Part shown: one piece after another, positions 1-64,000 of the stretch
Layout: each line of letters starts with the position of its first letter
Position numbering within the stretch: position 1 is the stretch's first letter
Assembly (NCBI GenBank): GCA_963726055.1
Contig: CAVSAP010000001.1
Location: 35,167 to 99,166 of the forward strand
Direction: 5' to 3'
Source: an uncultured Chloroflexia bacterium
GTDB taxonomy: Bacteria > Chloroflexota > Limnocylindria > Limnocylindrales > CSP1-4
DNA length: 64,000 nucleotides
The notes under the pieces: generated by a model
Databases searched by the model: none
Seen by the model: only the letters and a program-made list of their open reading frames with translations
Told to the model about the DNA's origin: nothing
Translations under genes and position numbers: made by a program

Positions 1-912
1 CCGGTCCGGGGCGACCGGCAAGATGAGCAGCGCGGGCAGGAACCCGAGTAGCGGCCCGATCTCCGGAACGAGTTGTGTGACTCCGGCGATTACGGCAAGG
101 GGCAGGGGCTGTGAGTAGGCGGGGCCCCCGACCGCCTCGACGAGTCGCAGCCCGACCCATGTAAACGCTCCAACGGCGAGGCCGACCACCAGGTACCCAC
201 GGATATAGGCGCTGCCGGTTCGGTCGAGGATCCTGACGATCGCCCACGCGTCGGCGCGAAGCCACGGCGCCAGCCGCCGGTCGAACGCCCGGAACCCATT
301 GCGCTGGCCGGCGAGCACCGTCAGGATCCATGTCGGCAGCACGACCAGCCCGAGTACAGCCCCGAGGGCCCCGGCAAGTCCTCGGGCCACGGCGATGGCC
401 GCGTCGCCCAGACCACCCGATGCGCCCTGCAGCGTCTCGCGCGCGGCGGCAGTGAGGCTGACGAGGACTGGCGCGAGCACTGAGCCACCCTCGGGTTGCG
501 AGCCGAGCCAGGCTTCGATATCGGCGATCCGCTGGTCGATCACCTCCGCGGAGGGCAGTTCCCCCGCGAGCCGGACGACGCTGAGCGCGAGCGGCGGGAG
601 GACGATCGCGACGATCCCGAACACCACCGCGAGTACCGCCAGCACGGACGCAAGCGCGGCGAGCCAGCGCGGCATGAACCGGTCCAGCCAGTTCACGATC
701 GGCAGCACGCCGTAGGCGATCGTGCCGCCGACCAGGAACGGGACAACGGCGGGCCACGTCCCGACGACGGCTCCAGCAAGGACCCCAAGCACACCAACCG
801 TGAGCAGCGCCCGACCGAGCGCGGATGGCGTCACCGTTGCCAACCGGCGGCCGAGATCGCGCCATGCGGCTCGCGAGCGCTGGATTGCGGCCGCTTGCTC
901 CTGCTCAGTCAT
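1..912 (-). CDS. AI-2E family transporter (runs off window start)
   Basis: Manually translated, absent from the ORF track: MTEQEQAAAIQRSRAAWRDLGRRL...PFLVGGTIAYGVLPIVNWLDRFMPRWLAA...AGVTQLVPEIGPLLGFLP. Multi-TM protein with the AI-2E/PerM-type 'P.IGP' segment. Confidence 0.8.
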   Translation of the reverse strand, partial: MTEQEQAAAIQRSRAAWRDLGRRLATVTPSALGRALLTVGVLGVLAGAVVGTWPAVVPFLVGGTIAYGVLPIVNWLDRFMPRWLAALASVLAVLAVVFGIVAIVLPPLALSVVRLAGELPSAEVIDQRIADIEAWLGSQPEGGSVLAPVLVSLTAAARETLQGASGGLGDAAIAVARGLAGALGAVLGLVVLPTWILTVLAGQRNGFRAFDRRLAPWLRADAWAIVRILDRTGSAYIRGYLVVGLAVGAFTWVGLRLVEAVGGPAYSQPLPLAVIAGVTQLVPEIGPLLGFLPALLILPVAPDR

Positions 913-948
913 TGTCGGTTTCGACCATCTCCTGGCCCGGCCGATCGG

Positions 949-1236
949 TCAGACGGTGCCGCCTGGGAGGCGATCCCGGTTCGTATAGCCACCACCGACG
1001 TAGCTGCCGACGTCGGCGAGGACGCCGATCCCCAGCCAGAGCCAGTCAAGGCCGTCGACGCCAAGGGGCGCCACCAGCACGAACATCAGGGTGGTCCACG
1101 GCGCCAGGATGAACCCGAGAATCGGCCACAGGACCGTGTCGAACGTGGCGTTCCAGCGAACTGGCTCGAGGACCCACCAGATCAGGATCGCGGCGCGCGG
1201 GCCCAGGAGCACGAGAGAGGTAAAGAGGCAACACAT
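949..1236 (-). CDS. small hypothetical membrane protein (95 aa)
   Basis: Several hydrophobic segments; GGAGG-like RBS upstream; co-oriented with neighbours. Confidence 0.7.
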   Translation of the reverse strand: MCCLFTSLVLLGPRAAILIWWVLEPVRWNATFDTVLWPILGFILAPWTTLMFVLVAPLGVDGLDWLWLGIGVLADVGSYVGGGYTNRDRLPGGTV

Positions 1237-1257
1237 ATCGAGAGCCCTCCGTAATCG

Positions 1258-1731
1258 TCAGCCCGCGATGGTCTTCTGCTTGAGCTTCTCGTACTCCTCG
1301 GCCGTGATGGCGCCCGCGTCCTTGAGCTGCTGGAGCTTCGCCAGCTCATCGGCCGTGGTCACCCCGGCGACCGCCTTCTGGCTGGCCTCGACGCGGGCCA
1401 TCGTCTGCACGTCCTGCGCGGTCACCTTGGGCCGCATGACGATGTAGATGAGAGAGCCGAGGAACGGCAGTAGGACGAGAACCAGCAGCCATCCCGCCTT
1501 GGCGATCCCCGACAGGTCGTTGCGTCGGAAGATATCGCTGAACAGCGCGATGAAGATCCAGATGAACATGAACCAGAAGAAGAACGCGACGAACGACCAC
1601 ATGACATCCCAGAATGTCAGGGTCGGCGAGCCAACTTGCGCGCATCCGGCGAGCAGCAGGGTCGAGCCAGCAGCCAACAGCGCCAGCGACCAGTTACGGG
1701 GCGCTCGGGCGGACATGGCGGTACGTTCCAT
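1258..1731 (-). CDS. PLDc_N + SHOCT domain membrane protein
   Basis: 'FSDIFRRNDLSGIAKAGWLLVLVLLPFLGSLIYIVMRP' (PLDc N-terminal) and C-terminal 'ELAKLQQLKDAGAITAEEYEKLKQK' (SHOCT); RBS GAGGAGG; lipobox-like LLAGC. Confidence 0.85.
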   Translation of the reverse strand: MERTAMSARAPRNWSLALLAAGSTLLLAGCAQVGSPTLTFWDVMWSFVAFFFWFMFIWIFIALFSDIFRRNDLSGIAKAGWLLVLVLLPFLGSLIYIVMRPKVTAQDVQTMARVEASQKAVAGVTTADELAKLQQLKDAGAITAEEYEKLKQKTIAG

Positions 1732-1931
1732 CGGGTTCCTCCTCGTGCCCGCGTCAATACGGCGGACCTCCGTGGAGCACGGTCCGTGATGCGCCGCCGC
1801 CGCGCATCACCCCCGGCGGGTGAAGCAGCGCCCTTGCACCCCAAAGTATTCTCGCGACGAGGCGGAAACCCCTGATGACGAGGCAGCGCGCATCAGGTAT
1901 CCAGCCAGGCAGCGTGGCTGGAGGAGGTGAG

Positions 1932-2426
1932 ATGGGGCCCGAGGATCCGGTGGGTCAGGCACCGCGCTCAGGTGGTCACGTCGCCAGGCCGATGGCCCAC
2001 GCGATGGACCGATTCGGTGAGAACCCCACCTCCGCCCGGCGGGCGATGGCCGCCATCTCTGTCGCGATCGTCACGACCGTGGTCATCGGCGGCGTCGTGA
2101 TGTGGATCGTGGACCGCCGCGAGTATCCCGACATAGGAGCCGCACTCTGGTACGTCCTCCAGACCGTCACGACAGTCGGTTACGGGGACAATCCGCCCAA
2201 GGAGCCGCTTGGCCGTGCGGTCGGCGGCGTGATCATGATCCTCGCCGTCGCCTTCCTGGCGATGGTGACCGCCTCGATCACCTCGACGTTCTTTGAGTCG
2301 CGGCAGAAAGAGCGACGTGAGCTGGCGCGTGCGGACGAAGCCGAGCAGAGGGCGCATCTCGAGGCGCAATTCGAGCACCTGCTCGCCAGGCTGGACGCGA
2401 TCGAACGTCGGCTCGCGGAGCGCTGA
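1932..2426 (+). CDS. two-TM potassium channel family protein (Ion_trans_2)
   Basis: Selectivity filter TVTTVGYGD between two TM helices; RBS GGAGGAGGTG before ATG 1932. Confidence 0.9.
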   Translation: MGPEDPVGQAPRSGGHVARPMAHAMDRFGENPTSARRAMAAISVAIVTTVVIGGVVMWIVDRREYPDIGAALWYVLQTVTTVGYGDNPPKEPLGRAVGGVIMILAVAFLAMVTASITSTFFESRQKERRELARADEAEQRAHLEAQFEHLLARLDAIERRLAER

Positions 2427-2577
2427 CGGCAGCACGAATCACCGCTTCTTGTCATCCTTCGCGGGTGATGTTCGAGCACCGGCTCGAGCCGTATCGTTCA
2501 TCTGTCGTCGATCGACCAACCGCGCCAGTCGCGGAGGGGGATCCGGTCGCGGCAGCACCATCAAGGAAGGAGCACCC

Positions 2578-3021
2578 ATGGGTACCGGACCCGTCGAGTA
2601 CGCCATCATCGGTTTCCCCGGCAACAAGTTCACGGGCGAGATCGCACCTGCCCTCGGAGAGCTCGTCGAAGCCGGTACGATCCGGATCCTGGATCTCGCA
2701 TTCGTAACGAAGGACGCCGACGGCAACGAGGCTGCGGTGGAGATCGAGGACACGGACTCTGCGATCCTCCAGGCGTTCGAGGCCATCGGTGCCGAGCGAG
2801 GGGGACTGCTGAGCGCGAACGACCTCGAAAAGGCGGCCGATCTGCTCGCGCCGAACAGCTCTGCGGCCATCATCATCTGGGAGGACCTGTGGGCGGCGAA
2901 GCTCGCCGGTGCGTTGAAGCGAGCCGACGCGGTCGTCCTCGATCGGCAGGTCGTGCCGTACGACCTGGTCCAGGCGGCGGTCGCCTTTGCCGAGGAGAAC
3001 AAGGCCGGCACGCCGGCATAG
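2578..3021 (+). CDS. DUF6325/DUF1269-like protein
   Basis: MGTGPVEYAIIGFPGNKFTGEIAPALGELVEAGTIRILDL...IIWEDLWAAKLAGAL; RBS AAGGAAGGAG. Confidence 0.8.
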   Translation: MGTGPVEYAIIGFPGNKFTGEIAPALGELVEAGTIRILDLAFVTKDADGNEAAVEIEDTDSAILQAFEAIGAERGGLLSANDLEKAADLLAPNSSAAIIIWEDLWAAKLAGALKRADAVVLDRQVVPYDLVQAAVAFAEENKAGTPA

Positions 3022-3062
3022 CGCCACGGCCTCACACACCACGCTAGAAAGGACTGATCACC

Positions 3063-3354
3063 ATGCGACGTCGAGGGCCCGGATTGATGCGGATGGCGGC
3101 AGGGACCGCCGTGATCGCAGGGACAGCGGGTGCCGTCAGGCACCACCAGGAGCAGAAGTACGCGGCAGCAGGACCAGCAGGCGTACGCGGAGCAGGCCGC
3201 TCAACAGCAAGCGTACGCGGAGCCAGCGGCCGCACCGGCCGCACCCGAAGACCCGAAGATGGCGCAGCTCCAGCAGTTGGCCGCGCTTCATTCGTCTGGC
3301 GTGCTGACAGACGAGGAATTCGCTGCCTCCAAGGCCAAGCTTCTCGGCATCTGA
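3063..3354 (+). CDS. SHOCT domain protein (one frameshift near 3165)
   Basis: N-terminus GLMRMAAGTAVIAGTAGAV in one frame; Gln/Ala-rich linker and SHOCT 'MAQLQQLAALHSSGVLTDEEFAASKAKLLG' in another. Join at ...tacgcgGcagcaggac. Confidence 0.75.
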
Positions 3355-3384
3355 CGGCCGGCCGAGGGACAGGAGGAGGAACAA

Positions 3385-4239
3385 ATGGCGGTGTCGACCA
3401 GGGCCCGACGGACCGCCGCGGCCAAGCCCGCGGCTGCCCGACGGACCGCCGCGGCCCGGTCTGCGGCGCCTGCCCCCAGGCCTCTGACCGCCGCCCAGAC
3501 CGGCGAACTGATCGAGCTAGCCAAGGGGGCGGACAGCGTCGAACTGAAGCTGACCGTCCCCGTCACCGAGCATCGCGCGACGATCGCGGGCCTCGGGATC
3601 GATCCGCTCGAGGCACAGATCCGGCAGGTCATTTTCTTCGACACACCGGATCTCGCATTGAACGCCGCCGGCGTGGTGGTGCGAGCTCGTCGGATCCAGG
3701 GCGGGCGAGGCGACTCGGTCATCAAGCTGCGGCCGGTCGTTCCGGCCGAGCTTCCTGACGAACTTCGGCGGTCGCCCAGCATGGGCGTCGAGGTCGACGT
3801 GATTCCCGGCGGCTGGGTCTGCTCGGCCTCGCTCAAGGCCAAGTCGACCTCGGGCGCGATCCGCGACACGGTGAGCGGCGGCAAGCCCCTTCGGCGCCTG
3901 TTCACGAAGGAGCAGAAGGCGTTCTACGCTCTACACGCACCCGCCGGCATCGAGCTCGACGGGCTCACGCCGCTCGGTCCGACCTTCGTGTTGAAGGTTC
4001 GTATCAACCCGGCCGAGCTGGGTCGCCAGCTCGTGGGAGAGCTGTGGCTCTATCCGGACGGCTCCCGGATCCTCGAGCTATCTACCAAGTGCCTGCCGTC
4101 CGAGATGTTCCAGGTGGCTGCCGAGAGTCGCGCGTTTCTCGCCACGCGAGGCGTGTCGATCGCCGGCGGCCAGCAGACCAAGACCAAGACGGCACTCGAG
4201 TACTTCGCGCGCCAGGTACGACAAACGGGTTCGGCGTAG
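3385..4239 (+). CDS. CYTH-like (adenylate cyclase/triphosphatase superfamily) protein
   Basis: ExELK motif (SVELKLTV), 'FFDTPDLAL...VVVRARR...DSVIKLRP', 'ELSTKC'; RBS GGAGGAGG. Confidence 0.75.
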   Translation: MAVSTRARRTAAAKPAAARRTAAARSAAPAPRPLTAAQTGELIELAKGADSVELKLTVPVTEHRATIAGLGIDPLEAQIRQVIFFDTPDLALNAAGVVVRARRIQGGRGDSVIKLRPVVPAELPDELRRSPSMGVEVDVIPGGWVCSASLKAKSTSGAIRDTVSGGKPLRRLFTKEQKAFYALHAPAGIELDGLTPLGPTFVLKVRINPAELGRQLVGELWLYPDGSRILELSTKCLPSEMFQVAAESRAFLATRGVSIAGGQQTKTKTALEYFARQVRQTGSA

Positions 4240-4249
4240 CGCCGCTCGG

Positions 4250-4717
4250 TTACGGCAGCCATTCCCCGTCGATCATGACGTGTCTGCCGTCGATTTCATT
4301 GACCTCACGCCAGGCCTGGATGGTCCGCGGCGTGACTCGGAGGTAGATCCACCGCCCGTTCGCCTCGCGGGCATCGAACCCCGCGTTCGCCGCATGAGCT
4401 GCGGCGAGATCGTCATCGTCGCCAACCGGCACCACGTCGACGGGCCCCTCGACGATGACCACATCGCGCGTGGGACCAAGGGCGACGCGTGCCCACCGGC
4501 GTCTGGCAAGGTTGCGACCCGTCACGCTCGATTCGGAGACGGCGATCGTCAACTGAGCTCCGTCCCAGGCGAAGGACAGCGGGACGATGTGAGCGTCCCC
4601 GTCGGCGCTCGCCGAGGCAACCCAGAGGTCGACCTCCGATTCAAGCCGGGCCAGCACGTCCGCCTTGCGCTGGGCCCGGCTTCGCGCCGGCGCCAAGGTG
4701 AGGTCGTTGTCACTCAT
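4250..4717 (-). CDS. pyridoxamine 5'-phosphate oxidase-like FMN/F420-binding protein
   Basis: 'LWVASASADGDAHIVPLSFAWDG...SVTGRNLARRRWARVALG' split-barrel pattern. Confidence 0.8.
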   Translation of the reverse strand: MSDNDLTLAPARSRAQRKADVLARLESEVDLWVASASADGDAHIVPLSFAWDGAQLTIAVSESSVTGRNLARRRWARVALGPTRDVVIVEGPVDVVPVGDDDDLAAAHAANAGFDAREANGRWIYLRVTPRTIQAWREVNEIDGRHVMIDGEWLP

Positions 4718-5582
4718 CGACGACCGCCACGTCCAGCTGGCCGAGGTGTTCGGCGTCGGCGATCATGTCGATCTCGACGATCTTGCCGTGCCTGATCGTG
4801 AAGTCGAACACAACACGTGGTCGACCGCCCGGAGCCCACACCAGGCCCGCGGCACCTTCCACGAGCGCCGGTTGGGCGGCCCGGGCGCGCCCCGAGAAGG
4901 TCTCGGCCACGGCGGCGGCCCCACGGACCTCCTTCACGGTGCCGGCGAGCACCCCCGCGCCGTCGGCCCGGAGGACGACGTCCGGGTCGAGCAGCGCGAG
5001 CAAGGCGTCGAAGTCGCCGCCGCGTGAGGCAGCAAGGAACGCGTCGACGATCTGTCGCTGGCGGGTGAAGTCAGGGTCGGGTAGCTTCGCACCCTGCACC
5101 TGGCGGCGGGCGCGGCTCGCGAGTTGCCGTGCCGCGGCCGGCGAGCGCCCCACGATTGGGGCGATCTCGTCGAAGGGCACAGCGAACATGTCGTGCAACA
5201 CGAACGCGACCCGTTCCGCGGGATCCAGCGTCTCGAGGACCACGAGCATGGCGAGACCGACTGAGTCGGCGATGAGCGCCTGGTGCTCGGGGTCGGTCCC
5301 GTCCGAGCGGGTCGCGATCGGTTCCGAGGTGACCGTGCCGAACGGCTCCTCGCGACGCGACCGGCGCGAGCGCAGCATGTCGAGGCAGACCCGCCCGACG
5401 ACCGTCGTCAGCCATCCGCCCAGGTTCTCGATGGCGCTGCCGTCGGTGCGGCTGAGTCGAAGCCAGGCATTCTGGACGGCGTCGTCCGCCTCGCTCATCG
5501 AGCCGAGCATGCGGTAGGCCACGGCCCGCAGGTGGGGGCGATGTGCCTCGAAACCCTCAGTCAGCCAGTCGCTGGTCGCCAT
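4710..5582 (-). CDS. ECF sigma factor, ECF41/SigJ type with SnoaL-like C-terminal domain
   Basis: 'HLRAVAYRMLGSMSEADDAVQNAWLRL', 'LDPAERVAFVLHDMFAVPFDEIA...AARQLASRARR', 'GDFDALLALLDPDVVLRADG'. Confidence 0.9.
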   Translation of the reverse strand: MATSDWLTEGFEAHRPHLRAVAYRMLGSMSEADDAVQNAWLRLSRTDGSAIENLGGWLTTVVGRVCLDMLRSRRSRREEPFGTVTSEPIATRSDGTDPEHQALIADSVGLAMLVVLETLDPAERVAFVLHDMFAVPFDEIAPIVGRSPAAARQLASRARRQVQGAKLPDPDFTRQRQIVDAFLAASRGGDFDALLALLDPDVVLRADGAGVLAGTVKEVRGAAAVAETFSGRARAAQPALVEGAAGLVWAPGGRPRVVFDFTIRHGKIVEIDMIADAEHLGQLDVAVVDE

Positions 5583-5738
5583 CGTCACATCCTCCTGTCG
5601 CGTTCCGACATAGGAGTGTCGAGTGAAACCGGGCCGATGTGACAGACCACGTGCCCAGCAATCGACGCGAGCGACCAGACTGGCGCGAGGATCCGCAATG
5701 CCACCAGCGCGTCTGCTTGGTCGATGGCGGCCCGCGCT

Positions 5739-7220
5739 TCAGAACGGGAAGGGGTGGCTCCCGCTCTGAACAGTGACCCACTTGAGCTCTGTGAACTCCT
5801 CAAGCGCATGGACGCCCCCGAACCTGCCCCAGCCGCTGTCCTTGACGCCGCCGAACGGCATCTGTGGCTCGTCGCCGACGGTCTGGTCATTCACGTGGAC
5901 GATCCCGGCTTCGATCCGATTGGCCAGGGCGAGACCCTTGTCTGCGTCGGTGGTGATAATGCCGGCCGACAGGCCGTAGGAGGTTGCGTTGGCTCGCACG
6001 ACCGCCTCGTCCGCGTCGCCGACCACTTCGATCACGGCGACCGGTCCGAAGGTCTCGCGGCGGGCGAGCTCGCAGTCGTCCGGGACGTCGGCGACGAGGG
6101 TCGCCGCGTAGCACGGACCCTCGGACCTGCCGCCGGCGAGGAGCCGTGCGCCCCGGGCGACGGCATCGTCCACGCGGCGGGCCACGATGTCGAGCGCCTC
6201 CTGGTTGATGAGGGGCCCGATGACCACGTCCTGTTGCGCAGGGTCGCCCATCTTGAGACCCGCGACCTTCGCGGTCAGCTGCCTGGTGAACGCCTCCGCG
6301 ACCGGCGCCTCGACGATGACCCGGCGGGTCGACATGCAGATCTGGCCCTGGTGGAAGTAAGCCCCGAAGGCCGTCGCGTTGACGGCGTACTCGAGGTCGG
6401 CGTCGCGCAAGACGATGAGCGGGTTGTAGCCACCCAGCTCGAGGACCACACGCTTGAGGTTCCGGCCTGCTGCCTCCGCGATTCGACGGCCCGTTTCGCT
6501 CGAGCCGGTGAAGTTGATCCGCCGGACCTTCGGGTTCTCGGCAAATTCGTCGCCAATCCGGGAGCCGTCGCCCGGGGCGTGGGTCACGACGTTGAGCACG
6601 CCCGGCGGCAGCCCCGCCTCGGTGAAGATCTCGGCCCACAGGAGGCCGCCCACGAACGGCGACTCCTGGGACGGCTTGAGGACGACCGTGTTGCCGGCGA
6701 CCAGTGGCGCGGCGATGGAGCGGGCCGACAGGATCAGGGCCGCGTTCCACGGCGCGATGGCACCGACGACACCGACCGGCTGGCGGATACCCATTGCAAA
6801 CGTGCCGGGGTTGTCCGAAGGAACGACCTGACCAAGGGGCGCGTAGGCCAGACCCGCGGCCTGCCGGAACAGACCCGGCACAAAGCCCATCTGGAACATC
6901 CCGAGGCCGAAACCGCTACCGGTCTCTCGGGCCAGGAGCCCGACGACCTCGTCGCCTCGTCGCTCCAGGATATCGGCCGCCTTGAGGAACACCTGCTGGC
7001 GAGCTACAGGCGGGGATTTAGACCAGGCGGGAAAGGCCTCGGCGGCCGCATCGATGGCGCGCCGTGCATCCTCTCGTGAGCCCGCCGCGACCGTGGCCAG
7101 CACCTCGCCGGTATACGGGCTGCGATCCTCGAATGTGTCGCCACTCGCGGCGTCAACCCAGTCGCCGGCGATGAACTGGCGGTACTGCTGCTGGGCCGTC
7201 TCGATCGTGCCAGTGCTCAC
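5739..7220 (-). CDS. NAD(P)-dependent aromatic aldehyde dehydrogenase (vanillin/hydroxybenzaldehyde dehydrogenase-like)
   Basis: 'IAPWNAALILSARSIAAPLVAGNTVVLKPS', FTGS, LELGG, catalytic Cys in 'HQGQICMS', ETFGP, PFGGVKDSGWGR; GTG start with RBS GGAGTGGAG; pca context. Confidence 0.85.
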   Translation of the reverse strand: MSTGTIETAQQQYRQFIAGDWVDAASGDTFEDRSPYTGEVLATVAAGSREDARRAIDAAAEAFPAWSKSPPVARQQVFLKAADILERRGDEVVGLLARETGSGFGLGMFQMGFVPGLFRQAAGLAYAPLGQVVPSDNPGTFAMGIRQPVGVVGAIAPWNAALILSARSIAAPLVAGNTVVLKPSQESPFVGGLLWAEIFTEAGLPPGVLNVVTHAPGDGSRIGDEFAENPKVRRINFTGSSETGRRIAEAAGRNLKRVVLELGGYNPLIVLRDADLEYAVNATAFGAYFHQGQICMSTRRVIVEAPVAEAFTRQLTAKVAGLKMGDPAQQDVVIGPLINQEALDIVARRVDDAVARGARLLAGGRSEGPCYAATLVADVPDDCELARRETFGPVAVIEVVGDADEAVVRANATSYGLSAGIITTDADKGLALANRIEAGIVHVNDQTVGDEPQMPFGGVKDSGWGRFGGVHALEEFTELKWVTVQSGSHPFPF

Positions 7221-7319
7221 GGCTCCACTCCTTCGAACAGCCGCGAACCTCGCCGATCGGCGAGGCCGACAGCGCTTCGGGTCAACGTATGCACAGCCCG
7301 CAGGAGGCGCAAGAACTGT

Positions 7320-7361
7320 GTCCGCCCAGTGGACGTCAACGACACCGGCCACACAGTGGAC
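7320..7361. promoter_or_regulatory. two 15-bp palindromic operators (GTCCGC-cca-GTGGAC, GGCCAC-aca-GTGGAC), probable IclR sites
   Basis: At 7320-7334 and 7347-7361 in the divergent ALDH/ABC intergenic region; the same motif recurs at 14944-14958 and 15814-15828. Confidence 0.65.
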
Positions 7362-7422
7362 GCCGCCCGGGAATCACGAATCGACTCGTGGAACAATGCG
7401 GGCGTGTCTGCGCTGATGACCG

Positions 7423-8214
7423 GTGCCTGAGCTGAGCGGCGCTGGGCGGACCCGCCTCGTCCGAGGCCTGATCGGGCTGGCGGTGGTCGGGCTCGTCCTC
7501 GAAGCCATCACCCGGGCGGAGCTTGTCAACCCGACCTACCTGCCGCCGGCGTCGACCGTCCTGGTCACGTCCGGGCGGATCCTCCTCGATGCTGAGTTCC
7601 TGGCCGCCGTGGTGGCCACGTTGCAGGCGTGGGCGATCGGCATGCTCATCGCGATCGCTGTTGCGGTTCCGCTCGGGCTCGTTCTCGGCTCGTCGCGCAG
7701 GGCCTGGCTCGCCGGCACCGCGGCGATCGAGTTCCTCCGTCCGATCCCGTCGGTTGCGCTCATCCCGCTCGCGATCATCCTGTGGGGGACGGGGCCCGAC
7801 ATGACAGTCCGGCTGATCGTGTACGCGGCCGCCTGGCCGATCATGCTGAACACGATCTACGGCATCCGCGAGGTCGATCCGATCGCCAAGGACACGGCTC
7901 GCGCGTTCGGCTACAGCCGGCTCAAGGTGCTCTGGAGCGTCTCGTTGCGAAGCGCCTCGCCCTTCATCTACACCGGCTTCCGGATCGCCGCGGCGATCGC
8001 CCTCATCGTCGCGATCAGCACGGAGCTGATCGCCGGCGGGTCCGACGGCATCGGGACGTGGATGCTTGTCCGGTCGCAGTCCGGGACGGATCGGGAATTC
8101 GTCTACGCCGGCACGGTCATCGCCGGGCTGCTCGGGCTCGCGATCAATGCGCTCATGGTCCTGGGGGAACGGCGTTTCTTCTTCTGGCACCAGCGCCTGA
8201 GGATCGTCCGATGA
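7423..8214 (+). CDS. ABC transporter permease (NitT/TauT/SsuC family)
   Basis: 'IEFLRPIPSVALIPLAIILWG', EAA loop 'DTARAFGYSRLKVLWSVSLRSASPFIYTGFR'. Confidence 0.9.
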   Translation: MPELSGAGRTRLVRGLIGLAVVGLVLEAITRAELVNPTYLPPASTVLVTSGRILLDAEFLAAVVATLQAWAIGMLIAIAVAVPLGLVLGSSRRAWLAGTAAIEFLRPIPSVALIPLAIILWGTGPDMTVRLIVYAAAWPIMLNTIYGIREVDPIAKDTARAFGYSRLKVLWSVSLRSASPFIYTGFRIAAAIALIVAISTELIAGGSDGIGTWMLVRSQSGTDREFVYAGTVIAGLLGLAINALMVLGERRFFFWHQRLRIVR

Positions 8215-9053
8215 CCGGGCGAGCAGCGCGGCTGGTCGAACCGTCCTCGGCCCGACGGACGCGAGCCTCGGACGTGACCGGCCTGCTCGGCGCGATCGGG
8301 CTTCGGCTGAGCGTCCTGGTCGGACTCATCGTCGTCTGGCAGGTCCTGACCTCCTTTACCGATTCACCGTTCTTCCCGACCTTCGCCGAGGCCGTCAGTC
8401 GTCTCTGGACCAACTGGCTGACCAACCCCGCCGTCATCGGCGGGCATCTCGTTCCCAGCCTCCTGCGCCTCCTGACCGGCTGGCTGGCCGCGGTCGCCCT
8501 CGGGATCACGGTAGGAACCCTCATGGGCCTGTCCACCCGGCTGCACGACTATCTCGACCCCATCGCCCAGTTCCTGCGGGCCATCCCACCGCCGGCCCTG
8601 TTGCCACTGTTCATCGTGCTGCTCGGCATTGGCGACCTGATGAAGGTGACGATGATCCTGTTCGGCGTGATCTGGCCGATCATCCTCAACACGATCGATG
8701 GCGTCCGCTCGGTCGACTCGCTCCATCTCGACACAGCCCGGGTGTACGGCGTCAGCCGGGCGGATGTCCTGTTCCGCGTGATCCTGCCTTCAGCCGGACC
8801 GAAGATCTTCGCCGGGCTGCGGGTCAGCCTGTCGATCGCCGTCATCCTCATGGTGATCTCCGAGATGGTCGCGACCATCAACGGGATCGGGTTCACGCTC
8901 GTCCAGGCGCAGCGCAACTTCCGGACGCTCGACGTTTGGGCCGGCATCCTGATGCTCGGGCTGATCGGCTACGGCCTCAACCTGGTGCTGACGCTCGTCG
9001 AGCGGCGGGCACTGCGCTGGCAGCGCGGCGCCTACCGCCTGAGCGATCAGTGA
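8211..9053 (+). CDS. ABC transporter permease (NitT/TauT/SsuC family)
   Basis: 'QFLRAIPPPALLPLFIVLLGIG', 'DTARVYGVSRADVLFRVILPSAGPKIFAGLR'; ATGA overlap with the previous gene. Confidence 0.9.
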   Translation: MTGRAARLVEPSSARRTRASDVTGLLGAIGLRLSVLVGLIVVWQVLTSFTDSPFFPTFAEAVSRLWTNWLTNPAVIGGHLVPSLLRLLTGWLAAVALGITVGTLMGLSTRLHDYLDPIAQFLRAIPPPALLPLFIVLLGIGDLMKVTMILFGVIWPIILNTIDGVRSVDSLHLDTARVYGVSRADVLFRVILPSAGPKIFAGLRVSLSIAVILMVISEMVATINGIGFTLVQAQRNFRTLDVWAGILMLGLIGYGLNLVLTLVERRALRWQRGAYRLSDQ

Positions 9054-9070
9054 GGACCGGCGAGCGGACG

Positions 9071-9892
9071 ATGAGCGAGCCCCTCCTCGAGGTCCGCGGG
9101 CTGCGGCACGTCTACGGGTCGGCCGACTCGGCTTTCGTCGCGCTGGACGACCTCTCGTTCACTGCCGCCGAGGGCGAGCTGATCACGATCGTCGGTCCGT
9201 CCGGCGGCGGCAAGACGACCCTGTTGAGGTGCCTGTCCGGGCTGATGCCGCCGACCGGTGGCGAGGTCCGGCTGCGGGGCCGATCCTTCACGGACGTGCC
9301 CGACGAGCTCGCCCTCGTCTTCCAGGAGTACAGCCGCTCGCTCTTTCCCTGGCTGTCGGTCCGCGGCAACGTCGACATGCCGTTGCGGAACCTGCACCTG
9401 GATCAAGGCGAACGAACGGAGCGAATCACCGCCTCGCTGGCGGAGGTGGGCCTGGCCGATGCCGCCAACCGCTATCCGTGGCAGCTGTCCGGCGGCATGC
9501 AGCAGCGCGTGGCCATCGCCCGCGCGCTCGCCTACCGGCCGGCGATCCTGTTGATGGACGAGCCGTTCGCCTCGGTCGACGCCCAGACCCGGGCAGACCT
9601 CCAGGACACGCTGCTCGACGTCTGGCGCCGCCACGACAGCACGATCCTGTTCGTCACCCATGACATCGACGAAAGCGTGTACCTTGCCGACCGGGTCGTC
9701 GTCCTGTCCCGGGCCCCGGCGCGCGTGGTCGCCGAGATCGTGATCGACCTGCCCCGGCCGCGCGACCAGATCGCGACGAAAGAGCTGCCCCGATTCGTCG
9801 AGCTTCGAGCCGAGGTCGCCAGGCTCATCCGGCGGCCGGTGGCAGATGCCGAGGACCGCGTGGAGCAGGGTGCGGAGGAGCCGCCGTCGTGA
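9071..9892 (+). CDS. ABC transporter ATP-binding protein (NitT/TauT family)
   Basis: Walker A GPSGGGKTT, signature LSGGMQQR, Walker B LLMDEPF, H-loop VTHDIDE. Confidence 0.95.
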   Translation: MSEPLLEVRGLRHVYGSADSAFVALDDLSFTAAEGELITIVGPSGGGKTTLLRCLSGLMPPTGGEVRLRGRSFTDVPDELALVFQEYSRSLFPWLSVRGNVDMPLRNLHLDQGERTERITASLAEVGLADAANRYPWQLSGGMQQRVAIARALAYRPAILLMDEPFASVDAQTRADLQDTLLDVWRRHDSTILFVTHDIDESVYLADRVVVLSRAPARVVAEIVIDLPRPRDQIATKELPRFVELRAEVARLIRRPVADAEDRVEQGAEEPPS

Positions 9893-9902
9893 GGTCGCCG
9901 AG

Positions 9903-10445
9903 ATGAACTCCCAACGCACGCCGTCGCAGACGATCGGACCGTTCTTCGCCGTCGCGATGCCCAGGCCGGGCGAGGAATTCGTCGTGCCTGCCGGGCGAGC
10001 GGATGGCTTCTGGCTGCGGGGCCGGGTGACAGACGGCGCCGGCGATCCGGTGCCCGACGCCATGATCGAGACGTGGCAGGCGGACCCCGAGGGACGGTTC
10101 CCCGGCGACGCCGACTCGTCGTTCCGAGGTCTCGGTCGCGCCGCGTCCGACACTGATGGCCGGTATGCCATCTTCACCCTCAAGCCCGGCCGGGTGCCCG
10201 ATGCCGCCGGCGCCATGCAGGCCCCCCACATCGATGTCTCGGTCTTCGCTCGTGGACTCCTGAATCATCTCGTCAGCAGGGTGTACTTCGCGGACGAAGC
10301 GGAGGCGAACGCGAGCGACCCCGTTCTTGTCCTGGTCGCCGACCCGCGAGCCCGTGCCACACTGGTCGCCGAACGATCGGAGGATGGATACATCTTCGAC
10401 ATCCGGCTCCAGGGCGATGGCGAGACCGCCTTCTTCGAGCTCTGA
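9903..10445 (+). CDS. pcaG: protocatechuate 3,4-dioxygenase alpha subunit
   Basis: 'TPSQTIGPFF', 'IETWQADPEGRF', 'QAPHIDVSVFARGLL', 'YIFDIRLQGDGETAFF'. Confidence 0.92.
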   Translation: MNSQRTPSQTIGPFFAVAMPRPGEEFVVPAGRADGFWLRGRVTDGAGDPVPDAMIETWQADPEGRFPGDADSSFRGLGRAASDTDGRYAIFTLKPGRVPDAAGAMQAPHIDVSVFARGLLNHLVSRVYFADEAEANASDPVLVLVADPRARATLVAERSEDGYIFDIRLQGDGETAFFEL

Positions 10446-11796
10446 CGCGGTGGGTGGCGGCCTGTTCGGCCAAGTCCTCGGGCGGGGACCGGTGGCCGCG
10501 GCGACATCTGACGCGTCCTGGTTGGCGGCCATGCTCGAGGTCGAGGCGGCCCTCGCCCTCGCCCAGGCCCGTGTCGGCATGATCTCGACGGCGGACGCCG
10601 AAGCCATCGAGCGCGCCTGCAGGTCGTCCTCGTTCGACATCGAGCTCCTCGGCAGCGAGGCCACAGCGGCCGGCAACCCGATCGTTCCGCTGGTGCGGCA
10701 CCTGCGGGAAGCGGTCGGCGGGGCGGCCGCAGACCAGGTCCACCGCGGGGCAACGAGCCAGGACATTCTCGACACCGCGACGATGCTGGTCGCCCGCCAG
10801 TCGGTTGACGCGCTCCTCGTCGACCTGAGGCTGGCCGGCGACGCCGCGTCGCGACTGGCCGTCGAGCATCGGGACACCGTCATGGCCGCCCGGACCCTCC
10901 TGCAGCAGGCACTGCCGACGACTTTCGGCCTGAAGGCGGCTGGCTGGCTGACCGGCCTCGACGAAGCCGAGGATGGCCTACGCCGCGTCCGCGACGGTCG
11001 CTTCGCGGTTCAGCTTGGCGGGGCCGGTGGCACGCTGGCCGCGTTCGGCCCCGACGGCCCGGCTGTCGTTGCCGCGTTCGCCGCCCAGCTCGACCTCGCG
11101 GAACCGGCACTCCCGTGGCACACCCAGCGAGGGCGAATCGCGGAACTCGCCTCGGCCCTGGGGGTGACGGCCGGCGCTGCCGCCAAGCCGGCCCTCGACA
11201 TCGTGCTGCTCGCGCAATCGGAGGTGGGCGAGGTCCGCGAAGGCGATCCGGCTCGCGGCGGCTCCTCCTCGTTGCCGAACAAGAGAAACCCGATTGCAGC
11301 CGTCTCCGCCCGGGCTGCCGCGGCCCAGGCGCCCGGCCTGGTCGCGACGCTGCTGGCGGCCATGGCCCAGGAGCACGAACGCGCCGCGGGCGCGTGGCAC
11401 GCCGAGTGGTTGCCCCTGCGGAGCCTGCTTGTGACAGTCGGCTCGGCCGTCGCCTGGCTCGCCGACGCGCTCACCGGGCTCGAGGTCGACCCCGTCGCTA
11501 TGAACTCGAACGTTGCCCTCGGCGGCGGCGCGCTCATGGGCGAGCGGGTCGCCGCGGAGCTCTCATCGGTGCTCGGCCGCGATGCCGCCGGCGCGCTCGT
11601 CGCGGCCGTCTCCCGATCGGCCGCCGACGACGCTGTCCCATTCGAGCTCGCGCTCAGAAACCGGCTCGCGGAGTCGCCCGAGCTCGCAGGCTTCGACGTC
11701 GCGCGAATGCTGGATCCGAGCGGCTACCTGGGCAGCGCGGGCCTTCTCGTCGATCGGGCCGTCGCCGCCCATGCCGGGCTCGAAAAGCGCCGATGA
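10417..11796 (+). CDS. pcaB: 3-carboxy-cis,cis-muconate cycloisomerase
   Basis: Fumarase/aspartase superfamily: 'VHRGATSQDILDTA', 'TLLQQALPTTFGLK', 'GGSSSLPNKRNP', 'QEHERAAGAWHAEW'. Start uncertain (10417 or 10450). Confidence 0.9.
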   Translation: MARPPSSSSDAVGGGLFGQVLGRGPVAAATSDASWLAAMLEVEAALALAQARVGMISTADAEAIERACRSSSFDIELLGSEATAAGNPIVPLVRHLREAVGGAAADQVHRGATSQDILDTATMLVARQSVDALLVDLRLAGDAASRLAVEHRDTVMAARTLLQQALPTTFGLKAAGWLTGLDEAEDGLRRVRDGRFAVQLGGAGGTLAAFGPDGPAVVAAFAAQLDLAEPALPWHTQRGRIAELASALGVTAGAAAKPALDIVLLAQSEVGEVREGDPARGGSSSLPNKRNPIAAVSARAAAAQAPGLVATLLAAMAQEHERAAGAWHAEWLPLRSLLVTVGSAVAWLADALTGLEVDPVAMNSNVALGGGALMGERVAAELSSVLGRDAAGALVAAVSRSAADDAVPFELALRNRLAESPELAGFDVARMLDPSGYLGSAGLLVDRAVAAHAGLEKRR

Positions 11797-12575
11797 GCGA
11801 TCCCGTCGAGGTCCACCACCTGACCGAGGGGCCGCCCGACGCCCCGGTCCTGATCCTCGCTCATGCAATCGGCACGTCGTTGGCGATGTGGCAACCGCAG
11901 GTTGAGGCACTGTCCCGCGACTTCCGCGTCGTCAGCTATGACCAGCGGGGCCACGGCGAGTCCCCCGTCCCGGCAGGGCCGTACGAGATTGCAGACCTCG
12001 GCCGCGACCTGCTCCATCTCATGGACCGCCTGGGTGTGGAGCGAGCCTCGCTGTGCGGCCTGTCCCTCGGGGGGATGACCGTCCTGTGGGTCGCCGCCCA
12101 CGCGCCGGATCGCGTCGAGCGGCTCATCGGCTGCTGCGTCACCGCCCGCCCGGCCTCGCCGGAGGCCTGGGCCGAGCGGGCCGCCACCGTGCGACGCGAC
12201 GGGATCGGCGCCATCGAGGAGCTCGTCATTGATCGGTGGGGCTACCGCGAGCGAAGCCCCCGCGTCGAGGCCCTCGTCCGGGCGGAGCTGCTGGCGACTC
12301 CGCCCGCGGGCTATGCGGCGTGTTGCGAGGCGATCAGGACAATGGACCTGGAGCCGGATCTGGGATCGATCACGGCTCCGACGCTGCTCATCGCCGCGGC
12401 CAATGATCCGGCCGCCCCACCAGCGGCAATGGCGACGGTCGCCGACGCGATCGCGGACTGCGCGCTGAAGGTGGTGGACGATGCGGCTCACCTCGTCAAC
12501 GTCGAGCAACCGGAGGCGGTGACGGCCGCCATCAGGGAGCACCTGGCTCCAGTCTTCGCGGGGAGGCGAGCATGA
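11793..12575 (+). CDS. pcaD: 3-oxoadipate enol-lactonase
   Basis: alpha/beta hydrolase, 'GTSLAMWQPQ', 'YDQRGHGESP', nucleophile motif GLSLGG, 'AHLVNVEQP'. Confidence 0.9.
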   Translation: MSDPVEVHHLTEGPPDAPVLILAHAIGTSLAMWQPQVEALSRDFRVVSYDQRGHGESPVPAGPYEIADLGRDLLHLMDRLGVERASLCGLSLGGMTVLWVAAHAPDRVERLIGCCVTARPASPEAWAERAATVRRDGIGAIEELVIDRWGYRERSPRVEALVRAELLATPPAGYAACCEAIRTMDLEPDLGSITAPTLLIAAANDPAAPPAAMATVADAIADCALKVVDDAAHLVNVEQPEAVTAAIREHLAPVFAGRRA

Positions 12576-12997
12576 CCGACGAGCGCTACGAGACGGGCAT
12601 GAGAATCAGGCGGGAGGTGCTCGGCGACGAGCATGTCGACCGGGCGATGGCGACGACCACGCCGTTCACGGCGCCGTTCCAGGAGTTCATCACCCGCGCG
12701 GCCTGGGGTGACGTCTGGAGCCGCCCCGGTCTCGACCGTCGGACGCGCTCGTGCATCACGCTTGCGGTGCTGACGGCGCTGCGGGCGGAGGGCGAGATCG
12801 CGATGCACGTCAGGGCCGCGCTACGCAACGGCCTCTCGACCGACGAGATCGCCGAGGTTCTCCTTCACGTCGCGGCGTACGCGGGGGTTCCCGCGGCCAA
12901 CGCGGCCTTCGCCGTTGCGGCGCGGACCATCGCCGAAGTGGACGGCTCCGCTGGCGACGGCGCCGCCAACGAGGGCCCCGGGTCAGTCGAAGGGTAG
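12572..12997 (+). CDS. pcaC: 4-carboxymuconolactone decarboxylase
   Basis: 'RREVLGDEHVDRA...FQEFITRAAWGDVWSRPGLDRRTRSCITLAVL...AAYAGVPAAN'. Confidence 0.93.
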   Translation: MTDERYETGMRIRREVLGDEHVDRAMATTTPFTAPFQEFITRAAWGDVWSRPGLDRRTRSCITLAVLTALRAEGEIAMHVRAALRNGLSTDEIAEVLLHVAAYAGVPAANAAFAVAARTIAEVDGSAGDGAANEGPGSVEG

Positions 12998-14158
12998 CCC
13001 GACGTAGTTCTCCGCCAGGCTCCTGGCCGCGGTCTCTGAGCTCGTCACGTACCGCAGCCGGGCACGCTGCAGGCGGGCGATGAACGGGTCGCCGGGGAGG
13101 CGATGCAGCATCAGGCTCATGTAGTTCGAGAAGTCCTGGGCACGCCACACGCGGGTCAGGCAGTCAGCCGAGTAGCGATCCATCAGGGAGGTCGACCCCG
13201 ATCGGTACCACTCGGACAGGGCGAGCGCCAGGAGACGAACATCGGCCACGGCCAGGTTGAGGCCCTTGGCTCCCGTCGCCGGAACGATATGCGCCGCGTC
13301 GCCGGCGAGGAACAGCCGGCCGTACTGCATGGGCTCGACGACGAAGCTGCGCATCGTGGCGATGCCCTTCTCGACGACCGGGCCGTCCCGGAGTTGCCAG
13401 CCGTCGTCGGTCGCGAAGCGGGTCCGTAGCTCGTCCCAGATACGATCGTCAGTCCATCGCTCGATGTCCTCGGTCGGGTCGACCTGGAGGTACAGCCGGC
13501 TGACCGACGGCGATCGCAGGCTGTGGAGCGCAAAGCCCCGCTCGTGGTAGGCGTAGATCAGCTCGTCCGTGGACGGGGCGACCGAGGCGAGGATGCCGAG
13601 CCAGGCAAAGGGGTATTCGTGGTCGTACTCGGTCAGCACGCCTGGCGGGATCGACCCGCGAGAAACCCCGTGGAAGCCGTCGCAGCCGGCGATGACGTCG
13701 CACTGGATCGCGTGTTCGGTGCCGTCCAGGCGATATCGGATCAGGGGATCCTCCGTGTCGATTGCCTCAAGTCGGACGTCGTCGACCTCGAAGGCGATGA
13801 CGCCCCCCGAAGCGAGGCGAGCCGAAATGAGGTCCTTCACGACCTCCTGCTGGCCGTAGATGGTGATCGACCGACCGCTGAGGTCGGTGAGGGCGATCCG
13901 GTGTCCCCGGCCGTCGAAGCGGAGCTCGATCCCGTGATGGACCAGGCCCTCGCGCTTCAGCCGCTCGTCCAGGCCGGTCTCGCAGAGGAGGTCCACCGTG
14001 CCCTGCTCGAGGACGCCCGCCCGGACGCGGTGCTCGACATAGTCGCGCGAACGATCCTCCAGGACGATCGAATCGATTCCTTCGCGCGCGAGCAGATGTG
14101 ACAGGAGGAGCCCGGCCGGGCCGGCCCCGACGATACCGACCTGGGTCCGGGTCGTCAT
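12983..14158 (-). CDS. pobA: 4-hydroxybenzoate 3-monooxygenase
   Basis: 'TQVGIVGAGPAGLLL', 'RAGVLEQGTVDLL', 'YGRLFLAGDAAHIVPATGAKGLNLA', 'LAENYVGLP'. Confidence 0.95.
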   Translation of the reverse strand: MTTRTQVGIVGAGPAGLLLSHLLAREGIDSIVLEDRSRDYVEHRVRAGVLEQGTVDLLCETGLDERLKREGLVHHGIELRFDGRGHRIALTDLSGRSITIYGQQEVVKDLISARLASGGVIAFEVDDVRLEAIDTEDPLIRYRLDGTEHAIQCDVIAGCDGFHGVSRGSIPPGVLTEYDHEYPFAWLGILASVAPSTDELIYAYHERGFALHSLRSPSVSRLYLQVDPTEDIERWTDDRIWDELRTRFATDDGWQLRDGPVVEKGIATMRSFVVEPMQYGRLFLAGDAAHIVPATGAKGLNLAVADVRLLALALSEWYRSGSTSLMDRYSADCLTRVWRAQDFSNYMSLMLHRLPGDPFIARLQRARLRYVTSSETAARSLAENYVGLPFD

Positions 14159-14200
14159 CGAGGCCCGGGCGAGTGCCCGCGGACCGCTCGCGCAGTCGCC

Positions 14201-14899
14201 TCAGTCCTCATGGTCGGGGCGCTCGAACGGTGTGGCGTGATCGCCGCGAAGGACGATGTCGAATCGGAACGCGAGCGCCCATTCCGGTTCGGTGTGCTCG
14301 AGATCGAACCGGGCGATGAGACGTTCCCGGGCCATCGGATCGGGCACCGAGTTGAAGATCGGGTCCTGGCCGAACAGCGGGTCGCCCGGGAAGTACATCT
14401 GCGTGACGAGCCGGTCAATGAACTGCCGACCGAACAGCGAGAAGTGGATGTGGGCCGGTCGCCACGCATTCGGGTGGTTCCGCCAGGGGTACGCACCGGG
14501 CCGAATGGTCAGGAATCGAAAGCCACCGTCGTTGTCCGTCGTCACTCGACCGAACCCCGAGAAGTTCGGGTCGAGTGGAGCAGGGTGGTCGTCGATCTCG
14601 TGGCGGTAGCGCCCCGCCGCATTCGCCTGCCAGACCTCCACGAGCGAGTCCCGCACCGGTCGGCCGCCGCTGTCGCTGACGGTACCGAAGACGATGATCC
14701 GCTCGCCCAGCGGACTCCCCTCGTGCTGGCGCGTGAGATCGGCATCGGCCGGGTCCACTCGTCCCTCGCCAAGGACGGGTCCGCTGAGCTCGGTCAGGCC
14801 GCGCGGAAGCGGAACGAGCGGTCGCAGTGGCGCGCGCAGACGCGTGGTCTCGTAGGCGGGGGAGTGATAAGGCGGATCGATGTTCGCTCGATCGGTCAT
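14201..14899 (-). CDS. pcaH: protocatechuate 3,4-dioxygenase beta subunit
   Basis: 'WQANAAGRYRH', 'PGAYPWRNHPNAWRPAHIHFSLFG' (Fe ligands Tyr/His), 'TQMYFPGDPL'. Confidence 0.95.
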   Translation of the reverse strand: MTDRANIDPPYHSPAYETTRLRAPLRPLVPLPRGLTELSGPVLGEGRVDPADADLTRQHEGSPLGERIIVFGTVSDSGGRPVRDSLVEVWQANAAGRYRHEIDDHPAPLDPNFSGFGRVTTDNDGGFRFLTIRPGAYPWRNHPNAWRPAHIHFSLFGRQFIDRLVTQMYFPGDPLFGQDPIFNSVPDPMARERLIARFDLEHTEPEWALAFRFDIVLRGDHATPFERPDHED

Positions 14900-15795
14900 C
14901 GTGGCCGATTGTGCCGCGCGACATGGCCGTCAACCAGCCGATCGTCCACTGATCGGACGATTAGCGGTCGGAGCTGATCACGGCCGGTCGCCTCGGCCGA
15001 AGCCGGCACCGCCGGTGCCACGCGGGCCGGCACGTCCCAGTGCTCGGCGACGCGTCGTGAGAGGCCGCGTGCCACGGTCGTGACCAGCGGCGCCAGGCGA
15101 CTGACGTCGGCGCCGTGGGAGTCGACGACGAGGGAGATAGCGCCCACCACCTCGTCGTCCGGCCCGCGGATCGGCGCGCCAACCGACACGGTCCGGAGCG
15201 ACATCTCATCGCGGGTGGCGGAGTAGCCGGCCCGTCGGGTCTCGGCCAGGTTGCGACGAAGCTCGTCGGGATCGGTGATCGTGAAGGCTGTCAGCCGCTC
15301 CAGCCCTCGGGCGATGACCTCATCGATGAACGCGGGGGGTCCCATGGCGAGCAGCACCTTGCCGACGCCCGTCGCGTGGAGAGGCAGGCGTCCCCCGACC
15401 CGCGTAACGATCGGAACGGAGTTGGCGCCCCGGATCCGCTCGACAATGAGCGCGTCGTGACCATCGAGCACAGCGAGCTGGACGTTCTCATGCGTCGTCT
15501 CGTACAGATCCTGCATGAACGGAATGGCCAGTTCCCGAAGCGCGGCGCGGTGGGCCGTCAGCGTCCCGAGTTCCCAAAGAAAGGGACCGATGCGGTACAT
15601 GCCCCCGTCCGTCATCTCGAGAGCGCCGTGCTGACGCAGCTCGGTTGCGAGGCGGTGGACGGTCGTCATCGGCAGACCTGTTCGGCGCGCGAGCTGGGCC
15701 CTGGTCAAGCCGGTCTCGGCGGATCGGAGGGCCCTCAGGATCGCGAACGACTTACTGAGGACCGATCGACCCGGCTGACCATTCCTGCCACTCAT
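14896..15795 (-). CDS. IclR family transcriptional regulator (PcaR/PobR-like)
   Basis: HTH 'LTRAQLARRTGLPMTTVHRLA', 'GGRLPLHATGVGKVLLA', 'RRAGYS...SVGAPI'; leaderless start 6 nt after TATGCT. The C-terminal tail may be over-extended. Confidence 0.9.
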   Translation of the reverse strand: MSGRNGQPGRSVLSKSFAILRALRSAETGLTRAQLARRTGLPMTTVHRLATELRQHGALEMTDGGMYRIGPFLWELGTLTAHRAALRELAIPFMQDLYETTHENVQLAVLDGHDALIVERIRGANSVPIVTRVGGRLPLHATGVGKVLLAMGPPAFIDEVIARGLERLTAFTITDPDELRRNLAETRRAGYSATRDEMSLRTVSVGAPIRGPDDEVVGAISLVVDSHGADVSRLAPLVTTVARGLSRRVAEHWDVPARVAPAVPASAEATGRDQLRPLIVRSVDDRLVDGHVARHNRPR

Positions 15796-15813
15796 GGCGG
15801 GAGCATAACTGTC

Positions 15814-15828
15814 GTCCGCTGAGTGGAT
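15814..15828. promoter_or_regulatory. palindromic operator GTCCGC-tga-GTGGAT between divergent iclR and the metE-like gene
   Basis: Same motif as 7320-7334. Confidence 0.6.
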
Positions 15829-15903
15829 TCTCCCGTCGACCGGTCGTCCGAGTTGGCATACCCTACCGCCACTCATCTGAGGCGGTCGACATGAGGTCCC
15901 TCG

Positions 15904-17016
15904 ATGGCTCCACCTGCCAAGACGAGGCTCGCATACCGGGCGGAGGTCGTGGGCAGCCTGCTCCGGCCGGACTACCTCAAGCGGGCCTTCGAGGACTTCG
16001 ACCAGGGCCGGATCAACAAGGACGAGCTCACCTCGGTTCAGGACAAGGCGGCCCTCGAGGCGATCCGGCTCCAGGAGGCCAGCGGCCTCGACGTCATCAC
16101 CGACGGTGAGGTGCGGCGGCGGTTCTGGTTCGACCCGCTGACCGCGAGCCTCGGCTACAACTACGAGGAATCAGCGCCGGTCCCGTTCAAGGGCGGCGGC
16201 AAGGTTCCGGAGGAGGCGCCGCCCAAGCTGCCGGTTGTCACCGAGCGCCTGGGGATCGTCGAGAATCTTCCGCTCCGCGAATACACGTTCGTCCGGGAGC
16301 ACTCCGCGACGCCGACGAAGTCCACGATCGCCGGGATGACCTATGCCAGCGTCCTCTGGGTGCCGGGCAAGTCGGACGGCTCGTACCGGGATCGCGACGA
16401 ATACATGGCTCACGTCCTCCAGCTGATGAAGGAGGTCCTTCGCGAGGCCATCGACGCCGGCAGCAACTACATTCAGCTGGATTCGCCGAGATACACGCAC
16501 ATGGTCAGCGACGAGGGCCAGGCCAACCTCAAGAAGGTCGGCCTCGACGTCGGGACCTGGCTCGACACGATGATCGCGTTCGACAACGAGCTGATCAACG
16601 CGTTCCCGGAGGTCACCTTCGCGGTCCACCTCTGTCGCGGGAACCACCGCAGCATGTGGTCGGTCGAGGGCGGCTATGACGCGATCGCTGACAAGCTCTT
16701 TAACGACCTCGCGGTCGATCGGATCCTGGCCGAGTACGACTCGCCGCGAGCTGGCTCGTTCGCCCCGCTGCGTCTGGTCCCGAAGGACAAGGTTGTCGTC
16801 CTCGGCCTGATTACGACCAAGGAACCGGAGCTCGAGGACGCAGAGCAGCTGAAGCGCCGGATCGACGAGGCGTCGACGTACCTTCCCATCGAGCAGCTCG
16901 GGCTGAGCCCGCAATGCGGCTTTGCCTCGACCCTGCCGGGCAACCTTGTGACCTATGAGGACCAACGAGCCAAGCTCGAGCTCGTCGCTCGGGTGGCTCG
17001 CGACGTGTGGGGATAG
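15904..17016 (+). CDS. cobalamin-independent methionine synthase II family protein (catalytic-barrel only, YxjG/H-like)
   Basis: 'AEVVGSLLRP', 'TDGEVRR', Zn ligands in 'VHLCRGN', 'LAEYD' and 'SPQCGFAS'; 370 aa with no N-terminal folate-binding barrel. Confidence 0.85.
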   Translation: MAPPAKTRLAYRAEVVGSLLRPDYLKRAFEDFDQGRINKDELTSVQDKAALEAIRLQEASGLDVITDGEVRRRFWFDPLTASLGYNYEESAPVPFKGGGKVPEEAPPKLPVVTERLGIVENLPLREYTFVREHSATPTKSTIAGMTYASVLWVPGKSDGSYRDRDEYMAHVLQLMKEVLREAIDAGSNYIQLDSPRYTHMVSDEGQANLKKVGLDVGTWLDTMIAFDNELINAFPEVTFAVHLCRGNHRSMWSVEGGYDAIADKLFNDLAVDRILAEYDSPRAGSFAPLRLVPKDKVVVLGLITTKEPELEDAEQLKRRIDEASTYLPIEQLGLSPQCGFASTLPGNLVTYEDQRAKLELVARVARDVWG

Positions 17017-17054
17017 CGCACATCGGCGGTTGGGCCGATACGGGAGGAGCTGTC

Positions 17055-18137
17055 ATGACAGGCAAGATGTGCTCGAGGAGCATCGGGATCGACTCGCGGC
17101 GATCCGGTCCGCGAACCTGGTTCTCTTTCGTCGTTGTCGTCGGCTTGATCGTTGCCGCCTGCGGTGGCGCCCAGGCCACTCCCAGCCCGGCCGCCTCCGC
17201 CCTGCCGAGCGCGGCCGCAAGTACCTCCGCGGCCCCCAGCGAGTCGCCAAGCGCATCGCCGGCCGGGTCGCCGGAGACCTCGACGATCCAGCTCGGCCTG
17301 TTGCCGCTGGCGGACGTCGCGCCTGTGCATCTCGCCATCGAGGAAGGCTTCTTCGAGGACGAAGGCCTGACGATCGAGATCGTGCCCGTCCAGGGCGGCG
17401 CCGCGGCGATCCCTGCCCTGGTCAACGGCGATCTCGACATCACGTTTGGGAACTACGTGTCGTTCTTCCTCGCCAGCAGCTCCGGCATCGATCTTCGGAT
17501 CATCGCTGAGCAGAACCGCGCTACGCCGGGCTTCAGTTTGATCATGACGCTGCCGGATTCCGGGATCGCGGGCCCGGCGGACCTGGTCGGCAAGAAGCTC
17601 GCAGTCAACACGCTATCAAACGTGGCCGAGATCACCTCCCGCGCACAGATCAAGGATGCCGGCGCTGACCCGAGCGCAGTCGAGTACACGGAGATCCCGT
17701 TCCCGGACATGATCGCGGCCCTCGAACAGGGCAGCGTCGACGCGATCTTCGCGGTCGAGCCGTTCGCGACCCTGGCCAAGCAGCAGCTCCAGGCCGTCGA
17801 AGTGGTCGATCCCTACGGGGGCCGACTCGCGGGCTTCCCGGTGGCCGGCTTCCAGGCCACCACCGAGTTCGCCGAGCAGAACCCGAACACCGTCGCCGCG
17901 TTCCAGCGGGCGATGATCAAGGCTTCGGCTCTCGCGGCCGATTCGCCGGAGAGCGTCGTCGCGATCCTGCCGACGTACACCACTCTCACGCCGGAGTTGG
18001 CGGGCACGATCGCCCAGCCGCTCTACGTGTCGGAGATAGACCTCGACGAGCTCCAGAGGGTCGTCGACCTCATGGTCGAGTTTGAGGTGCTCGACGCCGC
18101 CCCGGACTTGAGCAGCCTGGTGATCCCGACTCCCTGA
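17055..18137 (+). CDS. ABC substrate-binding lipoprotein (NMT1/SsuA/TauA family)
   Basis: Lipobox IVAAC, Pro/Ser/Ala stalk, 'LAIEEGFFEDEGL', 'DLVGKKLAVN', 'FPDMIAALEQGSVDA'. Confidence 0.9.
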   Translation: MTGKMCSRSIGIDSRRSGPRTWFSFVVVVGLIVAACGGAQATPSPAASALPSAAASTSAAPSESPSASPAGSPETSTIQLGLLPLADVAPVHLAIEEGFFEDEGLTIEIVPVQGGAAAIPALVNGDLDITFGNYVSFFLASSSGIDLRIIAEQNRATPGFSLIMTLPDSGIAGPADLVGKKLAVNTLSNVAEITSRAQIKDAGADPSAVEYTEIPFPDMIAALEQGSVDAIFAVEPFATLAKQQLQAVEVVDPYGGRLAGFPVAGFQATTEFAEQNPNTVAAFQRAMIKASALAADSPESVVAILPTYTTLTPELAGTIAQPLYVSEIDLDELQRVVDLMVEFEVLDAAPDLSSLVIPTP

Positions 18138-18168
18138 TCGCCACCGCAGCCGCAACTGATCGGGAGCC

Positions 18169-18657
18169 CTACGGGTCGCGAGTCCCCGATGTCCGCGACG
18201 CATCTGTGCCGAAGCCACTCCGGCCACTGCGCGCCTCCAAGGGTTCGAGCTCCTGAAAGAGGGTGATCTGGAGACCGGCCGGCGCAGACAGTCTGGAGTT
18301 CAGCGACCGCCACGGCGTCTCGATCGGAGCCGCGATGAGCTGCGCGCCGGCCGATACGAGATCGTCGGTCGTCGCCGCGCCGTCGGCGACCTCGAATGCG
18401 ACGCGAATCTTCGGGGCTACGTCGCGGCCGACTTCGACCGCATCGATCATCCGTTTCTGGGCTGGATTGGCGATTTCGAGCGTAGCGCGCCCCGCCTCGA
18501 GGATCGCGACGCGAGCATCGCCCTCGCCCTCGAACGCGGCCTGTTCGGGCAGGCCAAGCACGTCCCGGTAGAAGCGGACGGCCTCCTCGTAGTCCTCGGC
18601 CTCGACGACGACGCGCATCTGGATCACGGTCGGACGGGTCGTTGGGTTCGAGGTCAT
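18169..18657 (-). CDS. VOC/glyoxalase family protein
   Basis: 'EDYEEAVRFYRDVLGL', 'RVAFEVAD', 'TPWRSLNSRLSAPAGLQITLFQ'; leaderless TACCGT-N6-ATG. Confidence 0.85.
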   Translation of the reverse strand: MTSNPTTRPTVIQMRVVVEAEDYEEAVRFYRDVLGLPEQAAFEGEGDARVAILEAGRATLEIANPAQKRMIDAVEVGRDVAPKIRVAFEVADGAATTDDLVSAGAQLIAAPIETPWRSLNSRLSAPAGLQITLFQELEPLEARSGRSGFGTDASRTSGTRDP

Positions 18658-18904
18658 CGACAAACGGTAGCAGTCGCACCGGGGAGGCTTCCGCTGAAAG
18701 TGGGATAGGGTGTTCCCATCGCCGACAGCGAGGTCCGCGAGAACTTCGGCGCTCCCCAGCCGGTATCTGTAGTCAGGGTGGTCGACCCGTCGCGCCACGA
18801 GCGGCGCCGGAACTGTCGAACCCCTGCGAGCGATTCAGCCGACCGGCGGCGCGGCTCCTTCGCGAGCCCGCCGCAATCTGCCGTGTGGAGGACCCTCAGG
18901 GCCA

Positions 18905-21900
18905 GTGCGACTAGCCACCCTCTTGCGGGACGTCGCCCGCCGCAGCCGGGCGGACTGGCCCGTCGTGCTCGGCGCGTGGCTCCTCCTCCTGTGTGCGACG
19001 ACCGTGCTGGCCGCGGGTGCCCTGTACGCCGATGTGGTGGCGGTCGGCGGCCTGCGACGAGCGGTTGACCAGGCGCGGCCCGCCGACCGGAACGCGCTCG
19101 TCTGGACGACCGTCGGCGCTGACTTCGATCGGGTCGATGCCGCGGTGTCGGTCGCGCTGGCATCCGTCGTCGTGCCGAACGGAGGCGAGATCAGCCGTGT
19201 CGTTCGGGACAGCTGGCTCACCCCGTCCGGGGTCGGGGACACCGGTGCGACCGTCTCCGGTCTCGCGGGTCACGAACACTTGTCACAACACGCCGACCTC
19301 GTGGCCGGCCGATGGCCCGAGCCGGGCCGCGATCCGATCGAGGCATCGTTACCCGTTGCGCTCGCAGCCGCCCTGGGCCTGGAACCGGGCGACCGCGTCC
19401 GGATGGCCGATCAACGCAACCCCGATCGGACCGTCGATCTGGTCGTGACCGCGATCTGGCAGCCCATTGCCGCCGACCCGTACTGGCAGAGCGTCGGCGG
19501 CGACGAGGCCGCTGAGCTTGCCGCGGGCAGGTCACCCATCGTGGTGACGCTCCAGGATGCCCGTTCCGTGAACGAGGGCCGACCGCTCACCGTCGAGTGG
19601 CGAGTTCTCCCGTCCGCCGACGGCCTGGTGCTCGACGACCTCACTGCCCTGCGTCTCGACCTCGAGACACTCCACGCGCGGGTCGCGTCAGCCGACCGGG
19701 GTCAGACCTTCACGGTCCGGACCACGTTACCGGCCCTGCTGGCCGAAACGGAACGTGCGGTGCTCGTGAGTCGCGGTGGGGTTCTCTTGCTGGTCGGCCA
19801 GTTCGCGATCCTCGCCGCCTACGCCATCGCACTCGTGGCCGGGATCCTGCTCGACCGTCGTCGCAGCGGCAACGGGCTCCTCGAGGCTCGCGGCGCCGGC
19901 AGCTCGCAGATCGGGGCGCTCGCGCTCGGCGAGGCACTGTTGCTCGCAATCCCGACGATCGTGATCGCGCCCTTCCTGGGCTACGCCATCGTCCAGGCAC
20001 TCGGCGCTTCCGGGCCGCTGGCCGGGTCTGGGATCGCATCGAGCGTCCCGATCGGCGGCACCGCGCTCGTGGCATCCGTCGTCGCGGCCGGCGCAGGAGT
20101 CATCGGGCTGACGATCCCGGCGATGCTGCCAGGAAAGGCACCATCGAGGATCCGGGCGACCTTCGCCCGCCAGGGCTCCCAGACCCTCGCACAGCGGCTG
20201 GGCATCGACCTGGCACTTGTCGTCCTGGCCGCGATCGGCCTGTGGCAGATGCAGCTGTACGGTGCGCCGCTCAGCCGTGATATTCGAGGGACGCTCGGGA
20301 TTGACCCATTCCTGATCGCTGCCCCGGCGATCGGCCTCCTCGCCGGAGGAATCCTCGCCGTCCGCGTGCTGCCCCGTCTTGCGGACGCGGCCCAGGTAAT
20401 CGCAGTCCGGCGTCCAGGCCTCGTCCTTCCGCTCGGAGCACGCCAGGTGGCCCGACGACCGCTGCGCTACACGCGCTCCGCCCTCCTCGTGATGCTTGCA
20501 GTCGCACTCGGCACCTTCGCAGCGGTCTACGCCGCGACATGGTCCCGCTCCCAGGCGGATCAGGCGGCCTACCAGGCTGCCAGCGACGTGCGAGTCATCG
20601 GCGGGGACGACACGCGGCTGCCCGGCTGGGCACCCGGCGCGGCCTATCGAGCGATCCCGGGAGTCGAGCGGGTCACCGGCGTCACCCGCGAACCCGTCGA
20701 CGTGGGGCGCTCCTTCCGGGGCGGCGAGATCGTCGGCCTCGACGCCGACGCCGCGAGCGCCATGTTGACGCTCGGACCGGTTTCGCCATCCCGGTCCTGG
20801 GCCGACCTGGCGGCCGATCTGCGGAACGCCCGTCCAGCCACGGGTGCGCCGTTGCCGGTCGGCGTCCGGCGACTGGCGTTGACGCTCGACACGAGCCTGG
20901 AGGCGCCGCCAGACGCGGCCGCACCAGTGCCTGGGACGACCCGCACGATCCGGGCCGCTGCCCTGGTCCTCGACACTGACGGCCGGATCGCGCGGCTTGA
21001 TGGCGGCGACGCCGCGATCGCCGCGGACGGCCAGCGGGTCGAAGTCGACATTCCTGCATCGGTCGGAGGCTCGGCTGTCGACCTGGGCGAACTGCGGCTG
21101 CTCGGAGTCGAGATCATCGCCGGTGCCACCGGAACCAGCACGCTTGTTGGATCGATCGATCTACAGGCGATCGAAACGAGCCTCGACGAGCAGGGGACCG
21201 CCTGGACGACGATCATCGACCCAGGCGCCGAGGGCTGGTCCTGGGCGTCGATCGTCGCCAGTCAGCTGTCGCCATACCTGCCGCCAGAGGGTCAGCCGGG
21301 GCGGCTCGACATCGGCGGGCCGACGCTGCCACCGGTCGGCGGAGCTCCGGGCGCGACATCGACCTACCGTTTCTGGCTGGCCCCGGACGTGCCGGAGGCG
21401 ATGCCGGCGATCGCGGGGAGCACGTTCGCGGCCGCCGCGGGCGTCGTGATCGGCGATCGCCTGAACGCGACCGTCAGCGGCCAGGCCATCACGGTGGACA
21501 TCGTCGGCACCGTCGGTGCGCTGTCGCCGTTCGATCCGACGAAGCCCTTCATCGTCGTCGATGCCGCGACGCTCGAGACGGGTCGCTTCGCGGCGACCGG
21601 CCTGACGATCCGCACGGACGAATGGTGGCTGGCCGTGGCGGACGGCAGTTCCGCCGCGGTGCTCGATCAGGTGCGGGCCCAGCCCTATCGACCCGACATG
21701 ATCCTGGCCCGGGAAGAGCTCGCCGTTGCTGCATCGACTGACCCATTGGGCCTTGGCGTCGTTGGCGCGCTCATCCTCGGTGCGTTGGCCGCGATCGTCG
21801 TGGGCACGATCGGCTTCGTCGTGAGTGCGACGGTGTCCACGAGCGAGCGGTTCGATGAATTCGCGATCCTTCGGGCACTCGGACTCTCCTCGCGCCAGCT

Positions 21901-22180
21901 GTCCGCCTGGGTCACGCTCGAAAACGCCTTCCTGTTGCTGCTCGGGATGCTGTCCGGCCTGGCAATCGGCTTGCTCCTCGCCTGGCTCGTCGTGCCATTC
22001 GCGAGCCTCACTCGTTCCGGTGCAGCACCGGTCCCGGGGCCCGAGCTCGTGGTTCCATGGCTCCAGCTCGCGCCCCTCTATGCCCTGTCCGGGCTGCTGC
22101 TGGTGGCGACGGTCGTGATCGTCCGCCGCCAACTGGCCGGCATCCGGATGGGCGACGTGCTCCGTGGTCGAGGGCTGTAG
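18905..22180 (+). CDS. FtsX/MacB-like ABC transporter permease
   Basis: 1091 aa with two FtsX-type TM blocks ('LLEARGAGSSQI', 'FAILRALGLSSRQL') and large extracytoplasmic domains. Confidence 0.85.
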   Translation: MRLATLLRDVARRSRADWPVVLGAWLLLLCATTVLAAGALYADVVAVGGLRRAVDQARPADRNALVWTTVGADFDRVDAAVSVALASVVVPNGGEISRVVRDSWLTPSGVGDTGATVSGLAGHEHLSQHADLVAGRWPEPGRDPIEASLPVALAAALGLEPGDRVRMADQRNPDRTVDLVVTAIWQPIAADPYWQSVGGDEAAELAAGRSPIVVTLQDARSVNEGRPLTVEWRVLPSADGLVLDDLTALRLDLETLHARVASADRGQTFTVRTTLPALLAETERAVLVSRGGVLLLVGQFAILAAYAIALVAGILLDRRRSGNGLLEARGAGSSQIGALALGEALLLAIPTIVIAPFLGYAIVQALGASGPLAGSGIASSVPIGGTALVASVVAAGAGVIGLTIPAMLPGKAPSRIRATFARQGSQTLAQRLGIDLALVVLAAIGLWQMQLYGAPLSRDIRGTLGIDPFLIAAPAIGLLAGGILAVRVLPRLADAAQVIAVRRPGLVLPLGARQVARRPLRYTRSALLVMLAVALGTFAAVYAATWSRSQADQAAYQAASDVRVIGGDDTRLPGWAPGAAYRAIPGVERVTGVTREPVDVGRSFRGGEIVGLDADAASAMLTLGPVSPSRSWADLAADLRNARPATGAPLPVGVRRLALTLDTSLEAPPDAAAPVPGTTRTIRAAALVLDTDGRIARLDGGDAAIAADGQRVEVDIPASVGGSAVDLGELRLLGVEIIAGATGTSTLVGSIDLQAIETSLDEQGTAWTTIIDPGAEGWSWASIVASQLSPYLPPEGQPGRLDIGGPTLPPVGGAPGATSTYRFWLAPDVPEAMPAIAGSTFAAAAGVVIGDRLNATVSGQAITVDIVGTVGALSPFDPTKPFIVVDAATLETGRFAATGLTIRTDEWWLAVADGSSAAVLDQVRAQPYRPDMILAREELAVAASTDPLGLGVVGALILGALAAIVVGTIGFVVSATVSTSERFDEFAILRALGLSSRQLSAWVTLENAFLLLLGMLSGLAIGLLLAWLVVPFASLTRSGAAPVPGPELVVPWLQLAPLYALSGLLLVATVVIVRRQLAGIRMGDVLRGRGL

Positions 22181-22183
22181 ACG

Positions 22184-24950
22184 ATGCGCTGGCTGGGGCC
22201 GTCACTGCGCCACCTGAGGACCGAGCGAGGACCCGCCATCGGCCTGGCATTGGTCGTCCTCATGACGGCCCTCGCGGCCGGGCTGGCCCCGCGACTCCTC
22301 GATCGAATCTCGGACCAGTCTGTTCGCAGCGCAGTCGAGTCCGCAACGGACGCCGAGGCGAACGTCCAGCTGATCGAGGACGGTCGCATTCGATCTGGCG
22401 CCGAGGAGCCACTCGCGGTCGTCGATGCCGAGGGCGTTGAGCGCGAGGAACGGATGGCCGACGGCATTCGATCGCTCATCGCGGACCGGACCGCGGTCGC
22501 CGACAGCCCGCGCTGGTCGATCGTCACCCCGACGCGGACGGCGAGCACGGTTCGTTTCAGGTTCCAGCCTGGCGCGGAGGAACGCATCCGTCTCGTCGAG
22601 GGCCGCCTGCCGGGGGCGGAACCACGAACCGTGACGCTCACGGCGCCGGCCGAGCCCGAGCCACGGGAGGTCGTGGCCTACGAGGGCATCCTGTCGGTCG
22701 AGGCGCTGGAGGCACTCAACGTCTCGGTCGGCGACACGCTGCTCCTCGGTCCCGACCGGGGCGATCAGCTGTTCGCCGGTGCAGACGTCGATGTGCGTCT
22801 CGGCCTCGAGATCGTGGGCAGTTTCGAGCCGGCCGAGCCTGACGATCGGTTCTGGTTCGCCGACACGGGCCTCTGGCAGCCCGGACTCAGGGCCCTTTCG
22901 GACGACGTCCAGTTCGTGGACGTGACGGCGGCGATGGCGATCGACCTGTACGGCAACCTTCTCATCGAGAGCAACGCCGCGGGCTGGTCGCTCAGGTACA
23001 CCTGGCGATATGCAATCGACCCAGGGCGCATCGAGGCGGAGGCAACCGACACCCTGATCGCGGACTTCCGCCGCCTCGAGAGCACATTCCGGCCACAGAC
23101 CAACTTCTTTCGGGCGTCGAGCGGGACGATCGTCCGAACATCCCTCCTCCGGATCCTTGAAACCCAGCAGCAGCGATGGGTCGCAGCGAGCGGCGTCCTC
23201 GACGTCGCTGCGATCGGCGCCGCCGTCGTCGCGGCGATCGCTCTCGGACGCATGGCTGCACTCCTCGCCTATCGACGGCGAAGCATCCTGGCGGTCACGC
23301 GGAGCCGTGGTGCGTCGATCAGTCAGATCGTCGGCGGCGGCGTGGTCGAGGGCCTGCTCATCGTCGGCCTGCCCGTGGCGGTGGCCCTCGGCGCGGCCCT
23401 GGCCATCCTGCCAACGGGCGAGGCCGGACCGAGCGTCATCGCGGTTGCCATCGTCGGGACAGCGGCCCTCGCCCTGCTCGTCGGATCGATCGTCGCGACA
23501 GGTGTCCGGGCCGCTCCGTCCGGCGGGGCGAGAAGTCAGAGTAGCGGCGAGTCCTGGGCCGCGGAGGCTGGCTTCCGAGGCGCTTGTCGTCGGCCTTGCC
23601 GTGGTTGGCGCGTTGCTCCTGCGCGAACGCGGAATCAGCGGCGGGAGCAGCGCCGGCCAGCTTGGCTCGACCGATCCTTTCGTGGCCGCCGTGCCCGCGC
23701 TGGCGGGCCTCGCCGCCGGCCTGATCGCGATCCGCCTCCTGCCCCTGCCGACGTCCCTGTTCGGATACCTGGCGGCGCAGCGACGTGACCTCGTACCTGT
23801 CCTCGCGGCCCGCCGCGCCCTACGCGACCGGGACACAGGCGCCGTACTGGTCGTCCTACTCGCCGCCGCAACCGTCGGCGCGTTTTCTCTCGCCACCGTC
23901 GCCCACCTGAACCTCGCGGCCGAAGCCGTGAGCTGGCACGAGGTCGGAGCTCCGTACCGATTGCGGGCGGGCGTGACGACCCTGCCGTCGGACCTTGACC
24001 CGGCGACCGTGCCGGGCGTGACGGCGGCCGCGGCAGCGACCGAGACGCAGGCCACGACCTCCGCGAGCGCGACGCGGTTCGACATCCTGGCGATCGATGT
24101 TCGCGCCTACGCGGCGGTCGTCGGCGGTACGCCGGGCGACGTCGAGTTCCCGATCGAGATGTCGCGAGAGTCTCAATCCCCGTATCCCGCGATTGTCTCG
24201 ACTGCCCTGGCGGCGGAACGCGACGGCGCCGACCTCGGCGAGACGTTCCGTCTCACGATCGAGGGCCGAACGGCCGAGTTCCGGGCAGTCGAGGTCCGCG
24301 ACTCGTTCCCGACGATGCCGGCGGGCGGGCGGTTCGTGGTCGTCTCCCGCGAGCACGTCCGGGCGAGCGATCCGGACGCCTTCCTGCCAACAACGTCGCT
24401 GCTCCTGGCGGCCGACGACGGTGCGGCCGGCGACCTTCGAGCGGCGCTCCTGCCGGCGGCCCCGGCATCGAGCCTGACCAGTCAAGCCGAGCAAGCCGCG
24501 AGTCTTCGGGAGTCGCCGATCGTTACTGCCGTCAGCGCGGGCGCGACCGCCGCCGCGCTCGCGGCCGCGGCCTACGCCGCCCTCGCCGTCGCCGTGACAC
24601 TCGCCCTGTCGGGGGCTGCGAGGACGGTGGAGACGGCCCATCTCCGGACCCTCGGGGTGGGTCGGCGCCAGACGATCGGCCTGCTGGTCGTGGAGCACGG
24701 CCCGACAACCCTCTTCGCGTTCATCGTGGGGACGGCCCTGGGTTTCGCGATCTTCCAGCTGCTGGGCGCGCAGATCGGTGTCGGGGAAGTGGTCGGCTCG
24801 CCGCTCCTGCTGCCCCTGGCGATCGGCCCGGCTCACGTCATCGCCCTTCTTGCAGCGGTCCTGGCCATCGTTGCGATCGGAATCGCCCTGGCCGCCACGA
24901 TCCAGGCGCGTATGACAGCATCGACGGCTACACGAAGAGGCATCGAATGA
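22184..24950 (+). CDS. FtsX/MacB-like ABC transporter permease (frameshift near 23520-23550)
   Basis: N-half in ORF 22184-23788 ('AVTRSRGASISQI'), C-half in ORF 23157-24950 ('HLRTLGVGRRQ'); the two frames join near 23540. Confidence 0.8.
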
Positions 24951-25942
24951 CCCACGATCCGACGGCGCGCTCACTCGCCGAGGACGCACCCGAGATCATC
25001 GACCTGCCTGCCAGGCCGGCCGTCAGGGCTCCGGGCCGGCCGCCGGCCCGGCCTCGGTACGGCGAGACAGCGCGGATCGTGTGCGACAACCTCGTCCGTA
25101 TCTACAAGGTCGCCGAGCTGGAGGTCGTCGCCCTCCAGGGACTGGACCTGCTGGTTGATCCGGGCGAGATGATCGCCATCGTCGGTGCTTCCGGGAGCGG
25201 CAAGTCGACGCTCCTCAACATCCTGGCCGGGATGGATGAGCCGTCGGCTGGGCGCGCGGTCGTCGCCGGCCATGACCTCGGCTCCATGGGCCGCCGCGAG
25301 CGGACCAGCTACAGGCGCAAGGTGGTCGGCTTCATCTGGCAGCAGACGGCTCGCAATCTGCTGCCCTACCTGAGCGCAGTCGAGAATGTCGAGCTGCCGA
25401 TGGTTCTCGATGGGCGTCCCGAGCGTCGGCGGCGGGCGATGGAGCTGCTCGATCGGGTAGGGCTCCGGGACCGGGCGGACCACCGGCCGGACCGGCTGTC
25501 GGGAGGCGAGCAGCAGCGCGTGGCCGTCGCCCTTGCCCTGGCCAACGATCCGCCCGTCATCCTCGCCGACGAGCCGACCGGCGAGCTCGACAGCACGACA
25601 TCCGTCGAGATCCTCGGCCTCCTCCGGCAGGCCAATGCCGACCTCGGGACGACGGTCGTGATCGTGACCCACGACCCGCTCGTCTCGGTCCATGTCAACC
25701 GCACCGTGGCCATCAGGGACGGCCGGACCAGCACCGAGACGTTCCACCGGACCGAACTCGGCGAGGAGGGCGACCACACGGTCATCGCCGAGGAGTTCGC
25801 CGTCCTCGATCGGGCAGGGCGTCTGCAGCTGCCGCGCTCGCACATCGAGTCGCTCGAGCTCAGCAATCGGGTCCGGCTCCGACTCGAGGAGGATCACGTC
25901 GGCGTCTGGCCGGACGAGCCGGAACGGAACGAGCGGCGATGA
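24947..25942 (+). CDS. ABC ATP-binding protein (LolD/FtsE-like) with C-terminal extension
   Basis: GASGSGKST, LSGGEQQR, ILADEPTGELD, VTHD; C-terminal 'LDRAGRLQLP' AbrB-like extension. Confidence 0.92.
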   Translation: MTHDPTARSLAEDAPEIIDLPARPAVRAPGRPPARPRYGETARIVCDNLVRIYKVAELEVVALQGLDLLVDPGEMIAIVGASGSGKSTLLNILAGMDEPSAGRAVVAGHDLGSMGRRERTSYRRKVVGFIWQQTARNLLPYLSAVENVELPMVLDGRPERRRRAMELLDRVGLRDRADHRPDRLSGGEQQRVAVALALANDPPVILADEPTGELDSTTSVEILGLLRQANADLGTTVVIVTHDPLVSVHVNRTVAIRDGRTSTETFHRTELGEEGDHTVIAEEFAVLDRAGRLQLPRSHIESLELSNRVRLRLEEDHVGVWPDEPERNERR

Positions 25943-26700
25943 CGCTATCGTCCGATCCCGGCCAGCGGATCGTCGAGGGAACCGGGCTCGTTCGCGACTA
26001 CCCGTCGGGCGACAGTGTCGTCCATGCCCTCCGGGGAGTCGACCTTGCCGTGGGACGCGGGCAGCTCGTCTGCGTCCGGGGCCGTTCCGGCAGCGGCAAG
26101 ACCACGCTTCTCAATCTGCTCGGTGGTCTCGACCGGCCGACGGCCGGTCGGGTCGTGCTCGACGGTCAGGACCTGACCGCGATGGGTGAGCGCGAGCTCG
26201 TGGAGGTCCGGCGGCGGAGCGTCGGGTACATCTTCCAGGCGTTTGGCCTGTTGCCCATCCTGAGCGCGGCCGAGAACGTCGAAGTCCCGCTCCGGCTCGT
26301 GCGAGCCGATTCCCGCGAGCGCGAGGACCGCGTCCAGGATCTGCTCGAGCTGGTCGGTCTCGGCGAGCGCGCCGGCCATCGACCGCACGAGCTCTCAGGT
26401 GGCGAGCAGCAGCGTGTCGCCATCGCCCGCGCCCTCGCGAATCGTCCGCGCCTCGTGCTGGCCGACGAGCCAACCGGCCAGCTCGATTCCGAGACCGGCC
26501 ATCGGATCATGCTGCTGCTTCGCTCGATCGTCCGGGCGGAGGGCATCACCGCGGTGGTCGCGACCCACGATCCGCTGATGCTCGATGCCGCGGATCGGGT
26601 CGTCGAGCTTCATGACGGCCGCCTGGTTGAGCCCCTCGCCGATGCCGAAGGGGCCACTCCGACCGGTACCAATTCGCGCGGGGTGGCTGGCCTGCGCTGA
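25939..26700 (+). CDS. ABC ATP-binding protein (LolD/FtsE-like)
   Basis: GRSGSGKTT, LSGGEQQR, LADEPTGQLD, ATHD. Confidence 0.93.
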   Translation: MTLSSDPGQRIVEGTGLVRDYPSGDSVVHALRGVDLAVGRGQLVCVRGRSGSGKTTLLNLLGGLDRPTAGRVVLDGQDLTAMGERELVEVRRRSVGYIFQAFGLLPILSAAENVEVPLRLVRADSREREDRVQDLLELVGLGERAGHRPHELSGGEQQRVAIARALANRPRLVLADEPTGQLDSETGHRIMLLLRSIVRAEGITAVVATHDPLMLDAADRVVELHDGRLVEPLADAEGATPTGTNSRGVAGLR

Positions 26701-26712
26701 TAGACTCGGACC
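26698..26712 (+). promoter_or_regulatory. extended -10 leaderless promoter TGaTAGACT-N6-GTG for ftsZ
   Basis: TAGACT at 26701-26706, 6-nt spacer, GTG at 26713, no SD sequence; same geometry as six other genes in the window. Confidence 0.6.
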
Positions 26713-28055
26713 GTGGACGCAGGGGCCCAAACGCTCGTCCTTCTCGTCGTCGGCCTCGTGGCGATCGTGCTCGTCGCCAGGCTGCTGATCGCTGTCCCGG
26801 GCTGGATCCGACGGACCCGCCGGCCGGAGACGAGATCCATCCGCGTCATCGGTGTCGGTGGCGCCGGCAGCAACGCGGTCGACCGGATGATCGACGAACA
26901 GGTCTCGAACGTCGACTTTGTCGCCTGCAATACGGACGCCCAGGCCCTCAGGCGCTCGCTTGCCCCGACGAAGATCCGGATCGGTGACGCGATCACCGGG
27001 GGCCTCGGGTCCGGAGGCGACCCGGACGTCGGGCGCAGGTCGGCGGAAGATGGCGCCGGCATCATTGCCGCCGCGGTACGGGGCGCGGACCTCCTGTTCG
27101 TCACGGCCGGCCTCGGCGGAGGAACGGGCTCCGGGGCCGCGCCGATCATCGCCGCGAAGGCCAAGGCGCAGGGCGCTCTCACGATCGGCGTGGTCACGAA
27201 GCCGTTCGCGTTCGAGGGGACCAAGCGCCAGCGGATCGCGGAGGATGCCGCGGAGGAATTGCGCACCCAGGTCGACGCCCTGATCACGATTCCCAACGAC
27301 CGAATGAGCGACGTCGTCAAGGAAGACGCATCAATGGTCGACGCCTTCCGCACGGTCGATGGCGTCCTCGTCCAGGCCGTGCAGGGGATCATCGATCTGC
27401 TCAGCGCACCCGGGCTCATCAATGTCGACTTCGCCGACATCCGGGCGTTGATGCAGGATGCGGGCCCGGCGCTCATCGGGCTTGGGCGTGGCAGCGGCGA
27501 GAACCGCGCGTCCGATGCCGCGCGCCAGGCGATCTCCAGCCCGCTCCTCGAGGCGACCATCCAGGGCGCCAACAACCTGCTCTTCAACATCGCCGGTCCT
27601 GCAGATCTCCAGCTTCGCGAAGTTCGCCTCGCGGCAGATGAGATCCGTGCCGTTGCCGATCCGAATGCCAACGTCATCTTTGGCGCGAGCTTCAGTGAAC
27701 CAATCGGCGAGGACGTCCTCGTGACCCTCATCGCCACCGGGATGAACGGGCACAAGGCAGCGAAGGTCGCCGCTCCCGAGGCCACGCCCGAAGCCAGTCC
27801 CGAGCCGGCCCTCGAAGACAGCGTTGCCACGGTCGCCGAGTCGAGGCGGCGAACGAGGCGGCCCGCCGCCGCCGGTCTCGAGGCGCCGTCAGGCGCGACG
27901 GAACCGGCAACCGCCACCGCGGAACCCGCCGCCGCCCGGAACCGGCCGCCACCGCGGAACCCGCTGTTCCTGCGGTGCCCGCACCGTCGTTCGACGAGGA
28001 GAACTACGAAGTCCCGAGCTTCCTGCGGAGGCGATCGCCGCCGGGCAGCCGCTGA
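26713..28055 (+). CDS. ftsZ: FtsZ paralog with N-terminal transmembrane helix (one frameshift near 27937 in the linker)
   Basis: VIGVGGAGSNAV, NTDAQAL, GLGSGGDP, GGGTGSGAAP, PFAFEG, T7 loop INVDFADI. Conserved C-terminal peptide FDEENYEVPSFLRRR lies in the shifted frame ending at TGA 28053-28055. Confidence 0.9.
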
Positions 28056-28119
28056 GGCCCGGAGCCAGGGCCCGGCGCCCGCGTTTCGCACGCGAGGTGG
28101 GCCGACGTTAGCGGGGAGG

Positions 28120-28662
28120 ATGCTGGTGGGACGGATGTGGACGAGGGGACTCCTCGCCGGCCTGCTGGCGGGCGTCCTCTTCGGCTGCGACATGGGCCCG
28201 CCCAAGATTCCCATCCCGCCAGGGAGCCAGGTCGTTCATGTCGTGATCACCGAGTCAGCGGTGCGCCTGATCCCAGGGACGGTGCGCGCCGGGGACGTCT
28301 ACCTGGTGCTCGACGCGCCCCTGGGCGGCTCGTTCCAGTTCGTCCAGCGGAAACGCGCCGCCGACGAGGCGGAAGGTCCCTTGAGCGACGATGACCTCGA
28401 GCGGCTCGCGCACGGCGATACGGAAGGAACGAGCATCGGGGGCCTGGATTCCGGTGGATGCGCCCCGGACCAGGATGCCGCGAGTCGCGGGATGATGGGC
28501 CCGTGCGGGAACGTCATGAAGGCGACGGTGACCGCTGGGAAATACGCGATCCTCGGACCGGGCTGGACCGAGCAGGAGACGGAGCCGAGCGTTGATCCGA
28601 CCGCCGACCCCGCCGGGTTCGTCCCGCCCCCGTTCATGGGCGTCCTCGAGGTCCTGCCGTGA
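28120..28662 (+). CDS. hypothetical lipoprotein
   Basis: RBS GGGGAGG; signal 'WTRGLLAGLLAGVLFGC'; beta-rich body. The ORF track fuses it to ftsZ only because of the frameshift. Confidence 0.7.
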   Translation: MLVGRMWTRGLLAGLLAGVLFGCDMGPPKIPIPPGSQVVHVVITESAVRLIPGTVRAGDVYLVLDAPLGGSFQFVQRKRAADEAEGPLSDDDLERLAHGDTEGTSIGGLDSGGCAPDQDAASRGMMGPCGNVMKATVTAGKYAILGPGWTEQETEPSVDPTADPAGFVPPPFMGVLEVLP

Positions 28663-28683
28663 CCCGAACAGAACCCCGGCCGG

Positions 28684-29745
28684 TCAGGACGATTCGGTCG
28701 GTTTCTCGGCGACGAGGATCGTGAAACGGCTGAAGGTTGTCTCATCGGCCACCCGCAGCCCTGCCCGGGCGCACCGGGCTCGCAGTTCCGCGGCCGCGTC
28801 AATCACATTGCCCCACGTCAGCTCGTACCACTGGGCGACGGCCGTGAACCGGGTTGGCATGTTGCGGAGGGCCTGGTCCGAGTCCGGGTAGACCTCGTCG
28901 AAGACGACGAGCGAGCCACCCGGTGCGAGCGCCCGAGCCGCCGAGGCCAGGACCTCGTCCTTCATCTCGGGCAGGATCTCGTGGACGACGAGGAACATCG
29001 TGATGACGTCGTAGCGGGCCTCGCCGGTCAGGCCCTCCGGGCCGAGCAGGTATGCGCCGCAGCGGTCGGCCAGGCCCTGCCGGGCGATCAGCTCCCGTGC
29101 AAGCTCGACGGAGCGCGGCTCGATGTCCGCCCCGTCGACCCGGCTGCTCGGGAACCGCTCAGCCAGCTGGACGACCGCCCAGCCGGCCCCGCACCCGAGG
29201 TCGAGCACCCTCGCTCCGGCGGCCAGCCGGGCGCCGAGCGTCGGCAGGCGTGGCAGGACGAGGTCGACGAAGATTCTGGGTAGCGAGCTCAGGCTGGTGC
29301 CGATCTCCTCGATGAACGCGTCGCTATGGTCCTGGTACGGCACGACGCGACCGGTCCGGAGGCGGTCGGCCATGTCGGGGTAGTCCTCGCCGCCGAGCAT
29401 CAGGTGGACCCGCGCCGCTCGGCCAAGGTAGAACGCCGAGTCCGGGTTGCCCAGGATGGCGTCCATGTGGGGCGCCATGCGCCAGCCGTCCCCGTCGCGC
29501 TGGATCAGCGAGAACGCGAACGCGGTCCGGCACAGCGCGTCCGTGTAGTGCGGGTCCGTCCCCAGCTCGGCAGCGAGGGTCGCCGAGTCGATGCCCGGAC
29601 GGGCAGTGATCCGGTCCCAGGCCCCGACCTCGCGGGCCACCTCGATCAGGTTCGTCAGGTGGTAGCCCGCGATGAGGTCGTAGAGGCGGGAGACCTGGTC
29701 GGCGAGGGATGGCGCAGCAGGGTCAGCGGTCGTTGGAGTCGTCAT
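28684..29745 (-). CDS. class I SAM-dependent methyltransferase with N-terminal winged-helix domain
   Basis: Motif I 'RVLDLGCGAGW', 'GADIE', 'RALAPGGSLVVFD'; leaderless TAGGAT-N6-ATG. Confidence 0.9.
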   Translation of the reverse strand: MTTPTTADPAAPSLADQVSRLYDLIAGYHLTNLIEVAREVGAWDRITARPGIDSATLAAELGTDPHYTDALCRTAFAFSLIQRDGDGWRMAPHMDAILGNPDSAFYLGRAARVHLMLGGEDYPDMADRLRTGRVVPYQDHSDAFIEEIGTSLSSLPRIFVDLVLPRLPTLGARLAAGARVLDLGCGAGWAVVQLAERFPSSRVDGADIEPRSVELARELIARQGLADRCGAYLLGPEGLTGEARYDVITMFLVVHEILPEMKDEVLASAARALAPGGSLVVFDEVYPDSDQALRNMPTRFTAVAQWYELTWGNVIDAAAELRARCARAGLRVADETTFSRFTILVAEKPTESS

Positions 29746-29834
29746 CGACGCATCCTAGCCAAGGCCCGTCGCGGCACCGTCGCCCGGGATCGACGAGGCA
29801 GGCGCGGCGACCCGAGGGGGATCGCCGGGCGAGT

Positions 29835-30794
29835 TCAGGGGACCTGGAAGGGGATCGACCCGTTCGCCTTTGCCCGAGATTCGTGCATCGTGAGCGTGTA
29901 GGCGCCGCTCCCGGGCGCCGGCACCTTGAAGCAGAGGCCGTTGTCGCGCACGGTCGCCTTGCTCGCGAGGGGGATGTACACCGCCGGGTTCCCCGCGGAC
30001 GTCGTGCCGTCGGGGACGTCGAGGAAGGCCTGATCGATGAACCCGTCGCTCGGTCCCGAGTTGGTGGCGACGCCCCCGAGGACGATCGAGACCTCGCCCT
30101 TGGCGATCGGTCCGTATTTGATCTTGGCCGGGCTCCCGGCGCAGGAGGCCGGGATCACCGTTCCCGACGCGACGCTGAACATGACGAATGCGCCCATCTT
30201 CACGTCGCCGCTGACCGTCAGCGGTGTCGGCTGCTCGGACACGGCGGGGTCGCCGTTCAACGGCACGGTCGCCTGGTGCCCGCCCGGTTGTCCGAACGTG
30301 AGGACGGCCGTCTCCGGCGTGAATCCGGTGGGCGGCCCGACCTGGATCTCCGCCTTCACGGTGCCGCCTGCGGGTACGGCCCCGAGGGGGATGAACCCGG
30401 GCAGGTAGGTGCTGTTCCAGAACACGTTGAGTTCGGGTCCAAGACCGCTCACGTCGTTCGCGGCCGTGCTCGTGTTCAGGAACGTCGCGGTGATGAGCAG
30501 CTTGCGCTTGAGCGGGTCGTACGTTGCGCCGCTGACGTCGATCTCGTAGCCGCCCCACCACACGTGGGCGTTCAGCGTGAGTGCGACCGCTGTCGGCTCG
30601 GGCGTCGGCGTCGGGGCCGGGGTCGGCGTGGGTTTGACGGACGGCGAGGCGGCGGCCGATGCGCTGGCGGACGCGACGGAGGCACCGCTCGGTGCCGCAC
30701 TCGACGATGGGGCAGCCGTACTGGAGCAAGCGGCGGCCACGAGGCAGAGGGCGACAAGGCCGGTCAGGGGACGATTGACGGACATCGTGGACAT
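29835..30794 (-). CDS. hypothetical lipoprotein with Pro/Ser/Thr stalk and two beta-sandwich-like domains
   Basis: Lipobox LVAAAC, 'SSSAAPSGAS...PTPTPAPTPTPEP' linker, beta-strand-rich remainder. Confidence 0.7.
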   Translation of the reverse strand: MSTMSVNRPLTGLVALCLVAAACSSTAAPSSSAAPSGASVASASASAAASPSVKPTPTPAPTPTPEPTAVALTLNAHVWWGGYEIDVSGATYDPLKRKLLITATFLNTSTAANDVSGLGPELNVFWNSTYLPGFIPLGAVPAGGTVKAEIQVGPPTGFTPETAVLTFGQPGGHQATVPLNGDPAVSEQPTPLTVSGDVKMGAFVMFSVASGTVIPASCAGSPAKIKYGPIAKGEVSIVLGGVATNSGPSDGFIDQAFLDVPDGTTSAGNPAVYIPLASKATVRDNGLCFKVPAPGSGAYTLTMHESRAKANGSIPFQVP

Positions 30795-30937
30795 GACGCT
30801 GCCACACGAAACGGAGCGCGGATAGGATGAAATTCGCGGTGGCCGGTGGGCCGCCCCCGGGACGGCCCTGGACGCGACCCCGTTGGTCACGTCATACAGG
30901 TTAGGGGCGCTTCAGCCGCAAACGGTTCCCAAATTGC

Positions 30938-32014
30938 TCAAGGGCGCGGCCAGGCCTGGCGCCAGCCATCGACGCCGAGCTCCCAGACATCAAGCCGCTG
31001 CGCGCCTCCTGGCTCTCCGATGCCGCCGACGAGAACGAGCACCTGGCGCTTCGCGTCGAAGGCGAGCGCATGGCCATTCCGCGGGCTGGGGGCGGGCTCT
31101 GGTGATAGCTCCGACCATGCGCTCGACCACAGCCACGTGTCCGCCTCGAACGGCGTTTCGGCCCCGGTCCCACCCCCGAACATGACGATCCCGCCGAGAC
31201 GCTCGTCCCATGCGCCCGGCGAGTTGACCCGCGGTCCCGGGTCCTCCCCATTGGCGACCTGCGCCCACCGGTTGCCGCTCCAGCGCCACGTGTCGTCAAG
31301 GAACGCACCGTCATTGCCGTCGACCCAATGACCGCCCTGGAGGAGGATGTCGCCCGTGGCCTGGTCCGACGCCATCAGGCTCACGAACCGAGGGCGCGGG
31401 CCGGCGTCGGCGAGCCGCTCCCAGGCCGCACCGTTCCATGCCCAGGTGTCGCCTGGCTGGACCCCGCCGATCGCCCCGCCAAAGAGCACCATCTGACCAT
31501 CGTCTTCGTCGTACGCGAGCGCGGCGCCCTCGCGAGCTCCCGGCCCGGGGCTGTCATGGATCGTCCAGGCGCGGCCGTCCCATTCGAGCGTCTCGTCCAA
31601 CCCCGCGCCACTGGATCCGATTCCGCCGTGGACGACGACGACTCCGCGCTCCGGGTCTCGCCCGATCGCCGCGAAGCCGCGGGCGGGCGGCCCGGCCGCG
31701 TCGAGCAGGCCCCAGGCGTCACCGGTCCAGCGCCAGAGCTCCGTCGGCCGGGCGGGTCCGTCCTCGGTCGCGCCGTTGACCAGCACGACGTGTTCGAGGA
31801 GCGGGTCATAGAAGAGCCCGAAGGTCTGGCCCAGGGCCGGCTCGCTCGGAATCGGCTGCGGCGTCGCGGAAGCGGAAGCGGAAGAGGAAGCGGGAGGCGG
31901 CGTGACCGGTCCAGGGCTTGCCGGCGTCGCCGGCGACGCCGGCGACCCGGTCGGGGCGCCGCACGCGGCGAGGATCGCCAGAACGGCAGCGTTGAGCAAA
32001 CGTCGTCGGAGCAT
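30938..32014 (-). CDS. Kelch-repeat beta-propeller lipoprotein
   Basis: Lipobox LAAC; repeated 'V.FGG......DTW.W.G..W' units (about 6 blades). Confidence 0.8.
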   Translation of the reverse strand: MLRRRLLNAAVLAILAACGAPTGSPASPATPASPGPVTPPPASSSASASATPQPIPSEPALGQTFGLFYDPLLEHVVLVNGATEDGPARPTELWRWTGDAWGLLDAAGPPARGFAAIGRDPERGVVVVHGGIGSSGAGLDETLEWDGRAWTIHDSPGPGAREGAALAYDEDDGQMVLFGGAIGGVQPGDTWAWNGAAWERLADAGPRPRFVSLMASDQATGDILLQGGHWVDGNDGAFLDDTWRWSGNRWAQVANGEDPGPRVNSPGAWDERLGGIVMFGGGTGAETPFEADTWLWSSAWSELSPEPAPSPRNGHALAFDAKRQVLVLVGGIGEPGGAQRLDVWELGVDGWRQAWPRP

Positions 32015-32137
32015 CGCCTCCCTCTGGGCGGGGACGCAGTCGTTTCCTACTACACCCGCTGAGCGGTCCAGGTTCCCAAGCGCTCGCCGTACACTGGCGG
32101 CTCGAGAGGTTCAAGACGATCTGAGGGTGGCGATTCC

Positions 32138-33796
32138 GTGAATGCACGTGACGAATCTCGGACTGTCTCGGCGCTTGCCATCAGCTACTGGGAGGACGTC
32201 CTTCGGCTCAATCCGATCTGGGCCACGCAGGTTGGCGATCGACGCTTCGACGATCAGTTGCCGGACCTTGATCCTGAGGCGAGCGACGGGGCGCTGGCGA
32301 CCTACCGAGGGGCGGCCAGCGCGGCCGCCGCGATTGACCGGACCACGTTGACCCCGGTCGATCGCACCACCCTTGACGTGATCGAGTCGCACTCCACGCA
32401 GCAGGTCGAGCGGCTGGAGCTCGGGTACCACCTCCTGGAAGCCGTGGACCACATGTGGGGGCCGGGGACGCTGCTGGCCCTCCTGCCCCAAGTCCAGGTC
32501 GTCGAAACCGCCGAACAGGCGACCACGTACCGTCGTCGTCTGGCCGATGTGCCCCGCTATCTCGCAGGTGCGGCAAGCCTGATGCTCGAGGGTCACGCCC
32601 GCGGCATCACCGCGCCGCGGATCGTCGTCGATCGCACGATCTCGCAAGTCGACCGACTCCTCCAGCAGTCGCCCGCCGAGTCCCAGGCCGTACTGGTCAC
32701 GCCAGAACCAGAACGCGAGGCGACCGCCGAGGTCATCAGGACACGGGTCATGCCGGCCTACGACCTGTACCGTCAGGCCCTCCAACGCTATCGGGAGCAG
32801 GCCCGAGACACGATCGGGTTGTCGGCCCTGCCCAACGGGGAAGCGCTGTACGCGAGTCGGGCCAGGGCATGGACGTCGCTCGACCTCGCACCGGCGGAGG
32901 TGCACGAACTCGGTCGCACCACGCTCGAGTCGATTCGCCTCGAGCAGCAGGGAATCGCGGACAAGCTTGGACAACCATCGGTCGCCGAAGCGATCCAGGT
33001 CGCTCGTGAACGATCGCGAACGTCGTCGCGCGAGACGATCGTCCGCACCGCCAGGAATCAGGTCGAGCGCGCGTGGAACGCGTCGGAGAGCTGGTTCGGT
33101 CGGCGGCCGGCAACGAATTGCAAGGTCCAGGCAATCGACCGCTCGCGTGAAGCCGACGTGCTCGATCACTACATCGGTCCGTCCGAGGACGGCTCGCGTC
33201 CCGGTGTGTTCTTCGTCAGCACGCGACCCGGACGACCGCTCTACGGGCTGGCTTCCACGGTCTACCACGAGAGCACGCCGGGGCATCACTTCCAGATCGC
33301 CCTCGAGCAGGACGCGTCCGATCGGCCGATGATCCGGCGCTTCAGTGCAGATCTCGTCGGTGGTGCGTTCGCCGAGGGATGGGGCCTCTACGCGGAGCGG
33401 CTCGCCGACGAGATGGGGCTCTTCGAGGACGACGCAGAGCGGCTCGGCATGCTGGAGTTGCAGGCGCTGCGAGCCGCGCGATTGGTCATCGACACGGGAA
33501 TCCATGCCTTTGAGTGGTCGCGCGACCAATCAATCGCCGAGCTGGAGCGCGCGTGGGCCGACAGCCGCGCTGACGCGGAGACCGAAATCGATCGGTACAT
33601 CGCGCTTCCCGGCCAGGCGCTCGCCTACACGCTCGGCCAGATGGAAATCGTCCGATGGCGGCGCGAGGCGGCCGAGCGATCCGGCGACTCGTTCTCACTG
33701 TCGGGGTTCCACGACCGGCTTCTCGAGATCGGCTCGTTGCCGCTGCCCGCGATCGGACGTGAGCTTGCGATGGCCGAGGATGCCGGGCGTGCCTAG
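32138..33796 (+). CDS. DUF885 family protein (putative metallopeptidase)
   Basis: 'YHESTPGHHFQ', 'FAEGWGLYAE', 'RAARLVIDTGIH', 'EIDRYIALPGQALAY'. Confidence 0.9.
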   Translation: MNARDESRTVSALAISYWEDVLRLNPIWATQVGDRRFDDQLPDLDPEASDGALATYRGAASAAAAIDRTTLTPVDRTTLDVIESHSTQQVERLELGYHLLEAVDHMWGPGTLLALLPQVQVVETAEQATTYRRRLADVPRYLAGAASLMLEGHARGITAPRIVVDRTISQVDRLLQQSPAESQAVLVTPEPEREATAEVIRTRVMPAYDLYRQALQRYREQARDTIGLSALPNGEALYASRARAWTSLDLAPAEVHELGRTTLESIRLEQQGIADKLGQPSVAEAIQVARERSRTSSRETIVRTARNQVERAWNASESWFGRRPATNCKVQAIDRSREADVLDHYIGPSEDGSRPGVFFVSTRPGRPLYGLASTVYHESTPGHHFQIALEQDASDRPMIRRFSADLVGGAFAEGWGLYAERLADEMGLFEDDAERLGMLELQALRAARLVIDTGIHAFEWSRDQSIAELERAWADSRADAETEIDRYIALPGQALAYTLGQMEIVRWRREAAERSGDSFSLSGFHDRLLEIGSLPLPAIGRELAMAEDAGRA

Positions 33797-34691
33797 GCGC
33801 ATCTCGGTCATCGGCGTCCCGTCGAGTGCCGGGGGCTACGCCAATGGCCAGGAGGCGGCGCCGGCGGCGCTTCGGGCCGCTGGACTCGTGGATCGCCTCC
33901 GCCAGGCCGGCTCCGACGTTGACGACACGGGGGACTCGCCGGTCTGGCGCTGGCGGCCAGATCGGACCAGGCCCCGGGCGCAGAACCTCGAGGCCGTCAT
34001 CGACCAGGTCGTCAACACCAGGACGCGTGTCGCGCAGGCGATGGCGGACGGGAGGATCGCGCTCGTCCTGGGCGGCGACTGCACGGTGGGAATGGGGACC
34101 GTTGCCGGAGTGGCCGACGGCGACGATTCCGTCGGATTGGTCTACTTCGACCTGCATGCCGACATGAATACGCCGGCCAGCGTCAGCGATGGCGCGCTGG
34201 ACTGGATGGGCGTCGCGCATCTGCTCGCCCTTGATGGAACGGATCCTGCGCTCAGCGCAGTCGGGGCGCGCAAGCCGATCCTCCTTCCCGATCAGCTCGT
34301 GCTCTTCGGACACGGCCTCGACAATGCCACGGGCTGGGAGAAGGATCAGATCGAACTGCACCACGTGGCCAGGGTTCCCGTCGAGGAAGTTCGCGTGGAT
34401 CCTCGCGCCGCGGCGCATCGTGCGCTCGCGATCCTGGGATCCAGGGCTCACTACATCGTCCACCTGGACGTCGACGTGATCGACTTCACCGACGCGCCGC
34501 TGTCCGAGAACACCGGCAGGAACACGGGGCTTTCGATGGCCGACGCCATGGAGGCCCTGACCGGCCTCCTGTCAGACGATCGGCTGATGGCGGTCACGAT
34601 CTCGGAGCTGAATCCGGCGCACGCTGCCGCCGAGGAAGGATTGCTCGTGCGTTTCGCGACGGCAGCCGCCAATGCCCTGGAACCTTCATGA
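33780..34691 (+). CDS. arginase/ureohydrolase family protein
   Basis: 'LGGDCT', 'YFDLHADMNTP', 'VHLDVDVID', 'SELNP'. Start at 33780 or 33789. Confidence 0.85.
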   Translation: MPGVPRRISVIGVPSSAGGYANGQEAAPAALRAAGLVDRLRQAGSDVDDTGDSPVWRWRPDRTRPRAQNLEAVIDQVVNTRTRVAQAMADGRIALVLGGDCTVGMGTVAGVADGDDSVGLVYFDLHADMNTPASVSDGALDWMGVAHLLALDGTDPALSAVGARKPILLPDQLVLFGHGLDNATGWEKDQIELHHVARVPVEEVRVDPRAAAHRALAILGSRAHYIVHLDVDVIDFTDAPLSENTGRNTGLSMADAMEALTGLLSDDRLMAVTISELNPAHAAAEEGLLVRFATAAANALEPS

Positions 34692-34712
34692 GCCCGCCAG
34701 CGAGGCGCTGAT

Positions 34713-35144
34713 CTAGGCGGCCACCAACGTTCCGCAGGCGACCGTGTTCTTGAGGTTGTCGTTCGACTCGTGCAGGGTGACGGCCATGGTGCCGACCATC
34801 AGCTCGGCGAGACTCACGGGGATGACCGTCGATGCGCTACCGCTCCTGACGTTCTCGAGGGGGAAGCGCGGCTGCGGGATGATTTCGCCGCAGATGCCCG
34901 GGTGGACGTGCGACGGCATGTCGAGGTGGCCGGCGGAATCCACCTGGACTTCGATCCGGGTGCGTCCACCGCCGACGTCCGTCAGCGTGACCGTGCCGGA
35001 GACACCGGACGACTTGACCGACGCGAGGGCGATCGATCGGCTCGGCCCGGCCTGCTGAGAGGCGCTGACGAGGACGGTCGCGACGACCGCGATGATTGCG
35101 ACAACGGCGATGACGAGACCGATGGAGCGGGGCTTCAGGGACAT
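34713..35144 (-). CDS. secreted/anchored small protein, CHRD- or Cu/Zn-SOD-like beta fold
   Basis: N-terminal TM, 'SGVSGTVTL', 'MPSHVHPGIC', 'VTLHES...VACG'; RBS AGGAG. Confidence 0.55.
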   Translation of the reverse strand: MSLKPRSIGLVIAVVAIIAVVATVLVSASQQAGPSRSIALASVKSSGVSGTVTLTDVGGGRTRIEVQVDSAGHLDMPSHVHPGICGEIIPQPRFPLENVRSGSASTVIPVSLAELMVGTMAVTLHESNDNLKNTVACGTLVAA

Positions 35145-35156
35145 TGAACGGTTCTC

Positions 35157-36909
35157 CTATCCATGCGCAACTAGGGGTGCGGGTGGGGAATCGGGCCTGA
35201 CCGATGCTCGCGGCAAGGATCCGAGCGATGAGATGGACGGGGTTGGACGCGGCAGTGTGGGCAGGCTGATTGCCTCGCGCAGGAGATCGCCCATCGCAGC
35301 CACGCTGAGCGGTCGGGAGAAGTAGTAGCCCTGGCCAAAGCCGGCACCGAGCGAGATCAGCTCCTGCAGCTGGCCCCGTTCCTCGATCCCCTCGGCGACC
35401 GTCTCGAGACCGAGTGCGTCACCCAGGGCGATGATCGATCGCACGAGGGCGACATCGGCGCCGCTCGTATCGAGCGTGGCGACGAAGGAGCGGTCGATTT
35501 TCAGGACGTCGACCGGAAGCCGTTGGAGATAGCTCAGCGACGAGTAGCCGGTCCCGAAGTCGTCGATCGCCAGCTTGACACCGAGCTCTTTGAGCGCCCG
35601 GAGCGTGGCGATCGACGCTTCCGTGTCGCCCATCAGGACGCTCTCGGTGATCTCGAGCGTGAGCGTGTTGGCCGCCAGACCGGTCTGCTGGAGGATCCGC
35701 TGCACGTCGTCGACGAACCCCGCCTCCTCGATCTGTCGCGGCGACAGGTTCACGCTGACCGGCACGGGCCGCCCGCGGCCCTCGTCCTGCCAGGCCCTGG
35801 CCTGGCGGCAGGCCTCGGACAGCACCCAGCGACCGAGATCGACGATCATCTCGCCTTCCTCGGCCAGCGGAATGAACTCGGCCGGGCCGACCATCCCTCG
35901 GGCCGGGTGCTCCCAGCGGACGAGCGCCTCGACGCCCTGCAACTCCCCGTCGGAAAGGCGGACGATCGGCTGGTATTCGAGCCGCAGGTCGCGGCGTGTG
36001 ATCGCCAGTCGCAGCTCGGCCTTGAGCTGGACCCGCGAGACTGCCGCGTCATGGAGTGTCGGATCGAAGACGACCGACCGGCCCTTGCCGCGCGTCTTCG
36101 CCCCGTACATCGCGACATCCGCATTCCTGAGCAGCTCGTCGGCCGACTGCTCGCCCCGGCGGCAGGCGGCGATGCCGATGCTGACGTTGACGACGATTTC
36201 GGCTGCCGACAGCGCGATCGGCTCGCGGAGGACCTCGTGGAGTCGCTCGGCCGTCGCCTCGGCCCCGTCGCCGTCCGAGTCCTCGAGCAGAATGGCAATC
36301 TCGTCGCCACCCATTCGGGCCGTCGTATCGGTCGGCCGCAGTGCTCCGCGAACCCTGGCTGCGACCGCGACCAGGACGCGGTCCCCGTCAGCATGGCCGT
36401 GGCTGTCGTTGATCCCCTTGAAATCGTCCAGGTCGATGAACAGGACGGCGATCCCCTGATCGCCTCGCCGGGAGCGAACGACCGCCCGCTCCAGGCGGTC
36501 CATGAACAGGGCCCGATTTGGCAGGCCGGTCAGCGCGTCGTGAAACGCCTGGTGACGGAGCTGCTCCTCCAGGGTGCTTCGGTCGGTGACGTCGCGGTAG
36601 TTGATGACGACCCCGCCGACGGCCGGATCGTCGAGGAGGTTCTTGGCGACTCCTTCGAGATGACGCCAGGTTCCGTCTGAATGGCGCGCACGGAACTGGG
36701 TCGCGACCAGCGCGTTCGGTTGCTCGGCGACGTCCTGGAAGAGTTGGTGGACGGCGGCCGCGTCGCCGCTCCGAGACCACCGCGGCCATCGCCACGACGA
36801 CCAGCAGCGCCAGCGCGGCCACGCTGAAGCGCAACCCGGGACGCCAGGCGCGCACCTCCTGCGCGCGATCGCCAGAGGCATGGTCATCCGGATGGCTCGC
36901 GAACGGCAT
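35157..36909 (-). pseudogene. TM-PAS-GGDEF-EAL protein with apparent internal deletion/frameshift in PAS
   Basis: 'HDALTGLPNR', 'ARMGGDEIA', 'EALVRW', 'AIDDFGTGYSSL', 'KIDRSF'. The N-terminal TM (ORF 36388-36909) is out of frame and the first half of PAS is missing at about 36770. Confidence 0.75.
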
Positions 36910-37036
36910 TCAAGGGTCGATGGCACCCAGCGGCAGATGTCGGGAGCTCGGGTCCCGCTAGCTGAAGGCTAGATGCCGGTCCGCGGCACCCTCATGCCCC
37001 GTTCGTACGCGTGGGCTGACGGCCGGTCAGTACTTT

Positions 37037-38311
37037 CTACGCCGAATGAGTGATCGGCGGGGTTTCTTCGACCTCGTCCGTGATCGGGTCGGAGGGGGCG
37101 TTCTCCAGTCGGGCCAGGATCGTGAACGGTATGGCCAGCGCCATCACGACGCCCGACACGACGTATGACGCCGGATAGCCATACAGGTCCGCGGTCCGAC
37201 CGAGCGCCGGCTGGGCCACGACCCCGCCGGCCGAGCCCATCAGGGCGTCGAACGACAGGACTGTCGCTCGCTGCTCGGACGGGATGACGCCGTTGATGAA
37301 CGCCTGGCGCAGCGGCCCCTCGAACGCGAAGATCAGTGCCCACGCCGCCAGCAGCACGAGAGCCACGATGAAGCTGCCGGTCAGCCCGATCAGGATCAGC
37401 AAGATCACGTTGAGGATCGCGCCGAGGATCAGGGCCTGCGTGCGGCGGCTGAACAGGCGTCGTACCCGGGAGACGAGTAGTCCTCCGGCGATCTGCGCGC
37501 CCGCGATGAGTGCGGCCGCAAGCCCGGCGATGCCGTAGGCGGTCTCGTCGCCATAGAGCTCGAGCAGGTACGGCTGCAGGGCATAGAACGCGTAGATCCC
37601 GACGCCGAAGGTGAACGGCGCGGCCAGCATCAACCAGCGCACCGGCGGGTTGCGGAGCCCGCCGTCGACGGCACCCTTCAGGACGTTTCGGACCGCGGCG
37701 CCCGCGCTCGCGTCTTTGGCGGGCTTGAACCCCAGGTCGTGCATGAAGCGCAGGGCGACCACGAGCGTCACACCGAGCATCGCCGCGCGCACGAGGTAGG
37801 GGACCCCGAGATTGCTCAGCTGGGCAATGACGCCGCCTGCGACCGATCCAACGAGCATCGCCGCCCCGCCCACAGTCTGAGCCCGCCCGAAGATCGTCTC
37901 GAGGCTGCCGGTGAAGCCGGTGGATGCGAGCGCATCGACGAGCCACGCCTCGGTCGCACCCGAGAAGAAGGTGAAGCCGAGCCCGAGGAGGATGGACGCG
38001 ATCGCCCAGCCCAGCAGCGGGGCGTGGATCTGCCACATCAGGAGGTAGAGGAGCGACGCCAGGAGGAGCGTGCCGGCGCCGAGCAGGAACGAGAAACGAC
38101 GGCCGCGCGTGTCGGCGACCACGCCCGTCGGCACCTCGAAGATCACCTGCCCGACGGTATAGAACGCGTTGGCTGTGAATGCCTCTGTGTTGCTCAGGCC
38201 GGCGTCGAGCAGGAAGAGGGTATTGATGCCCCAGATGAACGACGCGGCGAGCGTCGTGAGGAGGGTGAGGAGCAGATAGGTTCGCTGAACCGTCCGGGCG
38301 TCGTCGGTCAC
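37037..38311 (-). CDS. MFS transporter
   Basis: 12-TM pattern, 'FEVPTGVVADTRGRRFS', 'FFSGATEAWLVD', 'RATVLSFDAL'. Confidence 0.9.
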   Translation of the reverse strand: MTDDARTVQRTYLLLTLLTTLAASFIWGINTLFLLDAGLSNTEAFTANAFYTVGQVIFEVPTGVVADTRGRRFSFLLGAGTLLLASLLYLLMWQIHAPLLGWAIASILLGLGFTFFSGATEAWLVDALASTGFTGSLETIFGRAQTVGGAAMLVGSVAGGVIAQLSNLGVPYLVRAAMLGVTLVVALRFMHDLGFKPAKDASAGAAVRNVLKGAVDGGLRNPPVRWLMLAAPFTFGVGIYAFYALQPYLLELYGDETAYGIAGLAAALIAGAQIAGGLLVSRVRRLFSRRTQALILGAILNVILLILIGLTGSFIVALVLLAAWALIFAFEGPLRQAFINGVIPSEQRATVLSFDALMGSAGGVVAQPALGRTADLYGYPASYVVSGVVMALAIPFTILARLENAPSDPITDEVEETPPITHSA

Positions 38312-38443
38312 AAGGCGTAGAACTCTATCGATCGCGGGCATGCCCTGCTGGACGCGCCGATACGACCATGGACATGCCAGACTCCGGGCATGGACGTCCA
38401 CGTCGTCGATTAATGCCGCCGTCACGAGCCGACTGAGGAAACC

Positions 38444-39410
38444 ATGGCCCAGTTCGACCTGCCCCTTGACGAGATGCGGGTCTACAAGCCCGAACTCGCC
38501 GTCCCCGACGATCTGGAGCGGTTCTGGGACCAGACGCTCGAAGAGGCGCGGACGACCGAACTCGTTGCAACGGCGACGCCGGTCGAGACCGGGCTGAGCC
38601 TCATCTCGACGTTCGACGTCGGCTTCAGCGGGTTTGGTGGGACTACCGTCAAGGCCTGGCTGCACCTGCCGGCCGGCTCGACGGGTCCGCTACCGGCCGT
38701 CGTGGAGTTCGTCGGGTACGGCGGCGGTCGAGGCCTCCCGCACGAGCGGATCATGTGGGCGGCCGCGGGCTATGCCCACTTCATCATGGACACGCGTGGC
38801 CAGGGCTCCACGTGGTCCGTCGGTGGGACGCCGGACCCTGATCCCACGGGTGCGCCGTTCCATCCCGGCTTCATGACCCGCGGCATCCTGGCGCCGGAGG
38901 ATTACTACTATCGGCGCGTGTTCGTCGATGGTGTTCGCGCCGTCGAAGCTGTCCGCGGGCATCCGGCGGTCGACGGTAGCCGCGTAGCCGTGACCGGTGG
39001 AAGCCAGGGCGGTGGGATCAGCGTGGCGGTCGCTGCACTGGTTCCGGACATCGCGGCCACGATGCCGGACGTCCCGTTCCTCAGCGATTTCCCGCGGGCG
39101 ATCACCCTCCGAGACACCGACCCGTACGGGGAGATCGCTCGCTACCTGAAGGCGCATCGCGACCACGTCGAGGCGGTCCACCGGACGCTCTCCTACGTCG
39201 ATGTGGCGATCCTCGGCCGCCGGGCGACGGCTCCGGCGCTGTTCTCGGTCGGGTTGATGGACGAGATCACGCCACCGTCAACGGTGTACGCCGCCTACAA
39301 CCACTACGGCGGCCCGAAGGAGATCCTCGAGTACGCCTTCAATGCCCACGAAGGCGGCGAAGGCTTCCACGACGTCGTCAAGATGCGCTGGCTCGCCGAG
39401 CGCCTGAGAA
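38444..39410 (+). CDS. acetyl xylan esterase / cephalosporin-C deacetylase (CE7, AXE1); 3' end uncertain
   Basis: 'PDDLERFWDQTL', 'VGYGGGRG', 'MDTRGQGS', nucleophile GGSQGGG, 'HEGG'. Expected stop after 'RWLAERL' is missing. Confidence 0.88.
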
Positions 39411-40543
39411 GCAGACACCGGACCGATGGCGACGGGCCCCGGAAGATCTGCCAGGCGACCGTCCTCGGGCAGGTCCACGCCCCAGGACGCCAGCGTGCGG
39501 CCGGCCGCGAGCACGGCCGCCTGTCCCTGATCGGGCGTGAATACGACCAGCCCGGAGTCGACGAAGAGATTGGCATCCTCGATGCCGCCGATGCGACCCC
39601 GCGCGATCATCAGGTGGTCGCTCCACAGTGCGAACGGCGCCTCCTGCGCTGGACCGAGCCGCGCCAGGTGCTCGGAGCGGGCGTCGGCGTCGCCACGCCG
39701 CGACAGGATGAGCCGTGCGCCCGGCGCATCAATGGTCGCCAGGAAGCGCTGAAGGACGTTCGTGCCGACGATGGGTCCAAGCTCCACACCAAAGGCATCG
39801 GCGATCGGCGAGGCCCCCAGCGCGCCTTCGTGTACCGCCACCGGCACGTTCTGCATGTGGATGGCCCCGACGTCCAGATCGCCTACTCCGTAGCGAACGG
39901 TGTGCCAGCCGAGGGCGGCGAACGATCGCTCCGCGGCAACCGTCTCGATCCCGAAGGCCGCAGCGGCCTCCGATGACAGATGAATGAAGGACCCGCCCGT
40001 GTCCAGCCGGGCGACGGCTGGTCGGCCGTTCAGGCGGACCACGAATCCCGGCATGAGTGGCGTGAGGACATCGTCCGTGAAGGGGACGTCGATGACGCCC
40101 GTGCCCTCAACGCGGAGGGGATGCTCCAGCGCCAGGCGGATGCGTTTCGCGACCACCGAGCGTCGAGAGACCCCCCGTCGTTCGGCGAAGGAGAGAGCGC
40201 CCGCCAGGTCATCGCGGTGGACGTAGGCCGACAGGATGGGTTCATCGAGGTCGGCGAGGTGTCGGTAACGCGGGCTGATCAGCTCGTGGGTGGCGATCGC
40301 CTCCTCATAGTCCCCGAGAACGGCTGCGACAAGGGCGAGTACGTGCCGCGTGTCGTCGACATCTCGCCCCGTCGCGAGGGCGTCGGCGGCCCGCTCCCGC
40401 GCCAGCGCGAAGTTCCCGCCACGCCACGCGTCCCACGCCGGCCCGGCGCCAACGGCCGCGGCTGGACGCCGGCTGAGGATGCGAGCGGCGGCAGACCGTG
40501 GAGCGTGTGCCAGTTCGTCGGCGACGCGCCTGATCGAGGTCAT
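39410..40543 (-). CDS. TPR-like + two-lobe retropepsin-type aspartyl protease; 3' end uncertain
   Basis: Two catalytic motifs 'RLDTGGS' and 'FVDSGLV', 'PIVGTNVLQRF..TID'; ATG 40543 overlaps the restored stop of the upstream regulator (ATGA). Confidence 0.7.
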
Positions 40544-41128
40544 CGCGACGACTCCCCGTTCGCCTTCAGCCGGATCGATTCCTGCTTCTCGATCACGCCG
40601 GACGTCGCCCGGGTAGAGGGCCATGACGAGCTGATACGGCTGGCCATCGGCCTCGTCGGCCGCCCCAAATCGATCACCGAGCCTGGTCAGCTCCTCGGTG
40701 AACGCCTGCGCATTCTCGGGCGCAATCCGCACGCCGAGGGCAATCGCGACGATCGGGTCGACCATCTCGTCGGGCAAGCGGACGAGTGCGGCCGAGAGCT
40801 CGCTGCGCGCGAAGGTCAAGGCGATCTTGTGGGGCGCCGTGAGGCTGGCCGCTTCAGGTGCGACCCGGAACGTCGTCGCTGTCGCCGCGTAGTACTTCTC
40901 GAGGTTCCGGCCCGTGTCGCGCTTCTCGACGAGAGTCACGAGGCCTGCCTCCTCGAGCACCCGGATGTGGCGGGTGAGGTTGGCTGGATGGACGCCGAGC
41001 CGCGCGGCGATCTGTGTGACGGTCGCGGCGCCGTCCCGCAGGACGTCGAGGATCGCCATCCGCGATCGATGCAGGTACGCCGAGATCTCTGCTTCCGTCT
41101 GGAGCGTTCGAGTGGGCTTACTAGCCAT
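40540..41128 (-). CDS. ArsR/HTH_20-type winged-helix regulator (1-nt insertion near 40605 fuses it to the protease)
   Basis: 'HRSRMAILDVLRDGAATVTQIAARLGVHPANLTRHIRVLEEAGLV...EKYY'. Removing one C restores 'DVGVIEKQESIRLKANGESSR*' ending in an ATGA overlap. Confidence 0.8.
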
Positions 41129-41154
41129 GTTACTAACGTTAGCATCGATGCTAA
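41129..41154 (-). promoter_or_regulatory. leaderless promoter (TAACGT) overlapped by the perfect 16-bp palindrome TTAGCATCGATGCTAA; probable autorepressor operator
   Basis: Palindrome at 41139-41154, plus CTAACGTTAG at 41133-41142, in an AT-rich patch directly upstream of ATG 41128. Confidence 0.7.
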
Positions 41155-41212
41155 TGATAGGTCAAGGCATCGCGGCTCCTCCGGCGGAGGCGGGATTCGA
41201 CGGTTCGGCCGA

Positions 41213-41557
41213 CTAGCGGATTTCCACCAGGTGGCGGACGCGCGCCCGATCGAGGTCGGCAATCAGCGTCTGCGGTGCTTCCTTGAGGCGGTCCGCGAAC
41301 TCGGCCACGAGAGCCCGAGTTGCCTGATCGCCTGCGGCCTGGACCGCGTCGGCGATCGCGCCCTTGATCCACTCGTAGTCCGCGGCGGGAAGATCCAATC
41401 GCTCGAACGGGCCGACCATGTCCATCGCCAGGCCGTGGAGCAGCCGCTGGACCGAAGCGTCGCCGCCGATCGCATCAAGCCTGCCGGCAAGCACTCGCGA
41501 GAGTCCTTCATGGGGGACGGCAGGGCCGGCCCGGGACTCTTCCATCAAGGCTGGCAT
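41213..41557 (-). CDS. hypothetical helical protein
   Basis: ORF with RBS AAAGGGG; no recognised motif. Confidence 0.5.
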   Translation of the reverse strand: MPALMEESRAGPAVPHEGLSRVLAGRLDAIGGDASVQRLLHGLAMDMVGPFERLDLPAADYEWIKGAIADAVQAAGDQATRALVAEFADRLKEAPQTLIADLDRARVRHLVEIR

Positions 41558-41666
41558 CTCGTCCCCTTTCATCGCCGACTGACTGAGGCCTGATGCCTCC
41601 CGGGGAACGAGCGGCCCACAGCATAGTGCGCCGTGGCCCACGGCGATAGGGGGATATTTTGCGGCT

Positions 41667-42512
41667 TCAGGTCGGGGTCTTGCGGCTCTGAGTTGCGGCC
41701 AGCCGGGCGACCTTGACCGCGACGCTGCCACCGGGAATCAATAGCCCGATCGTGTCCGCCCCGATGTCGAAGACGGCGTCGCTGCTGATCATCTTGGTCA
41801 TCCGCGAGACCAGTGCCTCACCCTGCCGCATCTGGCCGGTCACGGCATCGAGCTCGACGACGCCGGTCTTGTCCTTCGTCTTCCAGTGGAACTCGAACGC
41901 CCACCACGGGTGGTAGTACAGATCGACGTTTTCGATCGTCATCGATTCCTCGGTGACGCTGTCGGCCTGGACGGGCTTCATCATCGTCGCAAGCAGCTGG
42001 CGGACGACATACGAGGCTCGCTGCTCCGGCGGGATGACGATTGTTTCGTTCTCGCCGAGCGCCGCCAGGTCGCTGACCTCCTGGCGCGGGCCTCCGATGA
42101 TCGCGGCCGCGCCGGCGACCGGGGCACCGCTGACACCGTCGGCGAACAGTTCCGCGCTGAACTCGTCTCGACAGTGCTCGACGGTCGCCAGGCTGAAGGA
42201 TCGGGCGGCGTTGACCGTGTAGTCCTGGCCGTGGACGGTGACCTCGCGCACCTCCGGGCCGCTGGCCGAAATCGTGTAGTCATGGGAGCGGTCATAGACG
42301 TAGCGGGCCTGGCACGCGACGTGCCAGAACGGCTCGAGCCGGCGCTGGCTGGCAACGAGCTCGATATCGTCGGCCTTGGGGCGTGACAACAGGCTGCCGA
42401 TGCCCGACCCGAACGCGCCCGTGCGTCGATCCATGGCCCGCTGGCGGATCTCGTCGGCCGTCAGACGTTCGTCGAGGACGTAGACGTGTTGATCCGCTAG
42501 CTCGATCTCCAT
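41667..42512 (-). CDS. conserved hypothetical protein
   Basis: 281-aa globular-looking ORF, RBS AGGAG, GC3-biased codons. Confidence 0.7.
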   Translation of the reverse strand: MEIELADQHVYVLDERLTADEIRQRAMDRRTGAFGSGIGSLLSRPKADDIELVASQRRLEPFWHVACQARYVYDRSHDYTISASGPEVREVTVHGQDYTVNAARSFSLATVEHCRDEFSAELFADGVSGAPVAGAAAIIGGPRQEVSDLAALGENETIVIPPEQRASYVVRQLLATMMKPVQADSVTEESMTIENVDLYYHPWWAFEFHWKTKDKTGVVELDAVTGQMRQGEALVSRMTKMISSDAVFDIGADTIGLLIPGGSVAVKVARLAATQSRKTPT

Positions 42513-42616
42513 GCGGTTCTCCTAGGGGCACCGTCGTTCGCTCAGGCAGCCATCATCGCGCCGTCGCGGCAAATGTCTATCGGTTTCTCGCGGCCCGAAG
42601 TGACTGCTGGTGCGCG

Positions 42617-42988
42617 TCACTTCTTCGGAGGCTTTGGTTTCAGGCTCAGCGCATAGCGGTAGCCGAGCTCGAGGTACGGCCGCAGCGCCTCGGTGTCCCG
42701 GAGAAGGTCGTCCGGGACTGCGACGAACTCCCTGGCCGGCGGCCAGCTCGGGTCCCCGCGAAAGAGATCCGCGCCGTACCGCTCCATGAACGCCGCCCGT
42801 TCGGCGGCGGGCAGGCGGATCCCGACGACGCCGTGCTTCGAGATCATCGAATACATGTTTCCGTTCACAGCCGTGTACGCCGCGCCGAAATTGGATTTCG
42901 ACTCCACGTCCGCAACCGAGTCGAGCAGCCGCTGATAGAGGAGCAGCTTGTCCGGCGGGACGGTGATGGCCTTGGTACGTGCCGCCAT
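42617..42988 (-). CDS. TfoX N-terminal-like domain protein
   Basis: 'FGAAYTAVNGNMYSMI...VVGIRLP', 'REFVAVPDDLL...YLELGYRYALSLKPK'; RBS GGAGGGAG. Confidence 0.7.
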   Translation of the reverse strand: MAARTKAITVPPDKLLLYQRLLDSVADVESKSNFGAAYTAVNGNMYSMISKHGVVGIRLPAAERAAFMERYGADLFRGDPSWPPAREFVAVPDDLLRDTEALRPYLELGYRYALSLKPKPPKK

Positions 42989-43094
42989 GGCTCCCTCCGA
43001 TCGGGTCATGAAGCTGGGTCAACGTTGCCTTGCCCGGACGCGTGTCCCGTCGATGGCGAAGGAACAAAGGGCGTGCCATGATCGTCGCTGCGTC

Positions 43095-43840
43095 ATGAAA
43101 CATTTCACGAACTTCCTGGTTTTCGCACTACTCGCCCTTGTCATTCTCGCCTGTGCAGGCGGTGCCGCCTCGTCGACGACGCCGCCGCTCGGCTCGAGCC
43201 CTGCTCCCAGCCTATCCCTCGTCCCGATCGGGACGGCCGAGCAGGCGGCCGCACGCGTCATCGAGAGTCGCACCGCATCTCGCGGACATCGGGGAGAAGG
43301 ACCCGGACCTGATCGGCGGCTGCTGTTTCTGGGAGGCGACCGAGACCGCAGACGGCTGGCAGGTCGTCTTCGAGGTCGGCTGGGGCGATTGCCAGTCCGG
43401 CTGCATCGAACGCCACCAGTGGACCTACGGCGTGACGCGTGACGGAGGGGTGACGCTCATCTCCGAGGGTGGACCTCCGGCCCCGTCCGGCGTGCCCGGC
43501 TCGGGCGGCAACACGGGCGGGATTCTGCCCGGCGGCACCGGGATCCAGGGTCGGGTGATTGCTGGACCCACGTTGCCCGGTCGTCACGCTCAACGACCCC
43601 TCGTGCGATGACCGTCCCATGGCCGACGCCACGGTGCTCATCCTGGATGTGCAGGGAACGGAGATCGCTCGCCTCGTCACGGACGCCGGCGGCCACTATG
43701 GCGTGACGCTCCCGTCCGGCGCCTATTCCATCGAGCCGCAGCCGATCGACGGCGTGATGCGAACCGCCGACGCGGAATCAGTCACGGTGGGCCAGGGGTA
43801 CGTGACGGTCGACCTGCTCTACGACACCGGGATCCGCTGA
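43095..43840 (+). CDS. lipoprotein with C-terminal prealbumin-like (carboxypeptidase regulatory-like) domain; two frameshifts (~43265, ~43572)
   Basis: Lipobox VILAC; 'GWGDCQSGCIERH'; 'GIQGRVIAGPT|CPV...CDDRP...TDAGGHYGVTLPSGAY' spread over three frames. Confidence 0.7.
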
Positions 43841-43852
43841 CCCAACCCGCCG

Positions 43853-44026
43853 TCAGCGCGCCGCGAGCGGCGACATGTAGAGGGCGACGACGAGGAGTCC
43901 CGCGAACACGGAGACGATCACGGTGAACAGCACGACCACGCGAAGCCCGAACCAGGGGCGAGGAGCCTCGAGGGCGTGGTCCGGGGGCTCCTCTGGCAGG
44001 ACCGTCAACGGATCTGCTTCGATCAC
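43853..44026 (-). CDS. 57-aa single-pass membrane protein coupled to TadG-like copy 3
   Basis: GTGA overlap with the upstream stop; MIEADPLTVLPEEPPDHALEAPRPWFGLRVVVLFTVIVSVFAGLLVVALYMSPLAAR. Confidence 0.6.
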   Translation of the reverse strand: MIEADPLTVLPEEPPDHALEAPRPWFGLRVVVLFTVIVSVFAGLLVVALYMSPLAAR

Positions 44027-46382
44027 GGGACGATGAGGTGGACCGGGTTGCCCTTGATCGCGACCTTCCAGGTGGTCACGTCGTCCGACGTTCCTGTTCC
44101 GGTCATCGTGTACTGGATCTTCCACCAGCCCGACTGGAGGGCCGTGTAGCCGCTGGGGATGGGGATCTGGATCGTCAACCAGCAGCCGTTGAACCTGCTC
44201 GACGGCGTCGAGGTCTGGACCGACGTCACGTTGTTTCCGGCGAGGGCGTTGCAGTTGGAGGCACCGGAGTTTGTCGTTCCCTTTGCGGCCGTGTAGTCGA
44301 AGGTTGTCGGCGACCAGCCGCCGGCATCCGGGACGAGGATTCGGAGCGTTCCACTCAGTGGGCTGGTGTCACCCGGGTCCCAGAGCTTGATCTCGACCGT
44401 CTTGCCGGCGTGGACGGCGTCGATCTGGGCCAGGTAGAACTCCGATGAGACGGCCGGTCCCGACGCCGACAGCGGCGTGAAGGCCTGCATCGCCCCGATG
44501 CCATAGATGCGGGGCGTCCCGACAGTCGCTCTCGTGTAGAGGGCAAAGCTGTTCTCGCCGTACGTCCCTCGGGTGTCACCGACACCGTTCGGGTCGGTCG
44601 TGGTCGTGTGGACACGGTAGATCTTGCCGCCGGCGAGCCCACTGGCCAGGAGGTACCAGCGGTTGTGGTAATCACGACCGTCACCGTAGGCCGTGTCTGT
44701 CGTGTACCGGCACTGCGTCGGCGTGCCTGTCGTCGTGCCGCCCATCGTCGAGTCCGAACCCTTCATCCCCAGGAACATTGAGGTCGACGTCGCGACAGCA
44801 GGTCCATCGTCGGTGATGTCCGTGAGCGTGCCCTTGGTGTCGAAGACCTCGTACGAGGAGTTGACGAGATCGACACCGTCATCGTCGAACCAGCGGTCGC
44901 CGGTTCCCTTGTTGTTCTGCGGTCGCGCAGAAGCCGGGGTCGTAGACGTACACGGAGCCGCCGCTGGAGCCCGGGGGCATCTCGATCGCGTAGTTGTAGA
45001 ACTCGCTGGGCCCGTACGCCGGGTTGATCGTGCCGCCGTGCGTGTCGTAGTACGCCTGGTGGATGTCGCCGTTGACGTTCTCGGCACCCTCTGTGTTCAT
45101 CGTTCCCCAGAAGCCATTGGGGCTGAGGACCTGCCCGTCGGCCTCGTAGCAGTCTGACGACGCCGGTGGTGCAGTCGGTGCCCGGGCCCTCGACGGGCAT
45201 GTCGACCGGCGCCGTGGTTGTTGTCACGGGTGTCTGCGTCACCGTGTCGATGCCGTAGTTCGCCTGAACCTGGATCATGTCAACCCGGAGCAGGGTGGCG
45301 ACCGTGCACGGCGAGGGGCCCTTGGTCGCGGTCAGCCGGACGCGGAAGTTGCTGTTCCCCAGATCGTTGCCGGTCCATGTGTGGGCGGGCAATGCCAGCG
45401 GCCAGGCCGTGACCGCTGTGGCCGATCCCAGCGTGTAGTCCGTAGAGGTAGTCGTCGTGAGGCTGCCGGTCGTCGGGGCGCGGTTGTTGGCGGTGGCCGT
45501 CGTCCAGTGGAGTCCGGCGTCGTACGACAGGGCCACCTGGATGAAGCTGCCTGCGCACGCGAGGTTCACGAAGGCGTCAGTCAACCGAACCTGGATTCCA
45601 TTGACCGTCGTTGCCGTCTGGTTGGCCGCCAGGCCGGAAAGCAGGTCGAAGTCTCGCCAGATCTGGTTGCGGCCGTTCGTGTTCGTCTGGGCGTAGACGT
45701 TATCGTTCCCGCCGACGGCGGTGATGAGCGTGCCACCGCTGACCGCCCACGCTGCCGTCGACGGAACCGTCGCCGTGATGGCGGTCGGAACCTTGAGGCC
45801 GGAGTTCCCCGTCGACGGCGTGTGCACGTCGACCATGTTCGTCGTGGTCGAGGTGAAGCCACGGGAGGGTCCGAAGACGCCGTACCAGTTGTCCGGGCTG
45901 CCCATCGGGACGGGCAGGACGAACTCCGCGCGGGCGACCCGGGTCGAGTTGATCTGGTTGATGCCGAAGATCCGCATGAAGAACATGTCGACCGGCGCCG
46001 AGACGGTGACTTCCAGGCGACGCCCGGTGACGGCTGGCTGCTGGACCGGGGTCACGGAAATTACCAAGGACGCGTCGTCGTAGCCGTTCTTTGTCGCCTC
46101 GGCCCTGGCCAGGGCGTAGGCCCCGCCGGCGCCGCCGGGGTTGGTCGGCAGCTGGACGACGCCGGCGAGAGCGGCCGCGTCGGCGGCCCGCTGGACGCGG
46201 AGCGAGTTGACCCAGTACCACGAGACGTCGATGACGAGGGCGACCATCCCGGTGAAGACGAAGATCGCCATCACGAACAGGATCAGGATCTGACCGCGCG
46301 AGCGCTCGGTCGTGGGTCGTTTCGCCCCGAGCGGGCGATCGCCCCGGTTCCGAGTCTCAGCCAGGTCGTTCACAGTTGTCAC
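44023..46382 (-). CDS. TadG-like pseudopilin/adhesin, copy 3 (frameshifts ~45150 and ~44925)
   Basis: Prepilin-like 'RGQILILFVMAIFVFTGMVALVIDVSWYW...QRAADAAALAGV'; C-terminal 'FYLAQIDAVHAGKTVEIKLWDPGD...GWWKIQY...GNPVHLIVP'. Confidence 0.8.
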
Positions 46383-46388
46383 CTTGTC

Positions 46389-47018
46389 TCAGCTGGCGCC
46401 CGGATTGAGGGCCATGATGGTTCGGTCGTTGATCCTGAGCTGCGCCGTTCCGGTCATGCCCATGAAGTTTCCCAACGGCGTGACGTACAGGTAGTCGTAG
46501 ACGAGGCTCACGCCGAGCGAGTCCGGGTTGACCCCGTTGTTCCTTCCGCACGGACTCCAGCTGTCTGCGCCGGCGCGGACGAACAGGAGTTGAACACCGT
46601 CCACCGGGGGACCGTTACCGGGGATCCACCTGTTCGACTGGCCCAGGGTGTCGGCGCCATTGGCATCTGCCTTGTAGATCCTGATTTCCTTGACCTGGGC
46701 GATCGGCAACTGGCCGCCGGCTCCGGTCAGGACGCGCTGCACCGCCGCGATGATGTAGGCGTCGACGTTCGCGAGTGGATCGATGGCCGGGCTACACGCG
46801 ACTTCGGCGGTTCCGGATGCCAGCGCCGCGCCGTATCGGGCGCCCTCACGGGTGGCGTATTCGAGTGTCAGGTGGTGGGAGAAGGCGAAGCCGAACTCCA
46901 GCATGCCCAGCAGGAGGATGAGGACGACCGGCATCGCGATCGAGAGCTCGATGAGGCTCTGGCCTCGCTCGCCGGTCCGACGAGTGGTCAATGCGCGAAG
47001 GCGCGCCAGGGTCTTCAC
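46389..47018 (-). CDS. TadE-family pseudopilin
   Basis: 'ERGQSLIELSIAMPVVLILLLGMLEFGFAFSHHLTLEYATREGARYGA'. Confidence 0.9.
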   Translation of the reverse strand: MKTLARLRALTTRRTGERGQSLIELSIAMPVVLILLLGMLEFGFAFSHHLTLEYATREGARYGAALASGTAEVACSPAIDPLANVDAYIIAAVQRVLTGAGGQLPIAQVKEIRIYKADANGADTLGQSNRWIPGNGPPVDGVQLLFVRAGADSWSPCGRNNGVNPDSLGVSLVYDYLYVTPLGNFMGMTGTAQLRINDRTIMALNPGAS

Positions 47019-47677
47019 AGGATCGGCTCCATCCGCATCGAGTTGGCCTTGATGATCGTGTAGCCCGAACCCGACAGCTGCAGAATCCCTGCCAGCGGCG
47101 TGCGCCAGGTGTAGCTGTAGCTCACCTCGACGCCGATCTGGTCGACGGCGGTGGTCGCGGGCAGCGGTGCATTTGCCGGGCAGCCCGCGAGGACGTTGCA
47201 GCGCTTCACGTCCTCGTAGTTCTGGCCACCGGCAAGCGTGTACGGGACCGTGACCGTGATCGGGCCTGGGAAGATGCAGCTCATCGATCCGGTTCTGTTG
47301 TACGTGTTGATTGCCTGCTTAACGCCGAGACGGTCGGCCTTGAAGATCTGGACGCTGGTCACCTTGGCGTGATCGGACGGCGCGGTGATCGAGTCCTCGA
47401 CCTTGGTGAGGATCACGCAGTCCGCACCGTCGCCATTGCCGGCTTCGGCCGCGATCAGCGCGGCTTCGCGCGTGGCGAAGTTGACCGCCAGGACCGCGTT
47501 GAGGGCAAAGGCGAACTCGATGATCCCCACGAGAAGGAGGACGAACAGCGGAACGACCAGGGCGAATTCGACGAGGCTCTGGCCGCGGCGGCGTTCCGCG
47601 CCTTCGGGGCGGCGCAGGAAACCGCGACGCCGGCGGACCGAGCCTGGCCCGGCGCCCTGGCGCAGCTGATGTGACAT
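47015..47677 (-). CDS. TadE-family pseudopilin
   Basis: 'RRGQSLVEFALVVPLFVLLLVGIIEFAFAL...ATREAALIAA'. Confidence 0.9.
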   Translation of the reverse strand: MSHQLRQGAGPGSVRRRRGFLRRPEGAERRRGQSLVEFALVVPLFVLLLVGIIEFAFALNAVLAVNFATREAALIAAEAGNGDGADCVILTKVEDSITAPSDHAKVTSVQIFKADRLGVKQAINTYNRTGSMSCIFPGPITVTVPYTLAGGQNYEDVKRCNVLAGCPANAPLPATTAVDQIGVEVSYSYTWRTPLAGILQLSGSGYTIIKANSMRMEPIL

Positions 47678-47884
47678 CGTCGTTGAGGACCTCACGAGTA
47701 GGTTGGCTGTGGCGGAATTGGGTGGCGCTGGAAGGGGACTGGGCCCCGTCGTGATCGTGCGGGTGGGGTCTGCTGCGGTCCCCCTGACCGTCGTACGGGG
47801 CGCGTCGGTACTTGCGAAGGAGGTCAGGGCTTCTGCGGCTTGATGAATCAATCTGGTCCCCGTAGGTTGCGGACTCTTGAGATC

Positions 47885-47954
47885 AAGCTAGGGCCGCGAC
47901 CTTGAGTCGGTCCTTGAAACGTTGCCCGCCTGCATAGCCCCTTCGGCGGGTTCG
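47885..47954 (-). promoter_or_regulatory. promoter module A: TCAAGG-N6-TCAAGG, N9, -10 TAGCTT, plus a 23-bp upstream element
   Basis: Repeats at 47900-47905 and 47912-47917; -10 at 47885-47890; CGAACCCGCCGAAGGGGCTATGC identical to module B. Confidence 0.65.
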
Positions 47955-48006
47955 ATGCGGACAGGAGTCATCGCGGGGCGCATCGCTGCAGCGGTCGGGC
48001 AAACGA

Positions 48007-48038
48007 TTGAGCCGCGCCCGATCGCGGACGCGGCTCAA
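48007..48038 (-). terminator. 13-bp hairpin TTGAGCCGCGTCC/GGGCGCGGCTCAA after TadG-like copy 2
   Basis: Inverted repeat about 35 nt after the stop, followed by TCGTTT on the minus strand; near-identical to 50524-50557. Confidence 0.7.
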
Positions 48039-48072
48039 GAAGTTGGGAGGGAGTCCCCCGCCGATGCCTCGG

Positions 48073-50336
48073 CTACGGGACGATGAGGTGGACCGGGTTC
48101 CCGAGGATCGCCACCTGCCAGGTGGTCGTGTCGTTGGCGGCGCCGACTTCGTACTCGATCTTCCACCAGCCGGGCTCCGTTTCGCCGGCCGGGGTGAGCC
48201 CGACCGAGCCGTAGCTCGACGGCAGCGGGATGGTGATCGTGATGACGCTGTTGTCGAAGCTGCTGCCGGTCCCGCTGATGGCGGTCCTGATGTTTGTGCG
48301 GTTCGAAGCGGAGCAGACGTCGCTGGTCCCGGAGTTGCACTCGGCGTCCGCGAGATAGTCGAAGACCGCGTAGTTGTAGGCGTTGCCGTCGGGGCTCTTG
48401 ATCCGGAGCCTGGCGTCGCCGGCCACGTCGCCCGGGTCGAAGAGCTGGATCTCCATCGTCTTTCCGGCATGGACCGCTTCGATCTGGGCGAGGTAGAACT
48501 CCTGGCGGGCCGCGGCGCCGGTCAGGTTGGAGTAGGCCGCCATCTTGGCCTCGCCGTAGACGCGTGCCGACCCTGCACCGCCGTTGGCACCGACGTAGAT
48601 CGACCAGAGGTTCTCGGCGCCGGTCGCGGCATTGCCCGCCTGGCTCGAGACGACGTTGACCCGATACTTTCCGGCGGCCAGGCCCGCTGGCCATCGTGAC
48701 CCAGACGTTGTGCGCCGGATCGGCCTGACAGTTGGTGATCGGAGCCGCCCGTCGGGATGTCACCCGTTCCCGACCCATCGGCCGGGTTGTCGAACTGACC
48801 GCTCTGGTCCGAGGCGCGGGTCGTGTAGCTGTTGGTGGCGACGAGCGTGTCGTTGCCCTTGTCGACGGTGCCGTTCGTGTTGTACAGGAAGAACTCGGTC
48901 GTGACCGGCCCGTTCGTGATGCCGCCGCTCGCGGGAAGGCTCGTCCAGTGGTCACCGGCTCCGTAGTTCCCGCTGCCGGCCGGGTTCGATCCCGTGGCGC
49001 AGAAGACCGGGTCGAAGAGATGGACGCGCCCGCTGGTCCCGTTGATCTCGACGATGTAGTCATAGCCCGTCGTGATCTGCTCGGTGTTCAGTGCCGACCC
49101 TCCGCCGGTGAACCACTTCGGCGAATACCGGTCGCCGTTCTGACGGACACCTCCGCCGGTGAAGACCGCGCCCCAGAAGCCCTGGCTCGTCGGCGCGATC
49201 GTCTCGCCGGCCGGGGTCGGCACGGGCACGGTGGCCGGGGTGTAGGTGATGGGCCCGGGCAGCATCGGGTGGTACGTGACGCGGACCTCGAGCGTGTCCA
49301 CGGAGGCCGTCCGGCTCGCGCCGCAGTTGGTGGTGGGCCTGTTCCACATCAGGCGGACCCGGAAGTTCGCATCCGTGAAGCTGGAGTACAGCCATTGCGG
49401 CGGCGTGCCCGGCCGCGGCCAGGCGGTCAGGTTGGACGCGCTGCCGATCGTGTACTGCGTCTCGGCGAGCGTGATCGTCTGGTCGACCGGCGTGGTCGTA
49501 AAGGCGACGCCGTTGTTGTAGGAGAGCGTCGTCCGGATTCGACAGCCCGTGGAGTTGCCCGATCCCGTCAGGATCGCGCGGAAGCGGACCTCGATGCCCT
49601 CGATGACCGCGCCAGTCGGGATGCTGCCGGCGCCGGTCGTGAGACCGAACGTTCCCCATTGCTGCGCGGCATTGTTCGTCGTCGTGCTGACCGAGTACGA
49701 GTTGTTGTCGTTGGCGTCGGCCCTGACCGGATTGGACCAGACCGTTGCGGGAAACGACGCCTGCGTCTTCCAGCCGGTGTTCGCTGTCGCGCCCGGCACG
49801 TCGGGGCCCTGGTTCGCGTTGAGCTTTTCGAATGTCCCGACGCCGTACCACTGCTGGGGGCTGCCCATCGGGACGGGCAGGACGAATTCTGCGCGAGCTG
49901 TCCGCGTCGCCTGCACCTGCGTGATGCCGAAGATCCGCATGAAGAACATGTCGACCGGCGCCGAGACCGTGACGACGAGGCGACGGCCTGTCGTCAGGGG
50001 CTCCTGGAGCGGACTGATCACGATCGCTGCAGAGGCGTCGTCGTAGCCGTTCTTCTTCGCCTCGGCCCTGGCCAGGGCGTATGCGTTGGTCGCGTTGTTC
50101 GGCAGCTGGACGACGCCGGCGAGAGCGGCCGCATCGGCGGCCCGCTGGACGCGGAGCGAGTTGACCCAGTACCACGAGACGTCGATGACGAGGGCGACCA
50201 TCCCGGTGAAGACGAAGATCGCCATCACGAACAGGATCAGGATCTGACCGCGCGAGCGCTCGGTCGTGGGTCGTTTCGCCCCGAGCGGGCGATCGCCCCG
50301 GTTCCGAGTCTCAGCCAGATCGTTCACGTTCATCAC
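48073..50336 (-). CDS. TadG-like pseudopilin/adhesin, copy 2, chimeric (frameshifts ~48745 and ~48680)
   Basis: 5' about 217 bp nearly identical to copy 3; body similar to copy 1; ends 'GNPVHLIVP*'. Confidence 0.8.
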
Positions 50337-50401
50337 CTTGTCTCAGCCTGCGCCCGGTTGGGCGAGGTTCGGTTGCCGCCAGTTGCGGGCTCTCTACAGG
50401 C

Positions 50402-50471
50402 ACGCTATGGCTGCGACCTTGATTAGGCCCTTGAATCGGTGCCCACCCGCATAGCCCCTTCGGCGGGTTCG
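50402..50471 (-). promoter_or_regulatory. promoter module B: TCAAGG-N6-TCAAGG, N9, -10 TAGCGT, plus a 23-bp upstream element
   Basis: Repeats at 50417-50422 and 50429-50434; -10 at 50402-50407. Confidence 0.65.
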
Positions 50472-50516
50472 GGGCGGGCAGAAGTCCTGTCGAGGAATCG
50501 GTGAGATCACGTGGGG

Positions 50517-50670
50517 GAAAAGGATTGAGCCGCGTCCGATAATGGACGCGGCTCAATGAGTGCGTACGAGCCCCGTGGACGGTAGAGCGCCTCGAGTGCG
50601 CCCTCACTGGACCCAGAAAGTCGATATGAGCCCGATCGCCTGAGGGAGAAGATCCTCAGCAGCGGTGGGA
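50517..50670 (-). ncRNA. candidate ~150-nt structured sRNA
   Basis: Bounded by a promoter motif (50677-50709) and a 14-bp terminator hairpin (50524-50557); two internal stems; no start codon plus RBS found. Confidence 0.4.
50524..50557 (-). terminator. perfect 14-bp hairpin ATTGAGCCGCGTCC-N6-GGACGCGGCTCAAT followed by CCTTTT
   Basis: Seen directly in the sequence. Confidence 0.75.
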
Positions 50671-50676
50671 TTCAGA

Positions 50677-50710
50677 ACATTGAGGCCGCCACCTTACGGC
50701 GAACCTTGCA
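50677..50710 (-). promoter_or_regulatory. promoter C: TGCAAGG-N6-GTAAGG, N9, -10 CAATGT
   Basis: CCTT at 50692 and 50704 (12-bp period). Confidence 0.55.
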
Positions 50711-50764
50711 ATGGTGCGTGCGCGAGTAGCCCATTCGGTCCTGTGGCGGTGACGATCGTCCCGG

Positions 50765-52297
50765 TCAGCCCTCGCCCGGTGGTTCACCGGGCAGGAAGAT
50801 GCTGAACGCGGCACCTCCGCCCGCCACCCGCGGCTCGAGGACGAGATCGCCGTCCATGGCCCGACACAGCTCGCGCGAGACGTACAGCCCCAGGCCGCTG
50901 CCATCCTCCGGGCCCATCGAGGCGCCACGGACGAACCGGCCGAACAACCGGGCGCGATCCGCTTCCGGCACGCCCGGCCCGCCGTCGGAGATCGTCATCC
51001 GGACCCTCGCCGGTGTCTCCTCGGCGGCCACGTCGACGCGGATCGGCGTCCGGTGGCCGTACTTCACGGCGTTGTCCAGCAGCGCCCAGAGGACCTGGTC
51101 GAGCTGATCGGTGTCGGCGATCGCCAGCCAACCGTCGGATCGGTCGTCGATCTCGAACGGCGTGTCGGCGGCGCCGAGGGCCTCCCACGCCCGGCGGACC
51201 CGCGGCCCGAGCGAGACCACCTCGCCCCGCGGATGCAGGGCGCCCGACTCGAGTCGGGTGACGGTCAGCAGCTGGCGAACCATCCGCGACAGGCGCTCCG
51301 CCTGCTCCGCGATGATCCCGAGGCGGCGGTCCGGCCGGTCGCCGTCCAGCTGATGCGCGTACGCACGGATGCTGGTCAGCGGCGTCTGGAGGTTGTGGCT
51401 GACGCCGCGAAGGAAGTCGTCCTTGGCCGCGTCGAGCTCGAGCAGCTGGTGGTTCTGGGCCTCGACCCGGGCGAACAGCTCGGCATTCCGGATGGCCACG
51501 GCGACTTCGCTGGCGTACAGCTCGAGGAGATCCTGGTCGGCCCGATCCCACCCCCGCGTCGCCGGCAGGTGACCGACGAGCAGCCCGAGTTCCTCCTCAC
51601 CGGCGCGCAGGGTTGCCCGGACCGGCAGCGGCTCGCCCGGGATCCGCGGCTCCGGCGGGATCTGTGCCGGGTCGACGAGCAGGATCCAGCAGTCGACCAT
51701 GCCGAAGGCGGCCCGGGCGTCGGACGAGGCCCGCCCGGCGAGGAACTCGACGCCGTCGCGCGGAGACGCGGTCTCGAGCGCCGCGAGAATCCGCCCGAGC
51801 TCGCGGTTCCGGCGCTCGAGCGTCGCGGCGAGCCGGTTGTGGCTGTCGGCGAGGTGGGCCAGCTCGTCGTTGCCCGGCACGATGATGGGGGTCGACAGGT
51901 CGCCGGCGGAGACACGATCGACGGCCGACGCGATCGCCCGCAGCGGGCCCATCAGGTCCGCCGTGAGGAGGTAGCCGAGCAGGATCCCGAGCAGGGCGGC
52001 CATGACGACCGTGAACAGGAGCAGCCGGCCGATCGTTCCGACCGGTCCGACGTTGTCGCCGACGAGCAGGACCACCAGCCCGAAGCTGGCCAGCGGGATG
52101 ATCGCGGCCGCGACCAGGCCGATCGTGAGCCGCGAGCGGAACGGCAGGTTGAACGACGACCGCCCATCACCTTCGTCGTCGCGGTCGCGGGGATCATCGA
52201 TTGCAAGGAGAGCCGCGACCATTGCCGATCGCTCATCGTCGTCGGCCGGGAGATCCTGGCTGGCGGCTCCGGGAACCGGCTGCACGCCGTCAGCCAT
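50765..52297 (-). CDS. sensor histidine kinase (2 TM, HAMP, GAF-like, HisKA, HATPase_c)
   Basis: H-box 'VSHNLQTPLTSIR', N-box 'LLDNAVKYG', 'DGGPGVP', 'GSGLGLYV'; HAMP 'GPLRAIASAVDRVSAGDLS'. Confidence 0.92.
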   Translation of the reverse strand: MADGVQPVPGAASQDLPADDDERSAMVAALLAIDDPRDRDDEGDGRSSFNLPFRSRLTIGLVAAAIIPLASFGLVVLLVGDNVGPVGTIGRLLLFTVVMAALLGILLGYLLTADLMGPLRAIASAVDRVSAGDLSTPIIVPGNDELAHLADSHNRLAATLERRNRELGRILAALETASPRDGVEFLAGRASSDARAAFGMVDCWILLVDPAQIPPEPRIPGEPLPVRATLRAGEEELGLLVGHLPATRGWDRADQDLLELYASEVAVAIRNAELFARVEAQNHQLLELDAAKDDFLRGVSHNLQTPLTSIRAYAHQLDGDRPDRRLGIIAEQAERLSRMVRQLLTVTRLESGALHPRGEVVSLGPRVRRAWEALGAADTPFEIDDRSDGWLAIADTDQLDQVLWALLDNAVKYGHRTPIRVDVAAEETPARVRMTISDGGPGVPEADRARLFGRFVRGASMGPEDGSGLGLYVSRELCRAMDGDLVLEPRVAGGGAAFSIFLPGEPPGEG

Positions 52298-53027
52298 CGG
52301 CCGGTGGTTCCACCGCTACGAGCCGGTAGCCGACGCCCCGCACGGTCTGGAGGTGGACCGGGTGGTTCGGGTCGATCTCGACCTTCTGGCGGAGCCGGCG
52401 CATCGTGACCCAGACGTATGACGGGTCGGCGTCCTCGGTCTCGGCCCAGCCTCGGACGAGCAGGGTCTCGGTCGTCACCGTCTGGCCGATGTTCGCCGCC
52501 AGCGCGTACAGCAATCGGGACTCGGTCGGCGTGAGCGAGACCGGATTCGCCCCGACGGTCGCCTGGCGACGATGAAGGTCGAGCGTCAGGTTCGGGCCGA
52601 GACGGAGACTCTGCCGCGGGACCTTGTCCCCGAGGCGCTTGAGGACCCTGTTGATCCGCGCCCGGAGCTCCGGATAGTGGTACGGCTTGGTGACGTAATC
52701 CTCAGCGACCTCTTCGAGGAGGTCCGCCTTGGAGTCGCTGGCATCGATCGCCGACAGGACGATGATCGGCAGATCGGCCTGGCCCTTGATCTCGCGGGCC
52801 AGGGTCAGCCCGTCCATCCGGGGCATCATCATGTCGATGATCAGGAGATCGGGCCAGCCCGACCGCAGCCGGCGCAGCGCCTCGTCGCCGTCCCGCGCGG
52901 TCTGGATCTCGTAGCCGTCCGCCCGCAACTGGTCGGCCAGGAGGACGAGCTGGTTCGGGTCGTCATCGACGAGGAGGATTCGGGGGGCCGTCTCGCCACC
53001 GTATGCGCCTGATGGACCGCTGAGCAT
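52290..53027 (-). CDS. OmpR/PhoB family response regulator
   Basis: 'ILLVDDD', phospho-Asp 'LIIDMMMPRMDG', 'DYVTKPY', winged helix 'LTPTESRLL...RRLRQKVE...QTVRGVGYRL'; leaderless TATACT-N6-ATG. Confidence 0.95.
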   Translation of the reverse strand: MLSGPSGAYGGETAPRILLVDDDPNQLVLLADQLRADGYEIQTARDGDEALRRLRSGWPDLLIIDMMMPRMDGLTLAREIKGQADLPIIVLSAIDASDSKADLLEEVAEDYVTKPYHYPELRARINRVLKRLGDKVPRQSLRLGPNLTLDLHRRQATVGANPVSLTPTESRLLYALAANIGQTVTTETLLVRGWAETEDADPSYVWVTMRRLRQKVEIDPNHPVHLQTVRGVGYRLVAVEPPADG

Positions 53028-53087
53028 GGCCCGAGTATAGGCAGAGGCGGATCAGGCTCCGCAAGGTCTCAGGCGTGGATCGGGGAC

Positions 53088-54080
53088 TCAGCCGCTGGGA
53101 GCCGGGGCCGACGGGGCGGCCGATTTCGTCGCCCTCGGTGCCTTCGCCTTGCCGGCACCGACCACGACCGCATCGAGGGAACCGTCGCTGCGTTTGACTC
53201 CTGTTGCCACGAGCCGGTTGCCGATCTCGACGTTGGCGATGGTCGCCTTCGCTCCATTCAGGCCCCGCACGAGGTAGCGAGTGTCGGCGTCGACATGGAT
53301 GACGACGCTCGAGCCGTCGCGCTGCTTGACGGTGATCGTGTCCGCCGTCTTGGCCGTGACCTCGCCACCGACGCGGGACAGCGAGATCCGGACGATCGTC
53401 GCGGTGAAGGCATCGCTCGAGCCGGGCGCGCCCGTGGCGGTGATCTTCGAGCCGACCTTGACGTCGGCCTTCGTCGCGTCGACTCCACCCTGTCGGTACA
53501 CGGTCGAGCCGTTCACGGTCAGCGTCGTCGTGCTTCCGCCGCGTCGCTTGATCGTGATGGAATTGCCGCTCACGGCTGTGACTTCACCACCGGCCCTGGC
53601 GGCAGGCACGGTCAGGGAGACGACCGTGAACGAGCCGTCGGCATTCTTTGTCTGCCGGAGCCGGACTTCGTGGCCGACGGCCAGGTCGCCGACCTGCCCT
53701 GCCTCCTTGCCAAGGAAGATCTTCGTGTCGGCGGCGACAACGATCGTGCGAGTCCAGCCGTCCGCGGTCTTCAGACCGATGGTCGAGCCATTGATGCTCG
53801 TGATCGTGATGGGTCCGAACGCCGAGCCGCCGCGCGACTTCTTGCCCTGACCGCCGCCGTTTGCTCGATCGCCTGCCTTGTCGGAGGCGGCTGCGGACGC
53901 CGCGGCACCGCTTGGGGCCGGATCCGCGCCGGGCGACGTTCGCGGGGCCGAGGAGGCGCCGAGGACGACGGCCACGCCGACGCCCAGAACCAGGCAGGCC
54001 GCCACGATGCCGGTGCGGGCAGCCTGCCCGCCGCCGGAGCGTCGGGGAGTCGGCGGGACAGGGGCGATCTCGTAGGTCAC
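53088..54080 (-). CDS. DUF5666 repeat membrane-anchored protein
   Basis: N-terminal TM, then three 'G.(V/I)T...G..IT.K..DG....(I/V).V...T' repeats. Confidence 0.8.
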   Translation of the reverse strand: MTYEIAPVPPTPRRSGGGQAARTGIVAACLVLGVGVAVVLGASSAPRTSPGADPAPSGAAASAAASDKAGDRANGGGQGKKSRGGSAFGPITITSINGSTIGLKTADGWTRTIVVAADTKIFLGKEAGQVGDLAVGHEVRLRQTKNADGSFTVVSLTVPAARAGGEVTAVSGNSITIKRRGGSTTTLTVNGSTVYRQGGVDATKADVKVGSKITATGAPGSSDAFTATIVRISLSRVGGEVTAKTADTITVKQRDGSSVVIHVDADTRYLVRGLNGAKATIANVEIGNRLVATGVKRSDGSLDAVVVGAGKAKAPRATKSAAPSAPAPSG

Positions 54081-54217
54081 ATCATGCCTCGGTTGTGGTC
54101 GCGGGTGCGTCGCTGCCCTAGCCTACTGCCCCGAATCCGTCGCGCTAGGGGGTCGAGGTCCTGCCGCGACGGTTGATGGTGCGCGTGCGCGCCATCGCCG
54201 CACGGCTCAGCTGCCGC

Positions 54218-54355
54218 TCAGCCGCCGATCCCCTGCAGGCCGTACATCCAGATCGCGATGAGGCCGCCGAAGATCACGACGATGATCGTCATCACGATGA
54301 GCGCGGTCATGGTCCGGTTTCGATCCGTGCGGGGCGATCGGCCGGGGTCGGTCAT
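54218..54355 (-). CDS. 45-aa single-pass membrane protein coupled to TadG-like copy 1
   Basis: ATGA overlap; MTDPGRSPRTDRNRTMTALIVMTIIVVIFGGLIAIWMYGLQGIGG; below the ORF-track length cutoff. Confidence 0.6.
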   Translation of the reverse strand: MTDPGRSPRTDRNRTMTALIVMTIIVVIFGGLIAIWMYGLQGIGG

Positions 54356-56590
54356 TCAACGACGAGGTGGACCAGGTTCTCGAGGATGGCCACTTGCCAT
54401 GTGGTCGTGTCGTTGGCCTTGGCGACCTCGTACTCGATTTTCCACCAGCCAGGTTCGGTTTCTGTGCCGGGTGTGAGCCCGCCGTCACCGTAGGTCGCCG
54501 ATAGCGGGATGGTGATCGTGATGACGCTGTTGTCGAAGCTGCTGAGGCCGCCGACCGCGGTTCTGATGGAGGTCCGGCCCGATGCCGCGCAGGCGTCGCT
54601 CGTCCCGGAGTTGCATTCGCCGTCGGCTTGATAGTCGAACGTTGCGTAGGAGTAGGAGCCGCCGTCGGGATTCATGATGCGAAGGGTGGCACCACCTGCG
54701 ACGTCGCCCGGGTCGAACAACTTGATCTCCATCGTCTTTCCCCGGTGAACGGCCTCGATCTGCGCGAGGTAGAACCGCTGGCGATCCGTGGGATTGGTGC
54801 CAGTCAGGTTGGAGTAGGCCGCCATCTTGCCGAGCCCGTACACGCGGGCGGATCCAGTCCCGCCGCCGTCGCCGACGTAGATCGACCAGAGGTTCTCGGC
54901 GGCCGTCGCGGCATTGCCCGGATGACTCGTCTTGACGTTGAGGCGGTATTTCGCGGCCGATAGCCCGGTGTTCATCGTGACCCAGGCGTTATGCGCGGGA
55001 TCGCTCTGGCAATCGGCAATCGGGCCGCCTGTGGGGATGTCACCTGCTCCCGGACCGCCGACGTCTGGATCATCAAACTCGCCGCTCTGGTTCGAGGCGC
55101 GGCTCGTGTAGGGCGGCAGGGTCGAGACCTGTGTGTCGTCACTCGGGTCGAGAACCGTGCCGTTGGTGTTGTAGAGGGTGAACTCCGTCGTGACCGGCCC
55201 GTTGGCGGTGCCCCCACTGGCGGGAAGGGTGGTCCAGTGATCGCCGGCGCCGTAGTTCCCGCTGCCGGCGGGGTTCACTCCCGTCGCGCAGAAGACCGGG
55301 TCGAAGAGATGGACTCGCCCGTTCGACGCGCCAAACTCGACGATGTAGTCGTAGCCTTCGACGATCTGCTCTGCGTTCAGTGCCGACGAGCCACCGGCGT
55401 ACCAGTGCGGCGAATACCGATCTCCGTTCTGGCGGACGCCGCCCGCCGTGAAGACCGCGCCCCAGAAGCCCTGGCTCGTGGGCGCCACCGTCTCACCGGG
55501 CGGGGGCGGGACAGGGACTGTGACCGGCGTGTAGGTGATGGGCCCGGGGAGCATCGGGTGGTACGTGACGCGGACCTCGAGCGTGTCAACGGATGCCCTG
55601 GAGCTCGCGTCACAACCGCTCAGCTTGTTCCACGTCAGACGAACCCGAAAGTTTGCGTCGGTGAAGCTGGAGAACGCCCACGAGCCTGCCCCGGGCGGTC
55701 GCGGCCAGCCCGGACAGGCCCGAGGCGCTGCCGATCGTGTACTCGTCCTCGGACGTGGTCAGATCCTGGTTCAGGGCCGTCGTGGTCCAGGCCAATCCAC
55801 CGTTCCAGGACAGATTCGTCTGGAGCTGGCAGTTCGAGGCGCTCCCGCCGCTCCCAGTGATGACGGCGCGGTATCGAACCTCGATCCCCTCGATCACGGC
55901 GCCGGTCGGGATGCCGGTGCCGCCGCTCGTGAGCCCGAAGTCACCCCATTGCTGGGCGGATCCGTCCGCCGCCAGGCTGACAGCGAAGTCGTCGTCGTCC
56001 TGGTCGTCGGCGTTTTCGGGAGTCGCCCAGCTGCCGGCAGACGGCGTTCCGGGGCTACGGAAGGTGGTATCCGTGGTGGGACCTGGCACGGGTGGTGCCT
56101 GGACGCGATCGAGCTTTTCGAACGTTCCGACGCCATACCACTGCTGCGGGCTGCCCATCTTCAGGGGCAGGTTGAACTCGGCATGGGCGGTTCGTGACAC
56201 GGTGAAGGATTGCATCCCCACGACCCGCATGAAGAACGTGCCGACCGGCACCGTGATCTTGACGTTCAACCTGTAGGGGTTCGCCTGCGGGTCCCAGCTC
56301 GGGCTGACGACGACGCCGCCGACTCCATCGTCATAGCCGTTCTTGATCGCCTCCTTGTGGGCGAGCTGGTATCCGCGGGGCGGATCAGCCGGCAGCGTGA
56401 CCGCTCCGGCGAGCGCGGCCGCGTCTGCGGCACGCTGGATCTTCAGGGCGCTCGACCAGAGCCAGCTCAGGTCGATGACGATCGCCATCATCAGCGTCAT
56501 GACGAGCATCGCCCCGGCGAAGATCACGATGACCTGCCCGTTCGATCGACGGTCGGCCGGCGCCGCCAGGAGGTCCGGCCGCTCAGCCAT
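54352..56590 (-). CDS. TadG-like pseudopilin/adhesin, copy 1 (frameshift ~55710)
   Basis: 'NGQVIVIFAGAMLVMTLMMAIVIDLSWLW...QRAADAAALAGA'; C-half in ORF 54352-55554; an extra G in 'tccGggctgg' breaks the frame. Confidence 0.82.
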
Positions 56591-57206
56591 CCTGGAACGG
56601 CTCCAGGGCCATGATCGTGCGGTCCGTGATGCGCAGGTTTCCCGCACCGCCGATCCTCAGAAACGTCCCGAGCGGGGTGATCGCGTTGTAGTCGTATTTC
56701 AACGACACGCCGATCGAGTCGGGTTCAGCCGTCGGGGTCAGGAATTTCTCGCGTGAACAGGCGCTCCACGGCTGGCTGATCGGCCTCCACACCAGGGGAG
56801 TGTTGTCGACTCGCCGGCCATCCGAGCCGGGCACCCAGACATTCACTGGGCCAGCCTCGCCACCCGTGGCGTTGGCCTTGTAGATGCGGATTTCCACGAC
56901 CTGATCCCTTGGCACCTGCGAGCCCGGCGACGTGATCACCCGCTGCACCGCAGCGATGATCAGGTCATCGACATTCTCCAGGCTGTTGGGTGCGCAGAGC
57001 ACCGTCTTCGTGCCGTTTGCGAGCGCGGCACCGACACGGGCCCCCTCGCGGGTGGCGTACTCGAGTGTCAGGTGATGCGAGAAGGCGAGACCGAACTCGA
57101 GCATCCCGAAGAGGATGACCATGAAGGCCGGCAGAAGGATCGCAAACTCGACGAGGCCCTGGCCTCGCCGACCCAATCTCGTAGCGCGCCCTGGCCGCCG
57201 AGTCAC
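56583..57206 (-). CDS. TadE-family pseudopilin
   Basis: 'RRGQGLVEFAILLPAFMVILFGMLEFGLAFSHHLTLEYATREGARVGA'; paralog of 46389-47018. Confidence 0.9.
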   Translation of the reverse strand: MTRRPGRATRLGRRGQGLVEFAILLPAFMVILFGMLEFGLAFSHHLTLEYATREGARVGAALANGTKTVLCAPNSLENVDDLIIAAVQRVITSPGSQVPRDQVVEIRIYKANATGGEAGPVNVWVPGSDGRRVDNTPLVWRPISQPWSACSREKFLTPTAEPDSIGVSLKYDYNAITPLGTFLRIGGAGNLRITDRTIMALEPFQDG

Positions 57207-57865
57207 AGCACGGGCTCCATCCGCATGACGCTGTCCCTGACCAGCCTGGTGGTGCCGCTGGAGCCCCCAAACAGGCCGCCGAGGGGCGTATGCCAGACGT
57301 AGTCATAGGTCACTCGGACCCCGATCTGATCGACGCCGATCTGCGTGGGCGTGCAGCCGATGATGCGGTTGCACCGGTTGAGCGGCGGATACGAATCGCC
57401 GCTGACCGTGTAGGGAACCGCCAGCGCTGGGGCTCCGCCTGGCATCGGGCAGGTCTTCATGCCTCCCCGATCGTAGGTCGTGATGTTCCCCGTCTCATTG
57501 CCGGCGCGATCAGCGCGGAAGATCTCGACCTTGATGATCCGGTTGCGGTCGGCAGGCACCGTGACGCTCGCATCGACTGCCTCCAGGATCAGGCAATCAG
57601 ACCGGCTGAGGTTGCCTGCCTCGGCCGCAATCAGCGACGCCTCGCGGCTGGCGAAGTTGATCGCCAGGTAGGAGTTGAAGAGAAACCCGAACTCGACCAC
57701 GGACATGATGAGCAACATGAACAGCGGCAGGACAAGCGCGAATTCGGTGAGGGTCTGGCCGGAGCCACGCCGGCTCCGCCGACCTCTGGTCGGCGGCCGG
57801 CCCCCCTCGTTGGATCGCGACACGATTGCTCGATTACCCCGGAAAGACGCGTGCGGATACGGCAC
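57203..57865 (-). CDS. TadE-family pseudopilin
   Basis: 'GSGQTLTEFALVLPLFMLLIMSVVEFGFLF...ASREASLIAA'; paralog of 47015-47677. Start at 57865 or 57823. Confidence 0.9.
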   Translation of the reverse strand: MPYPHASFRGNRAIVSRSNEGGRPPTRGRRSRRGSGQTLTEFALVLPLFMLLIMSVVEFGFLFNSYLAINFASREASLIAAEAGNLSRSDCLILEAVDASVTVPADRNRIIKVEIFRADRAGNETGNITTYDRGGMKTCPMPGGAPALAVPYTVSGDSYPPLNRCNRIIGCTPTQIGVDQIGVRVTYDYVWHTPLGGLFGGSSGTTRLVRDSVMRMEPVL

Positions 57866-57881
57866 GTTGGGTGAGGTCTGG

Positions 57882-57916
57882 AGGGTACCGGATCAGTCCT
57901 TACGATCCACCTTGCA
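57882..57916 (-). promoter_or_regulatory. promoter D: TGCAAGG-N6-GTAAGG, N10, -10 TACCCT
   Basis: CCTT at 57898 and 57910 (12-bp period); -10 at 57882-57887. Confidence 0.6.
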
Positions 57917-58003
57917 GTGATGGGGAAATGTGCGGTCTGGTGCAGTTCGGTGCAGATCTGACCAGTACTTCTGGCCCATGACCCTCGGTCCGGCGATCCC
58001 CGG

Positions 58004-58879
58004 TCAGGGCGCTTTCGGGTCGACGAACCTGCAGCGCGGACGCAGGGGACAGGCGTCGTGATCCGGTCGCTGCGCGTGGCAGACCTTCCGGCCGTGCTGG
58101 ATCAGGTTCACGTGGGCCTCGTACATCTGGTCCGACTCGAGCAGGCCGAGGAACAGGTCGTGGGCCTCATCGATGGTCGCCTTGGGCGGAATCAGGCCGA
58201 CCCGGCGCGACACACGCTCGACGTGGCGGTCGATCGGGAAGAGCGGCTGCCCGAAGCAGAACAGCAGGAGGATCGACGCCGTCTTCTTGCCGATGCCATC
58301 GATCCTCGTCAGCCAGTCGCGGGCCTCGAGCGCGGTCATCGCGGCGAGGAACTCGAGCGAGTAGTCGCCGCGTTCCTCACGGATCGTGCGCAGGGTTGCC
58401 TGGAGCCTCGGCGCCTTCTGGTTGGCCAACCCGCCGGGACGGATGACATCGGTCAATTCCGGAAGAGGCGCGAACTCGACGGCGGCCCAGTCCGGGGGTG
58501 GCGCCTCGGACAGGCCGAAGCCACCCCAGCCGCTCCCCGGGTTGTGACGCTCGGGTGGGCGATTGCTCGGATACGCGCGGCGGAGCGCTTCGAATGCGAC
58601 CTCGGCGTTCGTGTCGGCGCTGTTCTGGGTGAGGATCGTCAGGATCAGCTCGCTCGTCGGGTCGAGCCGCCGCTGCCAGGCCTCGCGGCCGTAGAGTCCC
58701 GCGAGACCGTCGAGCACGAACGGGACGAGGCCGGGTCGATACCGCTCGAGGCGTTTCGCGTAGCTTCGTCCGGGATCGGAGAACTTGCGCTTCCTGGGCC
58801 GCTTCCGCTTCGCGGTCGCGGATCGCGCGGGTTTCGCCCCGACATTGACGACCACGACGATCTCGAGCTCGTCGGTCAT
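58004..58879 (-). CDS. nth: endonuclease III-like HhH-GPD DNA glycosylase
   Basis: 'LILTILTQNSAD', HhH 'GIGKKTA', 'FPIDRHVERV', Fe-S motif C-X6-H-X2-C-X5-C. Confidence 0.85.
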   Translation of the reverse strand: MTDELEIVVVVNVGAKPARSATAKRKRPRKRKFSDPGRSYAKRLERYRPGLVPFVLDGLAGLYGREAWQRRLDPTSELILTILTQNSADTNAEVAFEALRRAYPSNRPPERHNPGSGWGGFGLSEAPPPDWAAVEFAPLPELTDVIRPGGLANQKAPRLQATLRTIREERGDYSLEFLAAMTALEARDWLTRIDGIGKKTASILLLFCFGQPLFPIDRHVERVSRRVGLIPPKATIDEAHDLFLGLLESDQMYEAHVNLIQHGRKVCHAQRPDHDACPLRPRCRFVDPKAP

Positions 58880-59988
58880 GCGAGACCAACCAGCCGCGCA
58901 ACGCGCTCGGCGGTCCGTTCGAGCGGAGCGGTTCCTGAACGCATTGCCTCCTCGACGCTCTGGGGCCGCTCGACTACGGGCACCGCGATCGCGCCGACGG
59001 CCGCCAGGGCCTGGATCCCGTCAACGTCGACGCCGCCCCCGACCGCGATGCACGGGACGCCGGCCGCCTGCGCTCGCCTTGCGACGCCGAGCGCCGTCTT
59101 GCCGAATCCCGTCTGCGCATCGATCCGACCCTCGCCGGTGATGACGATGTCCGCGCGCGCGAGGCGCCCGTCGAAGTCGGTCGCCTCCATGACGAGATCG
59201 ATGCCCGGCCGCAGGGCAAATGACTTGAAGCGGTCCTGGATCTCGAGCAACGCGTACCCGACGCCACCTGCGGCCCCGGCGCCTGCGGTCTCGCGCTCGC
59301 CCCGTCCGGACGCGGCGTCGAGGCTGTCGGCGTAGCGCGCAAGTCGATCGTCGAGATCGGCGACATCGGTCGGGGTCGCTCCTTTCTGCGGTCCGTAGAC
59401 GGCGGCCGCGCCGCGCTCGCCGAGCAGCGGGTTCGAGACATCACACGCGACCTGGAGGTCGACGCCGGCGAGCCGTGGATCGAGATGCGCCAGGTTGCAG
59501 GTCGCGGAATCCCGGTCGGTGGCCGCGCCGAGGCCGGCGAGGAGGCCCGCGCCGCCGTCCGTCGTGGCGCTCCCGCCGATCCCGAGCACGATGCTCGTCG
59601 CGCCCGCGTCGATCGCGGCTCGCAGCAGGTCACCGGTCCCGATCGAGCTCGCCGCGACGGCGTCGCGCTCGGCGGCGGTCAGTCGCGACAGGCCGGAGGC
59701 CTCTGCCATCTCGACCGCCGCCCGCGTCCCATCGTCGGACCGTAGCCAGGCGCCCTGGATCGATCGTCCCAGCGGGTCCCGGACGGTGGCGATCTGGCGT
59801 GTCCAGCCTCCGGCCGCTTCGATCGCAGCGAGCGTTCCCTCGCCGCCATCGGCCAGCGGACAGAGGAGGACGTCGTCGTCCGGACGAGCACGTTGCCAGC
59901 CAACCGCGAGCGCCCAGGCGACCTCGACCGACGTCAGCGACCCCTTGAACGAGTCGGGCGCGAACAGGATCGTCAGCTGTCGCGCCAC
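58876..59988 (-). CDS. glxK: glycerate kinase (GlxK family)
   Basis: 'APDSFKGSL', 'PLADGGEGT', 'GIGGSATTDGGAG', 'GAGAAGG', 'ITGEGRIDAQT..GK'. Confidence 0.93.
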   Translation of the reverse strand: MARQLTILFAPDSFKGSLTSVEVAWALAVGWQRARPDDDVLLCPLADGGEGTLAAIEAAGGWTRQIATVRDPLGRSIQGAWLRSDDGTRAAVEMAEASGLSRLTAAERDAVAASSIGTGDLLRAAIDAGATSIVLGIGGSATTDGGAGLLAGLGAATDRDSATCNLAHLDPRLAGVDLQVACDVSNPLLGERGAAAVYGPQKGATPTDVADLDDRLARYADSLDAASGRGERETAGAGAAGGVGYALLEIQDRFKSFALRPGIDLVMEATDFDGRLARADIVITGEGRIDAQTGFGKTALGVARRAQAAGVPCIAVGGGVDVDGIQALAAVGAIAVPVVERPQSVEEAMRSGTAPLERTAERVARLVGLA

Positions 59989-60001
59989 CGTTGCCGACCG
60001 C

Positions 60002-61960
60002 TCAGCGGCCCGCGGGCTCGAGCTCCGGCGCCGGTGCGGCCTCAGCGAGACCGGCGGCCCGACGGCGCTCGAGATACTCGGGAATCCGGATCATCGGCGG
60101 ACGTTCCTGGTCGGCCAGCTCGATGACCTCCAGGGAGAGCCTGCCCTTGCCTGAGCGTGGCAGCTTCATCGTGGAGCCGAGCTCGGCGAACAGGCGCGCC
60201 TTCCGCCGTTCCTCGAGCCGCTTCATCACGGCCTGGAGGATGACGAACGACATGCGCGACAGGCCCTCCAGCTCCTGGTTGCGATGGACTCGTCGCTCGA
60301 GGTCGACCTGGCCGAGGCCCTCGATTCCCACGCGCTCCGCGGCGTCGATCAGGTGCCCGATCTCCACCGCGTACCCCGTGAAGAACGGGATCGACTCGAG
60401 GAGCGCGCGGCGCCCCGCGTACTCGCCCGCGAGCGGCTGGATCATCCCGGACAGCTCCGGATAGAAGAGGTTGATGAGCGGACGCGCGACGAGCTCCGTG
60501 ACCCGGCCGCCGCCGCCCTCCTTGAGCACCCCGTCCAGGACGATCGGGCGCTGGTAGTAGCCCTTGACGTACTGGAGTCGCGGCTCGTGGAGGAGGGGAC
60601 CAAGCGTCCCGTACACCATCCGCGGGTGCCAGTTCCTGACGTCTGTGTCGGCCCAGACGATGATGTCGCCGCTCGTCTCGTAGACGGACTTCCAGAGTGC
60701 CTCGCCCTTGCCGCGGAACGATCCGTAGCGGGAGAGCACGTCGGGGTGCTGAACGACGCGAGCGCCCTCGGCCTCGGCGATCTCTCGCGTCCGGTCCGTG
60801 GAGATCGAATCGATCACGAGGATCTCGTCGATGAGCGGCACCCGGCCCATCATCTCGCGCATCGCCCGCCGGACGATCGGGCCGATCGTCTCCTCTTCGT
60901 CGAGCGTCGGCAGGACGAGGGAGACCGTCAGTCCCTGCTTCTCCTTGAGCTGGACGAGGCGCCGAAGGTCGGCGAACTCGGCGTGGTGGAAGTTCGCCTC
61001 GCCGAACCACCGCTCGACGCGGGCGGGGACCGCGCGCGCCTCCTCGGCTGCTCGATCGGCGGCGGCAAGCGTCTCGGCCCGCGACGCGAGCTGCTCGAAC
61101 GTCTGGCGCCCGATCGTCTCCCTGGTCTTTACGACGACGACGGTCGGGCGGGCACGGGCCGCGACGGCCTCGGGCAGCGCGCCGAACAGGTAGGCCTCGC
61201 CGTCGGCCCCGGCCGGCTGGGCCGATGCCCCCATGACGACGAGGTCCGCCTTGTCGGCCTCGCGGAGGATCGCATTGCGGACATTCGCTGCCTCGCGGAC
61301 GATCCCCTCCGCCTTGCCGCGAATGTGCTGGCGGATGAACTGTGCGAGCGCGTGCTCCGCCTGGGCACGAACGGCGAGCGTGATGCCGGGCGGGACGAAG
61401 TGAAGGACGCTGACCTTGGCGTCGTGCCGCCGGGCGATCGCGTCGGCGTAGCGGACGGCAAGCTCCGCATGGGGGCCGCCGCGGACGGGGACGATGATCC
61501 GCCGGATGTCCTTCGTGCCCCGTTGCTTGACGACAGCGATGTCGGCCGGCGAGTCACGGACGACCTCGTCGATCGTTGGCGAGAAGACCGACGGACCGGT
61601 GCCGTCGCGGCCGGCCGGCGCCTTCCCGCCCCAGCCGAAGATGATGAGGTCGGCTTCCTGCTCGGCCGACGCCTCGATGATGCCCTCGGCAGCGTGCCGG
61701 CCGATCCGGACAATCGGGTGGATCGCGGTTCCCTGTGGCGCGAAATCGAGAACTCGCTGAAGGAGCCGGCGGGCGTGCCGGGCGCGGGTGGCGCCTTCCG
61801 AGAGGGGCATCCCCTCCGGGACCTCGACGATCCCGAGGGCTGTCAGCTCGCCACCGCGCGGTTCCAGCAGATCGGCGCCGAGCCGGATCAGCTCCTCCGC
61901 GGTCGCGGGGTTTGCGACCGGGATGAGGATACGAGCGGGCAGGGGCGGACGGCTCGTCAC
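60002..61960 (-). CDS. gpgS: tandem-USP-domain + glucosyl-3-phosphoglycerate synthase fusion
   Basis: USP1 'RILIPVANP', USP2 'RIIVPVRGGPHA'; GpgS motifs 'LPTLDEEETIG', 'GKGEALWKS', 'VKGYYQRP', 'GGGRVTELVARP', 'QPLAGEYA', 'GYAVEIG', 'RVHRNQ'. Confidence 0.9.
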   Translation of the reverse strand: MTSRPPLPARILIPVANPATAEELIRLGADLLEPRGGELTALGIVEVPEGMPLSEGATRARHARRLLQRVLDFAPQGTAIHPIVRIGRHAAEGIIEASAEQEADLIIFGWGGKAPAGRDGTGPSVFSPTIDEVVRDSPADIAVVKQRGTKDIRRIIVPVRGGPHAELAVRYADAIARRHDAKVSVLHFVPPGITLAVRAQAEHALAQFIRQHIRGKAEGIVREAANVRNAILREADKADLVVMGASAQPAGADGEAYLFGALPEAVAARARPTVVVVKTRETIGRQTFEQLASRAETLAAADRAAEEARAVPARVERWFGEANFHHAEFADLRRLVQLKEKQGLTVSLVLPTLDEEETIGPIVRRAMREMMGRVPLIDEILVIDSISTDRTREIAEAEGARVVQHPDVLSRYGSFRGKGEALWKSVYETSGDIIVWADTDVRNWHPRMVYGTLGPLLHEPRLQYVKGYYQRPIVLDGVLKEGGGGRVTELVARPLINLFYPELSGMIQPLAGEYAGRRALLESIPFFTGYAVEIGHLIDAAERVGIEGLGQVDLERRVHRNQELEGLSRMSFVILQAVMKRLEERRKARLFAELGSTMKLPRSGKGRLSLEVIELADQERPPMIRIPEYLERRRAAGLAEAAPAPELEPAGR

Positions 61961-63342
61961 GTCGGCGCCATCGCTCGCTCGGCGGCCTGCCAGCGCTCGA
62001 CGAGGTAAGGCTTGAGGAGCTCGAACTCGCGGGCCTGGCGCTCGACGCGCTCCTCCGCCTGGTCGGTCGTGATGTGCCGGTTCTCGATGATGAAGCTGCC
62101 GACCCGACCGAAGTAGACCGGAACGAGAGCGGCGACGAGGGATTCGATCGGCGGCTCGGCCGACCGCGCCGCCATGACGAGGTCGTAGATGAGCCGGGCC
62201 CAGACGTCGTCCGGGAAGTGGAACGCGGCGAGCGCGTCGGCCATCTCGGTGGTCGGCACGACCGCCGACGATCCGTCGCCGCCGATGCCGAGTTTCGCTC
62301 GGGCCGTATCGACGAGCTTGCCGGCTTCCTTGGCGAGGACCATGACGGTGTCGAAGTTGTCGGGCGCGAACATCTTGCCCCACGTGTCGGCCAGCGTCAG
62401 CGAGCCCTGGTGGAACTCCGACAGGAGCCGGATCGTGTTCACCTCGAGCGGCGGCGGGTCGATGATCCGCTCAAAGCCGTAGGCCGGCACGTCGTGTGAG
62501 CCGCGGATGCCCAGCCAGTGGTCGGGATGCGTGGCCGCGAGCCGCAGGATCGTCCCGACGACCTGGCGGAACATCGGACCGAGGTCGCTGCCCGGGTCCT
62601 TCGGGTCATGGATCTTCGCCCCGAGGCGGGCCTGGCAGACGGCGAAGCCCCCGGTCAGGGCCGACGTCGTCATCCAGATGTCGATGCCGAACTTGCTGAT
62701 GTCCTCGGTCCAGTCGTCGAGCTCGAGGTAGTGCCGGACGAGGTCGCCGGAGACCCCGAAGTCGCCACCGATCGGCTGGCGGATCCGGTGGCCGTAGAGT
62801 GCCCGGGTCAGCGGGTAGGTGACGGTGTTCGTGATGGTGCCGTCGTACTTGTAGCGCGCGTAGAGCGGGGCGACGAAGTCATAGCCGCCCTTGAGAATGG
62901 GGCCGGCGAGGAGCTCGATCCATTCGGGCACGATCGAGCGCAGGTCGGAATCGACGACGACGAGCGCCTGGACTTCGAGCGCCGCCGCGATCTCGAAGAT
63001 CGTCCGGAGCGCCGCGCCCTTGCCGCCGACGCCGTCGATCTCCGGGTAGGTCAGGCTGACCCGGTCGAGCTTGTTCGTGGGCCGGACGAGGAGGATCTGC
63101 TCGATGTAGTCGGGTGGCTCCGTCTCGACGACGACGCGGCCAGTCCCGTCCGGAGAGCCGGCGTCGCTGTTGACGAGGACCGGCTTCAGCTCCGGGAAGT
63201 ACTGGACGAGCCCGGCCTGGGCGGCCCGAACGACATAGCCGATCGTGGCCGCATTCTTGAAGCTCGGGATGCCGACCATGATGTCGGCTCGGCCGAGGCG
63301 CGAGATCTCGTCGCGCACGGCCGGAGTGAGCGCAGTGGGCAC
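61957..63342 (-). CDS. GT2 glycosyltransferase, glucosylglycerate/mannosylglycerate synthase-like (Ggs/Mgs)
   Basis: 'VGIPSFKNAATIG', 'NSDAGSPDGT', 'GKGAALR', 'VDSDLRSI.PEWI', 'RQPIGGDFG', 'FGIDIWMT'; leaderless TACGGT-N6-GTG. Confidence 0.8.
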   Translation of the reverse strand: MPTALTPAVRDEISRLGRADIMVGIPSFKNAATIGYVVRAAQAGLVQYFPELKPVLVNSDAGSPDGTGRVVVETEPPDYIEQILLVRPTNKLDRVSLTYPEIDGVGGKGAALRTIFEIAAALEVQALVVVDSDLRSIVPEWIELLAGPILKGGYDFVAPLYARYKYDGTITNTVTYPLTRALYGHRIRQPIGGDFGVSGDLVRHYLELDDWTEDISKFGIDIWMTTSALTGGFAVCQARLGAKIHDPKDPGSDLGPMFRQVVGTILRLAATHPDHWLGIRGSHDVPAYGFERIIDPPPLEVNTIRLLSEFHQGSLTLADTWGKMFAPDNFDTVMVLAKEAGKLVDTARAKLGIGGDGSSAVVPTTEMADALAAFHFPDDVWARLIYDLVMAARSAEPPIESLVAALVPVYFGRVGSFIIENRHITTDQAEERVERQAREFELLKPYLVERWQAAERAMAPT

Positions 63343-63411
63343 CTGCCCACCGTACCACCTCAGACCAATGGCGTCGGCGGTGCTCCGCCCTCGCGGATGC
63401 GAGCCCTAATT

Positions 63412-64000
63412 TCAGCGGCGCGGCAGGTCCGCGATCGCCCACTGCGAGTTCGGTGCACCCGGGGTGTAGCGGCTGTTGGCGGCCTTGTAGACGAGCCGGC
63501 TGAACCCGAACGACCGCCACGACCCGAGCCACGTGTCGATCGGCGGGCGCACGAAGACTCCGTGACGCACGAGCCTCGATTCGCCCACGACCGACTCGAG
63601 GATTCTCTTGCGCTCGAGAAGCGGGATCGTGAGCAGTGGCTCGTCGTCGACCCAGAGCAGGTCGACGAGGACGATCGCGACGTCCGCGTCCGGCGGGAGC
63701 GGGTCGCGCCCGATCGCCTCGACCGGTGGAGGACTCGTTCTCGAACGCCGTTTGCCCAACACCATCTGGCTCATCGACGGGAGCAACTCTGCTACTTCGT
63801 CGAGCTCCCGTTGGGCGATGGGCTCCACGCCCTGGGTCGGCTGGTCGGTCAGGTAGCCGTCGACGAGAAGCTGGCTCGCGCGACTGACATCGGCGAGCTC
63901 GGCCGCAACGTCCTCGAACTCGTCGACCGGGTCGCCGTCGAGATCGCGAATCGTGACCCGGCCATCGTCGACGAGGGCAAGGACACGGAGGCCAGACCAC
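63412..64000 (-). CDS. ATP-dependent DNA-ligase-like adenylation-domain protein, catalytically degenerate (5' end beyond window)
   Basis: Ligase-like layout 'WSGLR', 'VDGYL', 'VDLLWVDD..L...PLLERKRIL', 'LVYKAANSRYTPG'. Confidence 0.7.
   Translation of the reverse strand, partial: WSGLRVLALVDDGRVTIRDLDGDPVDEFEDVAAELADVSRASQLLVDGYLTDQPTQGVEPIAQRELDEVAELLPSMSQMVLGKRRSRTSPPPVEAIGRDPLPPDADVAIVLVDLLWVDDEPLLTIPLLERKRILESVVGESRLVRHGVFVRPPIDTWLGSWRSFGFSRLVYKAANSRYTPGAPNSQWAIADLPRR

Follow-up and report, generated by a model that had tools for sequence, protein, structure and literature searches.

MetE-like proteins encoded with pob and pca genes in uncultured soil bacteria: a possible route for aryl O-demethylation

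The 64,000-nucleotide Chloroflexota stretch analysed here (the window) carries, in an island of genes for aromatic acid degradation, a gene for a 370-aa MetE-like protein. The protein belongs to a clade almost all of whose members are encoded close to pobA, to an aromatic aldehyde dehydrogenase (ALDH) gene, or to both, and the best explanation is that the clade has been incorporated into the pob/pca funnel that channels C6-C1 aromatic acids. What might a relative of methionine synthase do in such a funnel? We propose, as a serious possibility that nevertheless falls short of probable, that the enzyme uses a methoxy-aromatic acid to methylate homocysteine, so that methionine is formed together with protocatechuate or 4-hydroxybenzoate. 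There is a fair chance that the protein represents a new class of O-demethylase, and the removal of aryl O-methyl groups is recognised as a bottleneck when microbes convert lignin.

The MetE-like protein and its island

The MetE-like reading frame is uninterrupted (Table 1) and has a GC3 of 0.88, as in the real genes of the window, the overall GC content of which is 68.6%. Pfam finds a Meth_synt_2 domain (PF01717, URO-D/CIMS clan) at residues 16-342 (E 1e-10, 41.9 bits against a cut-off of 21). Meth_synt_1 (PF08267) is echoed weakly over just 90 residues within the single barrel, so the protein lacks an N-terminal folate barrel. An AlphaFold2 model is a single (beta/alpha)8 barrel (pLDDT 91, pTM 0.91), for which the top Foldseek matches are 1YPX (E 4e-20), T. 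maritima MetE and 3RPD. By sequence, too, the best solved relative is 1YPX, a Listeria 'putative B12-independent methionine synthase' (E 3e-59); 3RPD matches weakly (E 1.5e-5), and T. maritima MetE can be aligned over residues 15-251. Pfam, alignments and model agree with the original prediction, which had described a 370-aa single-barrel protein of the MetE family with intact zinc ligands and no folate-binding N-domain.

Residues were mapped by alignment to T. maritima MetE and 1YPX, and in an alignment of 34 homologs reaching down to 37% identity. The predicted zinc ligands, H242-x-C244, E277 and C338, are invariant in the 34 homologs. Predicted contacts to the carboxylate and amino groups of homocysteine are G17-S18, G68-E69 and D193; all are invariant in the same alignment apart from E69, which is replaced by Asp in a few distant homologs. 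These positions align with S411, E462 and D577 of T. maritima MetE (Ser of I-G-S, Glu of H-G-E and Asp of I-D-E-P), which we take to be the homocysteine contacts of that enzyme. A further set (D77-P78-L79, Y147-P154, P195-R196, H199, M251 and S253-E255) lies in loops after barrel strands and is specific to the clade and its sister clade, making these residues candidates for donor binding; judged by specificity positions in the sequence, the active-site loops differ little between the clade and the sister clade, which lacks pobA, and this counts against the function proposed below.

Against NCBIfam the protein scores 257.4 bits with PRK06520 (NF005085; cut-off 313) and 222.5 bits with the YxjG/YxjH equivalog PRK06233 (NF004875; cut-off 576). 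Since it is below both cut-offs, we regard it as kin of PRK06520 and YxjG/YxjH and a member of neither. On this evidence the protein is predicted to be a zinc-dependent S-methyltransferase of the single-barrel MetE (YxjG/YxjH-like, PRK06520-like) superfamily, forming a distinct clade.

Table 1. Genes and control region of the island, in window coordinates
Feature	Position	Strand	Remarks
MetE-like gene, 370 aa	15904..17016	+	Pfam, NCBIfam, alignment, AlphaFold2 model
SsuA/TauA/NMT1-family ABC substrate-binding lipoprotein, lipobox VAAC	17055..18137	+	start probable; alternative GTG 17007
Divergent iclR/MetE-like control region, 108 bp	15796..15903	.	perfect palindrome CGACCGGTCG at 15837-15846
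IclR-family regulator	14896..15795	-	weak PcaR/PcaU/PobR match; start probably ATG 15795, longest ORF to 15876
pcaH, protocatechuate 3,4-dioxygenase beta subunit	14201..14899	-	
pobA, 4-hydroxybenzoate 3-monooxygenase	12983..14158	-	PRK08243 596 bits, cut-off 351
pcaC, carboxymuconolactone decarboxylase	12572..12997	+	
pcaD-like alpha/beta hydrolase (3-oxoadipate enol-lactonase position)	11793..12575	+	
pcaB, 3-carboxy-cis,cis-muconate cycloisomerase (Lyase_1)	10450..11796	+	start uncertain, 10384-10450
pcaG, protocatechuate 3,4-dioxygenase alpha subunit	9903..10445	+	start uncertain, 9846-9903
ABC ATPase, NitT/TauT family	9050..9892	+	
Second ABC permease	8211..9053	+	39% identical to first permease
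ABC permease, NitT/TauT family (BPD_transp_1)	7423..8214	+	
Aromatic aldehyde dehydrogenase (ALDH)	5739..7352	-	true start probably downstream of 7352

The surrounding genes were mapped by Pfam, NCBIfam and PDB searches (Table 1). The nearest solved relatives of the ALDH are vanillin dehydrogenase (9IHB), salicylaldehyde dehydrogenase and 4-hydroxybenzaldehyde dehydrogenase, in keeping with the vanillin-dehydrogenase-like enzyme that had been recognised in the island. The NitT/TauT-type transporter is split, its permeases and ATPase lying together at 7423-9892 and its binding lipoprotein standing apart from them at 17055-18137. This lipoprotein is indeed the next gene after, and co-oriented with, the MetE-like gene, as first described, but its putative role as an 'aromatic' binder is taken from gene context.

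The 108-bp spacer between the divergent iclR and MetE-like genes shares about 95% identity with its counterpart in the closest relative (locus L003), and the 10-bp palindrome within it (CGACCGGTCG) is a putative operator. Of the IclR-type operator in the original prediction, then, the divergent regulator and a conserved, palindrome-bearing spacer stand, whereas the operator itself is a candidate. A scan for promoters and terminators was empty, with no sigma-70-like promoter in the spacer, and an Rfam search of positions 5000-19500 (E up to 1) gave no match, with no Met/SAM riboswitch and no T-box.

Linkage to pob and pca genes

The family to which the MetE-like protein belongs is large (more than 8000 matches in a homology search) and is annotated throughout as methionine synthase II. 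Its close relatives, at 57-89% identity, are without exception from uncultured soil Actinomycetota, Solirubrobacterales and Chloroflexota. We collected 64 loci, mapped the proteins of the window onto each, and built a maximum-likelihood tree of the MetE-like sequences, in which the window's copy falls in a 44-member clade (SH-aLRT 94) drawn from MAGs of soil Actinomycetota and Chloroflexota. Counting co-occurrence with pca/pob genes, as the original prediction had suggested, shows that the orthologs are linked to them, the opposite of the result that was to refute that prediction: 40 of the 44 clade members have pobA, an aromatic ALDH gene or both no more than 6 kb away, and most have pca genes within 10 kb. 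This linkage holds in two phyla and through five or more different gene orders, in a sample that consists entirely of MAGs, in which many loci are closely related and 21 Solirubrobacterales loci amount to one lineage.

Most Actinomycetes-type MAGs have the order ALDH-pobA-MetE-like facing a PcaR/PcaU/PobR regulator and backed by pcaCDBGH; this divergent regulator is a true member of its family (326 bits against a cut-off of 284.75), and in L007 pobA and the MetE-like gene share a 4-bp overlap. The order in the window, pobA-pcaH-iclR facing the MetE-like and binding-protein genes, is also that of L003. Elsewhere the genes form a single string, pcaHGBDC-ALDH-MetE-like-pobA (L013), an ALDH-MetE-like pair faces pobA (L017), or the transporter genes follow directly, as ALDH-pobA-MetE-like-binding protein-permease-permease-ATPase (L004 and L008). 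The 21 Solirubrobacterales loci read GntR-MetE-like-(218-aa GcvT-fold protein)-MFS-pobA, the regulator beside the MetE-like gene being of the GntR type, and are flanked by cou-like side-chain genes. The linked ALDHs are of the vanillin / 4-hydroxybenzaldehyde dehydrogenase type, and in L006 and L019 such a gene is linked to the MetE-like gene without pobA. ORFs of 78-79 aa lie 3' of the MetE-like gene in L006 and L007 and are not homologous to each other.

Four unlinked clade genomes were searched for pobA: it is present elsewhere in three, and the search of the fourth, the fragmented MAG of L019, gave no match. The sister clade (57-62% identity, Chloroflexota) shows no pobA linkage, and pobA is absent from all five of its genomes. 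A literature search found no paper linking core-MetE/YxjH proteins to pob, pca or van genes.

Within the genus of the source organism, a MetE-like ortholog was found in none of 24 genomes and pobA in none of 25. As the two genes are jointly missing from these congeners, the island appears to be present or absent as a block and probably arrived as one. The tree nests the copy of the window within sequences of Actinomycetota, although the source genome is Chloroflexota and its FtsZ is closest to a named Limnocylindrales protein. Base composition gives no foreign signal (68.8% GC in the island, 69.1% in the genome), so it is the patchy distribution and the tree, not composition, that support transfer of the island.

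A proposed methyl transfer and its alternatives

The intact zinc and homocysteine sites lead us to argue that the enzyme alkylates homocysteine, and an aromatic methoxy group is the simplest putative donor that would tie such an enzyme to the pob/pca pathway. The transfer of aryl O-methyl groups to a thiol that the original prediction had suggested would be compatible with the protein's anatomy. Fold, ligand residues, gene linkage and regulator type rest here on data; donor, acceptor and direction are what we infer. The MetE-like gene occupies the slot usually held by vanAB or ligM. The ABC importer and the aromatic ALDH would supply a methoxylated benzoate, for which vanillate is the first candidate and 4-methoxybenzoate, isovanillate or a methyl ester are further options; 4-methoxybenzoate would account just as well for the tight association with pobA. 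The Zn(His,Cys,Glu,Cys) site would deprotonate homocysteine, itself bound by S18, E69 and D193, and the resulting thiolate would attack the O-methyl carbon in an SN2 reaction. Clade-specific loop residues (R196, Y197, H199, W152 and the R245-W252 loop) may bind the carboxylate and the ring and protonate the leaving phenolate. The products would be methionine and either protocatechuate or 4-hydroxybenzoate, the latter to be hydroxylated by PobA, and both would enter PcaHG-PcaBCD. The conserved trio of ALDH, PobA and MetE-like enzyme would then supply what is needed for C6-C1 lignin products of the H and G types to converge on protocatechuate, with the ALDH acting on 4-hydroxybenzaldehyde and vanillin, PobA on 4-hydroxybenzoate, and the MetE-like enzyme as vanillate demethylase. 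In Solirubrobacterales the enzyme may act together with its small GcvT-fold partner.

The proposed chemistry has precedents: LigM removes aryl methyl groups by cofactor-free SN2 chemistry, LigE/LigF cleave aryl ethers with a thiolate, and thiolates are standard reagents for the cleavage of aryl methyl ethers. In the literature we found no demonstrated methyl donor for any member of the clade or of the wider YxjG/YxjH family. A rough estimate from textbook composition puts the demand for methionine plus SAM at a few percent of the aromatic flux for growth. With methionine formed stoichiometrically and demand this small, the enzyme cannot be the sole demethylase for growth on vanillate unless there is a route for recycling methionine; otherwise the flux through it is probably small, making it a methyl harvester and not the only catabolic demethylase.

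A slightly bolder reading, which we put forward with more reserve than the reaction itself, is that the clade constitutes a structurally new class of aryl O-demethylase. These would be zinc enzymes of the MetE fold that pass the methoxy methyl group of lignin-derived acids directly to homocysteine and need no O2, folate, corrinoid or reductant. Known aerobic demethylases (the Rieske enzyme VanAB, the P450s GcoA and PbdA, and THF-dependent LigM/DesA) consume reductant and O2, give off toxic formaldehyde, or sequester folate. If the proposal is right, a zinc enzyme that transfers methyl to a thiol would be a fourth, cofactor-poor route of demethylation and would link lignin methoxyl carbon directly to the methionine/SAM pool in abundant uncultured soil bacteria. 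Soil Actinomycetota and Chloroflexota would obtain methionine from lignin methoxyl groups and send the ring to the beta-ketoadipate pathway, and a first donor would be assigned within the large uncharacterised 'methionine synthase II' family.

Are the usual demethylases missing from these organisms? The original prediction had noted that VanAB and LigM are absent from the island, and neither LigM nor VanA_C was found in the source genome (85% complete). Among 30 genomes that carry the MetE-like gene, LigM is absent from 26 and the VanA_C domain from 18; most Actinomycetes-group MAGs lack LigM/VanA. The idea of a missing demethylase is nonetheless weakened by other loci. In L003, which has the closest ortholog (89% identical), the operon is MetE-like-binding protein-LigM (LigM 662 bits against a cut-off of 580), and all eight Solirubrobacterales genomes have VanA or LigM, 7-45 kb from the MetE-like gene. 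Moreover, P450 genes occur in all 12 genomes tested, including two outside the island in the source genome, so that a 'pathway hole' at the demethylation step is not provable.

The L003 operon would fit a methionine synthase that salvages methyl groups, drawing on 5-methyl-THF (or another C1 carrier) from a separate LigM-type O-demethylase and leaving the ring untouched; THF would be regenerated and the methoxy carbon captured as methionine. A PurU-MetF-LigM module 6 kb from the MetE-like gene in L032 and L088 points the same way, as do the Solirubrobacterales GcvT-fold protein, which is of the folate-binding type and starts 1 nt after the MetE-like gene, the alignment of W152 with the pterin-stacking Trp of T. 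maritima MetE, and the roughly nine GCV_T genes of the source genome. We nevertheless think this reading unlikely. LigM is rare (four of the 30 carrier genomes, and not the source genome), and where it does occur folate is already recycled by MetF and PurU; the protein lacks the N-terminal folate barrel, and its H199 aligns with the folate-contact Glu of T. maritima MetE (E583); and this reading would not explain why the gene is coupled so tightly to pobA and not to a demethylase. Even with a 5-methyl-THF donor, the conserved placing of a methionine synthase in pob/pca operons would represent a new kind of coupling, both regulatory and metabolic. Somewhat more doubtful again is a different reaction on an aromatic intermediate, with the zinc acting through a thiolate or as a Lewis acid. 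A thiol might be added to an electrophilic epoxide, quinone or quinone methide, in the manner of epoxyalkane:CoM transferase, or a non-methyl alkyl group might be transferred with release of 4-hydroxybenzaldehyde or 4-hydroxybenzoate. The ALDH-PobA-PcaHG route offers no obvious electrophilic intermediate; on the other hand, the ALDH link is as tight as that to pobA, with ALDH alone in L006 and L019, distant homologs occur in catabolic operons of several kinds (acyl-CoA dehydrogenase/hydratase, TRAP and TauD contexts), and the fold also supports the non-methyl chemistry of epoxyalkane:CoM transferase and URO-D. Against such chemistry, too, the homocysteine-binding triad is kept family-wide, apart from the Asp at position 69 in a few distant members, and in Firmicutes yxjH shares an operon with the homocysteine-forming luxS and is controlled by a methionine T-box (PMC6004538).

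It is improbable that the protein serves simply as a back-up methionine synthase, ordinary and B12-independent, that has a generic donor and owes its place beside pob/pca genes to hitch-hiking or mere co-regulation. The family's annotation favours this, and a B12-independent enzyme could be useful because no canonical MetE (PF08267) gene was found in the source genome or in the Actinomycetes-group MAGs. Yet Solirubrobacterales possess canonical MetE in addition to the MetE-like gene, and the source genome has two MetH-size genes as well as a core-MetE paralog 28% identical to the MetE-like protein. The linkage has outlasted at least five rearrangements in two phyla, pobA is present in almost every clade genome tested and absent from the sister-clade genomes, and the 24 congeners that lack the gene must still make methionine. 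Regulation speaks against a back-up role as well, there being no Met/SAM riboswitch and the regulators being of PobR/PcaR or GntR type. A housekeeping methionine synthase was rejected as the main reading on the two MetH-size genes, the lack of a riboswitch, the IclR-type regulator and the canonical MetE of Solirubrobacterales; by context, therefore, the protein is not an ordinary methionine synthase, whereas behaviour as nothing more than one would have spoken against the original prediction.

Relation to known methionine synthases and demethylases

YxjG/YxjH (1YPX; NF004875, NF005085) are, like the MetE-like protein, single (beta/alpha)8 barrels of about 370 aa with the same zinc ligands and homocysteine contacts, and have in common with it the loop H-x-C-R-G-N-x-R-S-x-W...G-G-Y. 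However, identity reaches only about 40%, and loops of its own (D77-P78-L79, Y147-P154, P195-R196 and H199) set the clade apart. Genomic context differs also: the MetE-like gene lies among iclR, pobA, pca and ABC binding-protein genes with no Met T-box or S-box, whereas the yxjH-luxS operon of lactobacilli is governed by a Met T-box (PMC6004538). Canonical MetE (EC 2.1.1.14) shares the fold, the zinc site, the homocysteine Ser/Glu/Asp and an aromatic residue at the pterin-stacking position. It is, however, an enzyme of about 750 aa to which the MetE-like protein is about 16% identical; the latter has no N-terminal barrel, has the folate-contact Glu replaced, and carries an 11-residue insertion after the H-x-C motif.

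The core methionine synthases MesA-MesD are single-barrel, folate-independent relatives of MetE whose methyl donors are compounds other than folates (Price et al. 2021, PMC7857596). MesA-C, from anaerobes, take methyl groups from corrinoid proteins, and MesD needs DUF1852 (MesX) and O2 (PMC7857596). The neighbours of the MetE-like gene in the window include no corrinoid protein, and no DUF1852 gene was found among its Pfam-scanned neighbours in the window and L003-L007; MesD identity was ruled out because there is no such gene nearby. The phylogeny against known families that had been proposed was carried through for 1YPX, which falls far outside the clade, while MesA-D were compared through NCBIfam scores as proxies: the archaeal core-synthase models, standing in for MesA-C, give 16-93 bits on the MetE-like protein against cut-offs of 258-406. 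Nor do its neighbours in the window include alkene or CoM genes, the context of XecA.

Among ether-cleaving enzymes, the glutathione-dependent beta-etherases LigE/LigF of lignin catabolism are analogues in mechanism only: a thiolate attacks an alkyl carbon of an aryl ether, but these enzymes have a GST fold, use glutathione, do not need zinc, and act on beta-aryl ethers, not methyl ethers. LigM/DesA fill the pathway slot proposed here for the MetE-like enzyme, vanillate to protocatechuate, and both would act by an O2-independent SN2 reaction with no metal-oxo species or corrinoid. Their GcvT fold is unrelated to that of the MetE-like protein, and their acceptor is N5 of THF, whereas the acceptor proposed here is a thiol; in some relatives LigM and the MetE-like gene co-occur.

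Genes accompanying the MetE-like gene

In every Solirubrobacterales locus (L028 and 21 others) the MetE-like gene is followed, 1 nt past its stop, by an ORF encoding a 218-aa protein whose sole domain is of the GcvT folate-binding type. This protein is equal in size to sarcosine oxidase gamma (SoxG), and its similarity to both SoxG and GcvT is weak. It could be a partner subunit of the MetE-like enzyme. The wider surroundings were inspected in eight Solirubrobacterales genomes (G053-G060): in seven of these, ~15-30 kb separate the MetE-like gene from a canonical metE, and VanA or LigM is encoded on the same contig, 7-45 kb off, in all eight. Together the three look like parts of a single large aromatic/C1 island.

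The Chloroflexota sister-clade copies (57-62% identity; L087 and L089), which come from genomes without pobA, adjoin NMT1/SsuA-type binding proteins, and for one of them a TauE sulfite exporter is a neighbour as well. It may be that enzyme and binding protein were paired before the link to pobA arose.

Aromatic genes in the window and its closest relative

The closest relative (L003) has a genuine ligM (vanillate/3-O-methylgallate O-demethylase) downstream of the binding-protein gene, followed by an IS481-type transposase fragment; in the window its place is taken by a VOC/glyoxalase gene. The two protocatechuate 3,4-dioxygenase subunit genes, pcaG and pcaH, are ordinarily side by side. They are separated in the window, an arrangement common to L003.

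Coordinates of features discussed in the text
Feature	Location	Strand	Remarks
pcaG	window 9903-10445	+	within ABC-pcaBDC operon
pcaH	window 14201-14899	-	4 kb from pcaG, opposite strand; grouped with iclR and pobA
VOC/glyoxalase gene	window 18169-18798	-	
ftsZ ORF	window 26713-28662		649 aa as listed
ligM	L003:10854-12564		
GcvT-domain protein	L028:11109-11765		218 aa
Paralogous modules, G000	C1:222545-227877; C4:18865-24238		outside the window

Methyl-group genes elsewhere and reading-frame irregularities

The genome carrying the window (G000) has two paralogous modules, each made up of a MetH-size gene (S-methyl_trans; open frames of 1181 and 1282 aa) and a GCV_T-family gene (439-459 aa) ~4 kb apart. 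These modules, together with a genome total of ~9 GCV_T genes, suggest that methyl-group metabolism is extensive in this organism.

In four long-read MAGs (L063, L067, L069 and L071) the operon is kept but the MetE-like and pobA frames are fragmented, probably because of assembly indels rather than decay. For ftsZ in the window, the homologs (about 430-450 aa) span just ~63% of the ORF, and translation probably begins a long way downstream of the listed start. Upstream of this gene are two FtsX-type permeases and two ABC ATPases.

Follow-up and report, generated by a model that had tools for sequence, protein, structure and literature searches.

An FtsZ paralogue with a predicted N-terminal transmembrane anchor in uncultured soil Chloroflexota

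Introduction

The mode by which FtsZ is attached to the membrane, and the filament face through which it is attached, are central to the unresolved question of whether the constriction force comes from FtsZ itself. To our knowledge, all characterised bona fide FtsZ proteins are either soluble or peripherally bound. In gamma-proteobacteria FtsZ filaments are tethered by ZipA, a bitopic FtsZ anchor that is not a member of the tubulin family, and in chloroplasts AtFtsZ1 binds the membrane directly through an amphipathic helix. Odinarchaeota contain two FtsZ paralogues with different tethering modes, and the natural protein OdinFtsZ1 binds membrane without an adaptor through an amphipathic helix on its N-terminal side (PMC12583498). 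In ten Mycoplasma species, membrane binding by FtsZ also comes from an amphipathic helix on the N-terminal side, and the FtsZ of Mycoplasma group 1E is without the C-terminal peptide (bioRxiv 10.1101/2023.08.29.555414).

According to the liposome work of Osawa and Erickson (2011, as summarised in PMC5797765), an N-terminal tether lies on the filament face opposite that of the normal C-terminal tether. Attachment from this side has been studied mainly in engineered constructs, in which the direction of membrane deformation was reversed. The engineered protein, mts-FtsZ, is artificial, carries the amphipathic helix of MinD and has no C-terminal peptide (PMC5797765). SSO1376 (FtsZl1) of Sulfolobus solfataricus, which is transposon-disrupted, also has N-terminal transmembrane helices (Makarova and Koonin 2010, PMC2875224). 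[quoted passage not shown]

Here we analyse a gene for an FtsZ with a predicted N-terminal transmembrane helix in a 64,000-nucleotide stretch of DNA (the window) from an uncultured Chloroflexia bacterium (GenBank assembly GCA_963726055.1, contig CAVSAP010000001.1). A sequence-only reading of this stretch had described membrane-targeted FtsZ as known mainly from engineered constructs, a statement that the published natural proteins with amphipathic helices (OdinFtsZ1, Mycoplasma FtsZ and chloroplast FtsZ1) make outdated. A search of the accessible literature, where absence is no proof, returned no case of a transmembrane helix that is integral to a bona fide FtsZ, and such an anchor appears to be undescribed. 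Coordinates below are those of the window, and all features given lie on its plus strand.

Results

The window encodes a complete FtsZ core

The reading frame that opens at GTG 26713 translates as (M)DAGAQTLVLLVVGLVAIVLVARLLIAVPGWIRRTRRPETRS followed by IRVIGVGGAG. The FtsZ/tubulin GTPase domain spans residues 43–202 (26839..27318; PF00091, E 1.5e-44) and includes the T4 motif GGGTGSG (residues 135–141, 27115–27135), with the T7 synergy loop NVDFAD at residues 237–242 (27421..27438) and the FtsZ C-terminal domain at residues 251–344 (27463..27744; PF12327, FtsZ_C, E 1.4e-27). Across the 73 sequences of the clade the residues of T1, T4 and T7 are invariant, including the whole of GGGTGSG and, in the T7 loop, N237, D239, F240, A241 and D242. 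The complete core with GGGTGSG and NVDFAD that had been read from the letters alone is therefore confirmed, both by the two Pfam domains and by the invariance of these motifs. The protein scores 372.4–372.8 bits against TIGR00065, for which the cut-off is 295.2, and comparison with Bacillus subtilis FtsZ by Foldseek (PDB 2vam, 2vxy) gave TM-scores of 0.89–0.92 at 51–53% identity. Classified by TIGR00065, Pfam domains, fold and motifs, it is a bona fide FtsZ. Comparison within the clade strongly supports the view that all nucleotide-binding and T7 catalytic residues are invariant and that the core is under strong purifying selection.

Only five core columns differ consistently from canonical FtsZ; the differences are conservative, and they gave no lead when we looked for clade-specific core substitutions that would hint at an altered polymer interface. 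Membership in FtsZ-like 1 or FtsZ-like 2 was considered and ruled out by the score against the FtsZ equivalog model and by the position of the protein in the tree, beside the canonical FtsZ of its own family. At the loci compared, none of the neighbouring genes with a family match was of the vWA, kinase or OmpA type.

A conserved hydrophobic helix precedes the core

Hydrophobicity, conservation, AlphaFold2 and dN/dS were used to delimit a predicted transmembrane helix at residues ~7–31 (TLVLLVVGLVAIVLVARLLIAVPGW; 26731..26805), which has an invariant R23 inside it and a conserved PGW as its end. In P0003, a near-identical intact allele of the gene, the best 19-residue window of the helix has a Kyte-Doolittle value of 3.13, and the helix has an Eisenberg hydrophobic moment of 0.14 at a mean hydrophobicity of 0.83. 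With so low a moment the helix is not amphipathic, and its uniformly hydrophobic ~22–25 residues predict permanent insertion into the bilayer; moment, Kyte-Doolittle value and membrane-spanning length together rule out the class of amphipathic membrane-targeting helices. AlphaFold2 predicts residues 3–35 to be helical with a pLDDT of 86–97, and none of the structure matches was a solved structure covering residues 1–31. Directly after the helix comes a basic juxtamembrane cluster and short tether, IRRTRRPETRS (residues 32–42; 26806..26838). P38 and R41 in this segment, like R23, are invariant in the 73 sequences of the clade.

Of the 120 best database homologues, 118 also have the helix, with Kyte-Doolittle values of 2.2–3.3 and hydrophobic moments of 0.05–0.25. 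Charge is distributed asymmetrically around it: P0003 has no lysine or arginine on the N-terminal side and six on the C-terminal side, and the 118 helix-bearing homologues have four to seven after the helix and, in nearly all cases, none before it. For residues 1–42 dN/dS is 0.2–0.5, and for the FtsZ core it is 0.03–0.16. The helix region is thus translated and under purifying selection, and its recurrence together with these dN/dS values indicates that the hydrophobic N-terminus is no chance feature. The hydrophobic helix and basic cluster first noticed ahead of the FtsZ core are in this way upheld, and loss of the helix from close homologues, which would have spoken against an anchor, was not what we found.

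By the positive-inside rule, a basic cluster after the helix and none before it predicts an N-out/C-in orientation, in agreement with the orientation proposed earlier from the charge distribution. The sequence has the features of a bitopic signal anchor: it has a single long helix with positive charges after it, and lacks both a positive n-region and a signal-peptidase site. These features strongly support the prediction that residues 1 to ~31 constitute a signal-anchor transmembrane helix with a ~7-residue acidic/neutral stub outside the cell, and equally a predicted topology in which the IRRTRR cluster and the complete FtsZ GTPase are cytoplasmic. With only ~7–11 residues between the end of the helix and strand S1, the GTPase domain would be held with its N-terminal face against the bilayer. 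A naturally self-anchored form of FtsZ, as the sequence-only reading had envisaged, is supported in that the predicted anchor is conserved, selected and common to a small clade of uncultured soil Chloroflexota.

A conserved leaderless promoter places the start codon ahead of the helix

The GTG start codon (26713..26715) is the first start after an in-frame TAG (26701–26703). An extended -10 element, TGaTAGACT (26698..26706), whose hexamer TAGACT occupies 26701–26706, ends 6 nt before this GTG. In 22 of 22 related loci, which represent at least four genomic contexts, TAGACT or a near variant precedes the start codon by 6–7 nt. This conserved spacing fixes the start and indicates a leaderless transcript; that the leaderless mRNA begins at or very near GTG 26713 is strongly supported by the comparison of loci, which greatly reinforces the start and promoter originally proposed. 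Leaderless genes are common in this genome, since 195 of its 380 TAnnnT-N6-RTG sites open long ORFs. Most of the 22 TM-ftsZ loci (loci for helix-bearing, or TM-type, FtsZ) also have, at an unchanged distance, a distal promoter element, G(G/T)AC(G/C/T)nWTT (here ggtaccaatt, 26664..26673). It lies ~30 nt upstream of the -10 element, within the 3′ end of the coding sequence of an ABC transporter ATPase, and is too far from the -10 element to be a sigma-70 -35 box. A genome-wide search for the distal motif combined with the -10 element returned only one other site and was uninformative as to a regulon.

The position of the start bears on whether the hydrophobic segment belongs to the mature protein at all, the alternatives being a downstream start or a cleaved secretion signal. 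GTG codons 16 and 19, the only other in-frame starts before the G-box, are internal to the helix, and a few database entries (P0077, P0114) are annotated from internal starts. A start at either codon would still leave a hydrophobic N-terminus, and we confirmed that no ATG lies between the helix and GVGGAG; indeed, the ORF has neither ATG nor TTG between GTG 26713 and the G-box, so that a usable start after the helix is absent. The -10 box stands 6–7 nt before the first start codon in all 22 loci, and residues 1–42 are under purifying selection. Cleavage as a signal peptide is rejected on the grounds that the segment has no AxA site and no positive n-region, combining instead a ~22–25-residue hydrophobic stretch with a strong basic cluster after it; moreover, an exported GTPase would be nonfunctional, as it needs cytoplasmic GTP. 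We therefore consider it very improbable that the mature protein is without the anchor.

A one-nucleotide frameshift separates the core from a conserved C-terminal peptide

The core is followed by a disordered linker rich in Pro, Ala and Glu (27745..27995; pLDDT <50 in AlphaFold2), within which Tandem Repeats Finder detected an 18-nt tandem repeat (27911–27964). The conserved C-terminal peptide EENYEVPSFLRR (27996–28031), then RSPPGSR and a stop codon (28053–28055), complete the segment 27996..28055, which in the window is in frame +2 relative to the start. The shift maps to 27937..27938 in the linker repeat, where one nucleotide is missing relative to the intact allele (P0003, from assembly L105, has an extra T), and frame 0 of the window continues to 28662, giving 649 aa fused to the next gene. 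Of the ORF 26713–28055 first reported, the start accordingly stands and the end does not. Likewise, the C-terminal peptide described as retained is out of frame in the window, although P0003, the 99%-identical allele, has it in frame (EVPSFLRR) and nearly all members of the main clade do too. In the clade P435 and R439 of the peptide are invariant and F437 and L438 are at least 90% conserved; the peptide is missing from the divergent members L045–L050 and L098.

L105, which is 98.5% identical to the window over 13.3 kb and has the same gene order, contains an intact 447-aa gene. It is also collinear with the window at ~26800, where a chimeric join had been thought conceivable and none was found. 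The two assemblies differ by five single-base indels in 13.3 kb, and besides the one in ftsZ at least two break otherwise intact genes (permease B in the window, DUF885 in L105). Given this pattern, the one-nucleotide frameshift of the window copy is most likely an assembly error; the region 27930–27940 had already been flagged for a check against reads. A genuine pseudogene, or a truncated and fused variant of 649 aa that lacks the C-terminal peptide through a real deletion at 27937/27938, is less likely. The frameshift is present in the window sequence, and the sequence around it is made to resemble the upstream repeat unit, a pattern more suggestive of slippage or conversion than of a simple homopolymer error. 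On the other hand, the GTPase core and anchor are untouched, the core differences from the closely matching intact allele are almost all synonymous, and the four other indels, with the broken permease and DUF885 genes, are what assembly errors would leave.

TM-ftsZ genes lie in varied contexts

Window ftsZ does lie outside a dcw cluster; its neighbours are an ABC transporter operon, a lipoprotein-like ORF and a methyltransferase gene. The upstream ABC transporter ATPase gene (25939..26700), whose last ~22 codons overlap the ftsZ promoter, is a lineage-specific neighbour: in the same-genus genomes G092 and G050 the ABC operon is present with no ftsZ after it, and the ATPase tail is not conserved. 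An FtsEX-like functional link through the adjoining ABC/FtsX genes was rejected, as those genes are lineage-specific. The downstream lipoprotein-like ORF (28120..28662; LFGC lipobox) has no family match, is a separate 178-aa gene in L105, is joined in frame to ftsZ only through the frameshift and does not recur next to TM-ftsZ at other loci; it is no part of the TM-ftsZ system. When the neighbours of 18 TM-ftsZ loci were clustered, no shared operon partner emerged and at least four unrelated contexts were seen.

The gene is an accessory paralogue that arose within its own class

On contig C6 of the same genome a canonical ftsZ (C6:437903–439135) adjoins ftsA in a dcw cluster, making the window gene an accessory paralogue. 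The cores of the two proteins are 59% identical. In the tree all helix-bearing FtsZ proteins fall on one branch (SH-aLRT 99), which joins the tree next to canonical FtsZ from the same bacterial family; a single change of state suffices, fewer than in any of 500 label shuffles. Paralogue status is thereby borne out, and these relationships strongly support an origin of the TM-type protein by duplication of a canonical FtsZ within this Limnocylindria-like class of Chloroflexota. TM-type FtsZ is found in ~19 of the 401 species genomes of the class (~5%), always with a canonical copy, and in none of 356 genomes from other Chloroflexota classes. Some genomes, such as G191, have two TM-type copies from different subclades. 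A search of a representative library with the N-terminal 62 residues gave 14 clusters at 50% identity, a number small enough to call the family compact. A contig search with the N-terminal 76 residues and window-specific patterns recovered one TM-type locus, L106, the remaining hits being canonical FtsZ N-termini. L106 comes from a Microflora Danica soil MAG labelled ‘uncultured Chloroflexia bacterium’.

The proposal of an FtsA-independent system is unsupported, given that FtsA is encoded in this genome and that the C-terminal peptide by which FtsA is bound persists in the main clade. We also looked for SepF as an alternative binder of that peptide and obtained no PF04472 match in this 85%-complete genome. 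In the tree TM-type FtsZ evolves faster than the canonical copy. Such evolution, the separate promoter of an accessory paralogue and a retained peptide that would compete for FtsA might all suit a membrane-bound regulator of division, one that caps or sequesters canonical FtsZ or FtsA at the membrane, so that in certain conditions the Z-ring would form later or elsewhere. In inhibitory paralogues one polymerisation face has usually decayed, and here every T7 catalytic and nucleotide-binding residue is invariant; we consider a regulator of this kind improbable.

Discussion

TM-type FtsZ shares with canonical FtsZ the two-domain fold, the T1, T4 and T7 motifs, a disordered linker and, in the intact allele and nearly all of its main clade, a C-terminal peptide of the form D/E-x-P-x-F-L-R-R, and differs from it in a 42-residue N-terminal extension with a helix, a location outside the dcw cluster, a leaderless promoter of its own, and its accessory, faster-evolving character. 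Its predicted topology recalls that of ZipA, in which a short N-terminal stretch lies outside the cell and one membrane-spanning helix and a basic cluster lead to a body in the cytoplasm that tethers FtsZ filaments. ZipA, however, uses a separate domain, which ends a long linker, to bind the C-terminal peptide of FtsZ, whereas the anchor of TM-type FtsZ is fused to FtsZ with almost no linker. As in OdinFtsZ1, Mycoplasma FtsZ and AtFtsZ1, which belong to unrelated lineages, FtsZ would be on the membrane without an adaptor. The helix of the OdinFtsZ1 and Mycoplasma type is, however, amphipathic, ~13 residues long, peripheral and reversible, in contrast to the ~22–25-residue uniformly hydrophobic helix here, and the C-terminal peptide that Mycoplasma group 1E lacks is kept by the main TM-type clade. 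Engineered mts-FtsZ also has its tether on the N-terminal side (PMC5797765); TM-type FtsZ, by comparison, is natural and combines a predicted transmembrane helix with a C-terminal peptide, kept in the main clade, on a ~100-residue linker. SSO1376 is the only other FtsZ-superfamily protein with N-terminal transmembrane helices that we found in the searchable literature, but it is archaeal and belongs to FtsZ-like 1, a highly divergent family outside bona fide FtsZ.

We propose that TM-type FtsZ is a membrane-integral, permanently tethered accessory subunit of the division ring, a reading to which we assign a probability of roughly 55% and whose functional part we infer. TM-type FtsZ would polymerise in a GTP-driven manner directly on the inner face of the cytoplasmic membrane, and, judging from similarity, would most likely co-assemble with, or nucleate, the 59%-identical canonical FtsZ. 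Through the long disordered linker and the EVPSFLRR peptide it may still recruit FtsA and other Z-ring partners. Polymerisation at the membrane, co-assembly and a retained peptide would together make it a separately regulated subunit of the ring with a built-in anchor. Several observations argue against such a role: the distribution is patchy (~5% of species), the rate of evolution exceeds that of the canonical copy and the peptide has disappeared from divergent members, from which it would follow that the gene is dispensable and perhaps encodes no division protein. In addition, the 18 loci, having no conserved operon partner, give no clue to function from context, and an N-terminal tether opposite the normal C-terminal face speaks against the protein simply joining a ring that constricts inward, and for a separate filament.

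Such a filament would be ‘inside-out’ and remodel membrane outside the division ring, its homopolymers bending the membrane outward or sitting on convex surfaces; it could serve in budding, vesicle or tubule formation, cell-shape or pole functions, or alternative conditional division. The very short tether of ~7–11 residues fits this, as do the engineered N-terminal membrane-targeting sequences that reverse the side of the membrane on which FtsZ rings act (PMC5797765; bioRxiv 10.1101/2023.08.29.555414). A promoter of its own with a distinctive distal element, a monocistronic gene in variable contexts, accessory status with patchy spread, the coexistence of two TM-type copies of different subclades in genomes such as G191 and the loss of the FtsA-binding peptide in divergent members point the same way. 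Yet the main clade and the intact allele keep a canonical C-terminal peptide under selection, which points to interaction with Z-ring partners; there are no partner genes to hint at a distinct machine; and a core almost indistinguishable from that of canonical FtsZ would make hetero-polymerisation hard to avoid. We therefore regard a separate filament as unlikely, and an accessory subunit of the division ring as the better account.

More speculatively, and at rather long odds, Limnocylindria-like bacteria may operate a two-FtsZ system in which a natural ‘inside-out’ integral FtsZ acts with opposite membrane curvature, or in which filaments are clamped on two faces through the C-terminal tether as well. 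Filaments tethered by the face opposite that of every characterised FtsZ would be expected to bend, or sense, curvature opposite to that of the FtsA-tethered ring. If true, either arrangement would put the curved-protofilament force model to a natural test, and it would provide a one-protein membrane-deforming module for synthetic cells.

The TAGACT-N6-start promoter offers a clean example of leaderless architecture in an uncultured class of Chloroflexota. TM-type FtsZ itself is a candidate minimal self-anchoring module for division or remodelling in liposome-based synthetic cells. A conserved and selected FtsZ with a predicted integral anchor, present beside a canonical FtsA–FtsZ pair, would constitute a natural experiment for the force model, and may represent a new way for FtsZ paralogues to divide labour.

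An FtsZ paralogue with a transmembrane helix at its N-terminus

We analyzed a gene whose first start codon, GTG 26713 (plus strand), opens a frame encoding a hydrophobic helix followed by an FtsZ core, an arrangement proposed from inspection of the DNA alone (hereafter, the sequence-only reading) and confirmed by the nucleotide sequence, its listed ORFs and their translation. The N-terminus of this protein, which we call TM-FtsZ, is (M)DAGAQTLVLLVVGLVAIVLVARLLIAVPGWIRRTRRPETRS, leading into IRVIGVGGAGSNAV. Upstream lies an in-frame TAG (26701–26703, plus strand); downstream, an in-frame scan found no ATG, as had been claimed, and no TTG before the G-box, where the only other starts are GTG codons 16 and 19, both within the hydrophobic stretch. 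Pfam matches the Tubulin/FtsZ GTPase domain at residues 43–202 (E 1.5e-44) and FtsZ_C at residues 251–344 (E 1.4e-27), and the protein scores 372.8 bits for the NCBIfam FtsZ equivalog TIGR00065, whose cut-off is 295.2. The previously recognized GGGTGSG (T4) and NVDFAD (T7 loop) motifs lie at 27115–27135 and 27421–27438, respectively, on the plus strand.

Whether close homologues keep the helix had been posed as a check: it precedes the G-box in 118 of the 120 best homologues (62–99% identity), the other two being one canonical or chimeric FtsZ and one N-terminally truncated entry. The 19-residue Kyte-Doolittle mean is 1.8–3.3 in these 118 (above 2.2 in all but one), and the Eisenberg hydrophobic moment is low (0.05–0.25 across homologues), which argues for a helix of uniform hydrophobicity rather than an amphipathic one. 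At 0.14, the window protein was negative in the amphipathic-helix test and has the features of a bitopic signal anchor. Nearly all homologues have no K/R N-terminal of the helix, usually with one D/E there, and 3–7 K/R follow it. In an alignment of 73 clade members (A1), three residues are invariant (R23, which lies within the helix, P38 and R41), four more (L20, P29, R36, E39) show ≥90% conservation, and the consensus reads ...LRxLxAVPGWxRRxRRPETRAIRVVGVGG. AlphaFold2, run on A1, predicts a single helix at residues 3–35 (pLDDT 86–97), a short linker (36–42), an FtsZ core modelled with confidence and, from ~355 on, a disordered tail. By Foldseek the core matches FtsZ of B. subtilis, M. tuberculosis and S. 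aureus (TM-score 0.84–0.92, 50–53% identity); matches from a PDB sequence search span query residues 32–365 only and, with the weakest as the sole exception, start at or after residue 39. Compared pairwise, orthologues give dN/dS values of 0.03–0.16 for the core, 0.18–0.67 for the tail and 0.2–0.5 for residues 1–42, the last of which argues that this segment is translated and under selection.

Chloroplast FtsZ1 is a natural self-anchoring FtsZ with a peripheral amphipathic helix, whereas the TM-FtsZ helix is a predicted bitopic signal anchor with a moment of 0.14. The same difference separates TM-FtsZ from OdinFtsZ1, also natural and self-anchoring through a peripheral N-terminal amphipathic helix (PMC12583498), and from Mycoplasma group 1E FtsZ, likewise natural, with a peripheral amphipathic helix (bioRxiv 10.1101/2023.08.29.555414). 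Given such proteins, the view that membrane-targeted FtsZ is mainly an engineered construct is outdated. Our literature search for other tubulin-superfamily proteins with N-terminal transmembrane helices found none beyond one archaeal FtsZ-like-1 protein, which has such helices too but is transposon-disrupted (PMC2875224); a 2023 family survey does not mention transmembrane segments (PMC9871819). The observation behind the sequence-only reading, an FtsZ whose membrane anchor is integral and N-terminal, is confirmed at the level of sequence, subject to the frameshift described next; its interpretation is supported in part.

A frameshift in the window copy

The gene had been taken to end at 28055; frame 0 from GTG 26713 is in fact open to 28662, giving a 649-aa ORF fused with the lipoprotein-like gene that follows. 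As claimed, the DNA still encodes the C-terminal peptide, ...SFDEENYEVPSFLRRRSPPGSR*, yet in frame +2, and the frame switch falls within an 18-nt tandem repeat (27911–27964). The best database match, P0003 (99% identical, 447 aa), has the peptide in frame. P0003 is encoded at L105, on an ENA contig of 1.79 Mb that matches the window in gene order and, across 13.3 kb, at 98.5% identity; L105 has one additional base after window position 27937, around which the window sequence has been made to look like the upstream repeat unit. Five single-base indels separate the two across the 13.3 kb: that at 23495 disrupts the window's second FtsX-domain permease gene (~22200–24950; an intact 921-aa gene in L105), whereas that at 32953 disrupts DUF885 in L105 and leaves it intact in the window. 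Occasional consensus errors in both assemblies could account for this pattern. Since the indels break genes in one assembly or the other, we judge the ftsZ frameshift to be probably an artefact of this kind; a genuine pseudogene in this strain is possible. Single-base differences at 28806, 29879 and 32953 alter gene lengths in the window assembly or L105. The lipoprotein-like ORF (28120–28662, 180 aa, MLVGRMWTRGLLAGLLAGVLFGC...) has no Pfam or NCBIfam match and is a separate 178-aa gene in L105.

A conserved promoter and an unconserved neighbourhood

A conserved leaderless promoter fixes the start codon. An alignment of DNA upstream of 22 TM-type loci, spanning at least four unrelated genomic contexts, places TAGACT or a near variant (TACACT, TAGATT, TAGTCT, TAGGTT, TAGCGT) exactly 6–7 nt before the GTG or ATG in every locus. 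In the window this is TGaTAGACT (26698–26706, plus strand), the leaderless extended -10 of the sequence-only reading. About 30 nt upstream of the -10, most of these loci share a distal element, G(G/T)AC(G/C/T)nWTT (26664–26673), too distant to serve as a sigma-70 -35 box; a regulator may bind there. The cassette of distal element, TAGACT -10 and start travels with TM-ftsZ (window 26651–26715; loci L033–L050, L063–L065 and L098), and a strict search with its pattern found just one other copy in the genome (contig C6, start codon at 83774). Across all contigs of this genome, 195 of 380 TAnnnT-N6-RTG sites open ORFs of ≥150 codons with high GC3 (>0.8); a sizeable share of the organism's genes thus appears to be leaderless.

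In the window, genes for two FtsX-domain permeases and two ABC ATPases precede TM-ftsZ, which begins after a gap of 12 nt; the lipoprotein-like ORF, a minus-strand methyltransferase gene and genes for a secreted protein, a Kelch protein and DUF885 follow. Other genomes keep none of these neighbours next to TM-ftsZ, which there usually forms a monocistronic unit flanked by divergent and convergent genes. Within the window's genus, two well-assembled genomes (G092, G050) have the ABC operon with no ftsZ after it, and three others (G403, G404, G412) have TM-type genes at other sites. The second ATPase gene overlaps the conserved ftsZ promoter with its final ~22 codons, and same-genus orthologues do not conserve this stretch, which suggests that promoter and gene arrived here as one unit.

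Origin and distribution of TM-type FtsZ

The source genome has two ftsZ genes. The canonical one (C6:437903–439135, 410 aa) begins MPLRSDSENFALIRVIGVGGGG, ends DDLEIPSFLRRK and lies in a cluster ordered murF-mraY-...-ftsW-...-murB-ddl-ftsQ-ftsA-(yjbQ-like)-ftsZ-yggS, whose FtsA scores 421 bits to TIGR01174; SepF was not found in this genome. The interposed gene is YjbQ/UPF0047-like (C6:436574–437056). The two cores share 59% identity, and TM-ftsZ is, by sequence, paralogous to the canonical gene.

A maximum-likelihood tree of 90 FtsZ cores (TM-type sequences of genomic and metagenomic origin, canonical FtsZ of the same class and FtsZ of other Chloroflexota classes), a comparison that had been proposed with the dcw ftsZ in mind, places all 42 TM-type sequences on one side of a single branch (SH-aLRT 99). 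A single change of state explains this arrangement, fewer than in any of 500 label shuffles. The branch attaches beside canonical FtsZ from the family to which the window belongs, with other classes beyond, which argues that the anchor was gained once, after duplication within the class; the TM clade has branches several times the length of canonical ones.

TM-type genes occur in ~19 of 401 species genomes of the class, always with a canonical copy, and 12 of the 19 belong to one genus. G191 has three FtsZ: the canonical one and two TM-type from different subclades (G191:C3:252839-253120 and G191:C2:984452-984733; L034, L035). No match covering the helix was found in 356 genomes of other Chloroflexota classes, and the N-terminal 62 residues retrieved just 14 clusters at 50% identity from 1.84 billion representative proteins. 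One homologue is named Candidatus Limnocylindrales at NCBI; others are labelled Chloroflexia or Chloroflexota MAGs. Divergent members (L045–L050, L098) retain a transmembrane helix but not the PGWxRRxRRPE motif, and most of them have no C-terminal peptide. Separately, L092, L094 and L101 (family f22, genus g93, another Chloroflexota class) have, in addition to a canonical FtsZ, a different long-branch second FtsZ (~448–476-aa open frame) with neither a transmembrane helix nor a C-terminal FLRR peptide, and many other Chloroflexota families also show two FtsZ matches.

Possible roles of TM-FtsZ

TM-FtsZ combines a signal-anchor-type helix and a positive-inside charge pattern with a complete, selected GTPase whose catalytic apparatus is invariant, a very short tether, a long disordered linker and, in the intact allele, a partner-binding peptide. 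The helix would insert N-out/C-in, with the GTPase polymerizing on the cytoplasmic face. Such polymers might form a separate filament system, which we consider unlikely although it is the main rival: Osawa and Erickson 2011, as summarized in PMC5797765, found that an N-terminal tether put Z rings on the opposite side of the liposome membrane, an effect of tether side also discussed in bioRxiv 10.1101/2023.08.29.555414. A role as a regulator or sequestering factor is possible. We favor, with a probability of roughly 0.55, the reading in which TM-FtsZ co-assembles with or nucleates canonical FtsZ, and would thus be a permanently tethered, separately regulated accessory subunit still able to recruit FtsA.

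What the first reader, a model, noticed from the sequence alone, without database searches (positions are those of the whole stretch)
47885..57916. Four promoters share a 12-bp-period AAGG direct repeat placed like a pho box
Seen on the minus strand: TTCAAGG-accgac-TCAAGG-N9-TAGCTT (47885-47918), TTCAAGG-gcctaa-TCAAGG-N9-TAGCGT (50402-50435), TGCAAGG-ttcgcc-GTAAGG-N9-CAATGT (50677-50710) and TGCAAGG-tggatc-GTAAGG-N10-TACCCT (57882-57916). One precedes each Tad unit and one precedes the candidate sRNA. Established: OmpR/PhoB regulators bind tandem direct repeats (usually about 11-bp period) that replace the -35, about 10 bp upstream of the -10. Inference: the regulon of the embedded response regulator. 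The two sub-types (TCAAGG/TCAAGG versus GCAAGG/GTAAGG) could give graded or alternative cassette activation.
Basis: partly seen in the sequence, partly recalled or inferred. Interest (0 to 1): 0.62.

Follow-up and report, generated by a model that had tools for sequence, protein, structure and literature searches.

The report
Response-regulator-type promoter motif of Tad cassettes
A 12-bp-spaced direct repeat (TGCAAGG-N5-TGCAAGG), sitting exactly 9-10 bases before a -10 box, marks the promoters of Tad minor-pilin/adhesin gene cassettes throughout an uncultured class of Chloroflexota and almost certainly is the docking site of the two-component response regulator encoded beside them.

Summary
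The four sites are in the sequence exactly as described. They are far beyond chance. A fifth site lies on another contig, before a fourth TadG-like gene.

The organism is not an actinobacterium. It is a Limnocylindria (Chloroflexota) genome assembled from a metagenome.

The motif is conserved across the class. The consensus is T(G/T)CAAGG-N5-(T/C)GCAAGG(T)-N9(10)-nAnnnT. The period is strictly 12 bp: 61 pairs at period 12, 0 at 11 and 2 at 13. The distance to the -10-like box is fixed: 45 of 53 unbiased non-coding hits have it at N9.

About 80% of sites are followed by a TadE- or TadG-type gene. The most conserved site lies directly after the histidine-kinase gene of a single-copy OmpR-type regulator/kinase pair. 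This holds in two families, even where the regulator is only about 50% identical. The regulator's recognition helix is nearly invariant.

A genome-wide scan with a matrix built from sites outside this genome returns exactly these five sites.

The reading as a PhoB/CiaR-style activator site that replaces the -35 is therefore well supported by comparison.

The TTCAAGG and TGCAAGG sub-types are real, conserved classes. Their functional meaning is unknown.

The "sRNA" is more likely an orphan leader left where a Tad unit was lost.

This is a new member of a known kind, of moderate interest.

The parts
47885..47918 (-). Site s1 (TTCAAGG sub-type): TTCAAGG-ACCGAC-TCAAGG-N9-TAGCTT. It is the promoter of unit C (TadE 47015-47851, TadE 46389-47018, TadG-like 44023-46382). 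Predicted transcription start is about 47878.
   Evidence: It scores 24.9 bits with a matrix built from sites outside this genome. The orthologue in G011 is conserved.
47919..47950 (-). Upstream block of s1: CCGAAGGGGCTATGC-N6-GCAAC. This is the GGGCTATGC-N6-GCACCGT element that goes with every TTCAAGG-type site.
   Evidence: it is present in 16 of 16 TTCAAGG-type sites, from at least 6 genera. Its role is unknown.
50402..50435 (-). Site s2 (TTCAAGG sub-type): TTCAAGG-GCCTAA-TCAAGG-N9-TAGCGT. It is the promoter of TadG-like gene B (48073-50336). Predicted transcription start is about 50395.
   Evidence: It scores 21.9 bits. The G011 orthologue is conserved. It is a paralogous duplicate of the s1 region.
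50436..50467 (-). Upstream block of s2: CCGAAGGGGCTATGC-N6-GCACCGA.
50677..50710 (-). Site s3: TGCAAGG-TTCGCC-GTAAGG-N9-CAATGT, starting 55 nt after the kinase stop codon. This kinase-proximal position is the most conserved location of the motif across the class.
50516..50670 (-). Transcript predicted from s3, about 150 nt. It has no ORF and ends in the intrinsic terminator at 50557-50516. It is either an orphan leader or a candidate sRNA.
   Evidence: (no Rfam match). The same arrangement is found in 4 close relatives. In G014, G016 and most genera, the equivalent site drives a TadE-like gene instead.
57882..57916 (-). Site s4: TGCAAGG-TGGATC-GTAAGG-N10-TACCCT. It is the promoter of unit A (TadE 57203-57865, TadE 56583-57206, TadG-like 54352-56647). 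It may read through into DUF5666-RR-HK.
   Evidence: It scores 27.9 bits with N10. The G011 orthologue has CAAAG in the first repeat.
52290..53027 (-). OmpR/PhoB-family response regulator (receiver domain plus winged-helix Trans_reg_C domain). It is the proposed binder of the repeats.
   Evidence: Pfam; below the cut-off of every named equivalog. D65, K114 and the recognition helix SYVWVTMRRLRQK are nearly invariant in 39 genera; the nearest solved structures are MtrA and RegX3.
50765..52297 (-). Cognate sensor histidine kinase (HAMP, HisKA, HATPase_c).
53034..53039 (-). TATACT -10 box, 6 nt before the regulator's ATG. This is the pair's own promoter, giving a leaderless mRNA. It carries no repeat motif.
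   Evidence: The same cgTATACTccgcccATG is present in G016.
48000..48038 (-). Intrinsic terminator after TadG-like gene B. It is near-identical to the terminator at 50516-50557 and is part of the duplicated terminator-plus-promoter module.

Best explanation
The repeats are the operator of activator-dependent promoters. Two heptamers, T(G/T)CAAGG, are spaced exactly 12 bp start to start. With the transcription start taken as about 7 nt after the -10 box, they occupy about -40 to -22. This is where a -35 box would be, and it ends 9 (sometimes 10) nt before a weak nAnnnT -10 box.

Proposed mechanism. The phosphorylated OmpR/PhoB-family response regulator encoded in the locus (52290-53027, with kinase 50765-52297) binds the two heptamers as a head-to-tail dimer. 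It recruits the housekeeping RNA polymerase holoenzyme, as PhoB does at pho boxes and CiaR does at TTTAAG-N5-TTTAAG.

In this genome the regulon has five promoters. Four drive paralogous Tad minor-pilin/adhesin cassettes (units A, B and C in the window, and a fourth TadG-like gene at C6:337277-339613). One is the kinase-proximal site s3, which now drives only a short terminated transcript. The regulator/kinase pair has its own leaderless TATACT promoter. It may also be fed by read-through from s4.

Shown here: the motif, its strict period, its fixed distance to the -10 box, its class-wide conservation, and its linkage to the regulator/kinase pair and to TadE/TadG genes.

Inferred: who binds the repeats, that the effect is activation, and the transcription start sites.
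For: Sites verified.

Fifth site, in front of an intact 778-aa TadG-like gene on another contig.

Conservation of orthologous sites in the genus, while spacers and flanks diverge.

Across the family, the strict pattern gives 36 hits in 27 of 151 genomes (18 of 49 genera). The reversed control pattern gives 2.

24 of 31 fetched sites are followed on the same strand by a TadE-type GQxxVEFAL..P gene.

Unbiased test on 38 kinase-orthologue loci, about one per genus: 12 have a site of 15 bits or more just 3' of the kinase, against 0 in antisense and coding controls.

The regulator is adjacent to the kinase in 39 of 40 loci.

Motif presence is associated with kinase presence: 25 of 102 genomes against 2 of 49, Fisher p = 0.001.

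The same RR-HK-[site]-TadE order is found in a second family of the class, where the RR is 42-56% identical.

Spacing to nAnnnT is N9 in 45 of 53 repeat-only hits.

Period 12 in 61 pairs, against 0 at period 11 and 2 at period 13.

No sigma-70-like -35/-10 pair exists in the region.

A matrix built from sites outside this genome ranks s5, s3, s4, s1 and s2 as the top five in the whole genome. The next hits lie in coding-like sequence.

The regulator's phospho-acceptor D65, K114 and recognition helix are nearly invariant across 39 genera.

Precedents. CiaR uses a direct repeat about 10 bp from the -10 box, and its regulon includes sRNA genes (PMC3091779). An OmpR-type two-component system next to flp/tad activates that cluster in Pectobacterium (PMC3767616).
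Against: - No binding, expression or transcription-start data exist.
- The 12-bp period is longer than the 10-11 bp usual for OmpR/PhoB-family sites. A dimer would have to span more than one helical turn.
- The link to this particular regulator rests on gene neighbourhood and co-occurrence only. The genome holds other OmpR-type regulators.
- In about half of the kinase loci there is no strong site directly after the kinase.
- One Tad unit of this genome (C6:540.5-543.1 kb) has no site.
- Extra conserved elements suggest further factors: the GGGCTATGC-N6-GCACC block and the GTAC palindromes.
Confidence: 0.7

Rival explanations
1. The repeats are a genuine promoter operator, but a different DNA-binding protein reads them. 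This could be another OmpR-type regulator, or an orphan winged-helix activator of the SARP type, which also uses heptamer direct repeats just upstream of the -10 box. It would be encoded elsewhere. The neighbouring two-component system would then be linked only by synteny.
For: There is no direct evidence for who binds. The 12-bp period is atypical for classical OmpR/PhoB regulators. Some sites lie far from the two-component system, for example C6:337066. Two genomes have the motif but no detected kinase orthologue.
Against: The only DNA-binding gene consistently next to the motif is this regulator. This holds in 39 of 40 loci, in about 39 genera, and in a second family. The site position directly after the kinase gene is kept over deep divergence. 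The recognition helix and the motif are both nearly invariant. No SARP-like gene was seen in the loci examined.
Confidence: 0.15
2. The embedded regulator binds the repeats but acts as a repressor or roadblock that covers the -35 region, rather than as an activator.
For: The site overlaps the polymerase-binding region. Direct repeats in that position can repress. There are no expression data.
Against: No usable -35 hexamer lies under or next to the repeats (and inspection). The -10 boxes are weak (CAATGT, CAGCGT, GACCAT). The exact N9 phasing between repeat and -10 box is what is expected for a contact between activator and sigma factor, as at pho boxes and CiaR promoters.
Confidence: 0.08
3. 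The similarity only reflects common descent of duplicated promoter segments. It has no dedicated factor, or the motif is the -35 element of an alternative sigma factor.
For: s1 and s2 are clear duplicates, with about 150 bp of shared upstream sequence and a shared terminator. s3 and s5 share the spacer TTCGCC.
Against: The heptamers and their spacing stay fixed while spacers and flanks diverge. This holds across at least 18 genera and two families. The distance from either heptamer to the -10 box (9 nt and 22 nt) fits no known -35/-10 spacing. The reversed-pattern control gives 2 hits against 36.
Confidence: 0.04

Closest known systems
Pho box / PhoB-dependent promoters (E. coli Pho regulon; knowledge of the family)
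   Same: Tandem direct repeats take the place of the -35 box and end about 10 bp upstream of the -10 box. They are read by an OmpR/PhoB-family winged-helix response regulator bound head-to-tail. The promoter depends on the activator.
   Different: The half-site is TGCAAGG, not CTGTCAT. The period is 12 bp, not 11. The regulator scores 147 bits against the PhoB model, whose cut-off is 296. The target genes are Tad pseudopilin cassettes, not phosphate genes.
CiaR regulon of streptococci (TTTAAG-N5-TTTAAG, about 10 bp from the -10 box; PMC3091779)
   Same: Hexamer or heptamer direct repeat with an N5 spacer, at a fixed short distance to the -10 box. An OmpR-family regulator. The recognition helix is conserved across species and so predicts a conserved motif. 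The regulon includes short, terminated non-coding transcripts.
   Different: The period is 11 bp in CiaR and 12 bp here. The half-site differs (they share only AAG). The phylum and the target genes differ. The non-coding transcript here is weakly conserved and may be a relic.
OmpR-type two-component system flanking the flp/tad cluster in Pectobacterium (PMC3767616)
   Same: An OmpR-family regulator/kinase pair is encoded next to Tad genes and controls them positively.
   Different: No operator was defined there. It controls the core flp/rcp/tad genes. Here the targets are several TadE/TadG minor-pilin cassettes that lie apart from the core ATPase genes. Orthology between the two systems was not tested.
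SARP-type activators of actinomycetes (knowledge of the family)
   Same: Heptameric direct repeats immediately upstream of the -10 box, read by an OmpR-like winged-helix domain.
   Different: SARP repeats have an 11-bp (or 22-bp) period. SARPs have no receiver domain. No SARP gene was seen near these sites.

Membership tests
OmpR/PhoB-family response-regulator operator (activator site replacing the -35 box) | Two or more direct (not inverted) repeats of a 6-7 bp half-site | tested here: met
   T(G/T)CAAGG occurs twice at all 5 sites of this genome and at 77 non-redundant sites in the class.
OmpR/PhoB-family response-regulator operator (activator site replacing the -35 box) | Repeat period of about one helical turn (10-11 bp) | tested here: not met
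   The period is strictly 12 bp: 61 pairs at period 12, 0 at 11 and 2 at 13. This is a variant spacing.
OmpR/PhoB-family response-regulator operator (activator site replacing the -35 box) | Promoter-proximal repeat ends about 10 bp upstream of a -10 box, and there is no consensus -35 box | tested here: met
   nAnnnT lies at N9 in 45 of 53 hits and at N10 in 9 of 53 repeat-only hits. No -35/-10 pair is found in the region.
OmpR/PhoB-family response-regulator operator (activator site replacing the -35 box) | A cognate regulator with receiver and winged-helix (Trans_reg_C) domains and an intact phospho-acceptor | tested here: met
   Pfam PF00072 and PF00486. D65 and K114 are invariant. The gene is adjacent in 39 of 40 loci.
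OmpR/PhoB-family response-regulator operator (activator site replacing the -35 box) | The phosphorylated regulator binds the repeats and activates transcription | not testable with these tools
   This needs EMSA, footprinting, DAP-seq and transcription-start mapping. The RNA-seq route was closed.
Pho regulon (true pho box) | The regulator is a PhoB/PhoP orthologue, and the targets are phosphate-acquisition genes with CTGTCAT-type repeats | tested here: not met
   The PhoB model scores 147 bits against a cut-off of 296. The half-site is TGCAAGG. The targets are TadE/TadG genes.
Regulator-dependent small RNA (csRNA-like) | Own promoter, intrinsic terminator, no ORF, and sequence or structure conserved beyond the neutral rate | tested here: inconclusive
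   Promoter and terminator are present, there is no ORF and no Rfam hit. The arrangement is present in 4 close relatives, but there are no compensatory pairs. Identity of the RNA body is 72-76%, against 67-70% at third codon positions of the kinase gene. In other genera the site drives a TadE gene.

The most novel reading that the evidence does not exclude
The promoters form a class-wide, two-tier code for choosing among interchangeable Tad minor-pilin/adhesin cassettes. One regulator reads the 12-bp-period repeats at all of them. Two conserved additions let different cassettes fire under different conditions: the GGGCTATGC-N6-GCACC block of the TTCAAGG sub-type, and the flanking GTAC palindromes (a second factor, or methylation). 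The kinase-proximal site yields a regulator-dependent RNA that feeds back on the system.
Probability: 0.15. Interest if true: 0.7.

Novelty: new member of a known kind. Interest (0 to 1): 0.45.

Why it matters
Limnocylindria are abundant soil and freshwater Chloroflexota with no cultured model and essentially no known gene regulation. This result gives the class three things that can be tested directly:
- a concrete cis-element;
- a candidate regulator;
- a small, well-bounded regulon (several paralogous Tad minor-pilin/adhesin cassettes).

The test needs only purified protein and synthetic DNA.

The result also adds a well-populated example of an OmpR-family-type operator with a strict 12-bp period. 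That is useful for understanding how much spacing these dimers tolerate. The motif can be used to annotate Tad cassette promoters in hundreds of genomes assembled from metagenomes.

Tried and rejected
- Rfam scan of 43-59 kb. Nothing relevant was found.
- Sigma-70 promoter scan. It gave 0 sites, and its terminator rule missed the two real hairpins because their T-tracts are interrupted.
- AAGG-N8-AAGG as a genome-wide probe. Rejected as unspecific, because 3n periods are inflated by Lys codons. A longer pattern and matrices with a coding-phase filter were used instead.
- A third upstream half-site in 12-bp register. Not found. The upstream AAGG-like element lies 28 nt (TTCAAGG type) or 36 nt (TGCAAGG type) from the first repeat, which is not consistent (inspection).
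- A coding remnant of a lost TadE gene behind s3. None was found.
- Locating the frameshifts of the TadG-like genes by aligning them to G011. The sequences are too diverged, at 65-69% identity.
- Linking the two sub-types to particular downstream gene types. No clear pattern appeared.
- Alternative sigma factor reading. Rejected on spacing.
Full report
**Observation.**

- s1: TTCAAGG-ACCGAC-TCAAGG-N9-TAGCTT (47918-47885).
- s2: TTCAAGG-GCCTAA-TCAAGG-N9-TAGCGT (50435-50402).
- s3: TGCAAGG-TTCGCC-GTAAGG-N9-CAATGT (50710-50677).
- s4: TGCAAGG-TGGATC-GTAAGG-N10-TACCCT (57916-57882).

The composite pattern AAGG-N8-AAGG-N9-YAnnnT has 3 matches in the window against 0.00 in shuffles.

AAGG-N8-AAGG alone is not a safe probe. 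The genome holds 127 copies, nearly all in-frame Lys codons. Periods 9, 12 and 15 are all inflated, at about 35-39 CAAGG..YAAGG pairs, against 0-4 for other periods.

The five copies that are non-coding are the four sites and a fifth at C6:337066-337099: TGCAAGG-TTCGCC-GCAAGG-N9-CAGCGT.

**Gene context.**

Reading the minus strand, the order is:
- HhH-GPD glycosylase;
- s4;
- TadE, TadE, TadG-like (unit A);
- a DUF5666 protein;
- an OmpR-type response regulator (52290-53027);
- a histidine kinase (50765-52297);
- s3, then about 150 nt without an ORF, then a terminator;
- s2;
- TadG-like gene (unit B), then a terminator;
- s1;
- TadE, TadE, TadG-like (unit C).

The fifth site precedes an intact 778-aa TadG-like paralogue on contig C6.

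s1 and s2 are duplicates. About 150 bp upstream of each, including a near-identical terminator hairpin, is homologous.

The regulator/kinase pair has its own TATACT box 6 nt before the ATG, which gives a leaderless mRNA. This box is conserved in a sister species and carries no repeat motif.

**Organism.**

Record titles of the kinase's relatives name Chloroflexota of the class Limnocylindria (Candidatus Limnocylindrales), mostly long-read soil genomes assembled from metagenomes. The window's genome is such an assembly: 3.7 Mb in 7 contigs, about 85% complete. It is not an actinobacterium, although its 69% G+C suggests one.

**Conservation.**

In sister species of the genus the orthologous sites keep the heptamers, the 12-bp period and the N9 distance to an nAnnnT box, while spacers and flanks change. 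Weaker versions (CAATG or CAAAG in one repeat) sit before further Tad units.

Across the family, the strict pattern TKCAAGG-N7-YAAGG-N10-ANNNT hits 36 places in 27 of 151 genomes (18 of 49 genera). The same pattern read backwards hits 2.

24 of 31 fetched sites are followed, mostly within 100-250 nt on the same strand, by a gene with the TadE-type GQxxVEFAL..P N-terminus.

The motif recurs in a second family of the class. Outside the class it is at background level.

**Link to the two-component system.**

- The kinase has a single-copy orthologue in 102 of 151 family genomes.
- The regulator lies directly upstream of the kinase in 39 of 40 loci, at 70-87% identity.
- I took 38 loci chosen only by kinase orthology, about one per genus, and a matrix trained only on the window's own genus. 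Twelve loci have a site of 15 bits or more within 350 nt after the kinase stop on the sense strand, and 17 have 8.5 bits or more. No antisense or coding control window reaches 15 bits.
- In the second family, where the regulator is only 42-56% identical, the order regulator-kinase-[site]-TadE is the same in 4 of 7 fetched loci.
- Genomes with the kinase carry the strict motif more often: 25 of 102 against 2 of 49, p = 0.001.
- The regulator's phospho-acceptor D65, K114 and recognition helix (SYVWVTMRRLRQK) are nearly invariant across 39 genera. This fits an invariant operator.

**Architecture.**

I used sites selected by the repeats alone, in loci chosen by kinase homology. Of 53 non-coding hits, 45 have nAnnnT exactly 9 nt after the second AAGG and 9 have it at 10 nt. 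All other spacings have 0-6.

KYAAGG pairs in the same 645 kb occur 61 times at period 12, twice at 13, never at 11, and at most once at any other period tested.

No -35-like hexamer lies at 16-18 nt from these -10 boxes (and inspection). Neither heptamer is at a distance from the -10 box (9 and 22 nt) that any sigma factor's -35 element would use.

With the transcription start taken as about 7 nt after the -10 box, the heptamers occupy about -40 to -22. This is the position of a pho box, and of the CiaR repeat, which lies 10 bp from its -10 box (PMC3091779).

**Regulon in this genome.**

A matrix built from sites outside this genome ranks s5, s3, s4, s1 and s2 as the five best hits in the whole genome. 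They score 21.9-32.6 bits and all lie in sequence without codon periodicity. The next hits lie in coding-like sequence.

One further Tad unit (C6:540.5-543.1 kb) has no site. The core Tad ATPase genes lie elsewhere, at C2:273 kb and C6:1351 kb.

**Sub-types.**

All 16 sites whose first repeat is TTCAAGG also carry an upstream block, GGGCTATGC-N6-GCACCGT. They come from at least 6 genera. The 61 other sites are TGCAAGG-like and have a looser GGTGC..GCRMC upstream pattern.

Whether this gives graded or alternative activation could not be tested. Within this window the sub-type also simply follows the s1/s2 duplication.

**The 'sRNA'.**

In the sister species G014 and G016, and in most genera, the kinase-proximal site drives a TadE-TadE-TadG unit. 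In this genome and three close relatives there is instead about 150 nt followed by a strong terminator.
- There is no coding remnant.
- There is no Rfam match.
- There are no compensatory base pairs in four sequences.
- The RNA body is 72-76% identical between this genome and the relatives. That is hardly above the 67-70% identity at third codon positions of the adjacent kinase gene. The terminator is 94-97% identical.

I read it as an orphan leader left by the loss of a Tad unit (about 60%), rather than a selected sRNA (about 35%).

**Mechanism and rivals.**

- Best reading (0.7): the phosphorylated embedded regulator binds the two heptamers head-to-tail and activates the housekeeping polymerase at promoters that lack a -35 box.
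- Rival, another winged-helix protein binds (0.15). This is disfavoured because this regulator is the only DNA-binding gene that travels with the motif.
- Rival, repression rather than activation (0.08). This is disfavoured by the missing -35 box and the exact phasing to the -10 box.
- Rival, mere paralogy or an alternative sigma factor (0.04). This is contradicted by class-wide conservation with diverged spacers, and by the spacings.

**Comparison with the known.**

It works like a pho box or a CiaR box. It is not a pho box, because the regulator, half-site and targets differ. The strict 12-bp period departs from the 10-11 bp typical of the family, so that defining feature is not met.

Control of Tad genes by an adjacent OmpR-type two-component system has a precedent in Pectobacterium (PMC3767616). 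No paper on Tad regulation in Limnocylindria turned up.

**Verdict.**

This is a new member of a known kind, of moderate interest.

Noticed in passing
window 54352-56647, 48073-50336, 44023-46382; also G000 C6:1351456-1352521: All three TadG-like genes of the window are split into two overlapping ORFs (345+400, 604+229 and 539+354 aa). The paralogue at C6:337277-339613 is one 778-aa ORF, and the G011 orthologues of units B and C are intact. A Tad-type ATPase gene on C6 is also split in two. These are either long-read assembly indels or real frameshifts.
   Followed up: partly
77 sites in related loci; in the window AGTACT at about 57959-57964; C6 just after the -10 box of s5: GTAC (often as AGTACT or GGTACY) is enriched on both sides of the repeats. 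About 37 copies were observed against 9 expected at -80 to -30 from the first repeat, and about 28 against 6 at +10 to +50. This could be a second factor's site or a methylation motif.
   Followed up: partly
window 47919-47950 and 50436-50467; 16 sites in at least 6 genera: A conserved upstream block, GGGCTATGC-N6-GCACCGT, accompanies every TTCAAGG-type site. Its function is unknown.
   Followed up: partly
window 53025-53039: The response-regulator gene appears to be leaderless. A TATACT box lies 6 nt before its ATG and is conserved in a sister species.
   Followed up: partly
window 54218-54310 (minus strand): A 30-codon ORF (MTALIVMTIIVVIFGGLIAIWMYGLQGIGG) follows the TadG-like gene of unit A. 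It looks like a small membrane peptide.
   Followed up: no
G000 C2:276711-276748 (plus strand): A degenerate repeat, CGAAAGG-TGATT-TGCAAGG, lies in non-coding sequence without a -10-like box at N9 or N10. It is about 3 kb from a Tad-type ATPase gene on the other strand. It scores 15 bits.
   Followed up: no
window 48000-48038 and 50516-50557: Two near-identical terminator hairpins (TTGAGCCGCGTCC...GGACGCGGCTCAA) show that terminator and promoter were duplicated together as one module.
   Followed up: partly
loci L069, L070, L089, L094, L149 (other genera): The leaders behind the kinase-proximal site share a conserved ribosome-binding stretch, ACAAATACCGCCGGGGGTCATA..ATG. This window keeps only a decayed version (GGCGATCGGGCTCATATCGAC) in which the ATG is lost.
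   Followed up: partly

Follow-up and report, generated by a model that had tools for sequence, protein, structure and literature searches.

A solo TadG-like gene of two ancestries, with an old module join and signs of pilin-module gene conversion, in an uncultured Chloroflexota bacterium

The window analysed here, a 64-kb stretch of the genome of an uncultured Chloroflexota bacterium, carries three paralogous TadG-like genes, referred to as copies 1, 2 and 3 (Table 1). TadG-like proteins are the large minor pilins of a Tad pilus tip complex, where they make up its tip or its backbone. Copies 1 and 3 each directly follow two genes that match PF07811, which gives two tadE-tadE-tadG cassettes (cassettes 1 and 3) at this locus, and more copies are found elsewhere in the genome. 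Copy 2 lacks its own tadE pair and is located directly upstream of the cassette 3 pair, which is intact when compared with the L018 orthologues. The tadE linkage layout is identical in four other genomes and stable across all five. The three genes are co-oriented and full-length, each with a start codon, leader, pilin module and upstream region of its own. T2SSE-family ATPases are encoded on contigs C2 and C6, away from the cassettes, and one of them is divided between two reading frames. Copy 2 and cassette 3 are each preceded by their own hairpin and conserved element. These duplicates belong to direct-repeat families D12 and D16 (81-83% identity), and an Rfam scan of the window, including the duplicated upstream element, returned no known RNA family. 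The two hairpins, of 13-14 bp, can be read in the sequence yet were not called by a simple promoter/terminator scan.

Table 1. Features of the TadG-like locus, with positions in the 64-kb window.
Feature	Position	Strand	Remarks
Copy 3, TadG-like gene of cassette 3	44023..46382	minus	alpha N-module and type II passenger; two +1 frameshifts
Partner tract in copy 3	46140..46403	minus	holds the true tadE2 3' end and stop codon
Cassette 3 tadE-like pair	46389..47851 (47851/47677-47015, 47018-46389)	minus	PF07811; directly downstream of copy 2
Second hairpin and conserved upstream element	47884..48043	minus	between copy 2 stop and cassette 3 tadE1
Copy 2, solo TadG-like large minor-pilin/adhesin gene	48073..50336	minus	alpha N-module and type I passenger
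Copy 2 type I passenger, beta-rich domains	48073..49857	minus	two +1 insertions near 48746 and 48682
Copy 2 N-terminal pilin module	49858..50336	minus	start codon to PMGSP codons
12-mer GGGCTGCCCATC, (P)MGSP codons	49858..49869	minus	module border; end of copy 2/copy 3 homology
Newest gene-conversion tract in copy 2	50094..50357	minus	about 20 nt of 5' flank (tadE2 3'-end remnant and RBS) and codons 1 to about 80
GC-rich hairpin with T-rich tail, then conserved element of about 95 nt	50401..50561	minus	upstream of copy 2
Copy 1, TadG-like gene of cassette 1	54352..56647	minus	beta N-module and type I passenger; one frameshift
Cassette 1 tadE-like pair	56583..57865	minus	PF07811 matches

Copy 2 is about 753 codons long in a conceptual translation that bridges both of its +1 frameshifts, and an intact orthologue, P0001 (752 amino acids), is 95% identical to it. 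A match to the Tad domain family PF13400 covers residues 30-76 of copy 2, and the scores for this family in the three copies are 36.6, 35.8 and 32.5 bits against a curated cut-off of 22.3. The AF2 model of P0001 (mean pLDDT 88) has helices at residues 29-74 and 81-94 and strands at 105-150, followed by beta-rich domains, and this orthologue is thus predicted to have a pilin-like fold, in which a long hydrophobic alpha1 helix is followed by a beta-sheet. The pilin module of copy 2 (about 160 codons, comprising the leader, the alpha1 helix, a small beta-sheet and the PMGSP end) is of the same lineage as that of copy 3, here named alpha. It is 87% identical to the copy 3 module in both nucleotides and amino acids and 48% identical to the copy 1 module in amino acids. 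The passenger (about 590 residues, beta-rich) is of the same lineage as the copy 1 passenger, here named type I, with an amino acid identity of 70% to that passenger and of 36% to the copy 3 passenger. In nucleotides it is only about 75% identical to copy 1, and its sequence is distinct throughout. The passengers have no Pfam match, and a sequence-profile search against PDB chains gave no match. Foldseek matches at the domain level resemble CBM4/CBM11-like beta-sandwiches, a weak hint that the passenger may bind glycans. Whole-chain Foldseek matches were discarded as meaningless (TM of about 0.1).

The first-pass annotation had described copy 2 as resembling copy 3 up to PMGSP and copy 1 thereafter, and two analyses agreed with that description. 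In sliding windows, the nucleotide identity of copy 2 to copy 3 is 93-100% across the first 250 nt or so and then 68-86% to about position 49870. Past this point and up to the stop codon, identity to copy 1 is 65-90% and identity to copy 3 is 33-60%. The maximum chi-square breakpoint test, with 866 informative sites, gave chi2 = 229 (permutation p <= 0.0005). Its optimum lies at copy 2 position 49741/49740 instead of at the visual border of 49858, because a hypervariable stretch of about 115 nt follows QQWYGVGTFEKL in each of the three copies. On visual inspection, sites specific to copy 3 end (GTCCTGCCCGTCCCG) and sites specific to copy 1 begin (CAGCAG) immediately on either side of the 12-mer. 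This 12-mer had been reported from all three genes, and it does occur exactly three times in the window (45895, 49858 and 56148), at the equivalent position of each gene; the boundary between pilin module and passenger was also correctly placed there. On the coding (minus) strand the 12-mer reads GATGGGCAGCCC, the codons of (P)MGSP, and MGSP (M156 G157 S158 P159) is invariant across 76 of 76 aligned family members. Because it encodes a family-invariant motif, the 12-mer would be common to all three paralogs in any case. It marks the end of homology and would be a putative crossover site at most. A second breakpoint was considered at the last 45 nt or so, where copies 2 and 3 share GNPVHLIVP, and was rejected: this tail is the family consensus, and the copy 1 clade has the derived ENxVHLVVE.

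The combination of an alpha module and a type I passenger is found in at least six other assemblies or metagenomes. These orthologues (P0001-P0006) are 66-95% identical and lie in the context HK - gene - tadE - tadE - tadG on independent ENA and JGI contigs, while the orthologues of copy 1, with a beta module and a type I passenger, are P0007-P0013. Other module combinations, which the first-pass annotation had recommended looking for in related MAGs, do occur. In the N-module tree the alpha clade (99% support) mixes four passenger types, and in the passenger tree the type I clade (100% support) mixes alpha and beta N-modules. AU tests reject the congruence of the two trees (p = 5.9e-10 and 5.6e-58). 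Given these incompatible phylogenies, with which the synonymous sites agree, the mosaic of copy 2 reflects genuine recombination and not differential conservation. The dS between copies 2 and 1 is 0.64 in the passenger and the dS between copies 2 and 3 is 0.55 in the 3' half of the N-module, values that approach saturation in a genome as GC-rich as this one; between unrelated passengers the dS is 0.81. Since the divergence from both presumed parents is so much greater than the dS of 0.22 that separates this strain from its closest relative, the join is old. Other assemblies have the same mosaic among the same neighbouring genes, at identities as low as 66%, which indicates in addition that it is fixed. 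The join is therefore real and old, and it has become fixed in a clade of uncultured relatives within the Chloroflexota. The domain shuffling proposed in the first-pass annotation is thus retained in one respect, as a pilin module of the copy 3 type has been joined to a passenger of the copy 1 type, and abandoned in another, as a single recent chimera is replaced by an old join and recurrent conversion. In the passenger tree, the sequences with alpha modules and type I passengers are not cleanly monophyletic and P0006 has no firm position. The combination of beta module and type I passenger could be the derived chimera instead. Across the comparative set (five genomes of uncultured soil Chloroflexota with four passenger types and three pilin-module lineages), the pilin module is tied to locus position while the passenger differs. 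For example, passengers are of type I or III at position 2 and of type I or IV at position 1, and the passenger has been replaced at a fixed position in G011 and L018.

Between 50101-50317 and 46147-46363 there is exactly one mismatch in 217 nt, at 50133, as reported before, and the upstream sequence said to be shared, GCTGAGACAAGGTGA, precedes the start codons of both copy 2 and copy 3. A repeat finder aligned the two tracts of Table 1 over 264 nt at 97%, so that two adhesin genes share, at their 5' ends, direct repeats of 264 bp that are 3,954 bp apart. The dS between copies 2 and 3 is 0.058 in the first 78 codons as opposed to 0.55 for the rest of the N-module, and this recent 5' tract of about 260 bp stops some 230 bp short of the 12-mer. 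The tadE2 3'-end remnant upstream of copy 2 makes copy 3 the likely donor. Two substitutions are common to copies 2 and 3 within a strain and differ between G000 and the ERZ strain. In the other genomes as well, the N-modules at positions 2 and 3 of one genome (nucleotide identity 0.83-0.93) are more alike than orthologues between species (0.77-0.83). In an indel-free core of 159 nt, 1-9 differences were counted within genomes against 9-18 between the four species-level lineages, with only 1-3 between G000 and the near-identical strain L017. Tracts of 100% identity fall at different sites in different genomes. This pattern, patchy and seen at synonymous sites too, shows concerted evolution of the position 2 and position 3 N-modules by gene conversion in the five genomes. 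Codon-level constraint on the hydrophobic helix could account for part of the similarity.

It is likely, in our judgement, that copy 2 is a solo TadG-like gene of two ancestries whose modules were joined long ago, that its N-module has since undergone gene conversion, and that no programmed variation system is at work. A recent chimera, the product of one crossover at the 12-bp sequence within this genome, would fit the switch of informative sites on either side of the 12-mer and the near identity of the first 217 bp to copy 3. We consider it very unlikely. Orthologues with this architecture come from other samples at 66-95% identity, a misassembly shared by their contigs is improbable given the separate ENA, JGI and Logan sources, and the dS values of the passenger and of the 3' half of the N-module far exceed the strain split. 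Only the 5' 260 bp or so are recent, and the 12-mer codes for an invariant motif. The idea of a genome-specific crossover at a special site was accordingly dropped. The genome is a MAG of seven contigs, its paralogs share a near-identical repeat of 264 bp and the genes contain frameshifts, all of which could point to a false join of copy 3 and copy 1 reads. Such an artefact is nevertheless exceedingly improbable, as independent assemblies contain the same gene in the same context, omega is 0.11 between copy 2 and its orthologue, and a passenger with its own sequence, about 75% identical to copy 1, cannot represent collapsed copy 1 reads. The breakpoint is real, and the misassembly that the first-pass annotation had raised as a possible objection is rejected.

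Strong constraint on the pilin alpha1 helix, together with a tail in copies 2 and 3 that is retained family consensus, would also allow a history with no recombination, in which the pilin module of one gene family is highly conserved in copies 2 and 3 and evolves fast in copy 1. This history has very little probability, since a common tree is rejected by the AU tests, synonymous differences are fewer among paralogs within a genome than between orthologues, and the homology reaches into the non-coding 5' flank. In addition, N-modules are not slow in general: G011_c2 and G016 are 58% identical in the N-module and 71% in the passenger. The near-identical direct repeats at two adhesin 5' ends, the recurrence of conversion in several lineages and the enrichment of frameshifts in exactly the TadG-like copies might instead reflect programmed high-frequency variation, of the pilE/pilS or shufflon kind, or a deletion/duplication switch at the 264-bp repeats that changes the adhesin. 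This is quite improbable, because the contig has no silent truncated cassettes, inverted repeats or recombinase, five genomes keep one stable locus layout, and the few conversion tracts vary between species or strains only, in keeping with evolutionary and not within-population rates. A likeness to shufflon or pilS variation had been drawn on first reading and does not hold for these same reasons. The accompanying statement that the locus has no recombinase was correct. A profile search of the genome gave two matches to PF00589, both on contig C6, and none to PF00239, so that it has just two tyrosine recombinases, both on a different contig, and no serine recombinase was found. No inverted repeats were found flanking the three genes, the only notable inverted pair being the two palindromic hairpins.

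All three genes of this assembly contain +1 frameshifts, five in total, which were overlooked in the first reading. They lie near 48742-48746 and 48682-48684 in copy 2, near 45152-45157 and 44916-44932 in copy 3 and near 55707 in copy 1. Consensus errors at strain-variable genes in a long-read metagenome assembly, or else a real and recent pseudogenisation of all three adhesins in this strain, would with reasonable probability account for them. Errors are favoured by the fact that five of five are +1 insertions, by the intact orthologues, by the low omega, by the split T2SSE ATPase elsewhere in the genome and by a related ERZ contig that is rich in indels; against errors, the insertions lie outside long homopolymers. 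Pseudogenisation is favoured by about 13 kb of neighbouring genes that have no frameshift, the chance of all five falling in the TadG third being about 0.005. Copy 2 may be nonfunctional in this strain given its two frameshifts. A genome-wide frameshift rate was also sought with a GC3-phase HMM, which recovered some known shifts; its flags in the window were convergent gene ends, and the estimate was discarded.

In the favoured explanation, an alpha pilin module and a type I passenger were joined long ago with their border at PMGSP. Homologous gene conversion, of the RecA type and not site-specific, has since repeatedly homogenised the position 2 and position 3 pilin modules of each genome, confined to the N-module, and homology ends at PMGSP. 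The newest tract in this genome is the first 260 bp or so, with copy 3 as the likely donor. With its pilin module kept matched to that of copy 3, copy 2 may be able to dock on the TadE pair of cassette 3 and so act as a second choice of tip adhesin. Rather unlikely is the wider proposal that the locus is an evolutionary platform for swapping tips, in which modules are fixed to a position and a TadE pair, conversion keeps the solo TadG compatible and passengers are exchanged at PMGSP between paralogs and species; in its stronger version, recombination at the 264-bp direct repeats within populations would also switch the capping adhesin. The results show that in the large TadG-like subunit, pilin module and adhesive passenger evolve separably, with a sharp border at the invariant PMGSP, and that a solo adhesin gene has its pilin module homogenised with the one in the neighbouring cassette. 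From this comes a concrete rule, open to testing, as to which part sets docking and which sets binding. It extends known principles modestly: pilins are known to be modular, and adhesin paralogs to undergo gene conversion.

Several known systems invite comparison. In Neisseria pilE/pilS and the R64 shufflon, pilus subunits or tips vary through recombination between repeated cassettes. The pilS copies are silent, promoterless and 5'-truncated, whereas all three TadG-like genes here have a start codon, leader and pilin module. The R64 shufflon depends on the Rci recombinase and inverted sfx repeats, whereas this locus has no recombinase nearby, no flanking inverted repeats and copies that are all co-oriented. 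The Helicobacter pylori adhesin paralogs babA, babB and babC have near-identical 5' and 3' segments and divergent middles, and RecA-dependent gene conversion among them produces chimeras and homogenised ends. These chimeras arise at an observable frequency during infection and alter expression. In contrast, the join described here is old and fixed, and conversion is seen at the evolutionary scale only.

Streptococcus sanguinis PilB and PilC are modular type IV pilins with grafted adhesive or glycan-binding modules (bioRxiv 10.1101/2021.01.27.428410, PMC9934059). Copy 2 likewise has a pilin module that carries putative functional modules, but it belongs to the Tad filament class, its modules are different, and module exchange between paralogs has taken place in evolution. 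TadG/CpaL, a large minor-pilin-like protein, is described as the PilK-like subunit that licenses Tad pili, and its conserved C-terminal beta-strand is said to be required for assembly (PNAS 2026, PMC13533445). The copy 2 family similarly has an almost invariant C-terminal strand, NPVHL(I/V)VP, although its passengers are beta-rich domains of another sort, unmatched in Pfam, and the likeness is drawn from sequence and predicted structure.

In recent work on Myxococcus and Caulobacter, it is proposed that alternative tip complexes of minor pilins customise Tad pili. The study of Myxococcus xanthus Tad pili describes paralogous tip complexes of TadE/TadF/TadG type, KilL/M/N Tip1-4; their large subunit, TadG/KilN-like, is pilin-like in its N-terminal part, and its variable C-terminal module builds the tip and sets the properties of each tip (Herrou et al. 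2025, PMC12075869). Here, too, several paralogous minor-pilin sets are present per genome. Unlike the M. xanthus Tips as described in the text consulted, the locus has a solo large subunit whose pilin module is kept similar to its neighbour's by gene conversion, and its passengers vary between species at fixed locus positions. The Chloroflexota compared here are uncultured and known from sequence alone, and the locus provides a natural comparative data set for Tad tip variation in soil members of this phylum.

The three large TadG-like paralogs of the window all carry the PF13400 (Tad, TadE/G-like) domain of Pfam at their N-terminus. Two PF07811 (TadE) genes directly precede copy 1, and likewise copy 3, each set forming a tadE-tadE-tadG cassette. 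Copy 2 comes without its own tadE genes and adjoins cassette 3 on the upstream side; a 330-aa protein and a response-regulator/histidine-kinase pair lie between it and copy 1. In the remainder of the 3.7 Mb genome (G000, 7 contigs), contig C6 carries two further TadG-like paralogs, one intact (778 aa, with an alpha N-terminal pilin module, or N-module, and a type II-like C-terminal passenger) and one of 520 aa lacking the middle beta domain. The source labels of homologues assign the organism to the uncultured soil Chloroflexota, Limnocylindria-like. A unit made up of a GC-rich hairpin (13-14 bp) with a T-rich tail and, after it, a conserved element of ~95 nt with the core CGAACCCGCCGAAGGGGCTATGC is duplicated in the window. 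Its two copies are 81-83% identical, gave no match in Rfam, and resemble sequence at equivalent places in the congener G011.

Locations of the TadG-like genes and other features (window coordinates unless a contig is named)
Feature	Location	Strand	Description
Copy 1	56647-54352	minus	Large TadG-like paralog, PF13400 N-terminal
Copy 2	50336-48073	minus	Large TadG-like paralog, PF13400 N-terminal
Copy 3	46382-44023	minus	Large TadG-like paralog, PF13400 N-terminal
Duplicated unit	47884-48043		Upstream of cassette 3
Duplicated unit	50401-50561		Upstream of copy 2
TadG-like paralogs (G000)	C6:337274-339613 and C6:540463-541977		
ATPase gene (G000)	C6:1351456-1352521		T2SSE family, CpaF/TadA-like
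Position-1 TadG-like gene (G011)	L013:12918-15279		Two overlapping ORFs (frameshift)

The first-pass annotation described copy 2 as a chimera that follows copy 3 and then copy 1, and sliding-window identity confirms this switch. Copy 2 is 93-100% identical to copy 3 over the first ~250 nt and 68-86% identical thereafter up to about 49870, from which point to the stop it follows copy 1 at 65-90%. The near-identity of 50101-50317 to 46147-46363 was reproduced (1 mismatch in 217 nt), and the repeat reaches 264 nt, taking in the common GCTGAGACAAGGTGA ahead of the start codon that had also been reported as shared. The breakpoint is highly significant (maximum chi-square, 866 informative sites, permutation p <= 0.0005), with an optimum at 49741, which is ~115 nt off the visual border because the intervening stretch is hypervariable in all copies. 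The 12-mer GGGCTGCCCATC, proposed as the crossover point, has exactly three matches in the window, at the same position in each gene, and is flanked by the last copy-3-specific and the first copy-1-specific sites. On the coding strand it is GATGGGCAGCCC, the codons of (P)MGSP, in which M156, G157, S158 and P159 do not vary among the 76 family members aligned. Thus, the paralogs would share the 12-mer with or without recombination there. The claimed border between modules at PMGSP stands and a 12-bp crossover hotspot does not; as judged from the alignments, the 12-mer is a mark of the two-module border and of the end of copy 2/copy 3 homology.

Trees of 31 representatives built from the N-module (153 columns) and the passenger (601 columns) are incompatible. 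The alpha N-module clade (99% support), to which copies 2 and 3 belong, contains genes with four passenger types, and the type I passenger clade (100% support) contains genes with alpha and genes with beta N-modules, beta being the lineage of copy 1. Grouping the type I genes is rejected on the N-module data (AU test, p 5.9e-10) and grouping the alpha genes is rejected on the passenger data (AU test, p 5.6e-58). Slow evolution is, on the sequences compared, no general property of N-modules; for example, G011_c2 and G016 are 58% identical in the N-module and 71% in the passenger.

A search of 5.8 billion proteins recovered an intact 752-aa protein 95% identical to copy 2 (P0001) and five others 66-79% identical (P0002-P0006), all with a copy-3-type N-module and a QQWYGVGTF-type passenger like copy 2. 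In addition, P0007-P0013 are copy 1 orthologues, in which a copy-1-type N-module precedes the passenger type found in copy 2. The order kinase - gene - tadE - tadE - tadG recurs on the contigs of P0001 (ENA) and P0003 (two JGI metagenomes). The passengers of copies 2 and 1 share only ~75% nucleotide identity, so collapsed reads do not explain copy 2, and the recurrence of its architecture and context in ENA and JGI contigs likewise rules out a misassembly. A recent origin is ruled out by orthologues of the same architecture and by the dS values, which are 0.64 between the passengers of copies 2 and 1, 0.55 between copies 2 and 3 in the 3' half of the N-module, and 0.22 between copy 2 and its orthologue in the ERZ strain (L017, ERZ25039591 contig_36146). 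On these values, the age of the join is several times that of the strain split, and the omega of 0.11 in the latter comparison indicates purifying selection on copy 2 since the join.

The 5' end of copy 2 has a different history, dS to copy 3 being 0.058 over the first 78 codons. Positions 2 and 3, the locus places of these copies, were compared in five genomes (G000, L017, L018, L019 and G011). N-module nucleotide identity is 0.83-0.93 within a genome versus 0.77-0.83 between orthologues of different species. In the indel-free 159-nt core, the paralogs within each genome differ at 1, 2, 4, 9 and 9 sites; orthologues differ at 9-18 sites, mostly synonymous, among the four species-level lineages, and at only 1-3 sites between G000 and the near-identical strain L017. 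Stretches of 97-100% identity sit at different parts of the module from genome to genome. In the 5' tract, two substitutions separate G000 from the ERZ strain, and both paralogs agree in state within each strain. This sequence pattern is a signature of recurrent gene conversion. In G000 the tract extends ~20 nt 5' of the copy 2 start, and its non-coding flank points to copy 3 as the probable donor because it is similar to the end of tadE2 (final codons and stop) found upstream of copy 3, though this flank is partly ribosome-binding region.

Alternative pairings of N-module and passenger occur across genomes. Positions 1, 2 and 3 hold beta + type I, alpha + type I and alpha + type II in G000; beta + type I, alpha + type III and alpha + type II in L018; and beta + type IV, alpha + type III and alpha + type II in G011, where the position-1 gene with the fourth passenger type is frameshifted. 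By this sequence comparison, the passenger is exchangeable and the pilin module is bound to locus position. The shuffling of modules originally proposed is thus upheld, on an evolutionary time scale. The Tad cassette genes also evolve much faster than their neighbours (window 44000-64000, G000 versus L018), the tadE genes being 63-74% and the TadG-like genes 60-75% identical, compared with 97% for a USP-GT2 fusion, 93% for a 440-aa protein, 93% for the response regulator and 88% for the kinase.

Every TadG-like copy in the window is interrupted (two frameshifts each in copies 2 and 3, one in copy 1), and the earlier annotation had read through these shifts. The four in copies 2 and 3 are single-base insertions in G000 relative to the ERZ strain, and that in copy 1 looks like +1. 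The five shifts are on balance probably consensus errors at strain-variable genes, as orthologues are intact elsewhere, omega for copy 2 is low, the direction is uniformly +1, and an ATPase gene elsewhere in the genome is also split. This core gene is frameshifted into two abutting pieces in different frames (Pfam model positions 3-130 and 131-343). The enrichment of shifts in exactly the three TadG-like genes points instead to real pseudogenisation; no frameshift was found across about 13 kb of neighbouring genes compared with L018 proteins, and under uniform errors the probability of all five falling within the TadG third is about 0.005. The L017 assembly itself appears rich in indel errors, because its alignment to window 41200-53300 (~94% identical) contains 47 gap openings in 12 kb and the assembly has disrupted versions of the response regulator, the kinase, the acetyl-xylan-esterase-like gene and copy 3.

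AF2 models P0001 (mean pLDDT 88, pTM 0.71) with an unstructured leader at residues 1-27, then a long helix (29-74) and a small sheet to about residue 150, which together form a predicted pilin-like module, followed by two beta-rich regions and a final strand at 747-750. The passenger had no match in Pfam or PDB sequence searches, and the Foldseek matches in PDB were confined to domain level, namely to beta-sandwiches of the CBM4/CBM11 type (probability 0.94-1.0, ~13% identity, TM on target 0.44-0.52). In published work, subunits of the TadG/KilN type are described as forming the backbone and tip of TadE/F/G tip complexes and as having a C-terminal module that varies (PMC12075869), and TadG/CpaL as contributing a C-terminal strand that assembly requires (PMC13533445). 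Copy 2 is a putative alternative tip adhesin, and conversion with copy 3 may hold its pilin module compatible with the TadE pair of cassette 3. In the copy-1 clade (copy 1, window ~54352-54380, and P0007-P0013), the near-universal family tail GNPVHL(I/V)(I/V)P is replaced by ENxVHLVVE/D. This tail may have arisen by co-adaptation with the beta N-module or with the TadE pair that goes with it, since the terminal strand of CpaL/TadG reportedly completes the tip complex (PMC13533445).

The likeness to shufflon or pilS variation suggested earlier was not supported. The three copies are full-length and in the same orientation, no inverted repeats flank them, and a separate hairpin and conserved element precede copy 2 and cassette 3 alike. 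The absence of a local recombinase was correctly noted, as the only two tyrosine recombinases of the genome are both on another contig and the genome has no serine recombinase. Real module shuffling took place at the PMGSP border long ago, and its outcome is fixed and sustained by ordinary gene conversion. The themes represented here are known ones: modular minor pilins, alternative Tad tips and concerted evolution of adhesin paralogs.
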